64,000 bases of DNA from assembly GCA_963771275.1 (NCBI GenBank), contig CAVYSW010000003.1, forward strand, positions 257,037 to 321,036, in the 5' to 3' direction. Shown here in pieces: positions 1 to 64,000 of this stretch. The notes beneath the pieces were generated by a model, which was given only the letters and a program-made list of their open reading frames with translations, made no database searches and was not told the origin of the DNA. Source of the stretch: an uncultured Gemmatimonadales bacterium (lineage in GTDB: Bacteria > Gemmatimonadota > Gemmatimonadetes > Gemmatimonadales > GWC2-71-9). The position numbers and the translations under genes are program-made. How positions within the stretch are numbered: the stretch's first letter is position 1; every line of letters starts with the position of its first letter.

Positions 1-392
1 AGCAGCCGCTCCACCAGCGCCGTCATCGGGCCGATGTAGTCGGTGGCCCGTGGGTAGACATCGGCGGGCCGGATGCGCAGGAAATCCCGGTCCTCGAAGA
101 ACGCCCTGGTGTACCGCTCGGTGAAGTCCCGGATCGCCATGCCCTCCGCCGCGGCCGCCTTGATGATGCGGTCGTCCACGTCGGTCAGGTTCATGATCAG
201 GAAGACTTCGTACCCGACGTACTCGAGGTAGCGGCGCAGGATGTCGCCGACGAGGAAGGTCCGGAAGTTCCCGACGTGCGCGTAGTTCCACACGGTGGGG
301 CCGCACATGTACATCGTGACCCGCGGCGGCGCGAGTGGCGCGAACGGCTCGACCCGGCGCGTGAGCGTGTTGAACAGGGCAAGCCCGCTCAT
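1..392 (-). CDS. cysS: cysteinyl-tRNA synthetase, N-terminal part (gene runs off the left edge)
   Basis: Absent from the ORF track because no stop lies in the window. My translation from ATG 392-390 reads MSGLALFNTLTRRVEPF..MYMCGPTVWNYAHVGNFRTFLVGDILRRYLEYVGYEV..NLTDVDDRII. This is colinear with the CysS N-terminus, including the HIGH-type box (HVGN). Confidence 0.85.
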   Translation of the reverse strand, partial: MSGLALFNTLTRRVEPFAPLAPPRVTMYMCGPTVWNYAHVGNFRTFLVGDILRRYLEYVGYEVFLIMNLTDVDDRIIKAAAAEGMAIRDFTERYTRAFFEDRDFLRIRPADVYPRATDYIGPMTALVERL

Positions 393-547
393 CGGCGGTG
401 GCCCAAGTTAATGATTGACATGGAGTTCCAAGCGCGGAACCGAAGGCGCACCGGTGCAGACGTCAACGGTCTGACGGGGAATGGGCTGAGGCGAGCGCGC
501 GGGGTCCGTGACGCCAGCCGGCGGCCCGCCGTCACATCCCGTACTGC

Positions 548-1330
548 TCACTTCTTGTCGGGGCCGTCGTCCTCTTCCACCAGCTCCGCGTCGTGGATCG
601 GCTCGCTCCCGGCCGTGCCGGCGGAGAGCTGCTGCGGCGCTTTCGTCTCCCCCGCACCCAGCAGTCCCATCTTCTGCTTCAGCTCCAGCAGCCGCTGATC
701 GGCGGATCCGTGGTACTCGAGCGCCGCGAACTCCTGCTGCAACGTGTCGCCGCTCAACTCCCCGGCGAGCTCGGCGGCCGCCAGGGCCTGGCGCTCCATA
801 TCGTCGATCTTCTCCTCCATCCGCGCGAACGTGTCGAACGCGCTCTGGTCACTCATCGAGTGCATCGTCTGCTGGATGCGCTGCTGGGCCTCGGCGCGCT
901 TCTGCCGGGCAACCAGGACGTTCTTCTTGCGCTTCAGCTCTTCGATCCGGTCGTTCATCTGGCGGAGGGAGCCCTTCAGGTTCTCCGTGTCCGCCTTGTG
1001 GCGCACCCAGGTCTCGTGGAGCTGCGTCGCGTTCTGCACGTGCTCCGACTGCCGCATGAGGGCCTGCTTGGCGAGATCGTCGCGCCCTTCCTGGACCGCC
1101 AGCATCGCGCGCCGCTCCCAATCCTCTGCCTGCTTCTTCTCGCGCTCCGATTGCGCCTGGAGCTTCTTCTCGTCGGCGATCGCCCCGGCCACGTCCTGCT
1201 TGGTCTTCGCAAGCTGGGTCCGCGCGTCGATCAGGGACTGCTCGAGGACCTTGGAGGGGTCCTCGGCGCGGCCGATGAGCGCGTTGATGTTCGCTTTGAT
1301 CACAGTCATCAAGCGCTGGAAGATCCCCAT
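548..1330 (-). CDS. pspA: PspA/IM30 family membrane-stress protein
   Basis: 260 aa. MGIFQRLMTVIKANINALIGRAEDPSKVLEQSLID.. is followed by a long heptad-rich coiled coil, typical of PspA/Vipp1. Confidence 0.85.
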   Translation of the reverse strand: MGIFQRLMTVIKANINALIGRAEDPSKVLEQSLIDARTQLAKTKQDVAGAIADEKKLQAQSEREKKQAEDWERRAMLAVQEGRDDLAKQALMRQSEHVQNATQLHETWVRHKADTENLKGSLRQMNDRIEELKRKKNVLVARQKRAEAQQRIQQTMHSMSDQSAFDTFARMEEKIDDMERQALAAAELAGELSGDTLQQEFAALEYHGSADQRLLELKQKMGLLGAGETKAPQQLSAGTAGSEPIHDAELVEEDDGPDKK

Positions 1331-1476
1331 GGCTCCCCTACGCCTCCCGCGCCAGCCCTGTTCCGGCCGCGCGTCTCACAACGGGTTGAGTACTGCGACC
1401 GGCCGGGCGCTGCCCGGCGCTCCATTGGCCTGCTGGAAGATCGGCATCGGCACGCCTTTACGCCACCGGCCGGGCG

Positions 1477-1770
1477 CTAGCGGGCCGCCGGGCTCCCGTC
1501 CGGCGGCAGGACCCCCTGCCGCTGCTGGGCCAGAAGGCGCTCAGCGAAATCCAGCCGCTCGTGCACCTCCGCGACATCCTGGCGCAGCTCCTCCATCTCG
1601 TCCATCACCGCCTGGTTGGAGGCCTCGAGCCGCTGGACCACCTCGTCCGACGTGACCGCCTTGCCCTGAATCCGCGCAGCGAAGGCTCGACCCACCGGGG
1701 AGATCGCGAGCAAGAACAGCGTCCCGCCACCGAAGATGAACGTGATTGCGAGAATGCCTTCCATATCCAT
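1477..1770 (-). CDS. small single-pass membrane protein, PspB-like paralog 5 of 5
   Basis: 97 aa with an N-terminal TM helix (ILAITFIFGGGTLFLLAI) and a charged helical tail ending in HERLDFAERLL. Confidence 0.7.
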   Translation of the reverse strand: MDMEGILAITFIFGGGTLFLLAISPVGRAFAARIQGKAVTSDEVVQRLEASNQAVMDEMEELRQDVAEVHERLDFAERLLAQQRQGVLPPDGSPAAR

Positions 1771-1773
1771 GCC

Positions 1774-2073
1774 TCAATGCTCTCCTTCGATCAGGGGGCG
1801 CTGGGCGTGCTGCGCCAGCATGCGCTCGGCGAATTCCAGGCGCTCCTCCAGCTCCTCCCAGCGGTACGTCTTCCCTTCGAGCTGCTCGATCCGCTGCTGC
1901 AACCGCTGCAACTCCTCGCCGACCCCCGGCCCAGCCTCACCGAGGCGAGCGTCGTGCCGCCGGTCGAGGAACTTGTTCGCGATCCGGTAGATCCCGAACA
2001 GGACGAACCCGCCCATCCCCATGCCGATGATGGGGAACACGACATTCTGGACCCACACCCAGTCGCTGAACAC
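1774..2073 (-). CDS. small single-pass membrane protein, PspB-like paralog 4 of 5
   Basis: I place the start at GTG 2073-2071, two nt after the upstream stop, not at the track start 2193. The sequence VFSDWVWVQNVVFPIIGMGMGGFVLFG parallels the paralog 3 N-terminus, and the tail carries EERLEFAERML. Confidence 0.65.
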   Translation of the reverse strand: MFSDWVWVQNVVFPIIGMGMGGFVLFGIYRIANKFLDRRHDARLGEAGPGVGEELQRLQQRIEQLEGKTYRWEELEERLEFAERMLAQHAQRPLIEGEH

Positions 2074-2074
2074 C

Positions 2075-2344
2075 TCACGAGCCTCCGGGAAGTCCCTCGC
2101 GCCGCTGCTGCGCCAGCAGCCGCTCGGCAAAGTCCACCCGCTCTTCGAGCTCCGCCACCCGATCGACCATGGTCCCCAGTGCCTCCACCTCACCGCGCAG
2201 CCGTTCCAGCTCTTCGGCGGATGCCCCGCTCCCTACCTGGCGCCGGTCGATCCAGCGGACGATCAGCTTGTACGTCACCACCAGGAACACGATCCCGGTG
2301 GCCATCCCACCGAACGGTACGAGGAATACCCAGTCAGGGGGCAC
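2075..2344 (-). CDS. small single-pass membrane protein, PspB-like paralog 3 of 5
   Basis: 89 aa. MPPDWVFLVPFGGMATGIVFLVV forms the TM helix and the tail carries EERVDFAERLL. Confidence 0.7.
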   Translation of the reverse strand: MPPDWVFLVPFGGMATGIVFLVVTYKLIVRWIDRRQVGSGASAEELERLRGEVEALGTMVDRVAELEERVDFAERLLAQQRREGLPGGS

Positions 2345-2618
2345 GGGAGCCTCCGGACGGGCCCAAGTCGCCGTGCTCGCGTGCCCGGGTCAGCATCCGC
2401 TCCGTGAAGTCCTGACGCTCCTCGAGCTCGGCCAGGCGCTGCTTCAGGTTGTCGAGCTCGAGCAGGGCCTCCGCGGCGATGTCCGCGCTGCGCCCGTCGG
2501 GGGGCAGGCCGCGCCGGGCGATGCGATCCGCCAGGGCCCGGCCGAGCGGGCCGCGCAGGATCACCGCGCCGGCGATGCCCAGGATCGCCACGACCGGAAC
2601 GAGAACGTCCGGCCCCAT
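2334..2618 (-). CDS. small single-pass membrane protein, PspB-like paralog 2 of 5
   Basis: 94 aa. VLVPVVAILGIAGAVIL forms the TM helix and the tail carries EERQDFTERML. It overlaps the next paralog by 11 nt. Confidence 0.7.
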   Translation of the reverse strand: MGPDVLVPVVAILGIAGAVILRGPLGRALADRIARRGLPPDGRSADIAAEALLELDNLKQRLAELEERQDFTERMLTRAREHGDLGPSGGSRAP

Positions 2619-2619
2619 G

Positions 2620-2937
2620 CTACTCGCCCCCCCGCTCGATCCGCTCCGGCTCCTTGCGGGCGGTCAGCACCCGCTCCGCAAAGTCCAGCCGCTCGTGCAG
2701 CTCCATGACCTCGGCGCTGAGCTGCCGAACGGTCTGTCGCAGCTCCTGCGTGGCCTGCCCGTCGGCGGGGACCTGGACGGTCCACCGTCGCACCAGCCCG
2801 CGCACGAGCGTCCACAGGATCCCCATGCCCCCGACCGACGCCACCACGATCACGACCGCGATCGCGATGTTGACCGGGTCCGGGCCCTGATGAACGATGA
2901 AGTCCGGCAACTGCGGCGGTGCGGGGACCTGCTGCAT
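2620..2937 (-). CDS. small single-pass membrane protein, PspB-like paralog 1 of 5
   Basis: 105 aa. A GGAGGA Shine-Dalgarno lies 7 nt upstream of the ATG. The TM helix is IAIAVVIVVASVGGMGILW and the tail carries HERLDFAERVL. Confidence 0.7.
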   Translation of the reverse strand: MQQVPAPPQLPDFIVHQGPDPVNIAIAVVIVVASVGGMGILWTLVRGLVRRWTVQVPADGQATQELRQTVRQLSAEVMELHERLDFAERVLTARKEPERIERGGE

Positions 2938-3019
2938 GCGTCATTCCTCCGTCGTCCGAGACCCCCTACGTCCACTGTTTCAAAAAGTGTCGCTCGCGCG
3001 GGAAAAGTAAAGGCGTGGG

Positions 3020-5848
3020 TCAGCGCCGGAGCAGCGGCGCGAGATAGCGGGCCGTATGGGAGTGCGGCGCGCGCGCGACGTCCTCCGGAGACCCCTGCGC
3101 GACGATCGCGCCGCCCGCCGCCCCGCCCTCGGGCCCGAGATCGATCACCCAATCGGCGGTCTTCACGACCTCGAGGTTGTGCTCGATCACCACCACGGTG
3201 TTGCCACGGTCCACGAGGCGGTGCAGCACATCGAGCAGCAGGCGCACGTCCTCGAAATGCAGCCCCGTGGTCGGCTCGTCAAGGATGTACATCGTCCGCC
3301 CGGTGTCGCGCTTGGCCAGCTCGGTGGCGAGCTTGACCCGCTGGGCCTCGCCGCCCGACAGCGTGGTGGCGCTCTGGCCCAGGTGGACATAGCCCAGACC
3401 GACGTCGTTCAGCACCTCGAGCCGCCCCCGGATCCGCGGCTGCGCCTCGAAGAACTCGAGCGCATCGGCCACCGTCATGTCGAGCACGTCGGCGATCGAT
3501 CGGCCCTTGTAGCGGACGTCGAGCGTCTCCCGGTTGTAGCGCCGGCCCTTGCACACCTCGCACGGCACGTAGACGTCCGGCAGGAAGTGCATCTCGATGC
3601 GCACGAGCCCGTCGCCCTGGCAGGACTCGCACCGCCCGCCCTTCACGTTGAACGAGAACCGTCCCGGCCCGTACCCGCGAATCCGCGACTCGGCCAGCTG
3701 GGCGAACAGATCGCGGATCGGCGTGAACAGCCCCGCGTAGGTCGCCGGGTTCGAGCGCGGCGTCCGGCCGATCGGGCTCTGGTCGATCGCGAGGACCTTG
3801 TCGAGCTGCTCCAGACCCTCGATCCGGTCGTGCGCGCCGGGCAGGGTCTTCGTCCGGTAGAGATGCCGGGCCAGCCCGTGGTACAGGATGTCGGTGACCA
3901 GGGTGGACTTCCCGGAGCCCGAGACGCCCGTCACCGCGATGAACGCGCCGATCGGGAACGCGACGTCGAGGTTCTGCAGGTTGTGCTGCCGCGCCCCCAC
4001 GACGCGGACGGCCCGGGTGGGGAGCACGGCCCGGCGGGCCGCGGGCTGCGGGATCCGCAGTTCGCCCCGCAGATACCTGCCGGTGAGCGACGTCGGGTGC
4101 CGCACGACATCGTCGACCGACCCCTCCGCGACCACCTCACCCCCGAACCGCCCCGCACGTGGCCCGAGATCGATCACGTGGTCGGCGGCGCGGATCGTGT
4201 CGGCATCGTGCTCGACCACGATCACCGTGTTGCCCAGGTCGCGCAGCCCGCGCAGCGTGTCGAGCAGCCGGCCGTTGTCGCGCGGGTGGAGTCCGATGGA
4301 CGGCTCGTCGAGGATGTACAGCACGCCGACCAGCCGGCTGCCGATTTGCGTGGCGAGGCGGATGCGCTGCGCTTCCCCGCCCGAGAGCGACTCGGCCGCA
4401 CGGCCCAACGTGAGGTAGGCGAGACCCACGTCGCGGAGGAACGCCAGCCGCTCGACGACCTCGCGCAGGATCGGGCCCGCGATCTCGCGATCGATGGTGC
4501 CGCCGGGCTGGCCGCGCAGCGGGATCTGCTCGAAGAACTGCAGCGCCTCGGACACCGACAGGGCCACGATGTCGCCGAGGCTCCGGCCGTGGACCAGCAC
4601 GCTGAGGCTCTCCGGCTTGAGCCGCCGGCCGCCGCACGCGTCGCACAGGATCTCGGTCATGAACTCACCGAGCTGCTCGCGCACGGCATCCGAGCTGGTC
4701 TCGCGGTAGCGGCGCTCGACGTTCTTGATGATGCCCTCCCAGACGCTCTCGTAGGTGGCGCCGCCGCTCCCCGCGGGGAACCTCAGCTTGCGGTCCGGCA
4801 GGCCGTCGAGCAGCAGCCGGCGGACCCGTTCGGACAGCGCTCCCCACGGCGCCTCCAGGCGGAACCGGAACGTCGTCGCGAGCGTCGGCAGCACCACCTT
4901 GCGCAGGTACCCCGTGGGCTCGCCCCACGGCAGGACCACGCCTTCGAGCAGGGAGATCTGCGGATCGCCCAGCACCAGGGCCTCGCTCACCTCCCGCCGG
5001 GTGCCGAGCCCGCCGCACGCGGGACACGCACCGTAGGGCGAGTTGAACGAGAACTGGCGCGGCTCGAGCTCCGCCAGCGAATAGCCACACTGGGGGCAGG
5101 CGAACCGCTCGGAGAAGAGCGTCTTCTGGCCGTCCCGCACGACCTCGACCAGCCCGTCCGCGGCTTTGAGGGCCGTCTCGATCGAATCGTGCAGCCGGCC
5201 GCGATCCGCCGGGCGCACCACCAGCCGGTCGACGATCAGGCCGATGTCGTGGCTCACCCGGCGGTTGAGCCGCGGCGGGGACGCGAGCTCGTGGACCGCG
5301 CCGTCCACGCGTGCCCGGACGAAGCCCTGGCGGCGCGCGCCCTCGAACAGATCGTGGAACTCGCCCTTGCGCCCGCGGACCAGCGGGGCCACGACCTCGA
5401 TCCGCGTCCCCTCCGGCCACTGCAGCACCGCCTCACTGATCTGCGAGGCGGTCTGTCGCCGGATGGCCGCGCCGTCGTGCGGACAGTGGGGGATGCCGAC
5501 GCGCGCCCAGAGGAGCCGCAGGTAGTCGTAGATCTCCGTCACGGTCCCGACGGTCGATCGCGGGTTCTGCCCCGCCGTCTTCTGCTCGATCGAGATCGCC
5601 GGCGACAGCCCCTCGATGGCGTCGACGTCCGGCTTCTCCATGAGGCCGAGGAATTGGCGGGCGTACGCCGACAGCGACTCCACGTAGCGGCGTTGCCCCT
5701 CGGCGTAGATCGTGTCGAACGCGAGGGACGACTTGCCGGAGCCCGAGAGTCCGGTGATCACGGTGAGCCGGTTGCGCGGGATTTCCACGGTGATATTACG
5801 CAGGTTGTGCACCCGCGCGCCGCGCACGACGAGGCGGTCGTCGGCCAT
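3020..5848 (-). CDS. uvrA: excinuclease ABC subunit A
   Basis: From ATG 5848 the product is 942 aa: [66 protein letters not shown]. It has two ABC ATPase modules and CxxC zinc-finger pairs. The 1310-aa track ORF adds an Arg/Pro-rich non-coding-looking extension. Confidence 0.95.
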
Positions 5849-5992
5849 AGCCGTCGAACGTAGTGGCACCGGGAACCCGCGGTCAACGGGCGGGGGCGCG
5901 CCGCGGACCGGGGGCGGACCGGACCTGTCTTGCCACACCCGGGGCGCCGGGATACTTTGGCGGTCCCTGCTGCGCGAGGCGATCCGCGAGCC

Positions 5993-6340
5993 ATGGCCGC
6001 GCCCGATGTCAGCGACGCCGTGATGGTGTTCACGATGCTCGAGACCCCCGACGCCGCCCGGCTCCTGGTGGAGCGCCTCGTCGAGCAGCGCATCGTGGCC
6101 TGCGGCACGATCGTTCCGGCCGCAACGTCGGTGTACCGCTGGGAGGGCACGATCACCACCGCGAGCGAAGCGCTGGTCCTGCTGAAGACGACGCGCGATC
6201 GCTGGCCCGCCCTCCGCGCGGCGGTCGATCGCCATCACCCGTATCGCGTTCCCGAGCTGCTCGCCGTGCCGGTGGTGCACGGCCTGCCCGCCTACCTGGC
6301 ATGGGTCGCGGCGGAAACCACACCCGGAGAAACTCCGTGA
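5993..6340 (+). CDS. cutA: CutA1 divalent-cation tolerance family protein
   Basis: From ATG 5993: [54 protein letters not shown].. Confidence 0.8.
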
Positions 6341-7146
6341 CACGGCGCCATCGACGCCGGGCTCGACGCCGCCGGGGCTACACCCCAGTGGCGCGGCAGC
6401 CCGCCGAGTCCGCCGGGGCCTCGCCCTCGCGCCCCGCATTGCCGTTCGAGCTGGTCGAGCCGGCCCCCCTGGCGGCATCGGACGGGACGCCCGCCCCGGA
6501 GGTGACGGCCGTCGCCGGGACGTCGCTGCCCAGTGAGGAGGTGTTGTATCGCGCGGCGCAGCAAGCGGCGCAGCGCGGCGACGCGGTGCGCGCACAGGCG
6601 ATCTACCGGGAGCTCCTCGTGGCGTGCCCCGGCCACGTCGACGCGCGCAGCAGCTTCGCCCTGCTGCTCGACCGTCTTGGCCAGCACGACACGGCGCTGG
6701 CCGAGCTCGACCTCTGCCTCGAGCATGCGCCCGACGATCCCGGCGCGCTGATCCGGCGCGGGACGCTGCGCAGCTCGCTGGGACTGTTCGCGCAGGCGGA
6801 GACCGATCTGCGCCGCGCGCTGCGGCTGGATCCGGCCAGCGCGGACGGGCACCTTGCCCTGGGGCTGGTCCTGTCGCGCAAAGGCCTGTGGCGGGACGCG
6901 ATTCCGCACCTGCGGCGCGTGCTGGAAGTCGACCCCAGTCGGGCGACCGCATGGGATGCGCTCGGGGAAGCCCTCAACCACATGGACGATCTCGATGGAG
7001 CGCTGCAGGCGTTCCAGCGCTCCGCGGAGCTGCGCCCGACCAACGCCCGGGCCCTGCGCGGACTGGGCGTCGTCTATGACCGGTTGAACCGGCCGCGCGA
7101 GGCGGCACTCATGTATCGTCGCTCGCGGGAGCTCACGGGCACGTGA
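6337..7146 (+). CDS. TPR repeat protein
   Basis: GTG 6337 overlaps the cutA TGA (GTGA). Repeated 34-aa TPR-like units are visible (..AQAIYRELLVACPGHVDARSSFALLL.., ..DAIPHLRRVLEVDPSRATAWDALGEAL..). Confidence 0.7.
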   Translation: MTRRHRRRARRRRGYTPVARQPAESAGASPSRPALPFELVEPAPLAASDGTPAPEVTAVAGTSLPSEEVLYRAAQQAAQRGDAVRAQAIYRELLVACPGHVDARSSFALLLDRLGQHDTALAELDLCLEHAPDDPGALIRRGTLRSSLGLFAQAETDLRRALRLDPASADGHLALGLVLSRKGLWRDAIPHLRRVLEVDPSRATAWDALGEALNHMDDLDGALQAFQRSAELRPTNARALRGLGVVYDRLNRPREAALMYRRSRELTGT

Positions 7147-7646
7147 TCAGGGTGGTGGTGGACGATCTCGCGTTCGTGGCCGCCGACGCGATCGTCCGAC
7201 CCGCCACGGACTTCCTCGAGCCGACCACCCCGAGCCTGCGCCGTCTCGAGCAGGTGGGCGGGCCGGCGTTCTGGGACCATCTCAAGGTCGAGCGACCGCT
7301 CGCGGTCGGATCCGCCGTCGTGACCCCCGGCGGGAGCCTCCCGGCGGAGCTCGTCATCCATGCTATCATTCGGAGCGCCACGGAGCCGGTGTCCGAGCGC
7401 TCGGTTCGGCGGGCGCTGACCACGGCCCTGCAGCGCACCGCCGACTGGGCGCTCGCCCACGTGGCGGTGCCACCGGTGGGCATCGGCGCCGGAAACCTCA
7501 CCCTCGAGGACGCGGCTCGGACCATGGCCGGGGTCTTCGCGGGCGTGCCGGGCGCGTCCGGCTACCCCCGCGACGTGACGATCGTGGTCGAAACGGAGGA
7601 CGAGCGCCGCGTGTTCGAGACCTACTTCCGGACCAACGGCTCGTGA
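7143..7646 (+). CDS. macro domain (ADP-ribose binding/processing) protein
   Basis: 167 aa: VVVDDLAFVAADAIVRPA..GSAVVTPGGSLPAELVIHAI..VAVPPVGIGAGNL. GTGA overlap with the TPR gene. Confidence 0.7.
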   Translation: MIRVVVDDLAFVAADAIVRPATDFLEPTTPSLRRLEQVGGPAFWDHLKVERPLAVGSAVVTPGGSLPAELVIHAIIRSATEPVSERSVRRALTTALQRTADWALAHVAVPPVGIGAGNLTLEDAARTMAGVFAGVPGASGYPRDVTIVVETEDERRVFETYFRTNGS

Positions 7647-9190
7647 GCCGCCGCGTCATCGCGGCGGTCGTCGTCGTGGCGTGGCTGGCGTCGCTCGCCC
7701 TGCTGCTCCGGCGGGAGTACTGGCGGCCGCCTGCCCAGGTGCTGGCGGAAGCGGCGTCGAACCTGCCGCCGGGCGCGGCGTACTATGCGGTGAGCCTGGG
7801 CACCGACCAGATCGGCTACGCCTCGAGCACGATCGACACCCTGGGTGACACGCTCAGTCTCGGCGACATCGTGGTGCTCGAGATCCCCGTGCTTGGGACG
7901 GTGCAGCGCACCGAGGCGCGCACGACCATCTTCCTGACGCGGGGCCTCCGGCTCCGCTCGTTCACGGCGTCGCTGCACTCCGAGAGCGCGCAGTTCGACG
8001 CGACCGGCCGGATCGAAGGCGACTCGCTGCTCGTGCTCGAGATCGCGTCAACGGACAGCCGGGAAACCCGCCGCATCCGACTCCCGGAGCCGATTGTCCT
8101 GCCCCAGCTGCTGCCGCTCGCGGTGGCGTTGGGGGGCGCGCTCCAGACGGGGCGATCCTTCACGATGCAGGTGTTCGACCCGTTGCTGCTGAGCACGCGA
8201 CGGGTCACGGTAGCGGTGACCGCCGAATCCACGTTCACCTTCGCGGACAGCGCGGTGTTCGATACCGCCGCGGGGCGCTTCGTCCCGATCCTCACGGACA
8301 CCGTCCGAGGGTGGCAGCTGCGCGAGGCGCATGGCGACGTCCCCATCGACACCTGGATGGACCGTCGCGGGCAGGTGATCGCGATGACCTCACCGATGGG
8401 GTTCCGGCTCGAGCGCACCGCGTTCGAGGTGGCGTACGAGAACTTCCGCCGGTTTCGCACGCCCGCGGCCGGCACGGCCCCGCGGCGCGGCATCGACCTG
8501 ATCCGCCAGACGGCGATCGCCTCGAACGTGACGCTGGCCAGGGACACGCTGACGCTCCTGCAGGTCCGGCTCGGTGGCCTGGGCCTCACCGGCTTCGACC
8601 TCGACGGCGACCGGCAGCACCTCTCGGGCGACACGCTGACGGTTCGCCGGGAGGATGCGGCGGCCCGGCGGGCGTCGTACCGGCTGCCCGCGACCCTGCC
8701 GGCGCTGCGTCCCTTCCTGCAGCCGGAGCCGCTGGTGCAGAGCGACGACCCGCGCATTCAGGCCCAGGCGCGCCAGATCATCGGACGCACCCGACGCCCT
8801 GAGCGCGCCGCCGAGCTGCTCACCCGCTGGGTGGACGAGCGCGTGCGGAAGGAGGTCACGCTCAGCGTGCCGAGCGCGCTGGACGTCTACCAGCGTCGGC
8901 GCGGCGACTGCAACGAGCACACGGTGCTGTTCGTCGCGCTCGCCCGGGCGGTCGGCCTGCCGTCCCGGACAGCCGCCGGGCTCGTCTATCTCGACGGAAC
9001 CTTCTACTATCACGCGTGGGCCGAGGTGTACCTCAACGGCTGGGTGGCGGTGGATCCGACGTTCGGACAGTTCCCCGCCGATGCCGCGCACGTGCGGTTC
9101 ACCATCGGCGGCCTCGCGCGCCAGCTCGAACTGATCCGGCTGATCGGCCGGCTGACCATCGACGTGATGAGGACCGACTCGCTGCCATGA
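7643..9190 (+). CDS. transglutaminase-like cysteine protease superfamily protein, N-terminal TM anchor
   Basis: 515 aa. A C-terminal Cys-His-Asp core is present: RRGDCNEHTVLFVALARAVGLPSR..YHAWAEVYLNGWVAVDPT. Confidence 0.75.
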   Translation: MSRRVIAAVVVVAWLASLALLLRREYWRPPAQVLAEAASNLPPGAAYYAVSLGTDQIGYASSTIDTLGDTLSLGDIVVLEIPVLGTVQRTEARTTIFLTRGLRLRSFTASLHSESAQFDATGRIEGDSLLVLEIASTDSRETRRIRLPEPIVLPQLLPLAVALGGALQTGRSFTMQVFDPLLLSTRRVTVAVTAESTFTFADSAVFDTAAGRFVPILTDTVRGWQLREAHGDVPIDTWMDRRGQVIAMTSPMGFRLERTAFEVAYENFRRFRTPAAGTAPRRGIDLIRQTAIASNVTLARDTLTLLQVRLGGLGLTGFDLDGDRQHLSGDTLTVRREDAAARRASYRLPATLPALRPFLQPEPLVQSDDPRIQAQARQIIGRTRRPERAAELLTRWVDERVRKEVTLSVPSALDVYQRRRGDCNEHTVLFVALARAVGLPSRTAAGLVYLDGTFYYHAWAEVYLNGWVAVDPTFGQFPADAAHVRFTIGGLARQLELIRLIGRLTIDVMRTDSLP

Positions 9191-9945
9191 TCCGTCTCGA
9201 AGGGCTGACGAAGCGGTACGGGACGTTCGTGGCGGTCGACCAGATCGCGCTGCACGTGCCGCGGGGGCAGCTGTTCGGCTTTCTCGGGCCGAACGGCGCC
9301 GGGAAGACGACGACCCTCCGGATGATCGCCGGGATCCTGCGGCCGACGGCGGGGCGCATCTGGCTGGGTGACGACGATCTCCTGGCGCGCCCGATGGTCG
9401 CCAAGGCGCGACTCGGGTTCATCCCGGACCGGCCGTTCCTCTACGAGAAGCTCACCGGCGGGGAGTTCCTCCGGTTCGTGGCGGGGCTGTACGGCCAGGA
9501 CGGCAGCGCGATCGAGCGGCGCATCGACCAGCTGCTCGACGTGTTCGAGCTGACCACCTGGAAGGACGAGCTGATCGAGGCCTACAGCCACGGGATGCGG
9601 CAGAAGCTGATCATCTCCAGCGCGCTGGTCCACCGGCCGGAGCTCATCGTCGTGGACGAGCCGATGGTCGGGCTCGATCCGCGGGCCGCGCGGCTGCTCA
9701 AGGACATCTTCCGGCAGTTCGTGGGTCGCGGCGGCACGGTGCTGATGAGCACGCACACGCTCGAGGTCGCCGAGGCGATGTGCGACCGGATCGCGATCAT
9801 CCAGGCGGGCCGCATCGTGGCCGAGGGCACGATCGCGGATTTGCGGGAGCAGACGCGGGCCGGCGACGCGTCGCTCGAGGATTTGTTTCTCAGGCTCACC
9901 GGCGGGAGCTCGGGCCGGGAGCTCGGGGCCATTCTGGGAGACTGA
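9187..9945 (+). CDS. ABC transporter ATP-binding protein
   Basis: ATG 9187 (ATGA overlap). Walker A is GPNGAGKTT, the signature is SHGMRQKL and Walker B is LIVVDEP. Confidence 0.9.
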   Translation: MIRLEGLTKRYGTFVAVDQIALHVPRGQLFGFLGPNGAGKTTTLRMIAGILRPTAGRIWLGDDDLLARPMVAKARLGFIPDRPFLYEKLTGGEFLRFVAGLYGQDGSAIERRIDQLLDVFELTTWKDELIEAYSHGMRQKLIISSALVHRPELIVVDEPMVGLDPRAARLLKDIFRQFVGRGGTVLMSTHTLEVAEAMCDRIAIIQAGRIVAEGTIADLREQTRAGDASLEDLFLRLTGGSSGRELGAILGD

Positions 9946-9946
9946 G

Positions 9947-11632
9947 GTGGAGTCGCTCGCCCACGTGCTCGGCCCCAAGTGGCGCACGGCGCGCGCCCGG
10001 CTGCGGCAGGAGCGCCAGGCCGGTGGGCGTGGCAAGCTCGTGCTGCTGGCGGTCGTCGGCCTGGCGTTTTGGCTCGCCGTGTTCGGCGTGCTCTACCGCG
10101 TGCTGGCCTACTTTCGGGGGGTCGCGGAGATCGGCCCGCTGCTGGCCGGCAAGCTGCTGGGCCTCGTGCTCCTCTCGTTTCTCTCGATTTTGCTGCTGTC
10201 CAACCTGATCACGGCCCTCTCGTCGTTCTTCCTGGCCAAGGACCTGGACCTCCTGGTGTCCGCCCCGGTGGACAGGGTGCACTTGTACCTCGCCAAGCTG
10301 GGCGAGACCCTGGTGCACAGCTCGTGGATGGTGGCCCTCATGAGCGTGCCGATCTTCGCGGCGTATGGCGTGGTCTACGGCGGCGGCTGGGCGTTCGTCC
10401 CCCTGGTCGTGGCGGTGTTCCTGCCGCTGGTGGTGGTGCCTGCGGTGATCGGGAGCGCCACGACGCTAGTGCTGGTGAACGTGTTCCCCGCCCGCCGCAC
10501 GCGCGACCTGCTGTCCGTCGTCACGATCGCGGCGGCGGGACTCCTGATCCTGATGTTCCGCGTCATGCGGCCGGAGCAGCTCGCCCGGCCGGAGGGCTTC
10601 CGCAACCTGCTCGATTTCATCACCGTGCTGCGCACGCCCACCACGCCGTTCCTGCCGAGCGAGTGGGCCACCGAGACGGTGATGAGCTATCTCGTGGGGC
10701 CGTTCGACTGGCTGGGACTGGCGCTGCTGTGGTCCACCGCGGGCGTGCTGGTCGTGGGCGGCGCCGCCCTGCACGGGCGCCTCTATCCGATCGGCTACAC
10801 CAAGGCGCAGGAAGGCGCCGAGCGGTTCGTCCACGGCTGGGTCTGGCAGACCCTGCTCGCGCCGCTGGGGACCGTGTTCTCCGTGGCGAAGCGCGAGTTC
10901 ATCGTGAAGGACATCAAGCTGTTCTTCCGCGACACCACGCAGTGGAGCCAGCTGATCCTCTTGGGCGTGCTGGTGGTGATCTACCTGTTCAACATCCGCG
11001 CGCTGCCGCTGTTCTCGGGCGAGCAGGTCCCATTCTACTTCATGAGCCTCGTGGCGTTCCTCAACCTGGGCCTTGCGGGGTTCGTGCTCGCGTCGATCGC
11101 GGCACGGTTCATCTTTCCCATGGTCTCGCTCGAAGGGCGCCAGATGTGGCTGCTGCGGTCCAGCCCGCTCGATCTGCGGGCGTTGCTCTGGTCGAAGTAC
11201 TGGACCGGCACCGTGCCGCTCCTGGCGCTGGCGCTCGTCATCACGGCGTTCACGAACCTGCTGCTCAAGACGACGCCGTTCATGATGGCGGTGGCGGTGG
11301 GCACGATCATTCTGCTCACACTGGCGATCGGGGCGCTCGCCCTGGGATTCGGCGCCGTGTACCCGCAGTTCGAGACGGAGAACGCGGCCCAGATCCCCAC
11401 GTCGTTCGGCGGGCTCGTCTTCATGATGAGCACGATCGTCCTGCTCGCCGCGGTGATCGTGGTGGAGGCAGTACCGGTCTACCAGTATCTGCAGGCGGTG
11501 TACCGGCGGGAGCCCGTCGTGCTGGACTGGCGGATGTATGCGGCGTTCGGGGCGGTCGTCGGGATCTGCACCGCCGCGACGGTCGTCCCGCTGCGCGTGG
11601 GGCTCAGACGGATGGAGCAGTTCGAGTTCTAG
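9947..11632 (+). CDS. polytopic membrane protein, putative ABC exporter permease
   Basis: 561 aa with many hydrophobic helices. It starts 1 nt after the ATPase stop. Confidence 0.65.
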   Translation: MESLAHVLGPKWRTARARLRQERQAGGRGKLVLLAVVGLAFWLAVFGVLYRVLAYFRGVAEIGPLLAGKLLGLVLLSFLSILLLSNLITALSSFFLAKDLDLLVSAPVDRVHLYLAKLGETLVHSSWMVALMSVPIFAAYGVVYGGGWAFVPLVVAVFLPLVVVPAVIGSATTLVLVNVFPARRTRDLLSVVTIAAAGLLILMFRVMRPEQLARPEGFRNLLDFITVLRTPTTPFLPSEWATETVMSYLVGPFDWLGLALLWSTAGVLVVGGAALHGRLYPIGYTKAQEGAERFVHGWVWQTLLAPLGTVFSVAKREFIVKDIKLFFRDTTQWSQLILLGVLVVIYLFNIRALPLFSGEQVPFYFMSLVAFLNLGLAGFVLASIAARFIFPMVSLEGRQMWLLRSSPLDLRALLWSKYWTGTVPLLALALVITAFTNLLLKTTPFMMAVAVGTIILLTLAIGALALGFGAVYPQFETENAAQIPTSFGGLVFMMSTIVLLAAVIVVEAVPVYQYLQAVYRREPVVLDWRMYAAFGAVVGICTAATVVPLRVGLRRMEQFEF

Positions 11633-11731
11633 TCGATAGCCGATAGCCGATGGCCGATGGCCGTTGCGGAACGGCGGTGGGACGGCGCATCCGTCGCCCA
11701 CCGCCGCTGTCGTTGGCCACCGGCTATCGAC
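11632..11731. repeat. long imperfect palindrome with CGATRGC heptamer array, probable bidirectional terminator
   Basis: Four CGATRGC heptamers occupy 11634-11661. The outer arms gtcgatagccg (11632-42) and cggctatcgac (11721-31) pair, and the GC core ggcggtgggacgg / ccgtcgcccaccgcc (11673-11705) pairs. The element lies between convergent genes. Confidence 0.6.
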
Positions 11732-11743
11732 CAACGCCAACCC

Positions 11744-12667
11744 CTACTCGATGCGGTAGGGAATCGCCCAGACGTTGGCCCGGTAGTCGTCCTCGCTGTC
11801 CGTGTTGAACGTCTGCGAGTCGATCGCGTCCACCGTGATCCGCTCTCTCCCGGTGAACCGGGCCGTCCACTCGCGCACGAACACCCCGGCCTCGGTCTCC
11901 CGCATCGGCACGCGCACCCAGCCTCGGGCATCCGGACCGGCATGGTAGAGGTGCAGCAAGACGAACGTCGCGGGCTCGTTGCCCGTGCCCGTCGTGTTGT
12001 CGACCGTCGCCGCGACCCGCACCACGTCACCGACGTGCAGCCGCGGGACCCGGTCGTTCACGTCGAACAACTCGGTCGGGTTCTCGACGACGAAGGCGAG
12101 CGTGCCGTTCACCCAGACGCCGACGCGGGTGAGGCGCACCGTCCGCTTCGCCTCGTCCGTCATCCTCCACTGATGCGGGCTCAGGGCCGCGAGGTGCCAG
12201 CGGCGCCCTGTGCCGTCCGGGTCCCCACGGACCAGCAGGGCGTGCTGCACGGCCTCCTCCTGCAGCGGTTTCGCCGTGGGGTTCCGCACGCCGTCGTCGG
12301 TCCGATCGAGCACGAACGTCCCGTCGAATCGCATGACGGCCCGGACGCGCGCGGTGTCGTTGGCCACGTCGACGCTCACCCGGCGTCCGATCGGCGGTCC
12401 AGGCTGCCGCCCCCAGGCCCGCACGAGCGGGACCGAGTCCGCCGCGCTCGGCGCGAGCCCGAGGTCGAAGCCGGCGGTGGCGCTCAGGGGGGCATTGTCG
12501 ATCGCCCCATCGAGCCCGAAGTCGTCCGCAAACCAGCCGGACTGGTCGAGCGCGGTGAGGACTTCGCTGCGATCCTGCGGGTCGGCGTTGCCCGGGGCGG
12601 TGGCGTCACTGCACGCCGCCGCGGCCAGGGCCGCCACACATCCTATGGCGAAGGGTAGTCGCTGCAT
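11744..12667 (-). CDS. hypothetical lipoprotein
   Basis: 307 aa. The signal peptide carries a lipobox-like LAAAAC (MQRLPFAIGCVAALAAAACSD). Confidence 0.55.
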   Translation of the reverse strand: MQRLPFAIGCVAALAAAACSDATAPGNADPQDRSEVLTALDQSGWFADDFGLDGAIDNAPLSATAGFDLGLAPSAADSVPLVRAWGRQPGPPIGRRVSVDVANDTARVRAVMRFDGTFVLDRTDDGVRNPTAKPLQEEAVQHALLVRGDPDGTGRRWHLAALSPHQWRMTDEAKRTVRLTRVGVWVNGTLAFVVENPTELFDVNDRVPRLHVGDVVRVAATVDNTTGTGNEPATFVLLHLYHAGPDARGWVRVPMRETEAGVFVREWTARFTGRERITVDAIDSQTFNTDSEDDYRANVWAIPYRIE

Positions 12668-12761
12668 GATATCGCTCCCGGTCGAATGGGCTGGAGGGAT
12701 AGGCTCCCGCGTTCGACCGTGAGACGTGCCGCCCGGCGCGGCGTTAAGCCGGTGAGCTAGA

Positions 12762-13205
12762 TCACACCCCGAGGGGCCGGCCGCATTCGGAGCAGAACGC
12801 GGCCCCGGTCTCGGGTCGCGGCCCGCAGACGGGGCAGACGGACGCCTGGTTACGGGCCGCCAGGATCAGGGCCTCCGCGGGATCGTCCGTGGCCTCGGCG
12901 GCGGCGACCGCGGTGGTTGCGGTGTCTTCGGCCTCGATCGCGGCCAGCGCCCGCTTCGCGTAGCGGGCCTTGAGGTGCTCGTAATCGTCGTCCGAGAGCT
13001 TGCCGGTCGCGCGGTCGAACTCGATCTCCTTGAGCGCCAGCAGGGCTTGCACCTTGGGGGACTCGGATTCCTCGAGCGGTGCAAAGTCCTCGTCGGCGTC
13101 GTCGTCGGCACCGGCCGGCGCGTCGGCGCGATTGCGGATGAGCGGCTCGAGCACGAGCGCGAGCGCGGCGAGCGCGACGGCGACGCCGGCAATCAGTTCC
13201 AGCAT
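12762..13205 (-). CDS. CcmI-N-terminal-like membrane protein with C-terminal zinc ribbon
   Basis: 147 aa. It has a TM helix, then LLALKEIEFDRATGKLSDDDYEHLKARYAKRAL (CcmI/CycH-N-like), then CPVCG..CSECG. It starts 1 nt after the ccmH stop. Confidence 0.5.
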   Translation of the reverse strand: MLELIAGVAVALAALALVLEPLIRNRADAPAGADDDADEDFAPLEESESPKVQALLALKEIEFDRATGKLSDDDYEHLKARYAKRALAAIEAEDTATTAVAAAEATDDPAEALILAARNQASVCPVCGPRPETGAAFCSECGRPLGV

Positions 13206-13206
13206 G

Positions 13207-13788
13207 TCAGCTCTCCAGGCGATCCAGCTCCGCCTTGAGGCGCGCGGCCTCGTCCGGTGAGAGCCCCACGCGCTCGGGCCCGGGCGCTGTGGCCGCGACG
13301 GTCGCCACGCGGGCGCGGCGGATCAGCACCGTGCCGATGACGACGCCCACGATCGTGATCACCACGCCCGGCAGCAGGTACGCCGCCCAGTTGAACCCCT
13401 GCTTGGGCGGGGCCATCAACGCCGTCTCGCCGTACTTCGCCACGAAGGCGGCAATGACCTCGTCGGCGCTCTTGCCCTGCTGCACCAGTCCGACGATCTC
13501 GTGATGCAGGGCGGGCGAGTAGGTGCACGTAAAATCGGTCGTGCGGCACGTGTAGATGTCGAGGTTGCAGCCGCAGGTACAGCGCAGGCGCCGCTCGACC
13601 CCGATGATGAACGGATCGTTCTCGTAGTCGGTGATCGCGCCGCGCGGTCGCCCCGCCAGGTCGGGCTGCCACAGGCGGGCCGCCGCGGTGTCCCGCGTGG
13701 TGTCCTGCGGCGACTGCAGGCCCGCCACCGGTGCGAGGCCGAGCACGGCCGTCTGCCGCAGGAACGCGCGCCGCCCCAACGCCTTCAC
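13207..13788 (-). CDS. ccmH: cytochrome c biogenesis protein CcmH/NrfF-like
   Basis: GTG 13788 overlaps the ccmF TGA. The N-terminus is twin-arginine-like (GRRAFLRQT). A Cys-rich motif LRCTCGCNLDIYTC and a C-terminal TM helix are present. Confidence 0.7.
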   Translation of the reverse strand: MKALGRRAFLRQTAVLGLAPVAGLQSPQDTTRDTAAARLWQPDLAGRPRGAITDYENDPFIIGVERRLRCTCGCNLDIYTCRTTDFTCTYSPALHHEIVGLVQQGKSADEVIAAFVAKYGETALMAPPKQGFNWAAYLLPGVVITIVGVVIGTVLIRRARVATVAATAPGPERVGLSPDEAARLKAELDRLES

Positions 13789-15821
13789 GCGTCCACCGCC
13801 TCTCCCGCCAGCGACACCTGGTAGCCTTCCACCGCGCGGCGCCGGGCGGTCTCCGACGGCCCGCCACCGGGCCACAGCGTCACGACGCCACCGAACACGA
13901 GGATGGCCCCGCCGATCCAGACCCAGATGACGAGCGGGTTGATCGTGAACTTGTAGACGGCCTCCTCGGTGCCGTTGACCGCCCCGGCGAACACGATGTA
14001 CAGGTCCTCGCGCGCCGACGAGCGGATCGCCGCCTCGGTGGACGGCTCGAACGTCTGGCGGCCGAACGAATCCACGTACTGGCGCTTCTCGCTCGTCATC
14101 ACGCCCAGGCGCTTGCCGTCCTGGGTCACTTCCACGCTCGCCGCCGACACGAAGCGGTTGAGCGCCTCGTACTGCGACACGCCGATGTGCGTGAACGTGA
14201 GGGTGTTGCCGTACGGCGACCGCATCGTCACCGACTCACCCGGCTTGAGCGACGCCTCCTGCTCCTTCTTGAAGGCCAGGCCGGTGAAGGCGACGAAATA
14301 CACCACGATGCCGAGGTGCACGATGTAGCCGCCGTACCGGCGCCGGTTGCGGCCGACGAGCCGCGCGAACGCGAGCGCGTAGTGCTCGCCGTGCAACCGG
14401 TGCCGGGCGCCCACGCCGCGCACGAACTCCTGCAGGATGGTCCCCACGACGAACGCGGCAAGCGTGATCGCCACGCCGGCAGAGAAGTTCGAGAGACGGA
14501 GCGCGATCAGCGTGGCCGCCATCGCCACCGCGGCGAGGCCCGGCACCACGAACTGGCGTCGCAGATTGCGCGGGCTCGCCTTGCGCCACGCGATCAGCGG
14601 GCCAATGCCGGTGAGCGCCAACAGGGCGAGCCCGAGCGGCACGTTCACCTGATTGAAGAACGGCGGTCCCACCGTGACCTTCGTGCCGCGGACCGCCTCC
14701 GAGAGGATCGGGAACAGCGTCCCCCACAGCACCGAGAACGCGACCCCAACGAGGATCAGGTTGTTGAAGAAGAAGCTCGCCTCACGCGACAGCGCGCTCT
14801 CCAGCCTGGTCTCGGTGCGCAGCAGATCCCAGCGCGACCAGGTGAGCCAGCCCATGAAGCAGCCGCCGAGCACCAGGAAGCCGAGGAAGAAGTAGCCCAC
14901 GTTCGACTGCGTGAACGAGTGGACGCTCGAAATGATGCCGCTCCGCGTGATGAACGTCCCGAGAATGGACAGCATGAAGCTGATGCCGATCAGGACGATG
15001 TTCCAGCGCTTCAGCATGCCGCGCTTTTCCTGGATCATCACGGAATGGAGGAACGCCGTCATCGTGAGCCACGGCAAGAGGCTGGCGTTCTCCACCGGGT
15101 CCCACGCCCAGTAGCCGCCCCAGCCCAGCTCGACGTACGCCCACCACATCCCGAGCGTGATCCCCGCCGAGAGGAACACCCAGGACAACAGCGTCCACTT
15201 GCGGATCGCGTGGAGCCAGCCGATGTCGAGCCGCCGGGTCAGCAGCGCCGCGACCGAGAAGGCGTACGGGATGGCGATCGAGATGTAGCCGAGATAGAGC
15301 ATCGGCGGATGGATCACCATCCCCGGGTTCTGGAGCTGCGGGTTCAGCCCACGCCCGTCCATCGGCGTATAGGCCAGCCGCGTGAACGGGTTGGCCGCGA
15401 ACACCGAGACGGACACGAAGAAGGCCGCGATGACGCACGTGACCGCCGCGACGTACGGCATCAGATACGCATACCGCCGCGGCGTGAGCAGCTGGGCCGC
15501 GGACGCGAACACGCTCAGCACCAGTGCCCAGAACAGGAGGCTCCCCGACTGCCCGCCGTAGAACGCCGACAGCTTGTAGGCGAGCGGCAGGTTGCGGCTG
15601 CTGTAGCTCGCGACATAGGAGACGTTGAAGTCGTCCTTGAGGAGGGCCACCACGAGCGCCAGGGCCGCGACGGCGATGACCCCCGTCAGGGCGTAGACCG
15701 TGCGCCGGGCGCTGCGGATCAGCACGGGATCACCGCGGCGCCCGCCAACGATGCCGACCACCGCCCCCCATACGCCGAGGAGCAACGCCAGCCACAACGC
15801 GAGTTGTCCGAGAATGGTCAT
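13785..15821 (-). CDS. ccmF: cytochrome c heme lyase subunit CcmF
   Basis: From ATG 15821 the product is 678 aa and polytopic, with the tryptophan-rich motif WGGYWAWDPVENASLLPW. Confidence 0.9.
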   Translation of the reverse strand: MTILGQLALWLALLLGVWGAVVGIVGGRRGDPVLIRSARRTVYALTGVIAVAALALVVALLKDDFNVSYVASYSSRNLPLAYKLSAFYGGQSGSLLFWALVLSVFASAAQLLTPRRYAYLMPYVAAVTCVIAAFFVSVSVFAANPFTRLAYTPMDGRGLNPQLQNPGMVIHPPMLYLGYISIAIPYAFSVAALLTRRLDIGWLHAIRKWTLLSWVFLSAGITLGMWWAYVELGWGGYWAWDPVENASLLPWLTMTAFLHSVMIQEKRGMLKRWNIVLIGISFMLSILGTFITRSGIISSVHSFTQSNVGYFFLGFLVLGGCFMGWLTWSRWDLLRTETRLESALSREASFFFNNLILVGVAFSVLWGTLFPILSEAVRGTKVTVGPPFFNQVNVPLGLALLALTGIGPLIAWRKASPRNLRRQFVVPGLAAVAMAATLIALRLSNFSAGVAITLAAFVVGTILQEFVRGVGARHRLHGEHYALAFARLVGRNRRRYGGYIVHLGIVVYFVAFTGLAFKKEQEASLKPGESVTMRSPYGNTLTFTHIGVSQYEALNRFVSAASVEVTQDGKRLGVMTSEKRQYVDSFGRQTFEPSTEAAIRSSAREDLYIVFAGAVNGTEEAVYKFTINPLVIWVWIGGAILVFGGVVTLWPGGGPSETARRRAVEGYQVSLAGEAVDA

Positions 15822-15825
15822 GGGA

Positions 15826-16230
15826 TCAGGCCTTCGGGACGGCCTCGTAGCGCGACCCGCACTTCGCGAGCAACGTGGTGGCGCGGAAGGTGCCGTCCGG
15901 CTGCAGGCGACCCTCCACCACAACCTCCACATCATCCGTGAACGTGTCGGGCGCCAGGCCGCGGTAGACGACCGGGTAGGTCACCTGGCCATCGGTGACA
16001 TTGAAGCTGATCGTCTGCGTGGCGACGTCCCGCGCAATGGAGCCCGTCACGACCTTGGCGCCCATCTTGACGCCCACGTCGTGGAACCCCGGGTCGGCCG
16101 CCACCTTGGCGGCAAGCTCCGAGGGGGTCAGGAAGTAGACCCCGGTTTCCTTGATGCCGGACGCCATCAGAAACCCCACGGTCCCCACCACCAGCACACC
16201 TGCCATCAGGACTTTCGTCGACGCGCGCAT
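15826..16230 (-). CDS. ccmE: heme chaperone CcmE, Cys-type (CxxxY) variant
   Basis: 134 aa with an N-terminal anchor and an OB-like body. The C-terminal LLAKCGSRYE replaces the canonical LAKHDENY. Confidence 0.85.
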   Translation of the reverse strand: MRASTKVLMAGVLVVGTVGFLMASGIKETGVYFLTPSELAAKVAADPGFHDVGVKMGAKVVTGSIARDVATQTISFNVTDGQVTYPVVYRGLAPDTFTDDVEVVVEGRLQPDGTFRATTLLAKCGSRYEAVPKA

Positions 16231-16584
16231 GGCTCTCCCAACGCCCCATGATGAGAGTACGACACGAATATAGACTACCGCGGGAGCGGGGAAAAGTTCA
16301 TCGGGAGTTCATAAAGAAGGTTTCATCCGGTCGCCCTAGCACCGGACACTGCCGGTGGACCGGCGGACGAGCCGGCCAGGCACGCCGCCCCCTCCTTTGC
16401 CGTATCCGACTACGCCGGGCTGACTTGCGTGGCCTTGACCGACCTGGCGACCGCGACTGGTTCACACGCCATTAATCCTTTCTTAAGCGTGGGCCGCCTA
16501 GCGTATGACCACTGACTCTTGGGGGGCCCGCCATGGACCCGCCACCCTTGGGGTTTTCGTCCGGTCAGGCATTCGAGGTGACCC

Positions 16585-16935
16585 GTGCGGACGCTGTTCA
16601 TCCTGAACGACCCGCCCTACGGCAGCGAGCGGTGTTACAACGCGCTTCGCCTTGCCGCGTCGCTCGCGACGCGTGAGGGGGAGCAGGTGTGGGTCTACCT
16701 CATGGGGGACGCGGGGTCGGGCGCCAAGGCCGGGCAGGAGGTGCCCCGGGGCTACTACAACATCGAGGCGATGCTCCGGCTGATCCTGTCGTACGGCGGC
16801 ACCGTGGGGGCCTGCGGCACGTGCCTCGAGGCCCGCGGCCTGGCCGACAGCGAGTTGATCGACGGGGTCCAGAAGTGCACGCTCCAGGTCCTGACCGACT
16901 GGGTGCAGGAGGCGGACCGCGTCCTGCCGTTCTGA
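16585..16935 (+). CDS. DsrE/DsrF/TusD-like sulfur-relay family protein
   Basis: 116 aa: MRTLFILNDPPYGSERCYNALRLA..VWVYLMGDAG..GACGTCLEARG. Confidence 0.65.
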   Translation: MRTLFILNDPPYGSERCYNALRLAASLATREGEQVWVYLMGDAGSGAKAGQEVPRGYYNIEAMLRLILSYGGTVGACGTCLEARGLADSELIDGVQKCTLQVLTDWVQEADRVLPF

Positions 16936-16938
16936 GGC

Positions 16939-16961
16939 GCGGCGCCCCCACAGGGCGCCGC
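16939..16961. terminator. GC hairpin between convergent genes
   Basis: The stem is about 9 bp (gcggcgccc / gggcgccgc) with loop ccaca. It lies between the stops at 16935 (+) and 16975 (-). Confidence 0.45.
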
Positions 16962-16974
16962 CGCCGCAGCCCGC

Positions 16975-18072
16975 CTACTTGGTGGGGTTCGCCGTGTACC
17001 CGAGGTACGTGAGCACGAGCATGTAGGCGATGATCGCGACCGCGATCCCGGTAAACAGCCGGCTCGGCCGGCCGCGCGCCGTCCGGCGATCGACAAACGG
17101 CACCAGCAGCAGGAACACGGCGGCGAGCCCGAAGCCCATGATGCCCACCGCCTCGCCCTCGAAGAACAGAATGTGCGCCGGCAGGTACTTCAACGTCTGG
17201 AACATGAACATGAAGTACCACTCCGGCCTGATCCCCGCGGGGGCCGACGCGAACGGATCGGCTTTGGTGCCCAGCTCCGCCGGCAGATAGGCCGCGAGCG
17301 CCGCCAGGATCGCCAGCGCGGTCAGCCACCCGACGAGATCCCGCAACAGGAAATTCGGGAAGAACGGCATCACCCGCTTCGGGCCGCCCTCCTGCTGCAC
17401 GCGCGGCGGCACGCTCATGCCGTGCTTCTGGACGAGGTAGAGGTGCAGGCCGACCAGCACGAGGGTCGTCGCGGGAAGCAGCGCCACATGGATCGCGTAG
17501 AACCGCGTCAGCGTGGCCCCGGTGACGTCGTCTCCTCCGCGCAGCACCCGGAGCAGGAACTCCCCGACCACCGGGACGACGCCGATGATCTGGGTCCCGA
17601 CCCGCGTGGCGAAGTAGGCCAGCTCGTTCCACGGGAGCAGGTATCCCGTGAACCCGAAGGTCATGGCGAGCCCGAGCAGGGCCACCCCGGACATCCAGGT
17701 CAGCTCCCGCGGCTTGGCGTACGACCGCAGCAAGAGCACGCTGAACAGATGCAGGAACAGCGTGAAGATCAGCAGGTTGGCGGCCCAGGCGTGAATCGAC
17801 CGAATGAGCCAGCCGAACGGGACCTCGGCCATGAGAAACTGGACCGACTCGTAGGCCCCTTCCGCACTCGGCCGGTAGTAGATCAGCAGCAGCGCACCCG
17901 TGGACAGCTGGACGATGAACAGAAACAGCGTCATGCCGCCCAGGTAGTACCAGATGGTGTGCCGGTGGATCGGCACGTCCTTCTTCTTTGCCAGCGCGCC
18001 GACCGCCGCCAGCCCCAGCCGCTCGTCAAGCCAGGTCCAGACAGCCATCCAGGCACCGCGGAGTCGCGTCAT
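16975..18072 (-). CDS. cytochrome b (b6-type heme-ligand spacing, fused b6 plus subunit IV-like)
   Basis: The His pairs are [15 protein letters not shown] and [16 protein letters not shown], and the Qo motif RPEWY is present. I prefer ATG 18072 over the TTG 18078 used by the track. Confidence 0.9.
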
Positions 18073-18074
18073 CG

Positions 18075-18530
18075 TCAACTCCCCTTGCTCACGACGATCT
18101 CGTCACCCCGCACATTCACGGTGAAGGCCTCGAGCGGCTTCGGGGGCGGGCCCGCGACATTCGTCCCGTTGAGATCGAAGTGGCCGTTGTGACAGGCACA
18201 CCACAGCTGCTGCAGATCGGGTCGGTACTGCACGATGCACCCGAGATGGGTGCAGGTCGCGGAAAACGCCCGCAGGTCTCCGGTGGGGGTTCGCACGATG
18301 ATCCCGGGGCGGTTGCCGAACTTGAAGATCCTGCCCGTGTCGGGCGCCAGGTCGTCGGGCTTGATCGGGAGCGTCACGCTGGATGCCGCCGACTCGCCGC
18401 TGCGCGGCGGGACGAGGTAGCGTCCGGCCGGGTACACGATCGCGAGCAGCAGCCCGCCGACGCTCGTGCCAAGCAGCCAGTTGACGAACCGCCTGCGGGG
18501 CGGTGCGGGGGCCTGCGACGACTGAGCCAT
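18075..18530 (-). CDS. Rieske 2Fe-2S subunit
   Basis: From ATG 18530 (AGGAGG upstream) the product is 151 aa. It has the Tat motif [11 protein letters not shown] and the ligand boxes CTHLGC and CACHNG. Confidence 0.9.
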
Positions 18531-18568
18531 GCCTGCTTCCTCCTGGGGCGTGCCCCGGTCCGGACGGG

Positions 18569-19849
18569 TCATCGGCCGGCGCTCTCCAACTGACGGATCT
18601 TGAGGACGAGGCCGGTGATCAGCAGGACGATGATGCCCGTGGATACACCGAGCCCGATACGGCGGAACCGGAGGTCGCTCAGCGCAGCATGGCCCCACTT
18701 GACGGCGGTCGCCGTGATCACCAAGCCCTCGTCGACGTGTCGCGACACGGAGTCGGTCACGAACGTGTGCACCGCGTTCCGCGCCTGCAGGAGGGTCGTC
18801 CGCGCGTTGCGGAGATCGAACTGCGGCTGGCTGACCTCCATGCCCGCATGCTCGGCGGCGGCCAGCAGCGAGTCGGCCGTCGCATAGTCGGTGCGCAGCG
18901 AGTCGATCGCGCTCCGCATCGCCGCTGCCGTGATCCCGCCACCCGCCCCCGCGACGTGGCAGCGACCGCAGACCGACCCCGCCGCGACCCCGAGCATCGT
19001 GTCGGACGTGACCGTGATCGCGTGATTGCCGTGGCAGCCGACGCAGCCGGGCACACCGAGCTTCGTGAAGATCGACGAGTGCGGGCTCGCCGCGAAGTAG
19101 TCCGCCATCACGGAGTGGCACTGCCCGCACACGTTGCCCACCCAGCCGACGCCGGGGGGGGCCGCCCCATGATTGCCGTGGCAGTCGTTGCACGTCGGGG
19201 CCGAGCGGTCGCCGTCCACGGACAGGGCGTGCCAGTGCACGCTCTGCTCGTAGCGCTCCAGCTGATCGGTCGGGATCCCGTAGTCACGCATGTAGGTCGT
19301 ATCGGCATGACACGCGCCGCACGTGCGGGCGACGTTCACGGGGTTCACGCTGGAGCGGGGGTCATTGGGCGGGCGAATGCGATGCGCGGGGTGGCAGCTC
19401 ACACAGGTGGCGACTTTCCGATCCGCCATCCCGAGCAGCCGCTGGCCGTGGACCGACGTGGCGTATTCCGCCGCCTGGTCCACGCGCAAGGCCGGATTGT
19501 ACTGCCGCATGAACGCCGCGTCCGAGTGACACCGGCCGCAGACCTGGATGACCTGGCGCCCCACGGGCCGACCCACGAACCCCTTGGCGGGGTCCATCGC
19601 GCCGAACCCGGCCACGGTGGGATCGCCGCCGTGGCAATCCGCGCAGCTGAAGCCGCGGGCCGCGTGAATGTCCTCCTGGAACGCCTTGACCGGCGCGGAA
19701 AGCCGCTCGACGGTCAGCATCTCATGACATGACCGACAGCTGTCTTCGCCACCACCCTGCGCCGCGGCGGGTCGCACCGCAACCACCGTCCCGATCGTCA
19801 CCAGCAGCGGGAGCCACGGGGCTCCCCGCCCGGCATACGCGTTGTTCAT
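18569..19849 (-). CDS. nonaheme cytochrome c with C-terminal TM anchor
   Basis: From ATG 19849 the product is 426 aa. It has a signal peptide, 9 CxxCH motifs, a helical region and the C-terminal TM helix IGLGVSTGIIVLLITGLVL. Confidence 0.85.
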   Translation of the reverse strand: MNNAYAGRGAPWLPLLVTIGTVVAVRPAAAQGGGEDSCRSCHEMLTVERLSAPVKAFQEDIHAARGFSCADCHGGDPTVAGFGAMDPAKGFVGRPVGRQVIQVCGRCHSDAAFMRQYNPALRVDQAAEYATSVHGQRLLGMADRKVATCVSCHPAHRIRPPNDPRSSVNPVNVARTCGACHADTTYMRDYGIPTDQLERYEQSVHWHALSVDGDRSAPTCNDCHGNHGAAPPGVGWVGNVCGQCHSVMADYFAASPHSSIFTKLGVPGCVGCHGNHAITVTSDTMLGVAAGSVCGRCHVAGAGGGITAAAMRSAIDSLRTDYATADSLLAAAEHAGMEVSQPQFDLRNARTTLLQARNAVHTFVTDSVSRHVDEGLVITATAVKWGHAALSDLRFRRIGLGVSTGIIVLLITGLVLKIRQLESAGR

Positions 19850-21039
19850 CGTCCGCGCCCCTGCGTCGCAAAGTAGGCCACCAGGTCCGCGACCGCCCCC
19901 GGCTCGAGGGTGGGCCACGTCCGACTCCACGTGCTCTCCGGCAGCGCCACGTGATTCCAGAGCGCCGCGAGCACGGCCGCCCGGGTGCCGAGCCCCAAGC
20001 GCCCGGCGAGATCCCCCGCGCCGCCCGCTCCCGGCCCGCCGAACCCGTGGCACGACAGGCATCCTGCGGAGCGCAGCCGGTCGCGCCCGCGGGCCGCGCT
20101 GCCTTCCCCGGCCAGATACTGCGTCGTGCCAAGATACGCGACGAGGTCCGCCATCTCGGCGCCCGCGAGCTCCGGCACCGCGATGCCCGCCGTTCGCATC
20201 GCCTGGATCATCCCCGGGCTCTTGTTCCACATCGCGGCGGCGAACGCCATCGGGTCGCGGCGCGGCACCGCACCGAGGTCCGGTCCCCGGGTGCCGCCCT
20301 CGCCGCCGACCCGGTGACACCGGACACAGCCTTTCGTGCGGAACAGCGCACGCCCCGCGTCGGCGTTTCCGGGAAGCACGTTCACGGCGCCAGCCTCGGG
20401 AGACGGGCTACCAGCCCGCAGGAACGCGAGCAGGTCGTCCAAGTCCTGCCCGGTGAGGGCGGGCCGGGCGATGCCCCGTTCCTGCATCTCGTGCTCCATC
20501 GTCGCGGCGTGGTTCCAGAACGCTGCCGCGATGTCGATCGGCGACTCCGCGCGCAGACCGTCGAGCCGCGGGCCGATCACCCCGCCGATCCCGCGCGCCT
20601 GATGGCACATGATGCAGCGCTTCTCGCTGAACAGGCGGTGCCCCGCGGCGGAATCGCCGCGCGGGCTCACGTAGCCGGCCCAGAACAGGAACGCGACGAG
20701 ATCCGCCGCCTCCCACGGGGCCACATGCGGGGCGGCCGCGCCGGTCGCCCGCATCCGCGACGCCATGGCGGGGAGGTGGTTCCACATGAGCGCGGCCAGC
20801 CCGTAGACCGACGCGACCCCCCCTACACGGCCCAGATCGGGACCGATCGTCGCCCCGACTCCATTGATCGCGTGGCACCCACTGCATCCCTTGGCCCCGA
20901 ACACGCGTGCGCCCGCCGCGACATTCTGCGCCGGGGTCGTCGCCTCCTGGGCCGATGCGCTGCGCGGGACCAGCACACTGCAGGCGGCCGCGACCGCCAG
21001 GCCGCGGGCCATTCGCGCCGGATGCGAGGAAAAGGGCAT
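19846..21039 (-). CDS. four-domain class I cytochrome c (4 CxxCH)
   Basis: Four repeats of the type CSGCHAINGVGATIGPDLG, CIMCHQARGIGGVIGPRLD, CVRCHRVGGEGGTRGPDLG and CLSCHGFGG. An alternative start is ATG 21012. ATGA overlap with the next gene. Confidence 0.8.
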   Translation of the reverse strand: MPFSSHPARMARGLAVAAACSVLVPRSASAQEATTPAQNVAAGARVFGAKGCSGCHAINGVGATIGPDLGRVGGVASVYGLAALMWNHLPAMASRMRATGAAAPHVAPWEAADLVAFLFWAGYVSPRGDSAAGHRLFSEKRCIMCHQARGIGGVIGPRLDGLRAESPIDIAAAFWNHAATMEHEMQERGIARPALTGQDLDDLLAFLRAGSPSPEAGAVNVLPGNADAGRALFRTKGCVRCHRVGGEGGTRGPDLGAVPRRDPMAFAAAMWNKSPGMIQAMRTAGIAVPELAGAEMADLVAYLGTTQYLAGEGSAARGRDRLRSAGCLSCHGFGGPGAGGAGDLAGRLGLGTRAAVLAALWNHVALPESTWSRTWPTLEPGAVADLVAYFATQGRGR

Positions 21040-21148
21040 GTCACCCCCAAGATTGAAGCTCGCGTCGGGCAAACTTCGGGCGGGGTGGAACGGGGGCAAG
21101 TCTCGCTTGCCCCACTGGGTTCGCGCAAGAGGCCCGGCGACCGATGCG

Positions 21149-21916
21149 CTACGACGCCTGCACCGGACGGCTGGGCCAGGCCGCGGCGAGCAGGGCCGGC
21201 AACGCCTCGCCTGCGCGACCCACCACGTGGTGAATGCGCGGGCCGCTGCGCTGGCCCACAACTACGGTGTTGATCACGATGACCTCCGCGCCCGCCGCCG
21301 CCGCGTGCCACGGCAGCGCCGCGGCGGGCTCGACGAGGTTGGAGGTCCCGACCGACAGGAAGACATCGCACACCGACGCCGCATCCCACGCGGCGCGCAG
21401 CGCCTCGGCCGGCACCGGCTCCCCGAACCACACGACGTCGGGCCGGAGCGGGGCCCCGCACGCCACGCAGCGGGGCGGCACCTCCGGCCCGTCCGCCCAG
21501 CGCTCGACGACGCTGCCGTCGCGCGTGCAGCGCGCGCGCAGGATGTTCCCGTGCAGCTCGAGCACGCGCGTGCTCCCGGCCCGCTGGTGCAGGCCGTCGA
21601 CGTTCTGCGTCACGAGCACACAGGCCGGGGCGAGGCGCTCGAGCTGCGCGAGGGCGCGGTGGCCGGCATTCGGCTCGGCGTGCTGCACGATCGCGCGCCG
21701 CCAGGCGTACCACTCCCACACCAGCCGCGGGTCCCGGGCGAACGCCTCCGGCGTCGCGAGGTCCTCCGGCCGGTAGCGCGCCCACAGTCCGGTGAGCGCG
21801 TCGCGGAACGTGGGAATGCCGCTCTCCGCCGAGATGCCGGCGCCGGTGAGGACGGCAACGTGCCGCGCCGCGCGCAGCCGGTCCGCGCAGGCCGTGAGGA
21901 CCGGGTCATCCATCAC
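21149..21916 (-). CDS. cobB: Sir2-family NAD-dependent protein deacylase
   Basis: GAGISAESGIPTFR and QNVDGLH motifs, with zinc Cys pairs CTRDG..CVACG. Confidence 0.85.
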   Translation of the reverse strand: MMDDPVLTACADRLRAARHVAVLTGAGISAESGIPTFRDALTGLWARYRPEDLATPEAFARDPRLVWEWYAWRRAIVQHAEPNAGHRALAQLERLAPACVLVTQNVDGLHQRAGSTRVLELHGNILRARCTRDGSVVERWADGPEVPPRCVACGAPLRPDVVWFGEPVPAEALRAAWDAASVCDVFLSVGTSNLVEPAAALPWHAAAAGAEVIVINTVVVGQRSGPRIHHVVGRAGEALPALLAAAWPSRPVQAS

Positions 21917-22539
21917 GCCCCAGCCACCCGCTTGACGGCCAGCACCTGCACCACGGCGCCGCGGCCGTGGTGGCGCGGCCCTTCGCGGATGTCGCGCTCG
22001 ATCTCACGGCCGATCACCACCTCGAGCCCGGCGAGCTCACGCCGGGCATCGGCGAGCGTGATGAGCAGCTCGGCCCGGCTCGGGCCCCCGGTGCCGAAGT
22101 GCAGCTGGCGCGGGGTGTACGCTTCGAGCACCAGCGCGCCGCCGGGCCGGAGCGCCCGCCCGACCGCGGGGTAGAGCCGCGCCCGGATCTCCGGAGGCAG
22201 GTGGCAGAAGATCGACGTGACCGCGGCGAACGCGTGGTGCGGAATCGGGAACGCCGCGAGATCGGCGACCACCGCGGCGAGCCCGAGCCCCCGCTCCGCG
22301 GCGAGCCGCCCGGCCTTGGCAAGGCCGACGCGGGAGCGGTCCACGGCGACCACCCGGTGACCGCGCGCGGCCAGGAACGCTGCGTTGCGTCCCTCGCCCT
22401 CGCCGAGGCACAGGACCGGGCCCGGTGGCAGCCGCGGTGCCATCTCGACCAGGAAATCGTTCGGGGCCGTCCCGTATACGAAGCCGGGCGCCGCATAGCG
22501 CTCGTCCCACTCGGTCAGCTGCCGCCCGCGGCCGTTCAC
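21913..22539 (-). CDS. class I SAM-dependent methyltransferase (TehB-like)
   Basis: VLCLGEGEGRNAAFLAARGHRVVAVD is SAM motif I. The start is uncertain: GTG 22539 or ATG 22575. Confidence 0.65.
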   Translation of the reverse strand: MNGRGRQLTEWDERYAAPGFVYGTAPNDFLVEMAPRLPPGPVLCLGEGEGRNAAFLAARGHRVVAVDRSRVGLAKAGRLAAERGLGLAAVVADLAAFPIPHHAFAAVTSIFCHLPPEIRARLYPAVGRALRPGGALVLEAYTPRQLHFGTGGPSRAELLITLADARRELAGLEVVIGREIERDIREGPRHHGRGAVVQVLAVKRVAGA

Positions 22540-22552
22540 CCGGTGCCCCCTG

Positions 22553-23989
22553 TCACGGGAAGGCGGGCGCCGCATCCCGAATGCGCCGCCACGCCGCCTC
22601 CACGTGCGCGCGTTGCGTGAGCGGGGCGCCAAGCGCGAGGCGCAGCACGAGCCGATCGCGCAGGCGGGTGTGCGTGAGGTACAGCGCGCCCGAGGCGTTG
22701 AGCGTATCGAGCAGCCGCTGGTTCACGGCGTCGCCACCCCGATGGCGGAAGCACACCAGATTCACGACCACGGGCGCGGCGACCTCGAACCGCGGATCGT
22801 CCCGGACCCAGCCGGCGAACGCCTGCGCGAGGGCCACGTGGTGCCGGATGTGCCGTTGCAGACCCGCCACGCCGTACCAGCGGATCACGAACCAGAGCTT
22901 GAGCGCGCGGAACCGCCGCCCCAGGGGCACCTGCCAGTCGCGGTAATCGAGCACCGCCCCCGACTCGGTGGCCTTGTTTTTCAGGTACTCCGGCAGGATG
23001 GAGAGCGCGCGGATCAGCGCGGCGCGGTCCGCCACATAGAAGCAGTCGCAGTCGAAGTTCGTGAGCAGCCACTTGTGGGGGTTGACGCAGTAGCTGTCCG
23101 CCAACTCCAGGCCGTCGTGTAGCCAGCGGAACTCGGGACAGATCGCGGCGTTTCCGGCAAGCGCGCCGTCCACGTGGAGCCAGACCCCGTGCCGGCGGCA
23201 GACTTCGCCGAGCGGGCGCACGGGGTCGACCGCGGTGCTCGACGTGGTGCCCACGGTGGCAACGACGCAGCAGGGCGCGCGGCCGGCCGCGCGATCCTCG
23301 CCCAGCGCCGTGTCGAGCGCCTCCGGGCGCATGGCGCCAGCGGCGTCAACGGCAATGCGTCGCAGGTTGCGCCGGCCAAGGCCCGCGATGCCCACGGCCT
23401 TTTCCACCGAAGAGTGCGACTCGCTCGTCGCATAGACCGTGAGCGGACCAGTCACACCGGTCTCGTTGGCGGCGCCGCCGGTAGCGCGCTCGCGGGCGGC
23501 GAGCAGGGCGCAGAGCGTGGCGCTCGACGCGGTATCCTGGATCACCCCGCCGCCCGCCGTGCGGGACGTGAAGCGCTCCGGCAGGCCGAGCATCCCGGCC
23601 ATCCAGTCGAGCACGTGGGTCTCGAGCTCCGTGCAGGCCGGGCTGGTGGCCCAGAGCATCCCCTGTACGCCGAGGCCGGACGCCACCAGGTCGCCCAGGA
23701 TCGCCGGCCCCGAGGCGTTGGCCGGGAAGTAGGCGAAGAAATTGGGGGACTGCCAGTGCGTGATGCCCGGCAGGATCACGCGGTCGAGGTCGCGCAGGAT
23801 CTCGTCGAACGCCTCGCCGTGCTCCGGGGGCGCGGGCGGCAGCGCGGCCCGGACGTCGCCCGGCCGGACGCGCGACAGCACCGGGAACTCGTGCACCCGC
23901 TCCATGTAGCGCGCGACCCACTCGACCGCTTCCCGGCCGCGCCGCCGGAACTCGTCCGGGGTCATGTGGGGCGCGCCGGAGTCAGGCAC
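22553..23989 (-). CDS. PLP-dependent aromatic-L-amino-acid decarboxylase family (group II)
   Basis: ITHWQSPNFFAYFPANAS.. and the PLP-lysine context VNPHKWLLTNFDC. ATG 23965 is also a possible start. Confidence 0.85.
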   Translation of the reverse strand: MPDSGAPHMTPDEFRRRGREAVEWVARYMERVHEFPVLSRVRPGDVRAALPPAPPEHGEAFDEILRDLDRVILPGITHWQSPNFFAYFPANASGPAILGDLVASGLGVQGMLWATSPACTELETHVLDWMAGMLGLPERFTSRTAGGGVIQDTASSATLCALLAARERATGGAANETGVTGPLTVYATSESHSSVEKAVGIAGLGRRNLRRIAVDAAGAMRPEALDTALGEDRAAGRAPCCVVATVGTTSSTAVDPVRPLGEVCRRHGVWLHVDGALAGNAAICPEFRWLHDGLELADSYCVNPHKWLLTNFDCDCFYVADRAALIRALSILPEYLKNKATESGAVLDYRDWQVPLGRRFRALKLWFVIRWYGVAGLQRHIRHHVALAQAFAGWVRDDPRFEVAAPVVVNLVCFRHRGGDAVNQRLLDTLNASGALYLTHTRLRDRLVLRLALGAPLTQRAHVEAAWRRIRDAAPAFP

Positions 23990-25265
23990 CGCCGCCGCCT
24001 GTCGGTTGCGGCGCGCCCGCGGCGAGCGCGGCCTGCCGCCGTCCCAGCCACAGCGCGATCGCCAGCCAGGCCGCGGCGAGCGGCACCATCACCCAGGAGA
24101 TCGCCGCGATCCCGAGACCCAGGGCACCCACGAGCAGCCGGTCATACGACCACGCCGCCGTCTGGTCGCCGACCCGGTAGACGAGCGTGTCGTTGAAGTT
24201 CTTCGCCTTGTACTTGTCCTCGCGCGAGACGACGGTGTAGAGCGCTTCCCGAGCGGGACGCCCCACCGCATACTCTCCGGCGCGCCGCAGCACCTGGAAC
24301 ACGACGAAGACGGCCAGCGTGGGCCAGATGCCGAGCGCGACGAAGCCGGCGGCGGTGAGCAGCGGCAGCAGGCCGAGCGTCAGCGGCAGGCCGAGCCACC
24401 GGATGATCCGGCCGGTGAGAAACACCTGGGTGAGCGCGGCGAGCATGTTGACCCAGAGATCGATCCGCGCGAAGAACACCGTGCGGGCCGCCCGGTCCGC
24501 GAACGCCTCGGCGAATCGGGCCTGGTGGAAGTACAGCGCGGTCGAGCCGATGGTGTACAGCAGCATGTACAGCGCGATGCCCAGGAGATAGGGCGAGCGC
24601 AACACGTGCAGCACGCCGGCAAAGGTGCTGCCGCCGATCGGGCGCTCGGGATCGGCGGCCGGTGTCGCAACGCGCGACACCCCCGTCCCGGGCGCGATCA
24701 GCCGCCCGGCGCACTGCACGGCGAGCTCGAGCAGCACCGCCGAGACGAGCAGCAGCTGCACCGGACCGAGCGGCGCCGCGAGCAACGCCGTGGTCTTGGC
24801 GCCGGCTATCGCGCCCACCGTTCCGCCGACAGCGATGAAGCCAAACAGGCGCTTGCCCTGCTCCGAGCGGAACACGTCGACCAGGACGGCCCAGAGCGTC
24901 GACACGATGAACAGATTGAACACGCTGGTCCAGATGAAGAACGCACGGCCCACCCACACCTGTTGATCCGCCGGCACCATCCGCAGCAGCGCGAAGAACA
25001 GCAGCACGTTGAGCAGGAAGAACCGGTAGGTCAGCGTGACGAAGCGCCGGCGCGGCAGCCGGGCCACGAGGGCCGCAAACGGCGTGTGCAGCAGGAGCAT
25101 CGCGACGACCGTGCCCAGGAACAGCCAGGGCAGGTTCCGCACGCCTCCGGCGACCCCCATTTCGTCCCGCAGCGGCCGGATGACGTAGTACGAGGCGAGC
25201 ACGAAGAAGAAGTACGCCGCCGAGAGCAGCAGCGGCCGCAGCTCGTCCGGCCGCACGGCGACCAT
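23982..25265 (-). CDS. TLC/Npt-like (ATP:ADP antiporter family fold) polytopic transporter
   Basis: From ATG 25265: LRPLLLSAAYFFFVLASYYVIRPLRDEMGVA resembles the TLC family N-terminal pattern. The substrate is unknown. Confidence 0.5.
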   Translation of the reverse strand: MVAVRPDELRPLLLSAAYFFFVLASYYVIRPLRDEMGVAGGVRNLPWLFLGTVVAMLLLHTPFAALVARLPRRRFVTLTYRFFLLNVLLFFALLRMVPADQQVWVGRAFFIWTSVFNLFIVSTLWAVLVDVFRSEQGKRLFGFIAVGGTVGAIAGAKTTALLAAPLGPVQLLLVSAVLLELAVQCAGRLIAPGTGVSRVATPAADPERPIGGSTFAGVLHVLRSPYLLGIALYMLLYTIGSTALYFHQARFAEAFADRAARTVFFARIDLWVNMLAALTQVFLTGRIIRWLGLPLTLGLLPLLTAAGFVALGIWPTLAVFVVFQVLRRAGEYAVGRPAREALYTVVSREDKYKAKNFNDTLVYRVGDQTAAWSYDRLLVGALGLGIAAISWVMVPLAAAWLAIALWLGRRQAALAAGAPQPTGGGGA

Positions 25266-25536
25266 GCGGCTCACGACGCGGCCGACGGGGCCGTGCCCGT
25301 CGGACCAAGTCCGCTCAGCCGCCACAGGCGTGCCCGGCCGCCGCGGCGGCGTACCCGAACGACTCCCTGCGGCTCGTCGCCATGCATCTTCTCCGGGGGT
25401 CTGGTGGATCAGAAGTGTGCACCGGAACATGCAGGAACGTCAGGCCCCGGCCTGCTTCCCGGCCGGCGCCTGACGTTCGAGGTATTGCTGCGGCAGGGCC
25501 CACGCGGGCGCCACCGGTCCTACGGCTGCGACGCGA

Positions 25537-25944
25537 TCAGGTCTTGGGTGCGGCGTGGCACAGGGTGCAGGTCTTCACATCCCAGCCCTTGTGGTTCGCC
25601 GGAGCCGCCTTGATCCCCTCCATCGCGCCACCGTGGCACATCAGGCACTGTTCCTTGCCGGCCGGGGAGTGCGCCATCGCGGGCGCGGCCGCCGTCTGCA
25701 TCGGCGAGTCCTTGGCATGGCACATCAGGCACTGGGCGTTGGTACGGCCCTGGTGGTCCTTCGGGGCCGCCTTGATGCCTTCCATGGCCCCACCGTGACA
25801 CATCAGGCACTGCTCTTTCCCCGCTGCGTCATGCGCAATCACCGGGGGCTTCTTGGGCGCCGCGGCCTGTGCCCACGCCGGGGACGCGACAGCGACCGCG
25901 GCGAGCGACAGGCCAAAGGCAAACACGATTCTCACGGCCTTCAT
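25537..25944 (-). CDS. small periplasmic tetraheme cytochrome c
   Basis: 135 aa with a signal peptide. The heme motifs are CLMCH (three times) and CTLCH. The 21-aa segment AGKEQCLMCHGGAMEGIKAAP occurs twice. Confidence 0.85.
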   Translation of the reverse strand: MKAVRIVFAFGLSLAAVAVASPAWAQAAAPKKPPVIAHDAAGKEQCLMCHGGAMEGIKAAPKDHQGRTNAQCLMCHAKDSPMQTAAAPAMAHSPAGKEQCLMCHGGAMEGIKAAPANHKGWDVKTCTLCHAAPKT

Positions 25945-26046
25945 TGTCCGGACCCTCCTCAGAAAGCGTTACATCCGTAAAAAAACGGATGGGGGAGGGG
26001 GCACGCAAGGGCCGCGCACACGCCCCCTCCGTAACCGGGCCAACCT

Positions 26047-26856
26047 TCAGCCGCCGCCCGGGATCGCCGACCCGTGGCAAACCGCGCACATCTCGGGGTT
26101 CTTCTTTCTCATGCGCTCGGCGTCGAACCCCGGGCCGTGCGGGTTGAAGCGGAACTGCTGATTGCCGCCATGGCAGGCGAGGCAGTCGTTCTGGGCGTGG
26201 CAGGAGACGCAGCTTTCGAGGCTCTGCCGTGCCGCCTGGCCGTGGCCGCCGAGAAACGCCTGGTTGCGGTCGTGGAATCCTCCGCGCAGCGCGCCCTTGG
26301 CGGTGAGACCCGCCTGCTGGTGGCACGACGTGCAGAACTGGCCGGTGTTGTGGCAGTTGGCGCACTCTACCTGCTGCGAATACGCCTGCGCGGGGTGCCC
26401 GGCGAGGAATCCGGCGGGGTGGTACCCGCTGGCCCGCGCGGGGTTGGGCCGGTGACACTCGAGGCAGTCGCTCCGGGTGTGGCAGCCGGCGCAGGTTTCG
26501 GCATGCGCGGACGCCTGCGCGCCATGGGTCTCCCGGAAATCGGCCACGTGGGACGCCGGGCGGTGGCGGGAGACCTGGACGCCCATCGCCTTGCCGGATG
26601 CGGCGGGGGCGAACCCGTTCGCGACACTCGGGGTCGCCCGGTGGCAGGTCAGACAGCTTTCCTGCTGGTGACACACCTGGCAGGCCGTCGCGTTCTTGCG
26701 CACCGTCGCGCCGTGGGTCTGGAGGAACGCGGGGTCCTTATGCGTGCTGGGGGCGCTGATCTGCGCGACCAGCGCGGCCGGAGCCAGCAGCGCGAGCGCC
26801 GCGACCAGGGTCGCGCCGCGCAGCTGCGCGGCGCGCGGGGTTTGGAGCCGTGTCAT
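26047..26856 (-). CDS. periplasmic nonaheme cytochrome c with paired CxxCH-x4-CxxCH motifs
   Basis: 269 aa with a signal peptide and 9 CxxCH motifs, several of them doubled (CQVCHQQESCLTCH, CAGCHTRSDCLECH, CVSCHAQNDCLACH). Confidence 0.85.
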   Translation of the reverse strand: MTRLQTPRAAQLRGATLVAALALLAPAALVAQISAPSTHKDPAFLQTHGATVRKNATACQVCHQQESCLTCHRATPSVANGFAPAASGKAMGVQVSRHRPASHVADFRETHGAQASAHAETCAGCHTRSDCLECHRPNPARASGYHPAGFLAGHPAQAYSQQVECANCHNTGQFCTSCHQQAGLTAKGALRGGFHDRNQAFLGGHGQAARQSLESCVSCHAQNDCLACHGGNQQFRFNPHGPGFDAERMRKKNPEMCAVCHGSAIPGGG

Positions 26857-28472
26857 CGCGCACCTCCCTCGGGAATCCGCAGGATTGCCGGCGGCAGGGT
26901 CGACCGGTCGGCGCTCGTGCCGAGCCCCAGGCGGATCCCGGCACTGAGCCGCACCTGGTTCCAGGAGAACTGCGCGGCATCGGGATACTCCGTTCCGCCG
27001 ACGACCACCTTGCGGTCGCCCCCGCGCGCCTCATCGTAGTACAGCACGCCACCGAACACCCGGAGCTCGTCGAGCACCTGCGCATCGACGTCGAGGGCGT
27101 ATTGCCAGACGCTCGCGTCGTTGAAGCGCAGCTCGAGCGCGCGCTGCAGGTTGGCGATGCTGCCGCGGACCGCCACCCGCGGGATCGGCCGCCAGAACAC
27201 GCTGCCGTCGATCCCCAGCGCCCCGGCGCCCGGGCCGGTCTCGATGTGGTAGTCCGCCGTCGCGATCAGATTCGCGGAGCGCATGTAGGTGGCCCCGAGA
27301 CTGCCGCGCCAGCCGGACGTCTCGATCGAAACCAACGGCGTTGCGGTCTCGGTGTTGGCGTACTCGTAGACCTCGCCCCGCGCTCGCACCTGCACGCGGT
27401 TCATCAGGTGCATGGTGAGCGACCCGAACGCCGCGTGGTACGGGACGGGACTGAACACGCCCCAGATGCTCCACGAGTCGAAGTGCGGCCGATACCGCCG
27501 GCCGCCCACCGCAGCCGTCGCCCCGGTCCCCGGAATCGCGACCGCGAGCTGGCCTTCGGCGCTGCCCCACTCGCCGAACACCAGGTCGTAGTCCGCGCCC
27601 CCGGACACGGTGACCCCCCGCCACGGGCGCAGCACCACGTCCGCGCCGAGCTGCTCCGACGCGACCCGGCTGGTGGTCCCCGACGGCCCCATGGCGTCCA
27701 TCTCGCGTTCGTACAGGACCGTGGCCTGCATCCACCGCAGGTTCCAGCCGACGTCGCCGCCGACCAGCACGCCGCGCTTGCTGGGACGAAACTCGTTCAG
27801 CGGATTGAGCAGGGAGTCGGTCACGCTCAGCAGGGCCCCGCGCGCCAGCGCCCACCCCCCGTACACCGCCGCGCTCACCTTGCCACTGAGCGGCCGCACA
27901 CGGACTCGGGCCCCGTCAAAGCCGGTGTATCCCAGGCGCGACGTTTCGATCAGGCGCCCACCCTGCGCCATCGCCAGGCCGCGCACATACTCGGCGTAGC
28001 CTTCGACGAGCTGCAGCGTGGGCTGGGTGGCCGGCCACGCGTCCGGATTGGCCAGGTCGGTCACCACGCGCGCGCGCGCCCGGGCGCTGAGCCCCGGAAC
28101 GCCGAAGTCCCACGCGGACAAATCGGCCGTCGTGACGAACGGCTGGCCCTGCTGCGCGGCGCCTGGCGTGTAGTAGCGACAATACGCGTCGCCGGTCGGG
28201 CAGGTCACCGCGTACCCATCCGCGGTCTGCAGGCCGCCCCCCGGTCCCAGCACGACGTCCGTGACCGGGACGCTGTCGAGCTGCCAGCCGCGATACTTCA
28301 CGGACTGGAATCGCGACTCGATGCGCACGCGGTACCCCTGGCCCCAGAGTGGAGCCGTCTGGAGCGCGAGCCCCACGAGCACCGCCAGCGCGAACACCCT
28401 GGACCGTCTCACCAGCCCTCCTCCGTGTGGGCAGCCCCGTCCGGCTGCCGGTTCCTCACCGATTCGCCTCAC
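26853..28472 (-). CDS. putative outer-membrane beta-barrel protein (porin-like)
   Basis: 539 aa. It has a signal peptide (RVFALAVLVGLALQTAPLWGQG), no TM helices and no CxxCH. Many short amphipathic strand-like segments are rich in G, Y, W and R (e.g. RVQVRARGEVYEY, WRGSLGATYMRSANLIATADYHIE). Confidence 0.5.
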   Translation of the reverse strand: MRRIGEEPAAGRGCPHGGGLVRRSRVFALAVLVGLALQTAPLWGQGYRVRIESRFQSVKYRGWQLDSVPVTDVVLGPGGGLQTADGYAVTCPTGDAYCRYYTPGAAQQGQPFVTTADLSAWDFGVPGLSARARARVVTDLANPDAWPATQPTLQLVEGYAEYVRGLAMAQGGRLIETSRLGYTGFDGARVRVRPLSGKVSAAVYGGWALARGALLSVTDSLLNPLNEFRPSKRGVLVGGDVGWNLRWMQATVLYEREMDAMGPSGTTSRVASEQLGADVVLRPWRGVTVSGGADYDLVFGEWGSAEGQLAVAIPGTGATAAVGGRRYRPHFDSWSIWGVFSPVPYHAAFGSLTMHLMNRVQVRARGEVYEYANTETATPLVSIETSGWRGSLGATYMRSANLIATADYHIETGPGAGALGIDGSVFWRPIPRVAVRGSIANLQRALELRFNDASVWQYALDVDAQVLDELRVFGGVLYYDEARGGDRKVVVGGTEYPDAAQFSWNQVRLSAGIRLGLGTSADRSTLPPAILRIPEGGAR

Positions 28473-28512
28473 GCGTTCCGCCGTGAGGGCTCGCTCCGCC
28501 CCGCGGCGCGGG

Positions 28513-31317
28513 TCAGCGGTAGCCGAACAGCATCGAATAGACGATCAGCGCAATCAGGGTCAACCCGACCGCCAGCGCGGTGAAGCCGAACACTTTGAAC
28601 GCACGCTCCAGCTTGGTCGGATAGGGCTCCACGAGCGACTTCTCCAGCTCGCCGCTCCGGACGAGCTCCTCGTACTCACGTGGCTTGTCCCGCTTGAGCT
28701 CTTCCAGCGGTACCCGTCCCGTGAAGATGACCGGGTCCATCGGGAACTTGTCCGGTCGGAAGTGCGTGTTGAAGAAGTGCACCGTGAAGATGAACGCCAC
28801 CGCCAGCAACGCCTCGTCGCTGTGCAGGATCGTCGCCACGTTCACGGTCCAGCCCGGCAGCACCTTCGTGAAGACCTCGGGGAACCACAGCAGCAGCCCC
28901 GTCGAGCCGATGATGAACATCCCCCAGAACACGGCGAAGTAGTCGAATTTCTCCCAGTACGTGAACCGCCCGTACGCCGGTCGCGGGCCGCGGCCGAAGA
29001 ACCACCGGACCGACTGCAGGAAATCCGTGAGATCCTGCTTGGTGAAGACCAGGGAGTCGTCGGTCTGCATGAAGCGCAGCCAGGAGAGCCCCGACGCGCG
29101 CTTGCGCGTGCGCACGTCCCACAGGTGCAGCGCGAAGATCGTGAGCAGTGTGACGGCGCCCAGGCGATGCAGGACGCCGGTCGTCGAGAAGCCCCCCACG
29201 AACGCCGCGGCGGCCTGGGCCCATCCCATGTAGGAGAACTTCAGCACCATGCCGGTCAGCGCGAGCGTGAAGAAGCTCAGCAGCATGACGCCGTGCATCG
29301 ACCGTTCCCACACGCTGAACCGACGATGCAGCTTCTCGCCGGGCGCGGCGGCGCGGTGATAGCGCCATTGCTCGGGCTCGCGCCACAGCCGCCACAGCCA
29401 CGCGAGCGTGTGCACGACGGCGAAGGTGAGGGTGCCGATGAGGAGCGCCGTCATGCCCCAGAACGTCCAGAACAGGAACGGGTACTTCCGGGCGTCGTGG
29501 TGGGTCGCGTGGGTCAGATAGCCGGCGAACCGCCGGTTGGCGCCCGCGTGGCACTTGGCGCACGTGCCCACGATGTTCCGCCGGCTGAGCGTGGAGGCGG
29601 GCTCGTCCGGGGGCAGGATGTTGTGCGCGCCGTGGCAATCCGAGCACTTCGCGGCCCCGGCGTCGCCCAGGCGCGACACCTTGCCGTGGAACGTGTCGAA
29701 GAACCGCTCCGCTTCCTGCTCATGGCACTGGCCGCACTGGTTCATCATCATCAGCCGGAAGTTCCCCGCGTCGGTCCGGCTGATGGTGTGCGACGTGTGG
29801 CAGTCCCGGCAGCTCGGGAGCCGCTTCGTCGTGTCGCCCCCGAGATCCGCGGTGGCATGGATGCTCTGGAGGAACTGCGCCTCGATGCCGTCGTGGCAGG
29901 CGCCGCACGTCGTGCCGACGTTGCGCGGGTTGATCGTCGAGAGCGTGTCCTCGGGAGGCAGCGGCCGGTGCGCCGTGTGGCAGTTGCTGCAGGTGGCGGT
30001 CACCAGGAGGCCGCTCTGGATCAGGCCCTTGCCGTGGATGCTCTCCTGGTAGGACCGCACGATGTCGGGATGGTCGGCGGCAATCCGCACGGCGGCCTTC
30101 TCGCCCGCCCGGTGACAGCGGGCGCAGAGCGCGGGCACGTTGCGCGGGAACGTCGGTGACGTCGGGTCCGTCCGGCCCTTGGTCGCGTGGTCGTCGTGGC
30201 AATCGAGACACTTCGGCGCGTCGGGATCCCCCTGGGCCGCCAGCTGGCCGTGCCGGCTCACCTGGTTGTCCGCGACCTCCTGCGCGTGGCACACGCTGCA
30301 GTCCACCCGGTCCGCCCGGGAGGTGGAGCACGCGCGCACGCGCGACGGCGTGACATCGGTGTGGCACTGGGCGCAGGCCGTCTGGGCGTGCATCGAGGCG
30401 GCGTACGCCTCGGGATCCACGTACAGGGATGTGGAGTCGCCGTTCGCGATCCCGCGCAGCTCGGGGTTGGCGTGGCAGCGGAAACAGTCCTGATTCGCGG
30501 CGCCAGCCGTGTAGAGCACCCGGCGGATCTTGTGCGGCGAATGACAGTCGACGCAGGCCGGAATTCGGTTGGGCTCGGACTCCCACAGGCGGCCTTCGAT
30601 CACCTTGCGATGGACCTGTTCGATCAGCCCGTGACACTGGGTGCAGGTCTTGGCGATGTTCGCGCGGTTGATGCTCGAGCGCGGGTCCGTGTGGGGGAGG
30701 ATGAGGTGGGACGTATGGCACGACGTACAGACCGCCGTGACGGTGAGCCCCTGCTGCAGCAGGCCCGCCCCATGGATCGACTCGGAGTAGTTCTCGAGGA
30801 TCCGGTCCTGGGGAATGTTGAAGCTGCGCGAAACCGGCGTCCCCTCGTGATGGCACTCCCCGCACAGGAACGGGATGTTGGTCACGGCCGTGCGGGACTT
30901 CGGGTCGCTGGGCGCCTTGACGTCGTGCGTCCCGTGGCAGTCGCGGCAGGTCGGCGCCAGCCGCTCGCCCCGCGCGGCCGCCTGGCCATGGAGCGACTCG
31001 GCGTGTTGCGTCGCCTGGGTGGGGTGGCAGCTGCCGCAGTCGACCTTCGGCCGATCCTGCGGGTGGGGGAATCCCAGGGCCCCGTGACACGTGGTGCAGC
31101 CCATGCCCTTGGCGCCGTGAATCGACCGGCCCAGGGCCTCCTGCGTAACGACGTAGCGGGTCGGGTTGGGCTTGGCCTTGAACAGCGCGGCGTTGCTGTG
31201 GCACATCAGGCAGGTGGCGTCGTCCTGCGCCGCTGCCGGGTGCGGCACGGTCAAGCTCGCACCGACGATCGCCGCCGCCACGCACGCGCGTGCTCCGGCA
31301 GGGCTCAGTATCCGCAC
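28513..31317 (-). CDS. 19-heme cytochrome c fused to a C-terminal cytochrome b-type membrane domain (CbcL-like)
   Basis: 934 aa with a signal peptide and 19 CxxCH motifs. The C-terminal polytopic domain (KYPFLFWTFWGMTALLIG..HGVMLLSFFTLALTG..) resembles FdnI/HydC/PhsC-type b cytochromes. Confidence 0.8.
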   Translation of the reverse strand: MRILSPAGARACVAAAIVGASLTVPHPAAAQDDATCLMCHSNAALFKAKPNPTRYVVTQEALGRSIHGAKGMGCTTCHGALGFPHPQDRPKVDCGSCHPTQATQHAESLHGQAAARGERLAPTCRDCHGTHDVKAPSDPKSRTAVTNIPFLCGECHHEGTPVSRSFNIPQDRILENYSESIHGAGLLQQGLTVTAVCTSCHTSHLILPHTDPRSSINRANIAKTCTQCHGLIEQVHRKVIEGRLWESEPNRIPACVDCHSPHKIRRVLYTAGAANQDCFRCHANPELRGIANGDSTSLYVDPEAYAASMHAQTACAQCHTDVTPSRVRACSTSRADRVDCSVCHAQEVADNQVSRHGQLAAQGDPDAPKCLDCHDDHATKGRTDPTSPTFPRNVPALCARCHRAGEKAAVRIAADHPDIVRSYQESIHGKGLIQSGLLVTATCSNCHTAHRPLPPEDTLSTINPRNVGTTCGACHDGIEAQFLQSIHATADLGGDTTKRLPSCRDCHTSHTISRTDAGNFRLMMMNQCGQCHEQEAERFFDTFHGKVSRLGDAGAAKCSDCHGAHNILPPDEPASTLSRRNIVGTCAKCHAGANRRFAGYLTHATHHDARKYPFLFWTFWGMTALLIGTLTFAVVHTLAWLWRLWREPEQWRYHRAAAPGEKLHRRFSVWERSMHGVMLLSFFTLALTGMVLKFSYMGWAQAAAAFVGGFSTTGVLHRLGAVTLLTIFALHLWDVRTRKRASGLSWLRFMQTDDSLVFTKQDLTDFLQSVRWFFGRGPRPAYGRFTYWEKFDYFAVFWGMFIIGSTGLLLWFPEVFTKVLPGWTVNVATILHSDEALLAVAFIFTVHFFNTHFRPDKFPMDPVIFTGRVPLEELKRDKPREYEELVRSGELEKSLVEPYPTKLERAFKVFGFTALAVGLTLIALIVYSMLFGYR

Positions 31318-31402
31318 CCGCCGCCCCCTGCCTTCAGGCGCCTCACGACCACCCGACCCCCTTTTCGCTCCGTCAACTTACGGACGCCAGGTCCAGTGAT
31401 TA

Positions 31403-31449
31403 TGAGAAGAGTGTGAAGACGTCTCTAAAGAACTTCTCACAACGTCTTC
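31403..31449. promoter_or_regulatory. candidate operator in the divergent intergenic region
   Basis: gaagacgt (31415-22) and its complement acgtcttc (31442-49) form an inverted pair. They interleave with gagaag (31404-09) / cttctc (31434-39). The palindrome agacgtct lies at 31417-24. Local GC is lower than in the flanks. Confidence 0.3.
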
Positions 31450-31552
31450 CCCGTCCCCGAGCCCCATCAATGTCATACTCAATGCGCAGGATACCAATGA
31501 CTTGTGAGCTTTCCGGGTCCGGCTTCCAGGGCCCGAAGGAGTGTTCTTCAAG

Positions 31553-32512
31553 ATGCGTCCGCTCTCGCGCAGAGGGTTCCTCGAGAGAGGGGGGCGTGCG
31601 TTCGCCGGCCTTGCGGCGGCCGGGGCTGGCACCGGTGGGATTGCCCTGCTGGCGCAGCCAGCTGCCGCCGCACCCGCCTCTCTGGAGCGCCTCACCCAAC
31701 AGGCCTCCAAGCAGTGGGCCATGCTGTTCGACTCGACGCTGTGCGTCGGATGTCGTTCATGCGAAGTCGCCTGTAACAAGAAGAACGACCTCGGCCGCAC
31801 GCCCACCGAGATCTTCGAAGGACGGGACGCCCAGGACGCCCGTGCCTTAGCGCCGGACGTCTTCACCTACGTCACGTTCCATCAGTGGGAGGCCGATCCG
31901 TCGACGGCCGCCTTCGGCAAGGTGCAGTGCATGCACTGCATCGAGCCGGCCTGCGCGGCGAGTTGCCCGGTGGCCGCGCTGCACAAGACGCCGGAGGGTC
32001 CGGTCGTGTGGGACGGCAGTCTCTGTCTGGGCTGTCGCTACTGCATGATGGCGTGCCCCTTCCTCGTCCCCCGCTTCGAGTGGGAGTCACGCAACCCGCG
32101 CATCCGCAAGTGCGACATGTGCTGGGACCGGCAGATGGAGGGGAAGCCCCCCGCCTGCGTCGAGGCGTGTCCCACCAAGGCCCTCAAGGCCGGCACGCGG
32201 GAGGAGTTGCTGCAGGCCGCATACGACCGCATCAACGCCCGACCCCGGAAGTACGTGCACCACGTGTACGGGGAGCACGAGGCGGGCGGCACCAACTTCC
32301 TGCACATCGCGGGGCGCCCGTTCGACGAGCTCGGCTACCGGCGCAACCTGCCGCTGCGTTCCTATCGCGAGTATACCAGGCCCGCGATGGCCACGATCCC
32401 GTACGTGCTCGGCGGCCTCGGGCTGGCCCTGGGGGCCGTCCGCTGGGTGGTCGTCCGTCGGCAGCAGGTCGCCCGCGGGCAGGCCGGGACCGGGGAGGGC
32501 ACCGCGCCATGA
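31553..32512 (+). CDS. Tat-exported 4Fe-4S ferredoxin-type subunit (HybA/NrfC/DsrO-like) with C-terminal TM
   Basis: MRPLSRRGFLERGG is a Tat motif. The cluster motifs are CVGCRSCEVAC, CMHCIEPACAASCP, CLGCRYCMMACP and CDMC..CVEACP. A C-terminal helix is IPYVLGGLGLALGAV. Confidence 0.85.
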   Translation: MRPLSRRGFLERGGRAFAGLAAAGAGTGGIALLAQPAAAAPASLERLTQQASKQWAMLFDSTLCVGCRSCEVACNKKNDLGRTPTEIFEGRDAQDARALAPDVFTYVTFHQWEADPSTAAFGKVQCMHCIEPACAASCPVAALHKTPEGPVVWDGSLCLGCRYCMMACPFLVPRFEWESRNPRIRKCDMCWDRQMEGKPPACVEACPTKALKAGTREELLQAAYDRINARPRKYVHHVYGEHEAGGTNFLHIAGRPFDELGYRRNLPLRSYREYTRPAMATIPYVLGGLGLALGAVRWVVVRRQQVARGQAGTGEGTAP

Positions 32513-33852
32513 AACCAGCCAATCTGCTGCGGATCCCGGTGTCAGGCGGGATGGCGACGCTGGTCGTGCTCGGCTGCGTGGGCCTGATGCTCATCGCCTA
32601 CCGGTTTGCCGTCGGCCTGGGCCCGGTGACCAACCTCAGTGACGGCTATCCGTGGGGGTTCTGGATCGGGATCGATGTGCTCGTGGGGATCGCGCTCGCC
32701 GCTGGCGGGTTCGTGATGGCGGGGCTCGTGCACATCTTCGGCGGCCACCGATTCCACGCGCTCACCCGGCCGGCGATCCTCACGGCGTTCCTGGGTTACC
32801 TGCTGTTCATTTTCGCGCTCATGGTGGACCTGGGACGCCCGTGGAACATCTGGCGGGCCTTAATCTCGTGGAACCACTACTCGCCGATGTTCGAGGTGGC
32901 GATGTGCGTGATGTTCTACACGTTCGTGCTGTTCCTGGAGTTCCTGCCCGCGGTGTTCGAGCGGCTGGGGCTCGAGCGTGCGCACCGAGCGTGGCGGGAG
33001 GTGTCGCCGTTTCTCGTCATCACGACCCTCACGCTGTTCGTCTTCGCCATGACCGACAGCCTGCGCTGGACGGTCGCCATCTTCGGCATCCTCGCGGCCT
33101 GGGAGGCGCTGATGCGCCTGCGCGTGGCACCGCGCGACCACCAGATGCCGGTGCTGCTCATCATGGCGGGGATCATGCTCTCCACGTTGCACCAATCGAG
33201 CCTGGGGACCCTGTTCCTCATCACCGACAAGCTGGGGCCCCTGTGGTATACGCCGATCCTCCCCTTGCTCTTCTTCCTGTCGGCCGTGATGGTCGGGCCG
33301 GCGATGGTGATGGTGGAAGCCATGCTCACCGCGCGGGTGCGACGCGAGCGGCCGGAGCTGGAGCTGCTCACCCAGCTGGGCCGGGCCATGCCCTACCTGC
33401 TGGGGGCGTACCTGGTGCTCCGGGTGGGCGACATGCTGATGCGCGGGGTGGTGCTGCAGGTGATGACGGCCTCTGGTGCGAGCGCGTGGTGGTGGCTCGA
33501 GGTCGGACTCCTGTTGACCGCCATGGCCCTGTTTGGGACCGCCGAGGTCCGGGCCAGGGAACGTGGACTCTTCCTGGCGGCGCTGGCCACCGTGGCGGCC
33601 GTGATCGTGCACCGCACTGGAGTCGCCGTGGTGGGCCTGTCCGTCCCGGAATACGGGCGCTATGTCCCGAAGTGGTCGGAAGTCTTGATCACGATCGGCA
33701 TCGTATCGCTCGGGCTCCTCGGGTTCCGGGCGGCGATCGCGTTCCTGCCCATCTACCACGACGAGAAAGACCGACACCTTGCGCCCGCCGAGGCGTCCGC
33801 CCGGCAGGCGGCTCAACCGCTCCCCATCGCGGCCGCGGAAGCGGCGCGCTGA
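32509..33852 (+). CDS. NrfD/PsrC/HybB-family quinone-interacting membrane subunit
   Basis: ATG 32509 (ATGA overlap), 447 aa, polytopic: GYPWGFWIGIDVLVGIALAAGGF.. Confidence 0.8.
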   Translation: MKPANLLRIPVSGGMATLVVLGCVGLMLIAYRFAVGLGPVTNLSDGYPWGFWIGIDVLVGIALAAGGFVMAGLVHIFGGHRFHALTRPAILTAFLGYLLFIFALMVDLGRPWNIWRALISWNHYSPMFEVAMCVMFYTFVLFLEFLPAVFERLGLERAHRAWREVSPFLVITTLTLFVFAMTDSLRWTVAIFGILAAWEALMRLRVAPRDHQMPVLLIMAGIMLSTLHQSSLGTLFLITDKLGPLWYTPILPLLFFLSAVMVGPAMVMVEAMLTARVRRERPELELLTQLGRAMPYLLGAYLVLRVGDMLMRGVVLQVMTASGASAWWWLEVGLLLTAMALFGTAEVRARERGLFLAALATVAAVIVHRTGVAVVGLSVPEYGRYVPKWSEVLITIGIVSLGLLGFRAAIAFLPIYHDEKDRHLAPAEASARQAAQPLPIAAAEAAR

Positions 33853-33870
33853 GCAGAACGTTTCCGGAGG

Positions 33871-34431
33871 TTGATCATGGAGCACATGTCCACGCCAGCC
33901 GGCAGCAACGGGCGCGGGCGGGTCCTCGCCATCATCCTGAGCGCGGTCGCCCTCATCCTGCTGGTTTTCGTCACGCAATCCCTCGTGCGGCTGGATCGTG
34001 ACGTCGCCGGTCTGCGCGCCGAGCTCGCGACCAAGCAGGACCTCGCGAATCTCGCCACCCACCTCGGGCCGCCGGATCCGGCGATGGCGGCGCTGCAGGG
34101 GACCTGCACGGATTGCCACACGGCGGAGACCTTTCAGGCCGCCCACGGGGTGACCGAGAGCATCCCCAATCTGGTGCAGCGGATGAGCGAGTTGTCGGGC
34201 GCGCACATCAGCAGCACCGAGGTCCCCAGGGTGGAGGCCGCGCTCACGTTCATGAAATGCGCCCATTGCCACACCGGCGACCGCCTCAAGGAGCTCGCGA
34301 TTCTGAGTCCGAAGGAGCGGTGGGACGTCATCATCAAGATGATGAAGGAGCCGGGAGCGCAGATCACGCAGGACGACGCGCAGCGCATCCGGGATTTCTA
34401 CGGCGAGTTCTGGGGTTGGCACACGAAGTGA
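33871..34431 (+). CDS. membrane-anchored diheme cytochrome c
   Basis: 186 aa. The N-terminal TM helix is VLAIILSAVALILLVFV and the heme motifs are CTDCH and CAHCH. Confidence 0.75.
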   Translation: MIMEHMSTPAGSNGRGRVLAIILSAVALILLVFVTQSLVRLDRDVAGLRAELATKQDLANLATHLGPPDPAMAALQGTCTDCHTAETFQAAHGVTESIPNLVQRMSELSGAHISSTEVPRVEAALTFMKCAHCHTGDRLKELAILSPKERWDVIIKMMKEPGAQITQDDAQRIRDFYGEFWGWHTK

Positions 34432-34441
34432 CCTGATGACC

Positions 34442-34475
34442 ACCGGGCGGCCGGCTGCAACGCCGACCGCCCGGT
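34442..34475. terminator. GC hairpin 1 between convergent operons
   Basis: accgggcgg (34442-50) pairs with ccgcccggt (34467-75), giving a 9-bp perfect stem. Confidence 0.5.
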
Positions 34476-34488
34476 CTCCCGTGAGGGC

Positions 34489-34514
34489 CCGGGGGCGGCA
34501 CATGCCGCCCCCGG
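34489..34514. terminator. GC hairpin 2 between convergent operons
   Basis: ccgggggcggc / gccgcccccgg form an 11-bp perfect stem with loop acat. Confidence 0.6.
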
Positions 34515-34521
34515 TGCATTC

Positions 34522-36453
34522 TCAGGCCCCGCGATCTCCGGGCGGCGGCGGCGCGCCGGTTTCCTCGTCGTACCACTTGGCGTGGTGCTCGCGCACCGCC
34601 CGCTTGCTGATCTTCCCGGTCAGCCAGGTCCAGCTCATCGGGTACTCCTCCGGATGGAAGATCACGAAGAAGAAGTGCCACACGATGATGGCGAGCGTCG
34701 CGAGCCACGCTTCGTAGTAGTGAATCGTCTGCGCCGCCGGGATCAGGAACGAGGGGAGGAACCTGGCCGCTACCGTCGGGAACCAGAGCACCAGCCCCGT
34801 CACGATCATGATGATCGTGCCCCAGATGAGCGCCCAGTACTCGGCCTTCTGCGAGTAGTCGTAGCGCCCGAACTGCGCTTTCTCCGTGCTGCGCCACGTG
34901 TAGAACCGCAGGTTCAGGACCAGGTCCTTGAGATCGCCCCACGTGGGCAGGATCGCACGGAACTCCTTCTTGCCGCGCCGCGTGAAGAAGACGTAGTACG
35001 CGTGGCTCAGCCCAACCAGGATCAGGATGACCGCAGCAACTCGGTGCACGTTGAGCCGGACCGGCTCGGTCAGTCCCACGGAAGCCAGCCAACGCACCCA
35101 CCAGGCGTCCGGGAAGCGCAGCGCGAATCCCGTGATGACCAGCAGGATGAAGGCGACGGTGAGGGCCAGGTGCTGCACGATCTGCACACGGTCGAATCGG
35201 ACCATCATCTCGGCGGTCGCTTCCTCCTTGCGTCGCTGCATCATGAAGAAGTTCATGATGACCAGGTTGTGCAGCACCATCCCGCCGAGGAGCCCGATAA
35301 TCAGCACGACATAGATGCTCCGGATCACGCGATTCACCGGGTTGGCGCTGATCGACGCCTTCTCGTGCGTGTAGCTCGCCGCGAAGCCCGCGTCCGCATT
35401 GGCGTGGCACTGGCGGCACGTGCTTACGACGTTGGCCGGACTGATGGTGGACAGGGAATCACTCGCCGGCAGGATCGAGTGGACGCCGTGGCAGCTGACG
35501 CACGTCGCCGCCCGCGCGTAGTTCCGCCTGACGGCCCAGCCGTGGTAGCTGTCCGCGTAGGAGCCGACGACGCCGCCCTGCAGGTTGTACTTCGCGACGA
35601 TCACCGGATCGTTGTGGCACTGCCCGCAGGTCTCGGTCGCGATGTGCGCCGCGAAGGTCTTGGCGTCGGGATTGCGCGGCGACAGAATGTGATGCTCGCC
35701 GTGACAGCTCGTGCACGTCGGCGCGTCGGTGACGCCGGCCTGCAGCGCCCGGCCGTGAATCGAGCCGTCGTACTGGAGCTCGATGTCGGGGTGGCACTGG
35801 CCGCACGTCGCCGCCACGTTGCGCGGGTTGATCCGCGACGTCGGATCCGCCGCGCCGAGGATGTCGTGGACGCCGTGGCAGTCCGCGCAGGAGGCCGCCG
35901 ACGCGACGCCGCGCCCCGTGCCCTGCCCGTGCACCGATTGGGCATAGTCCGTGAACGACTGCGGCAGCTTCACGATCTGGTCCGTGAGCAGGCCTGCCGT
36001 GCCGTGACACGTGGCACAGGTCCCCGGCAGGCGGACTTTGTGCGTCGGTGACCGCGGGTCGCTGCTGGCCAGCACGCCGTGGGCACCGTGACAGCTCACG
36101 CAGGTCGGCGCACGGGGGTTGCCGCGCGCCAGCGCGTAGCCGTGCAGGCTCTTGGCATACTTCGCCCCGACGTCCGCGTGGCAGCCGCTGCAGGCCAGCG
36201 GCTTCGCGTCCGGGGGGTGCGGGAAGGTCGTCATCGCCTGATGGCACATGCTGCACCGGACCCCGGCCGCCCCATGCACCGAGCCGTCGAGGCTGGCCTG
36301 CGCCACGACGAGGAGCGCGGAGTCCGGCTTCCCCTTGAAGAACCCCGGCTCCCCGTGACACATGAGGCAGTTGTCCTTCTCCTGGGCGGCTGCCACGCCC
36401 GCAACGATCAGCAGCGCCGTCGCGATCGGCAGCGCCCGCAGTCTGCTCCGCAT
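34522..36453 (-). CDS. 11-heme cytochrome c fused to a cytochrome b-type membrane domain (CbcL-like, second copy)
   Basis: From ATG 36453 (GGAGGAG upstream) the product is 643 aa with 11 CxxCH motifs. The membrane domain (IVQHLALTVAFILLVITGFALRF..) is colinear with the C-terminus of 28513-31317. Confidence 0.85.
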   Translation of the reverse strand: MRSRLRALPIATALLIVAGVAAAQEKDNCLMCHGEPGFFKGKPDSALLVVAQASLDGSVHGAAGVRCSMCHQAMTTFPHPPDAKPLACSGCHADVGAKYAKSLHGYALARGNPRAPTCVSCHGAHGVLASSDPRSPTHKVRLPGTCATCHGTAGLLTDQIVKLPQSFTDYAQSVHGQGTGRGVASAASCADCHGVHDILGAADPTSRINPRNVAATCGQCHPDIELQYDGSIHGRALQAGVTDAPTCTSCHGEHHILSPRNPDAKTFAAHIATETCGQCHNDPVIVAKYNLQGGVVGSYADSYHGWAVRRNYARAATCVSCHGVHSILPASDSLSTISPANVVSTCRQCHANADAGFAASYTHEKASISANPVNRVIRSIYVVLIIGLLGGMVLHNLVIMNFFMMQRRKEEATAEMMVRFDRVQIVQHLALTVAFILLVITGFALRFPDAWWVRWLASVGLTEPVRLNVHRVAAVILILVGLSHAYYVFFTRRGKKEFRAILPTWGDLKDLVLNLRFYTWRSTEKAQFGRYDYSQKAEYWALIWGTIIMIVTGLVLWFPTVAARFLPSFLIPAAQTIHYYEAWLATLAIIVWHFFFVIFHPEEYPMSWTWLTGKISKRAVREHHAKWYDEETGAPPPPGDRGA

Positions 36454-36548
36454 GACTCCTCCACCTTCGCGATTCCGCGGGGAGCGTGTTCGGCACCGGG
36501 CCCGGCCCGCGACGCCGCCGGGCCGGCCACTCCGGGTGCTCCCCCGAC

Positions 36549-38570
36549 CTACCCTCCCGCGCCGCTGAGCGGCGTCATCTGGTGGCACTGGTCGCACGCC
36601 ACCGGCGCGTTGTGCTGCACGCGATCCGTGTGGCACACCGTGCAGATCTGGCGCGACCACTCGGTGAGGCCGGCGACCTTGTCGCCATGGCAGCCCGTAC
36701 AGGGACGGTGGGCGATGGCCGCCTGCATGTGCTTGGCCTTGACCCCCTGGTCCGCGCGGTGGCACGCGAGGCAGGTGGCCGCCGGCAGGTGGTGCGCGCC
36801 GTGACAGTTGTCGCAGTTGAGATCCGCCGCGCGCATCGCGGGCGCCTGGTGACACACGGTGCAGGCGAACCCGATCGCCACGTGCGCCGGGTGCGGAAAG
36901 TCGCCCGCCGGCCGCGGGATCACGCCGGCCGGCACCGCGTTGGACCCGGTGTGGCAGTGCAGGCAGGTCGCCGGCTCCGCGGCGCGGTGATGACAGCCCT
37001 GGCAGTCCGCGCTGGAGCGCAGCGTGATCTTGCCGTGGTCGTCGAGCGGCGTGTGACAGGCGGTGCACGGGAGGCCGGCGCCCAGGTGCGGCTCGTGCGC
37101 GAAGCGCGCGCCCTGAAAGACGCCCGCCTGACGCTCGACGGCGAGGTGACACTGGAGGCAGGCGCTGCGGTCGAGGGCGGGACCGAGATCCACGCGCCCG
37201 ACGTCGAACGGGAGTCCGCCCGCCGCCACCGCCCGGCGGGTCAGGTCCACCGCGGCGTGCAGCAGCCGATCGGCGTACCCCACGTTGTGCGCGCCGCGGC
37301 CGACGCGCACGAGCTCGACGTTCTCCCGCGCGAGCCCCAGCAGGCTGTCCGCCGCCCTGCGGCCCGCCGCCGTGCCCGCGGCGCGCACCGCTTCGGCGCC
37401 GCGCACAACCCGCTCGACCCGCGCGAGGCGCCGCGTCATTTCCTCCTGCCAGCTGGGCAGGATGTCCGCGTAGCGCGTCCCGTGGCAGGCCATGCAGGAC
37501 GCCGCTCCCGCGACCTGCACGTTCTCGTGTCCTCGCGTCCGCCGGTTCAGCTCGTGGCAACTCTTGCACGAGACCTGCGCGCGGAACATCGCGCTGGGCA
37601 GGGACTCCGCCCCGTGCCCGCCGACGCCCGCGAGCAGCCGCTGCTGCGCCGTGTGCACGCCCTGATGGCACGATGCACAGTCAAGGGACTCGGTGCCCGT
37701 CGCCATCCCGGGCGGCATGACGACGCGATGCTCGATGGGGTCGTGGCACTGCGTGCACTCGACCTTGTGCTCCGTGATGTGCTTGCGGTGCAGCAGCGAC
37801 GTATTGCCGAACTCCTGCAGCCGCGCCGGCTCGTTGTGGCAGTTGAAGCAGCGCGACTGGTCCACGCCGCCCGTGCCCTGCACCACCTGGCTGTGGCAGG
37901 AGAGACAGGAGACCAGGTCCCGCACGAACTGCGGGTGGTCGATCACCACGCCGCCCGCTTGCTCCAGCCGCGGCGGGGCGGGATGGCACCCGATGCAGCC
38001 CGCCACCGGCTCGGCGGTCCGCCGCTCCTTGAAGTGGCAGAGGAAGCAGGTCTCCTCGGTGACCGCGACGTGGGCGCCCTGCACGATCTGCGAATGGCAG
38101 CTGGTGCATCGCAGCTGCTTGCCGCGCCGCAACTCGCCCAGGTGGTCGGCGTGACTGAACCGGACCCCCTTGAAATCGACCTCCGACGACAGCTTCGCCT
38201 CGACGTGACAGCCCGAGCGCAGACACGCGGCGTCGTCGATCTCGGCCCAGGGCTTCTTCATGCCGTACTGCCTGGTGATGTACTTCACGACCTGGTTGGC
38301 CGCCTGGAACTTGCCCATCGCCTCCGCCTTGATGCCCGGCGCATAGTGGCAGAGGATGCACTTCACGTCCTTGTGGCTGGACGTCTTCCAGGACTCGTAG
38401 TACGGCACCATGTTGTGGCAGTTCTTGCAGAAGCTTGGCTGGCCGCTGTACTCGACGAACCCCACCGTGCCGGCCGTCAGCAGGATCACGCCCGCGATGG
38501 TCAGCTGCACGAGCAGCCGCAGCCACCGCCGCCGTCGCCGGGGCGCGGGCACCGGCGTCCCGCTCGTCAT
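36549..38570 (-). CDS. NapC/NirT/NrfH-like membrane-anchored multiheme cytochrome, 21 CxxCH plus 1 CxxxxCH
   Basis: From ATG 38570 (ATGA overlap) the product is 673 aa. An N-terminal TM helix is followed by FCKNCHNMVPYYESWKTSSHKDVKCILCH, typical of the NapC/NirT family. Confidence 0.85.
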   Translation of the reverse strand: MTSGTPVPAPRRRRRWLRLLVQLTIAGVILLTAGTVGFVEYSGQPSFCKNCHNMVPYYESWKTSSHKDVKCILCHYAPGIKAEAMGKFQAANQVVKYITRQYGMKKPWAEIDDAACLRSGCHVEAKLSSEVDFKGVRFSHADHLGELRRGKQLRCTSCHSQIVQGAHVAVTEETCFLCHFKERRTAEPVAGCIGCHPAPPRLEQAGGVVIDHPQFVRDLVSCLSCHSQVVQGTGGVDQSRCFNCHNEPARLQEFGNTSLLHRKHITEHKVECTQCHDPIEHRVVMPPGMATGTESLDCASCHQGVHTAQQRLLAGVGGHGAESLPSAMFRAQVSCKSCHELNRRTRGHENVQVAGAASCMACHGTRYADILPSWQEEMTRRLARVERVVRGAEAVRAAGTAAGRRAADSLLGLARENVELVRVGRGAHNVGYADRLLHAAVDLTRRAVAAGGLPFDVGRVDLGPALDRSACLQCHLAVERQAGVFQGARFAHEPHLGAGLPCTACHTPLDDHGKITLRSSADCQGCHHRAAEPATCLHCHTGSNAVPAGVIPRPAGDFPHPAHVAIGFACTVCHQAPAMRAADLNCDNCHGAHHLPAATCLACHRADQGVKAKHMQAAIAHRPCTGCHGDKVAGLTEWSRQICTVCHTDRVQHNAPVACDQCHQMTPLSGAGG

Positions 38571-39808
38571 CCGCGTGCCCCGTGGTCCCGGCGGCGATCG
38601 GCGATCCGGATCCAGGCGAGCGCCACCAGCGCGAGCGCAAGGAACCACACCGGCACGAGCAGCAGCTTGTGCTCCCACTCGTTCTCGCCGGCCGCCGCGG
38701 CCGCTTCGTCGATCGTACGGGTGGCGGAGGCGACGCGCAGCTCGAGATCCTCCAGCGTCGCGAGATCGAGATCGTGCTGCACCAGCACGACCTGGCGATA
38801 CCAAGTGCGGGCGTCCTCATAGCGGAGCCGGCTGTCGGTCACATCCCGGCCTTTGTGGATCAGCACGTCGATGGCGCGCTGCGCCTCGAGCAGGTCATTC
38901 GCCGCGCGCGCGATCCGCGCCTCGAGCTCCACTCCCAGGGCCGCCGGCGCGCTCCCCGCCGGATGGCACTTGAGGCAGGTCTCGGCGATCGAGTCCTGCG
39001 GCACGCGCTCGGTGCCGTGGTTGCTGTGGCAGCCGACGCACCCGGCGAGCCGGCCTTGCTTGGCCGGCGCGCCGTGCGGCCCGTCGAAGAACGCCTGGCG
39101 CACGAGCGTGTGGCAGCGCCCGCACACATCGGCGATCTGGGTGACGCCCGGCGGCAGCGCCGAATGCGAGCCGTGGCAGCCGACGCAGGTGGGGGCGGCG
39201 AAGTTCTCGTCCTGAAACACCGCGACGCCGTGCGCGCTCGAGACATACTGCGTGAACTGATCCGTCGGCAGCCCGTACTTGCCCATCAGCTTCGCGTCCG
39301 CGTGGCAGCGCGCGCACAGCACCGGGATGTTCGCCGGGTAGGAGTTGCTGCGCGCGTCCGTCGCCCGGCGGATCAGGTGCGATTCGTGACAGTCGGTGCA
39401 GGTCGGCGCATCGGGATCACCCCGCTCGAGCAGCTGCCCGTGGCGACTGGCCCGCAGGCCGGCCAGCTGATCGTACGGCAGGCCGAACTGCCGCATCTTG
39501 TTCGGATCGGCGTGGCAGGAAGCGCACAACGTCGCGATCTGCAGTTTGCTGGGCCGCCCGAGGAAGTGCCCCGCGTGTGCGCCGGGCAGCTCCTGCGCGG
39601 CCGGATTGCCGCCGTGACAGTTGTGGCACTGGATGCCCCGCTCGGCATGGACCCCGGACAGGAAGGCGCGGCGGTGCTCGGCGTGGCACACCACGCAGGA
39701 ATACGAGCTGTCGATCGCAAGCGACGGGGCCTGTGCCGCCAGCGCCCGGAAGGGCCCCACCAGCAGGCCGACCCCCAGCGCCGCACGCCCGACGAGCCGT
39801 GGCGTCAT
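38567..39808 (-). CDS. nonaheme cytochrome c with C-terminal TM anchor (paralog of 18569-19849)
   Basis: From ATG 39808 (ATGA overlap) the product is 413 aa with 9 CxxCH motifs. It is colinear with the other nonaheme (CHNCHGGNP vs CADCHGGDP; APTCVGCHGSHSALPPGV vs APTCNDCHGNHGAAPPGV). The C-terminal TM helix is LLLVPVWFLALALVALAWI. Confidence 0.85.
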   Translation of the reverse strand: MTPRLVGRAALGVGLLVGPFRALAAQAPSLAIDSSYSCVVCHAEHRRAFLSGVHAERGIQCHNCHGGNPAAQELPGAHAGHFLGRPSKLQIATLCASCHADPNKMRQFGLPYDQLAGLRASRHGQLLERGDPDAPTCTDCHESHLIRRATDARSNSYPANIPVLCARCHADAKLMGKYGLPTDQFTQYVSSAHGVAVFQDENFAAPTCVGCHGSHSALPPGVTQIADVCGRCHTLVRQAFFDGPHGAPAKQGRLAGCVGCHSNHGTERVPQDSIAETCLKCHPAGSAPAALGVELEARIARAANDLLEAQRAIDVLIHKGRDVTDSRLRYEDARTWYRQVVLVQHDLDLATLEDLELRVASATRTIDEAAAAAGENEWEHKLLLVPVWFLALALVALAWIRIADRRRDHGARG

Positions 39809-41058
39809 CGGGACCTCCCCGCGGTGGTCGAATCGGTGGAGTCCGGGTGCAGCGGCGCGATCCCTCCCGCGTCCGCGCCGAACGGGACGGCCCGGCCCGG
39901 GGTCTCCATCGGCGTCGCATGGGGCACCGGTCCCTGCGACTGCAGCGTGCGGCCGACGCCCCACGTCAGCAGCGTCACGGCGAAGAACGCAATGCCGGCC
40001 GCGAGCACCAGGGGGCGCTCGCGCAGCCGCCGCTCAGGACCGCGGTCGAACAGCGGCAGCACCGCGAGCACGGCGCCGAGCAGGACGAACAGCGCCACGC
40101 CCCACCCACCCAGGAAGTGCCCGAGCGTGCGTCCGATGTCGACAATCACCCAGGTGGAGATCAGGTCGCGGGGCAACGCCCCAGGGTCCGCGGGCGGCCC
40201 GACGGGACGGGTGAACCAGGTCGCGAGCGTGATGACCACGGCGAGTGTGACCGCGGCGACCATCAGCGACCGCATCAGGTGCACCGGATAGAAGCGCACG
40301 CCGGGCTCGGACGTCTCGCGTCCGGGCGGCGGGGTGATGCCGTGCCGCCGGATCAGGGTGAAGTGGAGCCCCAGCAGGACGAAGAGCAGCCAGGGCAGCA
40401 GCACCACGTGGAGCGCGAACTGCCGGCTCAGCGTGGAGCCGGACACGAGCGAGTCGCCGCGCAGCAGCTCCGTGGCGAGACCGCCCACCACCGGGATCGC
40501 GGACAGCAGCTCGAGGCCTTCCGAGAAGGTCCAGTACGCCCACTGATCCCAGGGCAGCAGGTAGCCCGACGCCCCAAACGCCAGGACGACGCCGAACAGC
40601 CCGACCCCGATCAGCCAGTTGGTCTCGCGCGGCGGCTTGTACGCCCCGTCGAAGAACACGCGGGCGAGGTGCGCCAGCAGCAGGACGACGAGGAGGCTGG
40701 CGCACCAGACGTGCAGTCCCCGAATCAGCCAGCCGAACGGCGCCTGCGACTGGATGTACTGGACGCTGGCGTAGGCCTCCTGGGCCGAGGGGCGGTAGTA
40801 GAACACCAGCAGGACCCCGGTCGCCACCTGCACCATCAGCAGCAGGTAGGCGATGCTCCCGAACGCGTGCCGCCAGGTGATGTGGGCCGGGAGGCGGTAG
40901 TTGAGCGCCTTGCGGAGCGACACGTCGATGCGCGAGCGGCCGTCGATCGGCCCGTAGAGCAGTCCGAGAAACCGGGCGATGCCGAGCAGGCTGGGGTCGG
41001 TCGACTGCCGGAGGTCCTCCCAGAACTGCGCGAGCCAGCCGCGGATCCGTCCGGTCAT
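39805..41058 (-). CDS. cytochrome b homolog lacking the PEWY Qo motif
   Basis: From ATG 41058 (GAAGGAG upstream) the product is 417 aa. The His pairs HVWCASLLVVLLLAH and HVVLLPWLLFVLLGLH are retained. The position aligned to RPEWYF of copy 1 reads ISTWVI. Confidence 0.85.
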   Translation of the reverse strand: MTGRIRGWLAQFWEDLRQSTDPSLLGIARFLGLLYGPIDGRSRIDVSLRKALNYRLPAHITWRHAFGSIAYLLLMVQVATGVLLVFYYRPSAQEAYASVQYIQSQAPFGWLIRGLHVWCASLLVVLLLAHLARVFFDGAYKPPRETNWLIGVGLFGVVLAFGASGYLLPWDQWAYWTFSEGLELLSAIPVVGGLATELLRGDSLVSGSTLSRQFALHVVLLPWLLFVLLGLHFTLIRRHGITPPPGRETSEPGVRFYPVHLMRSLMVAAVTLAVVITLATWFTRPVGPPADPGALPRDLISTWVIVDIGRTLGHFLGGWGVALFVLLGAVLAVLPLFDRGPERRLRERPLVLAAGIAFFAVTLLTWGVGRTLQSQGPVPHATPMETPGRAVPFGADAGGIAPLHPDSTDSTTAGRSR

Positions 41059-41510
41059 GGCGCCTCCTTCACGTAGACCACGTCTCCGTGCACAAAGACA
41101 CCGAACCGGCGGAGCGGCACCGTCGTGAGGCCGGTCACCACGTTGCCGTGCAGGTCGTACACGAGGTGGCTGCACGGGGAGACGATCTGCAGCCCCTGCT
41201 CGTCCCATTTCAGCAGGCAGCCATCGCTGGGGGCGGTCCCCTCCACCGCGTAAAAGGTGGCCGCGGACCGCCGCACGACCAGCACCACGCGCGCACCCCA
41301 GTTCACCACCCGGCCCGTGCCGACGGGGAAATCGGCGACCCGCGCCACGCGGATCGTGGGCTGGAGCTCCGGGATGTGGAGGCGCTGCGCGGGGAGCAGA
41401 TACAGGGCGATCACGAGCAGCACCGCGAACGCCGTGACCGCGAGGACGCCGGCGAGCAGCAGCCGGTTCAGCTCGGAGCCGGATTCCCGTACGTGCACCG
41501 TGTCAGGCAT
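41055..41510 (-). CDS. Rieske-fold protein lacking 2Fe-2S ligands
   Basis: From ATG 41510 the product is 151 aa, the same length as the true Rieske, with an N-terminal TM helix. Box I reads APSDGC instead of CTHLGC, and box II reads SPCSHL instead of CACHNG. Confidence 0.75.
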   Translation of the reverse strand: MPDTVHVRESGSELNRLLLAGVLAVTAFAVLLVIALYLLPAQRLHIPELQPTIRVARVADFPVGTGRVVNWGARVVLVVRRSAATFYAVEGTAPSDGCLLKWDEQGLQIVSPCSHLVYDLHGNVVTGLTTVPLRRFGVFVHGDVVYVKEAP

Positions 41511-41719
41511 GCTCGCCCTCCTCCCCCGCCGCGTCTCCATCGCGGCCCAGCCATGCCAGAAGCCCCACCACGGGCGGCTGCGCGGCCACGACTGCTCCAA
41601 ACGTGGCAGCCGGCTCCACCACCCGAAGGAGGGGAGCCGGCCGCCGCTTCAATCCACTGTCGTTCCGGGAGCCGGCGGGCCCGGGACTACCCGGACCCGC
41701 CGGGCTCCACTACCAACGA

Positions 41720-43372
41720 TCACCGCAGCTTCCTGAGGCCCGCGGGCGCCGTGAGCTGCTGGCTCAGGGTCACGGGCGGAGCCGGGACGTTGTAGTACGT
41801 CCTCAGATAGTCGATCGACGCAAGCAGCAGCGCCTCGAGCAGGAATGGGTTGTGCGCCCCCTGCCCGCTGGAGATATGGCCCGTGTTCGAGCCGCCGCTC
41901 GGCGACGTGCAGGTCTGCGACGCGCAGCTGTACTGCTCGGGGACCTTGAAGCTCAGCCAGGCGGGGCGCTCGCTGGTGGCCGCCAGCTGGGCGTTCCAGA
42001 TGGCGCCCTCGGCCGGTGTCAGCACGGAGTCATACAGGTTTATCTGCCGGCGCTCGTTGTTCGCAACGGCCTGCGCCAGGATCTCCGGCAGAACCCCGCG
42101 ATCCGTGGACTCCATGAGCGAATCGTTGTCCACGTCGGTCCACAGGGCGTCGGTCAGGGAGTTCATCCGGGCCCGCACCACCTGGAACGCCGTCCGCGCC
42201 GCGTCGGCGCTGCCGTGGCAGCCCGACACCGCACAGGAGCGGAAGTCGCGCTGGGAGTCCGGGCAGTCCGCGCCGGGGATCGGCTCGCCCGTGCTCTGAT
42301 TGATGCAGGGAACCGCCTGGAACGTGTGCCCCACGTAGTTCTTGACGAACGTGCTGTCCGCGGCGTTGATCGCGAACCCGGCGACGTGGCACGCGGCACA
42401 CTGCCGCGGATTCGCGGTGGTGTGCGAGCCCACGACCCGGTCGGTGTACGGCCAGTTGGGCGGCAGCCAGCCCGCTTCCTCGTCCATCACGATGGACCCC
42501 TGCGCGCCATGCGGGCCGCGACGGGTGATGCCGCTGGCGCCGGGCTCACCTTCACGCGAGTGGCAGCGCGCGCACAGCTGCTCCAGGCTCGACTCGTCGA
42601 GCGGGCGGCGGAGCTGACCCTCGTTGGTGGCGTCGTGCGGATCATGGCAGACGGCGCAGACGATCGGCTGGTAGTCGCCCGCGATGTCCTTCTCCAGGAA
42701 GACGGTGGGATCGCCGCCGGTCTGGCCCGAGGGACGTGGATCGAGCCCGCTCATCGCCACGCGAATCGCCGCGCGACCCTCGTGGCAGTTCATGCACGGA
42801 TCGCGCGAGCCTTCGGCGAGGTAGGCGTCTCCGCCGTAGCCGTGCCTGGATTGGCTCCACTCTTCGATAAACGGATGGTGCACGTCGGTGTGACACTCGC
42901 CGCAGCCGTTGGCGGAGTCGATCCCGACCGCGATCGCCGCGAGCGGTGCCACGACGCTGCCGCCGAACACGGACTCGACGTGGGCCAGGCCGGGGCCGTG
43001 GCAGCTCTCGCACTGCACGTCGAAGTAGGCGGTGTCCGCCACCTTGTTGTGCCCCGCCGCCGAGTCGACCGCGTTGCCGAGGTCACTCACCGTGTGGCAG
43101 CCCTCGCACATCGCGTCGGCGTGACCGGAGGCTTGGAGGTCCGCCCAGGCGCTGGCGTGCTTGGTCTGCACCCACGATGCCTGCATGTCGGCGTGGCAGT
43201 TGCCGCACGTGGTCTGCTTGTCGGCAGGTGTGTAGTAGCCGAGGTACCCCGCGGCCGCGTCCGGCGGGGGGTTGAATACGGGCGTTTCGACGTACTGGAT
43301 CTCGTGCTCCGTACAGGCGCCGAGCAGTACGACCAGCGCCGCCGCGCTCGTCCAACGAATCAGGCTCGTCAC
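41720..43372 (-). CDS. multiheme cytochrome c lipoprotein (8 CxxCH plus 1 CxxxxCH)
   Basis: GTG 43372 with AAGGAG upstream. The lipobox is VLLGAC. The product is 550 aa with a heme-free helical C-terminal region. The family (Otr/HAO-like vs other) cannot be resolved by eye. Confidence 0.8.
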   Translation of the reverse strand: MTSLIRWTSAAALVVLLGACTEHEIQYVETPVFNPPPDAAAGYLGYYTPADKQTTCGNCHADMQASWVQTKHASAWADLQASGHADAMCEGCHTVSDLGNAVDSAAGHNKVADTAYFDVQCESCHGPGLAHVESVFGGSVVAPLAAIAVGIDSANGCGECHTDVHHPFIEEWSQSRHGYGGDAYLAEGSRDPCMNCHEGRAAIRVAMSGLDPRPSGQTGGDPTVFLEKDIAGDYQPIVCAVCHDPHDATNEGQLRRPLDESSLEQLCARCHSREGEPGASGITRRGPHGAQGSIVMDEEAGWLPPNWPYTDRVVGSHTTANPRQCAACHVAGFAINAADSTFVKNYVGHTFQAVPCINQSTGEPIPGADCPDSQRDFRSCAVSGCHGSADAARTAFQVVRARMNSLTDALWTDVDNDSLMESTDRGVLPEILAQAVANNERRQINLYDSVLTPAEGAIWNAQLAATSERPAWLSFKVPEQYSCASQTCTSPSGGSNTGHISSGQGAHNPFLLEALLLASIDYLRTYYNVPAPPVTLSQQLTAPAGLRKLR

Positions 43373-43527
43373 GTGCTGCTCCTTCGAATCGGTAGTAGTC
43401 CCGCGCGCGCACTACGTGGTAATACGGACTGCGCTAAATGTAGATCTGCTCTGTTAAGGAGTCGTTAAGACGGGCTTAAGTGACGCGGAGCTTCGTGATG
43501 AACTTGAAGCCAATGTCCCACAAGGCC

Positions 43528-45021
43528 TTAGGTATCCTCGTGAGATCGCGCGGCGGGCCCCAGACGGACCCAATGAAGAGCCGTGGCCACGGCGCGAGCC
43601 CACTCCCGGTATCGGGCGTTTTCGCGACCAGCTCGCGGATTGAACGCCTGGTAGCTGCGCGTGGCCTGGAACGTCGCGGCGTCGGGCCAGACCCCGGTCG
43701 CCAGCCCCGCGAGGCCCGCCGCCCCCAGGCCGGTCGACTCGACGGCGTCCGGCCGCCAGACGGGGACCGCCAGCACATCGGCCTGGAACTGCATCAGCCA
43801 GTCGTTCGCGGCCGCGCCGCCGTCCACCTTGAGGGTCCGCAGGGGAACGCCGGTGGCGGCGACCATCGCGTCGGCGACTTCGCGCGTGCTGTAAGCCATC
43901 GCTTCGAGGGCGGCCCGGACGAGGTGGGCGCGCCCCGTCCCGCGCGTGAGCCCCACGATGGTGCCCCGGGCGTCGGGCTCCCAGTGCGGGGCACCCAGCC
44001 CCACGAGGGCCGGCACGAAATACACGCCGCCGGTATCGGGCACCGATCGGGCGAGCGCCTCGGTTTCGGCGGCGGTCGCAATCAGGCCCAACCCGTCGCG
44101 CAGCCACTGAACCGCGGCGCCGGCGATGAAGATCGCGCCCTCGACGGCGAGCGCCGGCTCCCCGCGCTCGTCACACGCCATGGTCGTGAGCACTCCCCTC
44201 CCCGCCGGCGCCGGCCGGTCCACCAGCATCAGGAGGAACGCGCCCGTGCCGTACGTGTTCTTCGAGTCCCCCGGCCGGTAGCAGCCCTGCCCGAACAGCG
44301 CCGCCTGCTGGTCGCCTGCCATGCCCGCCACGGGCGCAGCGACGCCGAGCACCGCACGATCGGCGGCGCCGACGACGCCGCTCGACGGCGCGAGCGTCGG
44401 GAGCGCGCGGCGCGGCACCCCGAACAGCTCGAGCAGCTCGGCATCCCAGTCCCGGGCTCTGATGTTGTACAGCAGGGTGCGCGATGCGTTGGTGGGGTCG
44501 GTGACGTGGGTGCGGCCGCCCGTCAGGCGGAAAGTGAGCCAGCTGTCCACGGTGCCGAACACCACGTCGCCGCGGGCGGCCTGGCCGCGCAGGCCCGGTA
44601 CCTCGCGCAACAGCCATTCGATCTTGGTGGCGGAGAAGTAGGGATCCCAGACGAGGCCGGTACGCTCCACGAGGAACGCGTCGCCGTGCGCGGCCCGCAG
44701 CGCTCGGCACCGCTCCGCCGTGCGCCGATCCTGCCACACCAGGGCTCGGTAGACCGGCCGGCCGGTGCGCCGCTCCCACGCGATCACGGTCTCACGCTGG
44801 TTGGTGATGCCGATGGCGACCGGGGCTTCCGTGCCGAGGGCGTCGCGCGCGGCCGCGAGGGTTGCCTGCCAGATCTCCTCGGGATCGTGCTCCACCCACC
44901 CCGGCGCCGGATAGTGCTGGCGGATCTCGCGGTATCCCCGCCCGACGATCTCCCCTTGGTCCCCCACGAGGAGGGCCGTCGAGCCGGTGGTCCCCTGGTC
45001 GAGGGCGAGGACGGTCGGCAC
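43528..45021 (-). CDS. glpK: glycerol kinase
   Basis: MPTVLALDQGTTGSTALLV..EHDPEEIW..GITNQRETVIAWERRTGRPV..WQDRRT. Confidence 0.95.
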   Translation of the reverse strand: MPTVLALDQGTTGSTALLVGDQGEIVGRGYREIRQHYPAPGWVEHDPEEIWQATLAAARDALGTEAPVAIGITNQRETVIAWERRTGRPVYRALVWQDRRTAERCRALRAAHGDAFLVERTGLVWDPYFSATKIEWLLREVPGLRGQAARGDVVFGTVDSWLTFRLTGGRTHVTDPTNASRTLLYNIRARDWDAELLELFGVPRRALPTLAPSSGVVGAADRAVLGVAAPVAGMAGDQQAALFGQGCYRPGDSKNTYGTGAFLLMLVDRPAPAGRGVLTTMACDERGEPALAVEGAIFIAGAAVQWLRDGLGLIATAAETEALARSVPDTGGVYFVPALVGLGAPHWEPDARGTIVGLTRGTGRAHLVRAALEAMAYSTREVADAMVAATGVPLRTLKVDGGAAANDWLMQFQADVLAVPVWRPDAVESTGLGAAGLAGLATGVWPDAATFQATRSYQAFNPRAGRENARYREWARAVATALHWVRLGPAARSHEDT

Positions 45022-45022
45022 G

Positions 45023-46162
45023 TCAGCGCACCTGCTTCGCCAATTCCTCCAGGCTGGACGACCGTCGCATGAGACTCAGCAGGTCGTTCATCGCATCGAT
45101 CGGCGGCTGACGAGCGAGGCGGTTCCGCAGGGCGTGGGACAGGGCGAGCAGGTCCGGCGGGAGCAGCAGCTCCTCGCGCCTCGTCCCGCTCGCGCTCAAG
45201 TCGATCGCCGGAAACACGCGCCGATCCGCCAGCTCCCGGCTGAGCACCAGCTCGCTGTTGCCGGTCCCCTTGAACTCCTCGAAGATCACCTGGTCCATCT
45301 TGGAGCCCGTGTCGACGAGGGCGGTACCGATGATGGTGAGCGAGCCGCCGCCCTGCGCGGGGTCGATGCGGCGCGCACTCCCAAGGAACCGCTTGGGCTC
45401 CTCCATCGAGGTCGCGTCGAGCCCGCCCGTGAGCGTCCGGCCACTGCCGCGCTCGACCGTGTTGTAGGCGCGCGCGAGCCGGGTGATCGAGTCCAGGATC
45501 AGCACGACGTCCTGGCCCAGCTCGACCCGCCGCCGCGCCCGCTCGAGCGTGAGCTCGGCCAGCGTCGTGTGTCGCTCGGGCGGGAAGTCGAAGCTCGAGG
45601 CGACCACTTCCCCGAACCCGCACAGCTCCATCTCGGTGACTTCCTCCGGCCGCTCGTCCACGAGCAGGATCAAGAGCGTGGCCTGCGGGTGGTTCCGCAC
45701 GACACCCTCGGCCATGGCTTGCAACACCATCGTCTTGCCGGCCTTGGCCGGCGACACCACCAGGGCCCGTTGCCCCTTTCCGACCGGGGACAGCAGGTCG
45801 ATGATCCGGTTGGTGTAGTCCGGCTGGCCGTTGCGGCGCAGGTCGCAGTCGAGGGCGAGGCGCTCGTTGGGGTGGACCGCGCGCAGCTCCCCGAACTCCG
45901 GCCGGTCCCTGGCGGTCTCGGCCGGTCGGCCGTTGACGGCTGCGATCGCGCGGAGGGACAACCCCCGGCCACGCCCCTGGGCCGGCACCGCCTCACCGGC
46001 GATTTCGTCTCCCGTGCGGAGCCCGTAACGCTCGACGAGCTTGGGACTGACGTGAATGTCCTGGCGGGACGACAGGTAGTTCGCCTCGCGCCGGCGGATG
46101 AAGGCCGACCCCTTGCCCGACACCTCCAGCACCCCGAGGAAGCCGTCCGGCGCGGTCGTCAT
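45023..46162 (-). CDS. rho: transcription termination factor Rho (short N-terminus)
   Basis: [24 protein letters not shown] (Walker A), [13 protein letters not shown] and [11 protein letters not shown]. 379 aa. Confidence 0.95.
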
Positions 46163-46216
46163 AGGCGATCGTGGGGTGTCACGCGTCGCGAGCGATCTTG
46201 CTCGCCGCCGGACGTC

Positions 46217-46690
46217 TCAGTGGCGGGAGAAGACCGTCGTCTGTCCCCGACGGTCAAAGGTGAGCACGTCATATGGGTCCTTCCGCCCGCCCTGCTCCAT
46301 GCCCGGCGAGCCGATCGGCATGCCCGGAACCGCGAGCCCCACCACCGCGGGGTGCTCCGTGAGCAGCCGGTTGATGTCCTCCGCCGGCACGTGTCCCTCG
46401 ACGACGTAGCCGCCCACCAGGGCCGTGTGGCACGCTTCGAGCTGGCGTGGGACGCCAGCGCCGACCTTCATCTCGACGAGCGTCGCCTCATCCACTTCCC
46501 GCGTCACGACCGTGAATCCCTTGGCTTGCAGGTGAACCACCCACTGGGAGCAGCAGCCTCACGTGGGGGTCTTGTAGACCGTCACCGTGGGGGGAGCGTG
46601 CCCGGTCCCGGCGGCCACCCGCGTGGCCGCGACCCCCGCCAGCAGCAGCACACCACCCACCGCCGCACCCCAACCCACAACTCGCCGCAT
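46217..46690 (-). CDS. DUF411/CopG-family periplasmic metal-binding protein with an in-frame TGA (selenocysteine candidate or pseudogene)
   Basis: ATG 46690 follows GGAGG. The signal peptide is MRRVVGWGAAVGGVLLLAGVAA. The sequence ..TVTVYKTPT-TGA-GCCSQWVVHLQAKGF.. continues into track ORF 46217-46540. The TGA at 46559-46561 sits where the family CxCC motif has its first Cys. Confidence 0.6.
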
Positions 46691-46864
46691 GATGCCTCCA
46701 TGAACTGCTCACCACACTACCGACTCGCGCAGGATGCGCGGGCCGGTCGCCCTTCCCTCGGAACCGTCCGGTGGCACGTGGGATCGTGCGAAAGTTGCCA
46801 CGGCGCGGCCCGCCGCGCCACCCTCGCCCCTCCACCGGGCCGCGCCGGGGATTAAATTCCGGCC

Positions 46865-47647
46865 ATGCCATACGACCTGCTGCTCTTCACGGTCACCGAG
46901 CGCATCGCGACGGTGACGGTCAACCGCCCCGACAAGCTCAACGCCCTGAACGACGCCGTGCTCGACGAGCTCGACCGCGCGGCGGACGAGATTCGCGATC
47001 GGGCCGACGTCGGCGCGGCCATCCTCACGGGCGCGGGCGCCAAGGCGTTCGTCGCCGGCGCGGACATCGCCGAGCTGGTCAAACAGGGGCCGTTCGACGG
47101 CAAGGCGCGGGCGCTGCGCGGTCAGGCGGTGCTGCGCAAGCTGGAGACCTGTCCGAAGCCGGTCGTCGCGGCGGTGAACGGGTTTGCGCTGGGCGGTGGC
47201 TGCGAGCTCGCCATGGCCTGCCACGTGCGGATCGCCGCCGAGCATGCCAAGTTCGGCCAGCCGGAGGTGAAGCTCGGCATCACGCCGGGCTTCGGGGGCA
47301 CGCAGCGCCTGCCGCGCCTGGTCGGCAAGGGTCGCGCCCTCGAGCTGATCCTCACCGGGCAGATGATCGACGCGGCGGAGGCGTTCCGCATCGGGCTGGT
47401 CAATCGGGTGGTGCCGGCGGCGGAGCTGCTGCCGACGTGCGAGAAGCTGCTCCGCACGATCCTGGCGCAGGGGCCGCTCGCGGTGGCGCTGTGCGTCGAG
47501 GCGGTGGATCGCGGCCTCAGCGTCGGGCTGGAGGACGGTCTGCTCCTCGAGGCCAACCACTTCGGGCTCGCGGCCGCCTCCGCCGACATGCGGGAAGGCA
47601 TGCGCGCGTTCCTCGAGAAGCGCGACGCCAAGTTCACGGGCGCGTGA
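46865..47647 (+). CDS. enoyl-CoA hydratase/crotonase family
   Basis: RPDKLNALN..AFVAGADI..AAVNGFALGGGCELAMACHVRIA..FGQPEVKLGITPGFGGTQRL. Confidence 0.9.
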   Translation: MPYDLLLFTVTERIATVTVNRPDKLNALNDAVLDELDRAADEIRDRADVGAAILTGAGAKAFVAGADIAELVKQGPFDGKARALRGQAVLRKLETCPKPVVAAVNGFALGGGCELAMACHVRIAAEHAKFGQPEVKLGITPGFGGTQRLPRLVGKGRALELILTGQMIDAAEAFRIGLVNRVVPAAELLPTCEKLLRTILAQGPLAVALCVEAVDRGLSVGLEDGLLLEANHFGLAAASADMREGMRAFLEKRDAKFTGA

Positions 47648-48069
47648 CAACGGCGCTGCGCGGAGCCGGACTCGTCGTCGCGGCCGCGTGGCTCGCGGCG
47701 TGCCGTACCGATCGTCTGCGGCCCGGGCCGCCGAGCCTGTCGATCGAACTGCCCCCCGGGGCCACGGTGTTCAGCCCCGACACGCTGGGGCTGGTGGTCC
47801 GGGCGCACGACGACAACGGGCTGGACTCGGTCACGGTGACGATTCTGGGCCGGACGGAGGAGGCGGACGCATTCGATCAGGTGGACGCCGTCGACGTATT
47901 CCTCTGGCCGATTCCCGAGGGGCTGACTCCGGGCGAGCTGGTGCAAATCAGGGGTTACGCCAAGGATCTCGTGGGTGACCGCACGACCGTCACGACGTCG
48001 GTGACGGTCGTTGAGCGGCCGGCGGCGCGCCGCGCCGCGAGCGTTGACCCCCCTCCGGGGCGGGAGTAA
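47644..48069 (+). CDS. hypothetical lipoprotein
   Basis: GTG 47644 (GTGA overlap). The lipobox-like sequence is AAWLAAC. 141 aa. Confidence 0.45.
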   Translation: MTTALRGAGLVVAAAWLAACRTDRLRPGPPSLSIELPPGATVFSPDTLGLVVRAHDDNGLDSVTVTILGRTEEADAFDQVDAVDVFLWPIPEGLTPGELVQIRGYAKDLVGDRTTVTTSVTVVERPAARRAASVDPPPGRE

Positions 48070-48161
48070 GTTTTCGGCATGGCGATTGGGTTACTCGCGG
48101 CGCGGCCGCGGTACGCCGCGCGGCGTTTCGCGGCCGCTCGTGCATCGGACGCGGACGCCGT

Positions 48162-49218
48162 GTGGAGCTGAGCCGTCTCACCGTTCGTCAATTCCGCAAT
48201 CTCGCCGCGCTCGACCTCGACCTCCCGCCGCGCGGCGTGGTCATCGTCGGGGAGAACGGGCAGGGCAAGACCAATCTGCTCGAAGCGATCTACTACCTCG
48301 TGCTGTTCCGCTCGTTCCGCGGCGGGAAGGACCACGAGCTGGTGCGATTCGGCGAGGCGGGCTTCTTCGTCGCGGGCGTGGCGCAGCAGCGCGTCACCGC
48401 GGGCTACGAGCTGCACGGACGGCGCAAGAAGGTGACGGTGAACGGCGCGGCCGTCGCCAAGCTGGGCGACGCCGTCGGGTGCCTCCTGGCGGTCAGCTTC
48501 GCCCCCGCGGACCGGTCCCTGGTGGCGGGAGGGCCGGCGGAGCGGCGGCGCTATCTCGACGTCGCGCTCGCCTTGAGTGACCGGGCCTATCTCGACGCCC
48601 TCACGGCGCTGCGCAGCGCGCTGCGCCAGCGCAACGTGGCGCTGCGGCGGGGCGAGGCGGAGCCGGCGTGGGCGTTCGACGCGCCGTTCGCCCGCGCCGC
48701 AGCCATGGTGGCGGGCCGGCGGCTCGCGTGGGTCAGTGCGCATGCCGGGCAGTACGCCGCGCTATGCGCGGACTTGGGCGAGCGCGACGTGCCGGCGCTC
48801 GAGTATCACGTGCATCGCGGGGGCGGCACGGACGAAGACGAGGTGCTGCGCGGCCTGGCCGCGGCGCGCGACCGGGACCTGCGGCGCGGTGCCACGACGG
48901 TGGGGCCGCACCGTGACGAGTTGCGCCTGCTGCTCGGCGGGCGCGAGGCCCGCCAGTTCGGCTCGGCGGGCCAGCAGCGGACGGCGGCCCTCGCCCTCCG
49001 GCTACTCGAAGCGCGCTGCCTGGAGGCGGCGCACGGCACCACGCCGATCGCCTTGTTCGACGACGCGTTCGCCGAGCTCGATGCCCAGCGCCAGCGGCGC
49101 CTGCTCGCCCTGATCGCGGAAACGCTGCCCGGCCAGGCCATCGTGACGGCCCCGCGCGATGCCGAGGTGCCGGACGCCCTGCTCGACCGGCCACGCTGGC
49201 GGATGCACGGAGGGTGCC

Positions 49219-49229
<11 letters not shown>
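48162..49229 (+). CDS. recF: DNA replication and repair protein RecF
   Basis: LTVRQFRNL..VIVGENGQGKTNLLEAIYYL. Confidence 0.9.
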
Positions 49230-51547
<2,318 letters not shown>

Positions 51548-51622
51548 CCCAACAGAGTTCGTGCAGCCGGCGGCGGGCGCTGCGCGAACGCTCTGGGCCG
51601 TTCAGGGTCCTGCCGCCGGAGC

Positions 51623-51680
51623 GCCCCTCTCCCCCCCTCCCCCCCTCTCCCCCCCCACCCCGCCCCACCGCGCCCCGCCC
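51623..51680. repeat. C/T-only tract (G-runs on the minus strand), G-quadruplex/i-motif prone
   Basis: cccctctccccccctccccccctctccccccccaccccgccccaccgcgccccgccc. The complementary strand has at least 6 runs of G4 to G8. Confidence 0.8.
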
Positions 51681-51709
51681 TTGACGAGATAGTATAATAG
51701 CTATATAAT
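51681..51709 (+). promoter_or_regulatory. near-consensus sigma70-type promoter of arsR, predicting a leaderless mRNA
   Basis: TTGACG (51681-86), a 17-nt spacer, then TATAAT (51704-09). The ATG at 51716 is 7 nt after the -10 box. The motif ATAATAGCTAT (51694-51704) overlaps the spacer and -10. Confidence 0.6.
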
Positions 51710-51715
51710 GATCCC

Positions 51716-52021
51716 ATGGTCAGACGCCCGTTGGTTCGGTCGGTGACTCCGGAGGTGCTCAACCGCGCCGCGGAGATCATTCGGATGCTGGGGCACTCCG
51801 AGCGTCTCAAGATCGTGGAAGTGCTCGAGGCGGGCGAAGCCACCGTGTCGGCGATTCAGGACAAGGTGAGTCTTCCCCAGGCGATTGTGTCGCAGCACCT
51901 GGCGAAGATGCGCGGCGCCGACATCGTGGCGGCGCGCCGAGACGGCGTGCACGTCTTCTATCACCTGATCGAGCCCAAGGTCCAGCACATCCTGCAGTGC
52001 ATCCGCACGTGTGACATGTGA
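51716..52021 (+). CDS. ArsR/SmtB-family metalloregulator
   Basis: 101 aa: AEIIRMLGHSERLKIVEVLEAGEATVSAIQDKVSLPQAIVSQHLAKMRGADIV..DGVHVFY. Confidence 0.85.
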   Translation: MVRRPLVRSVTPEVLNRAAEIIRMLGHSERLKIVEVLEAGEATVSAIQDKVSLPQAIVSQHLAKMRGADIVAARRDGVHVFYHLIEPKVQHILQCIRTCDM

Positions 52022-52063
52022 TGCCCCTGCTCGCCCCCGGGACCCGGATGATCACTTAAATAT

Positions 52064-53371
52064 ATGATAATAGCTATTTTATTATCTCTAAGCACCCAGG
52101 CACCGTCCGACACGCTGGTTCTGTCGCTCGATGCGGCGGTCGCGCGCGCGCTCGCCCACAATCCCACCCTGCGGGCCGAGCGCGCCGACGCCCGCAGCGT
52201 CGGGCAGCTGCCCGCCACGGCCTCCCGCGCATTTCTCCCCAGCATCCGGGCGGACGTGATGGGCATGCGGACGACCGATCCCGTGGCCGTGTTCGGCCTC
52301 AAGCTCCGGCAGGCTGGGTTCCAGGCCTCGGACCTGGCGCTCGACGTGCTGAACGACCCGGCGGCGTACGGCGGCTTCATGAGCGCGGCCACCGCGGAGG
52401 TGCCGCTGGTGGCCCCGGAGGGGTGGTTCGGCTACGCGGCGGCGCGGCGGGCGGCCGCGGCGCGCGAAGCCGGAGCCGAGCGGGCGGCGGGTGCGACGGC
52501 ATTCTTCACCGCGCAGGCCTACCTCGACGCGCAGCTCGCGCAGCGCCGGGTGGACGCCCTCGACACCGCGCTCGCCGCGGCGCGGGCACACGGTACCCAG
52601 GCGGAGCAGCTGCATGCGCAGGGCCTGGTGACGGGGCTCGACGCCCGCCTCGCGCGCCTCGGTGCCGCGGCGCTCGAGGTCCGCCGGGTCGCGGCCGCCG
52701 CCGAGGCGGCCAACGCCACCTCCCGCCTCCGCGCCTTGCTGGCGGTGCCCGAGAACACCGACCTGCGGCTCACGGATTCGCTCACCGTCGCCCGGGCGAC
52801 CGTATGCCCCGGCGAGGCATGCCGGCTGGAGCAGCGCGGCGACGTGCGGGCGCTGTCGGCCGGCGCGGAGGCCGCGGCGCTCGGCGCGAAGAGCGCGTGG
52901 GCGGCACAGCTGCCGCAGCTCGGCGCGTTCGGGACGATCGCCTATCACGGGCACGACGCGCCGTGGGGCGGCGGCAGCGGCGACTGGACCGTCGGGATCG
53001 CGCTGCGCTGGAACGTGTTCCCCGCCCTGGGCGGGCTCGCCGCCGTGCGGCGGGCGAGCGCCGACCGGGACGCCGCGCGCGCGCGGTACGAGGCGGCGCG
53101 CCGCCAGGCCGAAGTTCAGGTCCTGGCCGCCGAGCGGATGCTCGCCGCCGCACGCGAGGGCGCCGCGATCGCGGCGCGGGCCGAGGCCGAAGCCCGGGTG
53201 GCGCTCGGCCAGGCGCAGGTTCGCTATCGCACCGGCGCGGCCCCTATTACCGAGCTGCTCGACGTCCAGACGGCAGCGACCGACGCCACGCTCAACCTTC
53301 TCACCGCGCGGCACGACCTGCTGCTCGCCCAGGCGGCGCTGGAGCTCGCCTACGGAGTGCATGACCGATGA
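52064..53371 (+). CDS. TolC-family outer membrane efflux protein
   Basis: 435 aa with Ala/Leu/Arg-rich coiled repeats (LSLDAAVARALAHNPTLRAERA.., ..LLDVQTAATDATLNLLTARHDLLLAQAALELA). The N-terminal signal peptide is unusually short. Confidence 0.75.
   Translation: MIIAILLSLSTQAPSDTLVLSLDAAVARALAHNPTLRAERADARSVGQLPATASRAFLPSIRADVMGMRTTDPVAVFGLKLRQAGFQASDLALDVLNDPAAYGGFMSAATAEVPLVAPEGWFGYAAARRAAAAREAGAERAAGATAFFTAQAYLDAQLAQRRVDALDTALAAARAHGTQAEQLHAQGLVTGLDARLARLGAAALEVRRVAAAAEAANATSRLRALLAVPENTDLRLTDSLTVARATVCPGEACRLEQRGDVRALSAGAEAAALGAKSAWAAQLPQLGAFGTIAYHGHDAPWGGGSGDWTVGIALRWNVFPALGGLAAVRRASADRDAARARYEAARRQAEVQVLAAERMLAAAREGAAIAARAEAEARVALGQAQVRYRTGAAPITELLDVQTAATDATLNLLTARHDLLLAQAALELAYGVHDR
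52068..52078. promoter_or_regulatory. second copy of the ATAATAGCTAT motif (candidate ArsR operator)
   Basis: The 11-mer is identical to 51694-51704 and contains the palindrome ATAGCTAT. It sits in an AT-rich island overlapping codons 2-5 of the TolC-like gene. Confidence 0.45.
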
Positions 53372-54363
53372 AACAGACCTTCTTGCTTGGCACCCTTGCG
53401 ACCGTCGTCGCCGCCTGCGGCGGGGGGCAGACGCCCGAGCCACCGGTGGCCACCCCGTCCGGGACCGGCTACCAGGTTCGCGCGGAGACGCTGGCGGTCA
53501 CGATCCCGGTCGAGGGCACCATCACGGCGCGACAGCGCGCCGAGATCTCGACCCGGCTGATGGCCCGCGTCACGGACGTTCCGGCCGATCTCGGTACCCG
53601 CGTGCGCGCGGGCGAGACGCTGATCCGCCTCGGGACCGAGGACGTCGCGGCGAACCGCGCGAAGGCGGAGGCGGCGGTTCAGGTGGCGCGGGCGGCGCGG
53701 GACGACGCGGCGCGGCAGGCAACGCGGATGGACACGCTCTACGCCCAGGATGCCGTGGCACTCGTGCAGCGTGATGGGGCCCGGCTCGGGCTCACCGCAG
53801 CGGAGTCGCAGCTCGCGATGGCCGAAGCCACGCTGCGGGAGGTGGAGAGCACCGCGGGCTACGCGCGGATCGTGGCGCCATTCGACGGCGTGGTGGTGGC
53901 CCGCTCGGTGGATCCGGGCGATCTCGCGGCCCCGGGTCAGCCCCTGCTCGTGCTGGAAAGCAGCGGACCACGCGATGCCGTGATCGCCGTCCCGGTGGAC
54001 GTCGCGACCGGGCTGCGCGTGGGCGGGACGATGACCGTGCAGGCAGCAGACGGGCGCACGACCGACGGACGCATCCGCGTGGTGGCGGGCGGCGCCGACC
54101 CGACGACCCGCACCGTCGAGGCGCGGGTGGCCGTTCCGGCCGACTGGCCGACGGGGGTGTCGGTGACGGCCCTGGTGCCGGCGGGGACGCATCGGGCGGT
54201 CGCGATCCCGGCGACGGCGGTGATCCGGCGGGGACAACTCACCGGGGTGATGGTGCTCACTCCGGAGGGGGCGGCGCTGCGCTGGGTGCGGCTCGGACGC
54301 ACGGTCGGCGAGCGGGTAGAGGTGCTGAGCGGGCTCGAGCCCGGGGAGCGGATCGCGCCATGA
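53368..54363 (+). CDS. RND efflux periplasmic adaptor (MFP/HlyD family) lipoprotein
   Basis: The lipobox is VVAACGGG, followed by ..GTITARQRAEISTRLMARVTDV..GYARIVAPFDGVVVARSVDPGDL.. Confidence 0.85.
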   Translation: MKQTFLLGTLATVVAACGGGQTPEPPVATPSGTGYQVRAETLAVTIPVEGTITARQRAEISTRLMARVTDVPADLGTRVRAGETLIRLGTEDVAANRAKAEAAVQVARAARDDAARQATRMDTLYAQDAVALVQRDGARLGLTAAESQLAMAEATLREVESTAGYARIVAPFDGVVVARSVDPGDLAAPGQPLLVLESSGPRDAVIAVPVDVATGLRVGGTMTVQAADGRTTDGRIRVVAGGADPTTRTVEARVAVPADWPTGVSVTALVPAGTHRAVAIPATAVIRRGQLTGVMVLTPEGAALRWVRLGRTVGERVEVLSGLEPGERIAP

Positions 54364-57300
54364 AAACCGGGCCGTCGGGCGCCATCGCCCAGCGCTTCCT
54401 CAACTCGAAGCTCACGCCGCTCTTGATCGGCGCGTCGCTCGTGGCGGGGGTGGGCGGGCTGCTCACGACCCCGCGCGAGGAGGAGCCGCAGATTCGGGTG
54501 CCGATGATCGACGTCGCGGTCGGTCTGCCCGGGGCGAGCCCGCACGAGGTCGAGCGGCGGGTGGTCGAGCCGCTGGAGCGCGCGATCTGGGAGATCCCCG
54601 GCGTCGAGTACGTCTACAGCGTGGCGCAGAACGACGGTGCCCTGATCACGGCGCGGTACAAGGTCGGCACCGAGCCGGAGCTGGCGCTGACCCGGCTGTA
54701 CGGCAAGCTGCTGGCCAACGCGGACAAGGCGCCGCCCGGCGCCACGCCGCCGCTGGTGGCGCTGCACGGCATCAACGAGGTGCCGATCCTCACGCTCACG
54801 CTGTCGGGCGGCGGGGACGTGGGCGACGGCTTTCTGCTGCACCAGCAGGCCGCCGAGTTGGCGGCGCAGCTCAAGCGGATCCCCGACGTCGCGGAAACGT
54901 GGGTCGTGGGCGGCGCCCCCCGCGAGGTCCGCGCGACGCTGGACCCGCAGGCGCTGGCGTCCCGCGGCCTCTCGGCGGCGGCCGTGCTGCACGCGGTCGG
55001 CATCGCCAATGCGGAGCTGCCGGCCGGTGACCTGCTGAGCGGCAACCGGGCCGTGCCGGTCCGGGTTGGCGCGCTGTTGCGCGACGTCGACCAGGTGCGG
55101 GACGTCGTGATCGCCGTACAGGGCGACCGGGCGATCCGCCTGCGCGACGTGGCGCAAGTCACCGACGGGCCGGCCGAGCCCGATCAGTACGTCGCCTTCC
55201 TGCCCGCGGGGAGCGCCACGTTCGAGCCCGCGGTGACGATCGCGATCGCCAAGCGGGAGGGGACCAACGCCGCGACGATCGCCGAGCACGTGATGCAGCG
55301 GGTGGACGCGCTGACCGGCTCGGTGCTGAGCAGCGACGTGCGCGTCACGATCACCCGGAACTACGGCGAGACCGCCACCGAGAAGTCGCGCGAGCTGCTG
55401 CTCCACATCCTGATCGCGACGCTCGGCGTCGCGGTGCTGGTGTGGTTGACGCTGGGCTGGCGGGAGGCCGTCGTCGTGCTAGTGGCCGTGCCGGTGACCC
55501 TCGCCCTCACCCTGCTGGTCTACCGGCTGTACGGCTACACGCTGAACCGGATCACGCTGTTCGCGCTGGTCTTCGCCATCGGTATCCTGGTGGACGACGC
55601 CATCGTCGTGGTCGAGAACATCGCGCGGCACCTCCGGTTGGGGCTGCGCCACGCCGACGAGGCCGCGGTCATGGCCGTGGACGAGGTGGGGAACCCGACG
55701 ATCCTCGCCACGCTCACGGTGATCGCGGCGATTCTGCCGATGGCGTTCGTCTCCGGCCTGATGGGGCCGTACATGCGGCCGATCCCGGTAGGCGCGTCGG
55801 TGGCGATGCTGTTTTCGCTCGGCGTGGCGTTCATCGTGACGCCGTACCTCTCGCTCCGGCTGCTCAAGGGGCACTCGGTACCGCCGGCCGGCGGCGAGGT
55901 CCAGGAGCCGCTGCCCGACGGCCGGCTGGCGCGCTGGTACCGCGGCCTGCTGGAGGGACTGATCGGGAACCCGACGCGGCGCGCGCTGGCGTACGGCGCG
56001 ATGGTGGCGCTGCTGGGGCTGTCCGCGCTGCTGGTGCCGCTCAAGCTCGTGACCGTGAAGATGCTGCCGTTCGACAACAAGAGCGAATTCCAGCTGATCG
56101 TGGACATGCCGGAGGGCACCGCGCTCGAGCGCACGGCCGAGGTAGCGCAGGCGCTGGCGCTCGCCGTCGGCCGCGATCCGGCGGTCCACGACATCGAAAC
56201 CTACGCCGGGGTGGGCGCGCCGTTCAACTTCAACGGCCTGGTGCGCCACTACTTCCTGCGCCGCGGCCCGACGGTGGCCGACGTGCAGGTCAATCTCCTG
56301 CCGAAGCACGAGCGCTCCGATCAGAGCCACGCGATCGCGCTGCGGGTCCGGCCGGTGGTGGACTCGATCGCCCGCGCGTACGGCGCCTCCGTGAAGGTGG
56401 CGGAGATTCCGCCCGGCCCCCCCGTGCTCGCGACGCTCACCGCGGAGGTCTACGGGCCGAGCTACGCGGCGCAGATCGCCACGGCCGAGCAGGTCAAGGC
56501 CACATTCGAGCGCACCGACGGCGTGGTGGACGTGGACTGGTCGGTGACGGCACCGCACGCGGAGGTGCGCGCGGCCGTGAGTCAGGCGGAGGCGCTGCGC
56601 GCCGGGACCAATACCCGGGACGTGGCGCAGACGGTGGCGGCGGCGATGGGCGGCGCGGGCGCCGGACTGTTGCACGACGACCGGGCGGCCGAGCCGGTGC
56701 CGATCCGGGTCGCCCTGCCCGACTCCGCCGCCTCCACGATCGGCGACCTGGCCGCTTTGCCGATCGCGACGCCGCACGGCGCCCGGCGACTCGGCACGCT
56801 CGCCGCGCTCGACAGCGCGCCCGCGGCGACCCCGATCTTCCGCAAGAACCTCCGCCCCGTGGTGTACGTCACCGGCGACGTGGCGGGCCGGCTCGAGAGC
56901 CCGGCGTACGCCATGCTCGCGATGCGGCAGGACCTCGCGCGGATCGGCGACGGCCTCGAGATCCACTACGCCGGCTCGCCGACGCTCACCGAGAAGCCGT
57001 TTCTCGTGTGGGACGGCGAGTGGCAGATCACCGTCGACGTGTTCCGCGATCTCGGCATCGCCTTCGCCGCCGTGCTCGTGCTGATCTACGTGCTGGTCGT
57101 GGCGTGGTTCCAGTCGTTCCTGGTGCCGCTGGTGATCATGGCGCCGATTCCGCTCACGCTGATCGGGATCCTGCCGGCCCACGCGGCGAGCGGCGCGTTC
57201 TTCACGGCGACCTCGATGATCGGCATGATCGCGCTGGCCGGCATCATCGTGCGGAACTCGATCCTGCTGGTCGATTTCATCGAGCTGGGCCGCGAGCGCG

Positions 57301-57512
57301 GGCGGAGCGTGCCGGAGGCGGTGATCGCCTCGGGGCTGATTCGCGCCCGGCCCATCATCCTCACGGCCGCCGCGGTCGTGATCGGCGGCGCGGTGATGGT
57401 GAGCGACCCGATCTTCCAGGGCCTCGGCATCGCGCTGATCAGCGGCGCCGTCGTGTCGACCGCTCTCACGCTCGTCGCCATTCCTCTGCTCTACTACGAG
57501 ATGCGCAAATGA
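54360..57512 (+). CDS. RND efflux transporter permease (AcrB/HAE-like)
   Basis: 1050 aa with a 12-TM two-lobe architecture: ..ALVFAIGILVDDAIVVVENI.. and ..GMIALAGIIVRNSILLVDF.. Confidence 0.9.
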   Translation: MKTGPSGAIAQRFLNSKLTPLLIGASLVAGVGGLLTTPREEEPQIRVPMIDVAVGLPGASPHEVERRVVEPLERAIWEIPGVEYVYSVAQNDGALITARYKVGTEPELALTRLYGKLLANADKAPPGATPPLVALHGINEVPILTLTLSGGGDVGDGFLLHQQAAELAAQLKRIPDVAETWVVGGAPREVRATLDPQALASRGLSAAAVLHAVGIANAELPAGDLLSGNRAVPVRVGALLRDVDQVRDVVIAVQGDRAIRLRDVAQVTDGPAEPDQYVAFLPAGSATFEPAVTIAIAKREGTNAATIAEHVMQRVDALTGSVLSSDVRVTITRNYGETATEKSRELLLHILIATLGVAVLVWLTLGWREAVVVLVAVPVTLALTLLVYRLYGYTLNRITLFALVFAIGILVDDAIVVVENIARHLRLGLRHADEAAVMAVDEVGNPTILATLTVIAAILPMAFVSGLMGPYMRPIPVGASVAMLFSLGVAFIVTPYLSLRLLKGHSVPPAGGEVQEPLPDGRLARWYRGLLEGLIGNPTRRALAYGAMVALLGLSALLVPLKLVTVKMLPFDNKSEFQLIVDMPEGTALERTAEVAQALALAVGRDPAVHDIETYAGVGAPFNFNGLVRHYFLRRGPTVADVQVNLLPKHERSDQSHAIALRVRPVVDSIARAYGASVKVAEIPPGPPVLATLTAEVYGPSYAAQIATAEQVKATFERTDGVVDVDWSVTAPHAEVRAAVSQAEALRAGTNTRDVAQTVAAAMGGAGAGLLHDDRAAEPVPIRVALPDSAASTIGDLAALPIATPHGARRLGTLAALDSAPAATPIFRKNLRPVVYVTGDVAGRLESPAYAMLAMRQDLARIGDGLEIHYAGSPTLTEKPFLVWDGEWQITVDVFRDLGIAFAAVLVLIYVLVVAWFQSFLVPLVIMAPIPLTLIGILPAHAASGAFFTATSMIGMIALAGIIVRNSILLVDFIELGRERGRSVPEAVIASGLIRARPIILTAAAVVIGGAVMVSDPIFQGLGIALISGAVVSTALTLVAIPLLYYEMRK

Positions 57513-57799
57513 AACTCCTGCTGATCTTCGTGGACACCGACCACGCCAGGGACGTCGAGCGGATTCTCGACGAGTCCGACGTCCCGGGCTACAGCGAGTT
57601 CCCCACCGTGCTCGGCAAGGGGGCCACGGGCCGCAAGCTCGGCAGCCGCGCCTTTCCCGGCTCGAGCAGCCTCTATTTCGTCGTGCTGCCGGAGGGCGAC
57701 TGCGGGGGCCTGTGCGACCGACTCAAGGAGCTACAACACGCCCGGGGCCCGGAAGAGGGGCTCAAGGCCTACGTCATGGACACCATGGAGGTGCTGTGA
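57509..57799 (+). CDS. small P-II-like/DUF3240-like protein coupled to the RND gene
   Basis: ATG 57509 (ATGA overlap), 96 aa: MKLLLIFVDTDHARDVERILDESDVPGYSEF.. The family assignment is tentative. Confidence 0.5.
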   Translation: MKLLLIFVDTDHARDVERILDESDVPGYSEFPTVLGKGATGRKLGSRAFPGSSSLYFVVLPEGDCGGLCDRLKELQHARGPEEGLKAYVMDTMEVL

Positions 57800-57801
57800 G
57801 A

Positions 57802-57987
57802 ATGCACTATCTGATCCGGCGGATCGCCGGCGTCTTCGTGCTCGGTTCGCTCGCGCTGGGCTACTGGGTGAGCCCGTGGTGGTACCTGTTCACCGCCTTC
57901 GTGGGGCTCAATTTGCTCCAGTCGAGCTTCACGAAGTGGTGCCTGATGGAGGATATCCTGAGGAAGGTCGGGATCGGGACGGAGTGA
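57802..57987 (+). CDS. DUF2892 (YgaP-like) small membrane protein
   Basis: 61 aa: RIAGVFVLGSLALGYWVSPWWYLFTAFVGLNLLQSSFTKWCLMEDIL. Confidence 0.65.
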   Translation: MHYLIRRIAGVFVLGSLALGYWVSPWWYLFTAFVGLNLLQSSFTKWCLMEDILRKVGIGTE

Positions 57988-58075
57988 AAGAAGTGAAAAG
58001 TGAGAAGTGAAGAGTGAAAAGGGGGCCCGTCTGACGTTGGAGCCCCTTTTCACTTTTCACTTCTCACTTTTCACT
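57983..58075. terminator. about 33-bp-stem hairpin built from GTGARAA heptamers, probable bidirectional terminator
   Basis: Left arm agtgaaaagtgagaagtgaagagtgaaaaggggg. Right arm ccccttttcacttttcacttctcacttttcact. The arms are near-perfect complements and lie between convergent stops at 57987 (+) and 58079 (-). Confidence 0.7.
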
Positions 58076-58078
58076 GCC

Positions 58079-59422
58079 TTATGGGGCCGGACTCTCCCTG
58101 GTGAGCCGGTAGATCAACACCGCCGCCCGCTTGGCCATGAACGGGATGGTCTGGAGATCGACCTTCTCGTTCACGGTGTGGCCGCCGTCGCCGACCACGC
58201 CCAGCCCGTCGAGCGCCGCCCCCACCTCGGCGGACACGAAGGAGATGTCGGCCGCGCCGCGGGCCGCCGGATCGACCGCCTCCACGGGGCCGAAGCCCAG
58301 ATCCCGGCTCACCGCCTTGAGGCGGTCCAGCAGGGCGTAGTTGGCCGGCGTGGGAGAAAACGGCTCGGACGAATCCTCGAAGGTGATGTCGGCCGTGGTG
58401 CCCGGCAGGTTGCGCGCCACGATCGCCCGCATGCGCCGCTTGGCCCGCTCCCGCTGCTCGAGCGAAATCGTGCGCAGGTCGCCGGCGGCGAGCGCCGTCT
58501 CGGCGATCACGTTCGACTTGCCGAACGCGCTGCCGCGGCTCTGCCGGGGGTCGAAATCCATCGTGGTGCCGCCGAGCACGACGCCGGGATTGAACGTGAG
58601 GTACCGCTCCCCCACGAGCGAATCGCGGAACGTGTCGAGTATCCGGGCCAGCTCGAAGACGGCGCCGTAGCCGTACTCCCGCCCGAACACGAGCGAGGAG
58701 TGGCCGGGCGTGCCGTGTACCCGGAGCGTCCAGCCGGTGAACCCCCGACGCGCGACGGTGGCCGATCCCGTGCCCCCAACCCCGCCCTCGAACCCCAGGG
58801 CGTAGGCGCTGCGCTGCCCCGCCTCGACGAGGTCGCGGCGGCTGATGGCGAGCGGGTCGCCGGTGTCTTCCTCGTCGCCGGTGAACGCCACGATCAGATT
58901 CATCCCGTCCAGTACGCCGGCGTCGCGGAGCGCCTGGAGCGCCAGCACCACGACGACGTCGCCCCCTTTCATGTCTTCCGTGCCCGGCCCCTTGGCCCAC
59001 TGGTCGTCCGCCCGCTCGTAGCGCTGGAACGGGCTGTCCTGCTCGAAGACGGTGTCCAGATGCCCGATCAGCAGGACGCGCGGGCCTCGGCCCTGCCGCT
59101 CGGCAAACAGGTGGCCCGCGCGCTCCGCGGAGTCCATCGGGATCCAGCGCGTGGCGAAGCCAAGCGCGTCGAGCTCGGTCCCGAAGATCCGCCCGACCTC
59201 CCGCACTCCCGCGACGTTCATCGTGCCGCTGTTGACGTTCACCGTGCGCTCGAGCAGCGCGACCGCGCCGGCCGTGTGGGCGTCCACCGCGCGGACGATC
59301 CGTTGCTCGACGGCGGACAGGCCCTGGGCGCGCGCCGAGGCGGGAACACCCAGGAGGAGGAGGGGCAGCAGTCGCAGTCGTGAGGACACGCGATACCTCG
59401 GACGGGCGGAAGACAGCCGCAT
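58079..59422 (-). CDS. M20/M28-type metallopeptidase (carboxypeptidase G2-like), secreted
   Basis: From ATG 59422 there is a signal peptide, then GHLDTVF, GPGTEDMKGG and FTGDEE motifs. Confidence 0.8.
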   Translation of the reverse strand: MRLSSARPRYRVSSRLRLLPLLLLGVPASARAQGLSAVEQRIVRAVDAHTAGAVALLERTVNVNSGTMNVAGVREVGRIFGTELDALGFATRWIPMDSAERAGHLFAERQGRGPRVLLIGHLDTVFEQDSPFQRYERADDQWAKGPGTEDMKGGDVVVVLALQALRDAGVLDGMNLIVAFTGDEEDTGDPLAISRRDLVEAGQRSAYALGFEGGVGGTGSATVARRGFTGWTLRVHGTPGHSSLVFGREYGYGAVFELARILDTFRDSLVGERYLTFNPGVVLGGTTMDFDPRQSRGSAFGKSNVIAETALAAGDLRTISLEQRERAKRRMRAIVARNLPGTTADITFEDSSEPFSPTPANYALLDRLKAVSRDLGFGPVEAVDPAARGAADISFVSAEVGAALDGLGVVGDGGHTVNEKVDLQTIPFMAKRAAVLIYRLTRESPAP

Positions 59423-59550
59423 CTTCACTCCGGGACCCGGGCGAGGCAAGGGCGCGCCGTGCCGTGCGCCGGCGCCATCTTGCGCCAACCCGTTACCGGT
59501 CACTACTTTATGGCACAAAGCACTTTCATCCACTTGACCGCGGGGGGCGC

Positions 59551-60132
59551 TTGAGCATCCCGACCCACGAGGAACACGAGGAAGCCAAGGCGGCGCTGGC
59601 GTTCATTCGCCAGACGATGGAGTCCGCCTCCAGCTTCACCGCCATCTCCGGCTGGGGGCTCGTGGGCGTGGGGCTGGTGGGGCTCGCCGCCTCGGCCGCC
59701 GCCGCCCAGCTCGGCGACCCGACCACGCTCACGGTGTGGATCCCGGCGGCCACGCTGGCGGTGGCGATCGCCGCCATCAGCAACGCCGGCAAGGCCAAGC
59801 GGACCGGCGTACCGCTGTGGTCCGGCTCGTTCCGCAAGGTGGCGTGGGTGATGGCCCCCGTGCTGGCGGCGGGCGCAGTGCTGACCTACGCGCTGGCGCA
59901 GGCGGACGACCCGACGCTGCTCCCTGGCATGTGGCTCGCGCTCTATGGGGCGGGTGTCACGGCGGGCGGCACGCTGTCGATTCGGGCGATCCGCGGCATG
60001 GGTCTGGCAATGCTGGCACTCGGCGTCGCGGCCTTGCTCCACCCCCCATGGGGTCCCGTCCTGCTGGCCACCGGGTTTGGCGTGCTGCATCTCCTCGTCG
60101 GCCTGCGTCTGGTCACACGACATGGCGGGTAG
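59551..60132 (+). CDS. hypothetical polytopic membrane protein
   Basis: Several hydrophobic helices are present. The TTG 59551 start is a guess, and an internal ATG is also possible. Confidence 0.4.
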   Translation: MSIPTHEEHEEAKAALAFIRQTMESASSFTAISGWGLVGVGLVGLAASAAAAQLGDPTTLTVWIPAATLAVAIAAISNAGKAKRTGVPLWSGSFRKVAWVMAPVLAAGAVLTYALAQADDPTLLPGMWLALYGAGVTAGGTLSIRAIRGMGLAMLALGVAALLHPPWGPVLLATGFGVLHLLVGLRLVTRHGG

Positions 60133-60445
60133 CGTCACGGCGGAAGACCTCGATCGCCTGATCCACGAGCGCATCAGGCTCGGCATCGTCTCCGCGCTGG
60201 CGGCGAACGACAGCCTGTCGTTTGCGGACCTCAAGGAGGTCCTGCAGACCACGGACGGGAACTTGAGCGTGCACGCGCGGAAACTCGAGGAGGCCGGGTA
60301 CGTGCGCGTCACCAAGGGGTTCGAGGATCGCAAGCCCAAGACCGAATACCGCCTGACGGCCAAGGGCCGACGGGCGCTGGAGGGCTATCTCGCCCATATG
60401 GAGCAGATCCTGAGCGCGGCACGGGAGGCGCTGGAGCGATCATGA
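60122..60445 (+). CDS. winged-helix transcriptional regulator (HTH_34/MarR-like)
   Basis: 107 aa: IHERIRLGIVSALAANDSLSFADLKEVLQTTDGNLSVHARKLEEAGYVRV..YRLTAKGRRAL. Confidence 0.75.
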   Translation: MAGSVTAEDLDRLIHERIRLGIVSALAANDSLSFADLKEVLQTTDGNLSVHARKLEEAGYVRVTKGFEDRKPKTEYRLTAKGRRALEGYLAHMEQILSAAREALERS

Positions 60446-61164
60446 GCGGGTTGCACGTCGCGGTCATCATGGACGGAAACGGGCGGTGGGCCCGGATGCG
60501 CGGGAAGCCGCGGTGGCGGGGTCACGTCGCGGGGGTCGAGAGCGTGCGCGACACGGTGCGCGGGAGCCCCGATCTCGGCATCACGACGCTCACGCTCTAC
60601 GCCTTCTCCTCGGACAACTGGAAGCGCCCGGCGGCGGAAGTCGGGCGGCTGTTCTGGCTGCTGCGGGACTACTGCGGCCGGGAGCGGGACGAGCTGCTGG
60701 CGAACGGCGTGCGGGTCACGGCCATCGGCCGGCGGGACCGGCTTCCCCGGTCGGCGCGGGCGGCCCTCGAGCAGCTGGAGCGTGCCAGCGCCGACCGCGG
60801 GCGGCTGCACCTCCGCCTCGCGATCGACTACAGCTCGCAGTGGGTGATCGCGGAGGCGGCGCGTCGGCTGGCGCAGGACGGCGGCAGCATCACGCCGGAG
60901 GCGCTGGAGCGGACGCTCACCCGGGACGTGCCGCCGGTGGATCTCCTGGTGCGAACGGCCGGCGAGCAGCGGCTCTCGGATTTCCTGCTGTGGGAAGTGG
61001 CCTACGCGGAGCTGTACTTCACCAAGGTGTTGTGGCCCGATTTCCGGCGCGACCACCTGGCGGCGGCGCTGGCGGAATTCCGGCGCCGCGAGCGCCGGTT
61101 CGGCGGCCTGGTGCCGGTCGTGACGGAGGAGCCGCTCGAGGCGCTCCGGGTGGCCGCCGGCTAG
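60442..61164 (+). CDS. uppS: undecaprenyl diphosphate synthase
   Basis: [48 protein letters not shown]. Confidence 0.93.
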
Positions 61165-61940
61165 CCGGCGCCGCCCGCTCCCACCGCGGCCTCCGCGCCC
61201 TTGCCGAGCCCGGCGCGGATCAGGTCCCGGTTCAGCTGCGCGATGTGGTCGATGCTGATGCCTTTGGGGCAGGCGGCCTCGCACGAGCCGTGGTTCGTGC
61301 AGCTGCCAAAGGCCTCCGCATCGTGCTGGGTGATCATCGCCCGCACCCGCCGGAAGCGCTCCGGCTGGCCCTGGGGCAGGTTGGCGAGGTGCGAGATCTT
61401 CGCCGCGGTGAACAGCATGGCGCTGCCATTGGGACACGCGGCGACGCAGGCGCCGCAGCCGATGCAGGCCGCGGCATCCATCGCGCGGTCGGCATTGCGC
61501 TTCGGGATCGGGACGGCGTTGGCGTCCGGCGCGGACCCGGTGCGGGCGGAAATGAACCCGCCGGCCTGGACGACGCGATCGAGTGCGCTCCGGTCCACGA
61601 CCAGGTCCTTGAGCACCGGGAACGCCTTGGCGCGCCACGGCTCGAGCCAGATCTCGTCGCCGTCCCGGAAGCTCCGCATGTGCAGCTGGCAGGCCGTCAC
61701 GCGCTGCACGGGCCCGTGCGGCCGCCCGTTGATCACCATCCCGCACGAGCCGCAGATGCCCTCGCGGCAATCGTGCTCGAAGGCGATCGGCTCCTTGCCC
61801 TCCTCGATCAGCCGGCCGTTCAGGACGTCGAGCATCTCGAGGAACGACATGTGCTCGTTGGCATCCCCGACCTCGTATCGCTCGAACCGGCCGGGCGCGG
61901 CGGCGTTGGCCTGCCGCCAGGCGTGCAGGGTCAGGCGCAT
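61161..61940 (-). CDS. sdhB: succinate dehydrogenase/fumarate reductase iron-sulfur subunit
   Basis: [35 protein letters not shown]. Confidence 0.93.
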
Positions 61941-63865
61941 TACTTGTAGCTCCGCTGAGCGAGGTGCACGTACTCGAACGTGAGCGGCTCCTGGTGGAGC
62001 CTGGGGGCGCTGCGCTCTCCGGTGTACTCCCAGGCAGCGACGTACGCGAAGTGCTCGTCGTCGCGCTTGGCTTCACCGTCCGGCGTCTGGTGCTCCTCGC
62101 GGAAGTGGCCGCCGCACGACTCGTTGCGCTCGAGCGCGTCGAGGCACAGCAGCTCGGCGAACTCCAGGAAGTCGGCCACGCGACCGGCCTTCTCGAGCTC
62201 CTGGTTGAAATCGGCCCCAGAGCCGGGGACCCGGACGTCGCGCCAGAATGCCTCGCGCAGCGGGCCGATCTGGTCGATCGCCTGCTGGAGACCGGCGGCG
62301 GTCCGGCCCATCCCGCACCCGTTCCATACGATGCGGCCCAGCTCCTTGTGGAACGAGTCCACCGTCCGCTTGCCGCCGACGTCGAGCAGCCGCCTGGTCT
62401 TCGCCTCGACCTCGGCCTCGGCGGCCTTGAAGGCCGGGTGGTCGTCCTTGACCGGCGGGAACTTGGTCGCCGCGAGGTAGTCGCCGATCGTGTAGGGAAT
62501 GACGAAGTAGCCGTCGGCGAGACCCTGCATCAGCGCGCTGGCGCCCAGGCGGTTCGCCCCGTGGTCGGAGAAGTTGGCCTCCCCGAGCACGTGCAGGCCG
62601 GGGATCGTGCTCATCAGGTTGTAGTCGACCCAGAGGCCGCCCATGGTGTAGTGCGGCGCCGGGTAGATCCGCATCGGGACCTCGTACGGATTCTCGCCGG
62701 TGATCTGCTTGTACATGTCGAACAGATTGCCGTAGCGGTCCGCGATGACGTTCTTGCCGAGGCGCTGGATCGGGTCGCGGAAGTCGAGGTACACGCCGTT
62801 CCGCTCCGGGCCGACGCCGTGGCCGGTGTCGACCATCTCCTTGGCGCGGCGCGAGGACACGTCGCGCGGCGAGAGGTTGCCGTAGCTCGGGTAGATGCGC
62901 TCGAGGTAGTAGTCGCGCTCGGCTTCGGGGATCTCATTGGCGCCGCGCGTGTCCCCCGCCTGCTTGGGCACCCAGATGCGCCCGTCGTTGCGCAGCGACT
63001 CGCTCATCAGGGTGAGCTTGGACTGGTAGTCGCCGGACTGCGGGATGCAGGTCGGGTGGATCTGGGTGAAGCACGGGTTGGCGAACGCCGCCCCGCGCTT
63101 GTAGGCGCGCCAAATGGCGGTCGTGTTGCAGGCCTTGGCGTTGGTGGAGAGGAAGAACACGTTGGCGTAGCCGCCGGTGGCCAGCACCACCGCATGGGCG
63201 GCGTGCGAGGTCACCTTCCCGGTCACGAGGTCCCGCACCACGATGCCGCGCGCCACGCCGTCCACCACGACGACGTCGAGCATCTCGGTCCGGGGGTACA
63301 TCCGCACCGTCCCGTCGGCGATCTGGCACTCGAGGGCGTGGTACGCGCCGATCAGCAGCTGCTGCCCGGTCTGCCCGCGCGCGTAGAACGTGCGGGAGAC
63401 CTGGGCGCCGCCGAACGAGCGATTGGCGAGCAGCCCGCTGTACTCGCGCGCGAACGGCACGCCCTGCGCCACGCACTGGTCGATGATGTTGAGGCTGATC
63501 TGGGCCAGCCGGTAGACGTTGGCCTCGCGCGCCCGGAAGTCGCCGCCCTTCACCGTGTCGTAGAACAGCCGGAAGATGCTGTCGCCGTCGTTCTGGTAGT
63601 TCTTGGCGGCGTTGATGCCACCCTGCGCGGCGATGCTGTGGGCGCGGCGCGGGCTGTCGTGGTACGTGAAGCACTTCACGCCATAGCCCAGCTCGCCCAG
63701 CGTCGCCGCCGCCGAGGCGCCGGCCAGCCCCGAGCCCACGACGATGATCTCGTACTTCCGCTTGTTGGACGGATTGACCAGCTTCATCTCGAACCGGTGC
63801 CGATCCCACTTCTCTTGGATCGGGCCCGAGGGAATCTTCGAGCGGAGTTCCATATTCCCCATCAC
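61940..63865 (-). CDS. sdhA: succinate dehydrogenase/fumarate reductase flavoprotein subunit
   Basis: [13 protein letters not shown] and [14 protein letters not shown] (FAD-linking His context). The start is ambiguous among GTG 63865, ATG 63862 and ATG 63853. Confidence 0.93.
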
Positions 63866-63875
63866 TCCCGCGCGC

Positions 63876-64000
63876 TCACTTGAGGATGCCGGCGAGCACG
63901 CTCACCGGCACCACCGCGAACCCCACGAACAGGAGCACGGCCACGACGGCCGCCGCGCCGTGCAGCAGCCGGTCGTACTGCGGATGGCTGACGCCGACCG
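63876..64000 (-). CDS. sdhC: probable succinate dehydrogenase cytochrome b subunit, C-terminal part (runs off the right edge)
   Basis: The open frame ends ..AGILK-TGA at 63876-78. It has hydrophobic helix content (..[22 protein letters not shown]) and sits immediately upstream of sdhA. Confidence 0.5.

Follow-up and report, generated by a model that had tools for sequence, protein, structure and literature searches.

An in-frame UGA in the copper-cluster motif of CopG/DUF411 proteins is probably a selenocysteine codon

A CopG/DUF411 gene of an uncultured Gemmatimonadales bacterium carries an in-frame UGA in place of the codon for the first cysteine of the CxCC motif, and we consider it highly probable (roughly 0.88) that this codon is decoded as selenocysteine, giving a probably exported protein with the motif U-G-C-C. 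The gene lies in a stretch of 64,000 nucleotides, which was analysed as a whole and is called the window below. Judged from comparative sequence data, the protein, to which we refer as Sec-CopG, appears to be a real and widespread selenoprotein form of CopG. TGA-containing homologues are called Sec forms, and those with a cysteine codon at the same place Cys forms.

The mechanically derived open reading frame of this region (46217-46540) opens at an internal GTG. The first-pass annotation had taken this start to be artificial, and had read upstream in the same frame a complete gene with an ATG at 46690, a GGAGG four nucleotides before it, a signal peptide and the sequence TVTVYKTPT-TGA-GCCSQWVVHLQ. 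Translation agreed with this description: the GTG is the Val codon in W-V-V-H-L, and the minus-strand frame, which starts with the ATG at 46690-46688 and has its own terminator TGA at 46219-46217, comprises 157 codons including one in-frame UGA (Table 1). GGAG(G) with the same spacing is kept in the orthologues L001, L002, L004 and L005. The N-terminus of the product, MRRVVGWGAAVGGVLLLAGVAATRVAA, resembles a signal peptide, and residues 1-30 have low pLDDT in the AlphaFold2 model. Around the TGA the product reads PPTVTVYKTPT-TGA-GCCSQWVVHLQAKGF. The Sec-containing peptide to be expected from it is TPT-U-GCCSQWVVHLQAK, where U is the predicted residue.

Table 1. Positions of the putative Sec-CopG gene and of its features in the window
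Feature	Position	Strand	Basis
Ribosome-binding site GGAGG	46695..46699	-	4-nt spacer (CATC) before ATG
Complete putative Sec-CopG (DUF411) gene	46217..46690	-	translation, Pfam, PDB match, AlphaFold2 model
Putative signal peptide, about 27 residues (MRR, hydrophobic core, RVAA)	46610..46690	-	sequence; approximate boundary, putative cleavage site
In-frame TGA, proposed selenocysteine codon, residue 44	46559..46561	-	aligned to first Cys of CGCC
Predicted U-G-C-C motif (CopG CxCC copper-cluster motif)	46550..46561	-	alignments and model
SECIS-like hairpin, 7-bp stem GUGGGUG/CACCUGC, loop GUU (46537-46535)	46528..46544	-	folds, bSECIS model criteria
Internal GTG, false start of the 107-aa product	46538..46540	-	ORF list; public metagenome annotations
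Pfam DUF411 core, residues 84-131 (CHT...EGHVP...GMPxGSPGME)	46298..46441	-	Pfam; invariant columns

With Cys written at the TGA, the read-through product matched Pfam DUF411 (PF04214) with 91.6 bits (cut-off 27, E 2.4e-26) and CopG of P. aeruginosa (PDB 6WIS) with an E value of 7e-33, the TGA being opposite the first Cys of CGCC in 6WIS. There were 7752 homologues of the window protein at E <= 1e-3, and in 21/21 of the closest full-length ones the position of the TGA is occupied by Cys. The alignment with 6WIS and the cysteines of the homologues thus place the conserved C-x-C-C of the DUF411/CopG family exactly where it had been proposed, and, together with the TGA in the orthologues, they support the proposed Sec/Cys pair at its first position. 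The CxCC of the family is present as U-G-C-C, which is complete only if the UGA is decoded as Sec or Cys.

The AlphaFold2 model of the read-through product, built with 21 homologues, had a pLDDT of 87. Its top PDB matches in Foldseek were the CopG structures 6WIS/6WJE (E 5e-15, TM 0.91, rmsd 1.5 A); thioredoxins and glutaredoxins ranked next. The model has the thioredoxin-like fold with a C-terminal extension seen in 6WIS. A weak match to the Pfam Glutaredoxin family covers residues 36-70. Residue 44 falls after strand 35-40 and before helix 46-56, in the active-site position of the thioredoxin fold, thus the predicted U-G-C-C would also be a UxxC motif.

CopG is a periplasmic protein, which binds a tetranuclear copper cluster via CxCC and two Met and contributes to copper resistance under anaerobic conditions; the oxidation of Cu(I) to Cu(II) and the transfer of copper to partners were proposed as its role (PMC7558416). 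For the cluster and the oxidoreductase activity, the P. aeruginosa protein is the only known case. The window protein and P. aeruginosa CopG (43-46% identity over 125 aligned columns) share the thioredoxin-like domain with its extension, x-G-C-C in the same place and the CHT, EGHVP and GMPxGSPGME segments; with its signal-peptide-like N-terminus the window protein would be exported, as CopG is. The window gene differs in that it encodes the first motif Cys as UGA and in that it stands outside any cop/cus/cue cluster. Because no invariant residue of the DUF411 family is lost from the Sec form in the alignment, the most economical reading is that Sec-CopG would do the same job as CopG, with the selenolate acting as cluster ligand and/or as redox nucleophile. 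By analogy with CopG, we infer that the protein binds copper and has a redox role.

To see how far the TGA form extends, we searched for the DNA pattern of Y-K-x-P-T-TGA-G-C-C-x-x-W in genomes representing one GTDB species each, and obtained at least 119 loci on at least 118 contigs. Among the matches listed, 119/119 were DUF411 genes with U-G-C-C and the conserved C-terminal domain; a few of the listed loci run off their ends, and one (L107) has a frameshifted tail. Of the 108 complete genes among these matches, 105 have a hydrophobic 12-mer in the 70 residues that precede the UGA. According to the labels of the genome records, the listed loci belong to Acidobacteriota (at least 49 loci, 30 of them labelled Vicinamibacter-), Gemmatimonadota (at least 34), Chloroflexota (Caldilineales and Anaerolineales, at least 14), Rokubacteria/Methylomirabilota (at least six), Delta/Myxococcota (at least four), Verrucomicrobiota and Betaproteobacteria (at least two each), and Gammaproteobacteria, Binatia, Tectomicrobia and Nitrospinaceae (at least one each), and at least four loci had odd or unclassified labels. 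Complete Vicinamibacterales chromosomes, such as OY759970.1, OY760734.1 and OZ253576.1, are among the carriers of the Sec form. The window protein was closest, among the matches listed, to those of three Gemmatimonadales MAGs (L083, L098 and L124).

On a neighbour-joining tree of 117 Sec and 106 Cys domains, which for a domain of 120 residues is only indicative, the nearest neighbour was another Sec form for 114 of the 117 Sec forms, and about 15 switches between Sec and Cys were needed. From these sequences the family appears to have switched between the two states repeatedly.

The region downstream of the UGA was studied for a bacterial SECIS element. An inner 7-bp stem with a GUU loop about 21 nt after the UGA, as described by the first-pass annotation, is indeed present at 46544-46528, with its apical loop starting 21 nt after the UGA. 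An outer 4-bp stem (nt +1 to +4 with +33 to +36) had also been suggested, and this part was not supported: it is not conserved, its pairs being formed in 31-82% of the Sec forms, no more often than in the Cys forms. The published bSECIS model asks for a loop of 3-9 nt, a stem of 4-16 bp, a spacing of 16-37 nt and an MFE <= -7.5 kcal/mol, and has a G in the first two loop positions followed by G/U, which is the SelB-binding signature (PMC13188914). The window hairpin fits the loop, stem, G-U and spacing criteria of this model, so it is within the bacterial SECIS range as had been proposed; the energy threshold is reached by the 48 nt after the UGA (-11.5 kcal/mol) and missed by the core helix of the hairpin (-6.5 kcal/mol). 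An Rfam search of the window matched no family. The element resembles the E. coli fdhF-type SECIS and the bSECISearch model in being a stem-loop just 3' of the UGA, and differs from them in the weaker core helix and in the existence of several registers in the family.

Taken alone, the window hairpin proves little: the MFE of the 48-nt region is no better than chance (z = +1.29 relative to dinucleotide shuffles), the core helix falls short of the threshold, and the conserved peptide W-V-x-H-L, whose RNA is self-complementary by nature, dictates much of the stem. Folding of the single sequence was dropped as SECIS evidence, as the shuffled sequences fold equally well. Base-pair covariation in a fixed register was modest, and slid registers scored similarly; we ascribe this to the peptide W-V-x-H-L, which partly fixes the stem, and to the coexistence of several registers. 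At least three registers or loop types occur in the family: GUU/GGU triloops with a spacing of 21, GGUCUUG-type loops with a spacing of 17, and longer stems.

The comparison of Sec and Cys forms was more informative. We compared 125 distinct Sec-form segments with 117 distinct Cys-form genes, the latter collected from metagenomes with the same flanking pattern having TGY instead of TGA. The local MFE (nt 13-39) was -9.2 kcal/mol in the Sec forms and -4.4 kcal/mol in the Cys forms (P = 7e-23), and the difference persisted in each of three GC bins. Pair 21-31 is formed in 94% of the Sec and 58% of the Cys forms, and pair 18-34 in 62% and 30%, respectively. G followed by U/G at the start of the loop (positions 25-26) was found in 58/125 Sec forms as opposed to 2/117 Cys forms. 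At the protein level, Leu at position 10 is present in 94% of the Sec and 58% of the Cys forms, and the loop codon x8 encodes Val or Gly in 58/125 Sec forms, residues which are not among the commonest ones in the Cys set. When the bSECIS rules were applied in a simplified implementation, not with bSECISearch itself, hairpins with dG <= -5 were found in 91 of the 125 Sec forms and in four of the 117 Cys forms, and with dG <= -7.5 in 48 and one, respectively. Moreover, the hairpin region in the clade of the window keeps the rare codons GTT, CAA and GGA, which in the window account for 2.9% of Val, 6.6% of Gln and 6.8% of Gly codons. Because of this contrast between Sec and Cys forms, we regard the SECIS-like element as a predicted feature specific to the TGA forms, and the window hairpin as what looks like a typical member of its commonest class.

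The window contains no tRNA (ARAGORN) and, among its 43 genes, no SelA, SelB or SelD (Pfam), but it is a piece of a genome of at least 1.9 Mb, and the absence of sel genes from it is uninformative. A tblastn search of 247 loci and the window with E. coli SelA, SelB and SelD detected no sel genes; one weak match turned out to be LepA. In one Caldilineales MAG (L017) a tandem DsbA-like gene, whose product is predicted to be secreted, follows Sec-CopG 170 nt downstream on the same strand, with EWSDYT-TGA-PYC in its first domain and EFSDYQ-C-PFC in the second. DsbA-like UxxC proteins are a listed selenoprotein family (PMC13188914), and the presence of a gene of this known type offers indirect support, at the level of sequence, for the Sec-decoding trait of hosts with the Sec form. 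Further indirect support comes from cultured relatives of several host clades: for Caldilinea, Anaerolinea, Koribacter and Solibacter, SelA, SelB and SelD are on record (Peng 2016 Table S1), and a Methylomirabilota MAG was reported to have 63 predicted selenoprotein genes.

Scans for further read-through TGAs based on GC3 or homology were too noisy in this high-GC DNA; filtering left the DsbA-like gene of L017, and a separate motif scan added a Prx-like one (L223). In the window, neither the filtered scans nor the motif scan left any other read-through TGA. A second in-frame TGA in the window (1774-1776) was rejected as a Sec site, it marks the boundary of two tandem small genes. The neighbours of Sec-CopG in the window are genes for an enoyl-CoA hydratase (ECH) and a glycerol-kinase-like protein as well as rho, recF and gyrB, and the nearest metal-related genes, an ArsR-OEP-MFP-RND operon, are 5 kb away and not adjacent. 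No neighbour gene was conserved across the 119 loci among the matches listed, nor was there a linkage to copper resistance genes (copA, cusCBA, cueO/pcoA), and the gene neighbourhood was rejected as a functional clue. In the DUF411 family as a whole, linkage to copper genes is frequent, and not strictly defining.

In the proposed mechanism, which follows the standard bacterial pathway, a hairpin 14-31 nt downstream of the UGA (7-bp stem, GUU loop beginning with G then U) would recruit SelB-GTP-Sec-tRNA(Sec) to the ribosome standing at the UGA, Sec would be inserted, and translation would run on for 113 codons to the ordinary TGA stop. In its mature form the protein would be thioredoxin-like, with Sec as the N-cap residue of helix 1, where CxxC/UxxC motifs have their attacking Cys. 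Since the motif bridges the tetranuclear copper cluster in CopG, the selenolate could serve there as a copper ligand and/or as a redox-active nucleophile. Both Sec insertion and the dependence on SelB are what we infer for this UGA.

It is improbable, in our opinion, that the UGA is recoded to something other than Sec, either to Cys by a tRNA-Sec-like tRNA-Cys and SelB, or by near-cognate read-through aided by the hairpin. SelB-dependent recoding of UGA to Cys has been reported in a few bacteria, Cys is tolerated at this position in all homologues, and the comparative data bear on the translation of the codon and not on the residue inserted. To maintain a UGA and a hairpin merely for Cys would, however, be costly when TGC or TGT would suffice, and the motif would presumably be lost with a Trp or Gly in place of the metal-ligand Cys. 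The estimated 15 or so switches on the tree suggest that the Sec and Cys states are distinct and selectable, and the loop signature of the Sec forms, G followed by G or U, is the SelB-binding signature of the published model.

The possibility that the gene is split or truncated, and that only a 107-aa product is made from the GTG at 46540, perhaps together with a 43-aa peptide, is what the public annotations imply. Each of the five database proteins that are closest to the window protein (80-95% identity) has the truncated length of 107 aa, and gene callers gave exactly the same division into 43 and 107 aa in every public assembly examined. Contigs of these proteins are syntenic with the window (ECH, DUF411, rho, FGGY kinase, multihaem cytochromes), and syntenic orthologues could be taken from independent ENA, JGI and Logan metagenome assemblies. 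In a codon alignment of six distinct orthologues (80-95% protein identity) the TGA is invariant. Of the ten codons before it (-10 to -1) six vary synonymously and no amino acid is changed, downstream of it dozens of codons vary synonymously with few amino-acid changes, and G-C-C, whose codons separate the TGA from the supposed GTG start, does not vary. This pattern is one of purifying selection on one continuous frame across the UGA, and it rules out an error of assembly, a pseudogene in decay and a functional product of 107 aa alike.

There are further reasons why we find it very unlikely that the 107-aa protein is the functional product. It would have neither a signal peptide nor the whole CxCC, yet G-C-C is kept; purifying selection also acts on the upstream TVTVYKTPT, which stays in frame in about 125 sequences; the GTG is a conserved Val codon, which in other lineages is ATC, ATT, ATG or GCG and has no start potential there; and strand 35-40, encoded upstream of the UGA, is needed for the fold in the AlphaFold2 model.

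A pseudogene, or a TGA arising from a sequencing or assembly error for TGC/TGT, is an even more remote explanation. A lone in-frame stop in one MAG-like contig does resemble an error or a recent inactivation, and the frameshifted tail of L107 could be viewed in the same light. Against this, the same TGA occurs in ENA, JGI, Logan and NCBI assemblies and in at least 119 genome loci, there are no further lesions in the gene, substitutions are mainly synonymous, and the Sec forms share features absent from the Cys forms, which random errors could not produce. The earlier analysis had named a misread cysteine codon, or orthologues decayed on both sides of the codon, as outcomes that would speak against selenocysteine, and had suggested comparing TGA and Cys codons in orthologues; both are excluded, the former by the independent assemblies and the latter by orthologues that are intact on both sides of the TGA. 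A genome-wide reassignment of TGA in the hosts (genetic codes 4 or 25) can practically be dismissed, since TGA is the main stop codon in the window (among the 35 called genes with 200 codons or more, 23 end in TGA, and Sec-CopG ends in it too), it terminates 51/108 complete Sec-form genes among the matches listed, so that in these UGA would have two meanings within one gene, and the hosts span many phyla using the standard code.

The first-pass annotation knew of no described selenoprotein form of the DUF411/CopG family, and our searches are in line with this. In the literature searched we found no paper joining DUF411 and selenoprotein, although an earlier mention is possible, and nothing relevant on COG3019 or on CopG combined with selenocysteine. 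A May 2026 review (PMC13188914) gives 119 prokaryotic selenoprotein families with their domain identifiers, and PF04214 and a U-G-C-C motif are both missing from it; DUF411/CopG is not mentioned in the papers on deep-Sep and BSepDB, and no NCBIfam model matches the window protein. Thus Sec-CopG appears to be uncatalogued as a selenoprotein family.

In kind, Sec-CopG would be an ordinary bacterial selenoprotein, combining the thioredoxin fold and UxxC motif with a Sec/Cys pair and a SECIS element in the coding region; what makes it notable is its breadth and the Sec in a copper-cluster site. It is similar to the UxxC selenoproteins of the thioredoxin fold (Trx, Grx, DsbA-like, thiol:disulfide interchange proteins) in that Sec is the N-terminal residue of UxxC, where strand 1 ends and helix 1 begins, many homologues have Cys instead, and the bSECIS directly follows the UGA within the coding region. 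It differs from them in having a third Cys in the predicted U-G-C-C, and in that the motif is, in the homologous structure, a metal-cluster site and not a simple dithiol/disulfide. Several predicted selenoproteins likewise belong to metal-handling families: E1-E2 cation ATPases with UxxC, CopZ-family proteins with GxUC/CU, the SO_0444 Cu/Zn efflux transporter with UxC and MerT-like proteins (PMC13188914). In these, Sec replaces a metal-ligand Cys in heavy-metal homeostasis, as we propose for Sec-CopG, all of them being computational predictions (PMC13188914); Sec-CopG differs from them in fold and family.

Whether Sec-CopG is an uncatalogued family common in mainly aerobic soil and water phyla, in which a selenolate bridges a tetranuclear copper cluster, is in our view an even bet. 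By soil and water phyla we mean Gemmatimonadota, Vicinamibacterales and other Acidobacteriota, Caldilineales/Anaerolineales and Rokubacteria. As the motif cysteines of the solved CopG homologue bridge the Cu4 cluster, Sec would itself be a ligand of this cluster. If this is true, the bridging selenolate would be a natural Cu-Se protein site; to our knowledge, the Sec-metal bonds experimentally established in proteins are those with Mo/W and Ni. The repeated switching between Sec and Cys would then amount to a natural experiment on what selenium contributes to copper redox chemistry.

For genome annotation the consequence is that the present fragment calls strip the signal peptide and the metal site from the product in more than 100 species genomes, which a family-specific model would fix. 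For selenium biology, Sec-CopG would be a widespread member of the selenoproteome in soil and groundwater phyla, unlike the classic selenoprotein-rich anaerobes, and would raise the estimates of Sec use in those communities. The proposed role of CopG as a Cu(I)/Cu(II) oxidoreductase is still poorly defined. The natural Sec/Cys variants point to the first residue of the motif as chemically critical, and may provide matched pairs for comparing redox potential, copper affinity and oxygen tolerance.

The CopG gene of the window, a DUF411 gene on the minus strand, has at a distance of 5 kb a gene set running from an ArsR-family regulator to an RND pump, which apparently forms one operon and was also found in L002 and L004, the contigs syntenic with the window. 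Other features noted in the window are listed in the table. Among the genes of the respiratory cluster are those of cytochrome b, of a di-haem cytochrome c, of several multihaem c-type cytochromes of large size, and of a 4Fe-4S dicluster protein with a likely NrfD-like partner; GC3 gave no clear gene call between 18.1 and 19.8 kb or between 32.5 and 36.5 kb. In the UvrA-like protein the UvrA domains are recognisable only from near residue 370, thus the protein has a long uncharacterised N-terminal extension. Each of the small paralogues preceding PspA/IM30 has one TM segment and a coiled coil. The TGA between them was considered as a read-through site and rejected, it is an ordinary gene boundary.

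Features of the window and of locus L017
Feature	Sequence	Position	Strand	In-frame TGA
PspA/IM30, preceded by two small tandem paralogous genes	window	548-2193	-	
UvrA-like protein, 1310 residues	window	3020-6952	-	
Cytochrome c maturation genes ccmH-like, ccmF, ccmE	window	13207-16230	-	
Dense respiratory cluster	window	26047-43372, plus 16975-21261		
ArsR-family regulator, outer-membrane efflux protein, CusB/HlyD-like membrane-fusion protein, RND pump	window	51716-57512	+	
DsbA-like gene	L017	4682-6238	-	5726-5728

Some of the fetched loci with a Sec-form DUF411 gene (in-frame TGA, proposed to be read as selenocysteine, U) were unusual. In L107, from a long-read Vicinamibacterales MAG, the gene is frameshifted at its C-terminus, and an Arg/Pro-rich tail of 303 residues begins after ...RRLLTERP; most likely either the sequence contains an indel error or the gene is a true pseudogene. 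One Vicinamibacterales genome has two nearly identical Sec-form copies (L050 and L076), approximately 4.3 Mb apart on CBDBMZ010000003.1. The label of the Sec-form contig L062, 'uncultured Bifidobacteriaceae', is at odds with every other host, and is probably due to a binning or labelling error.

In-frame TGA codons were also seen in other genes on sequences that carry DUF411. On the metagenome contig L223, whose DUF411 gene is of the Cys form, a TGA interrupts the frame of a peroxiredoxin-like ORF (PKAFTGG-U-TAEC), which lies on the minus strand at roughly 1088 nt from the contig end. In L017, a Caldilineales MAG locus, the Sec-CopG gene is followed 170 nt downstream, on the same strand, by the gene of a secreted tandem DsbA-like protein. 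Its two Thioredoxin_4/DSBA domains have the motifs U-P-Y-C (domain 1, the U coming from the in-frame TGA) and C-P-F-C (domain 2), and the gene pair may constitute a two-selenoprotein operon.
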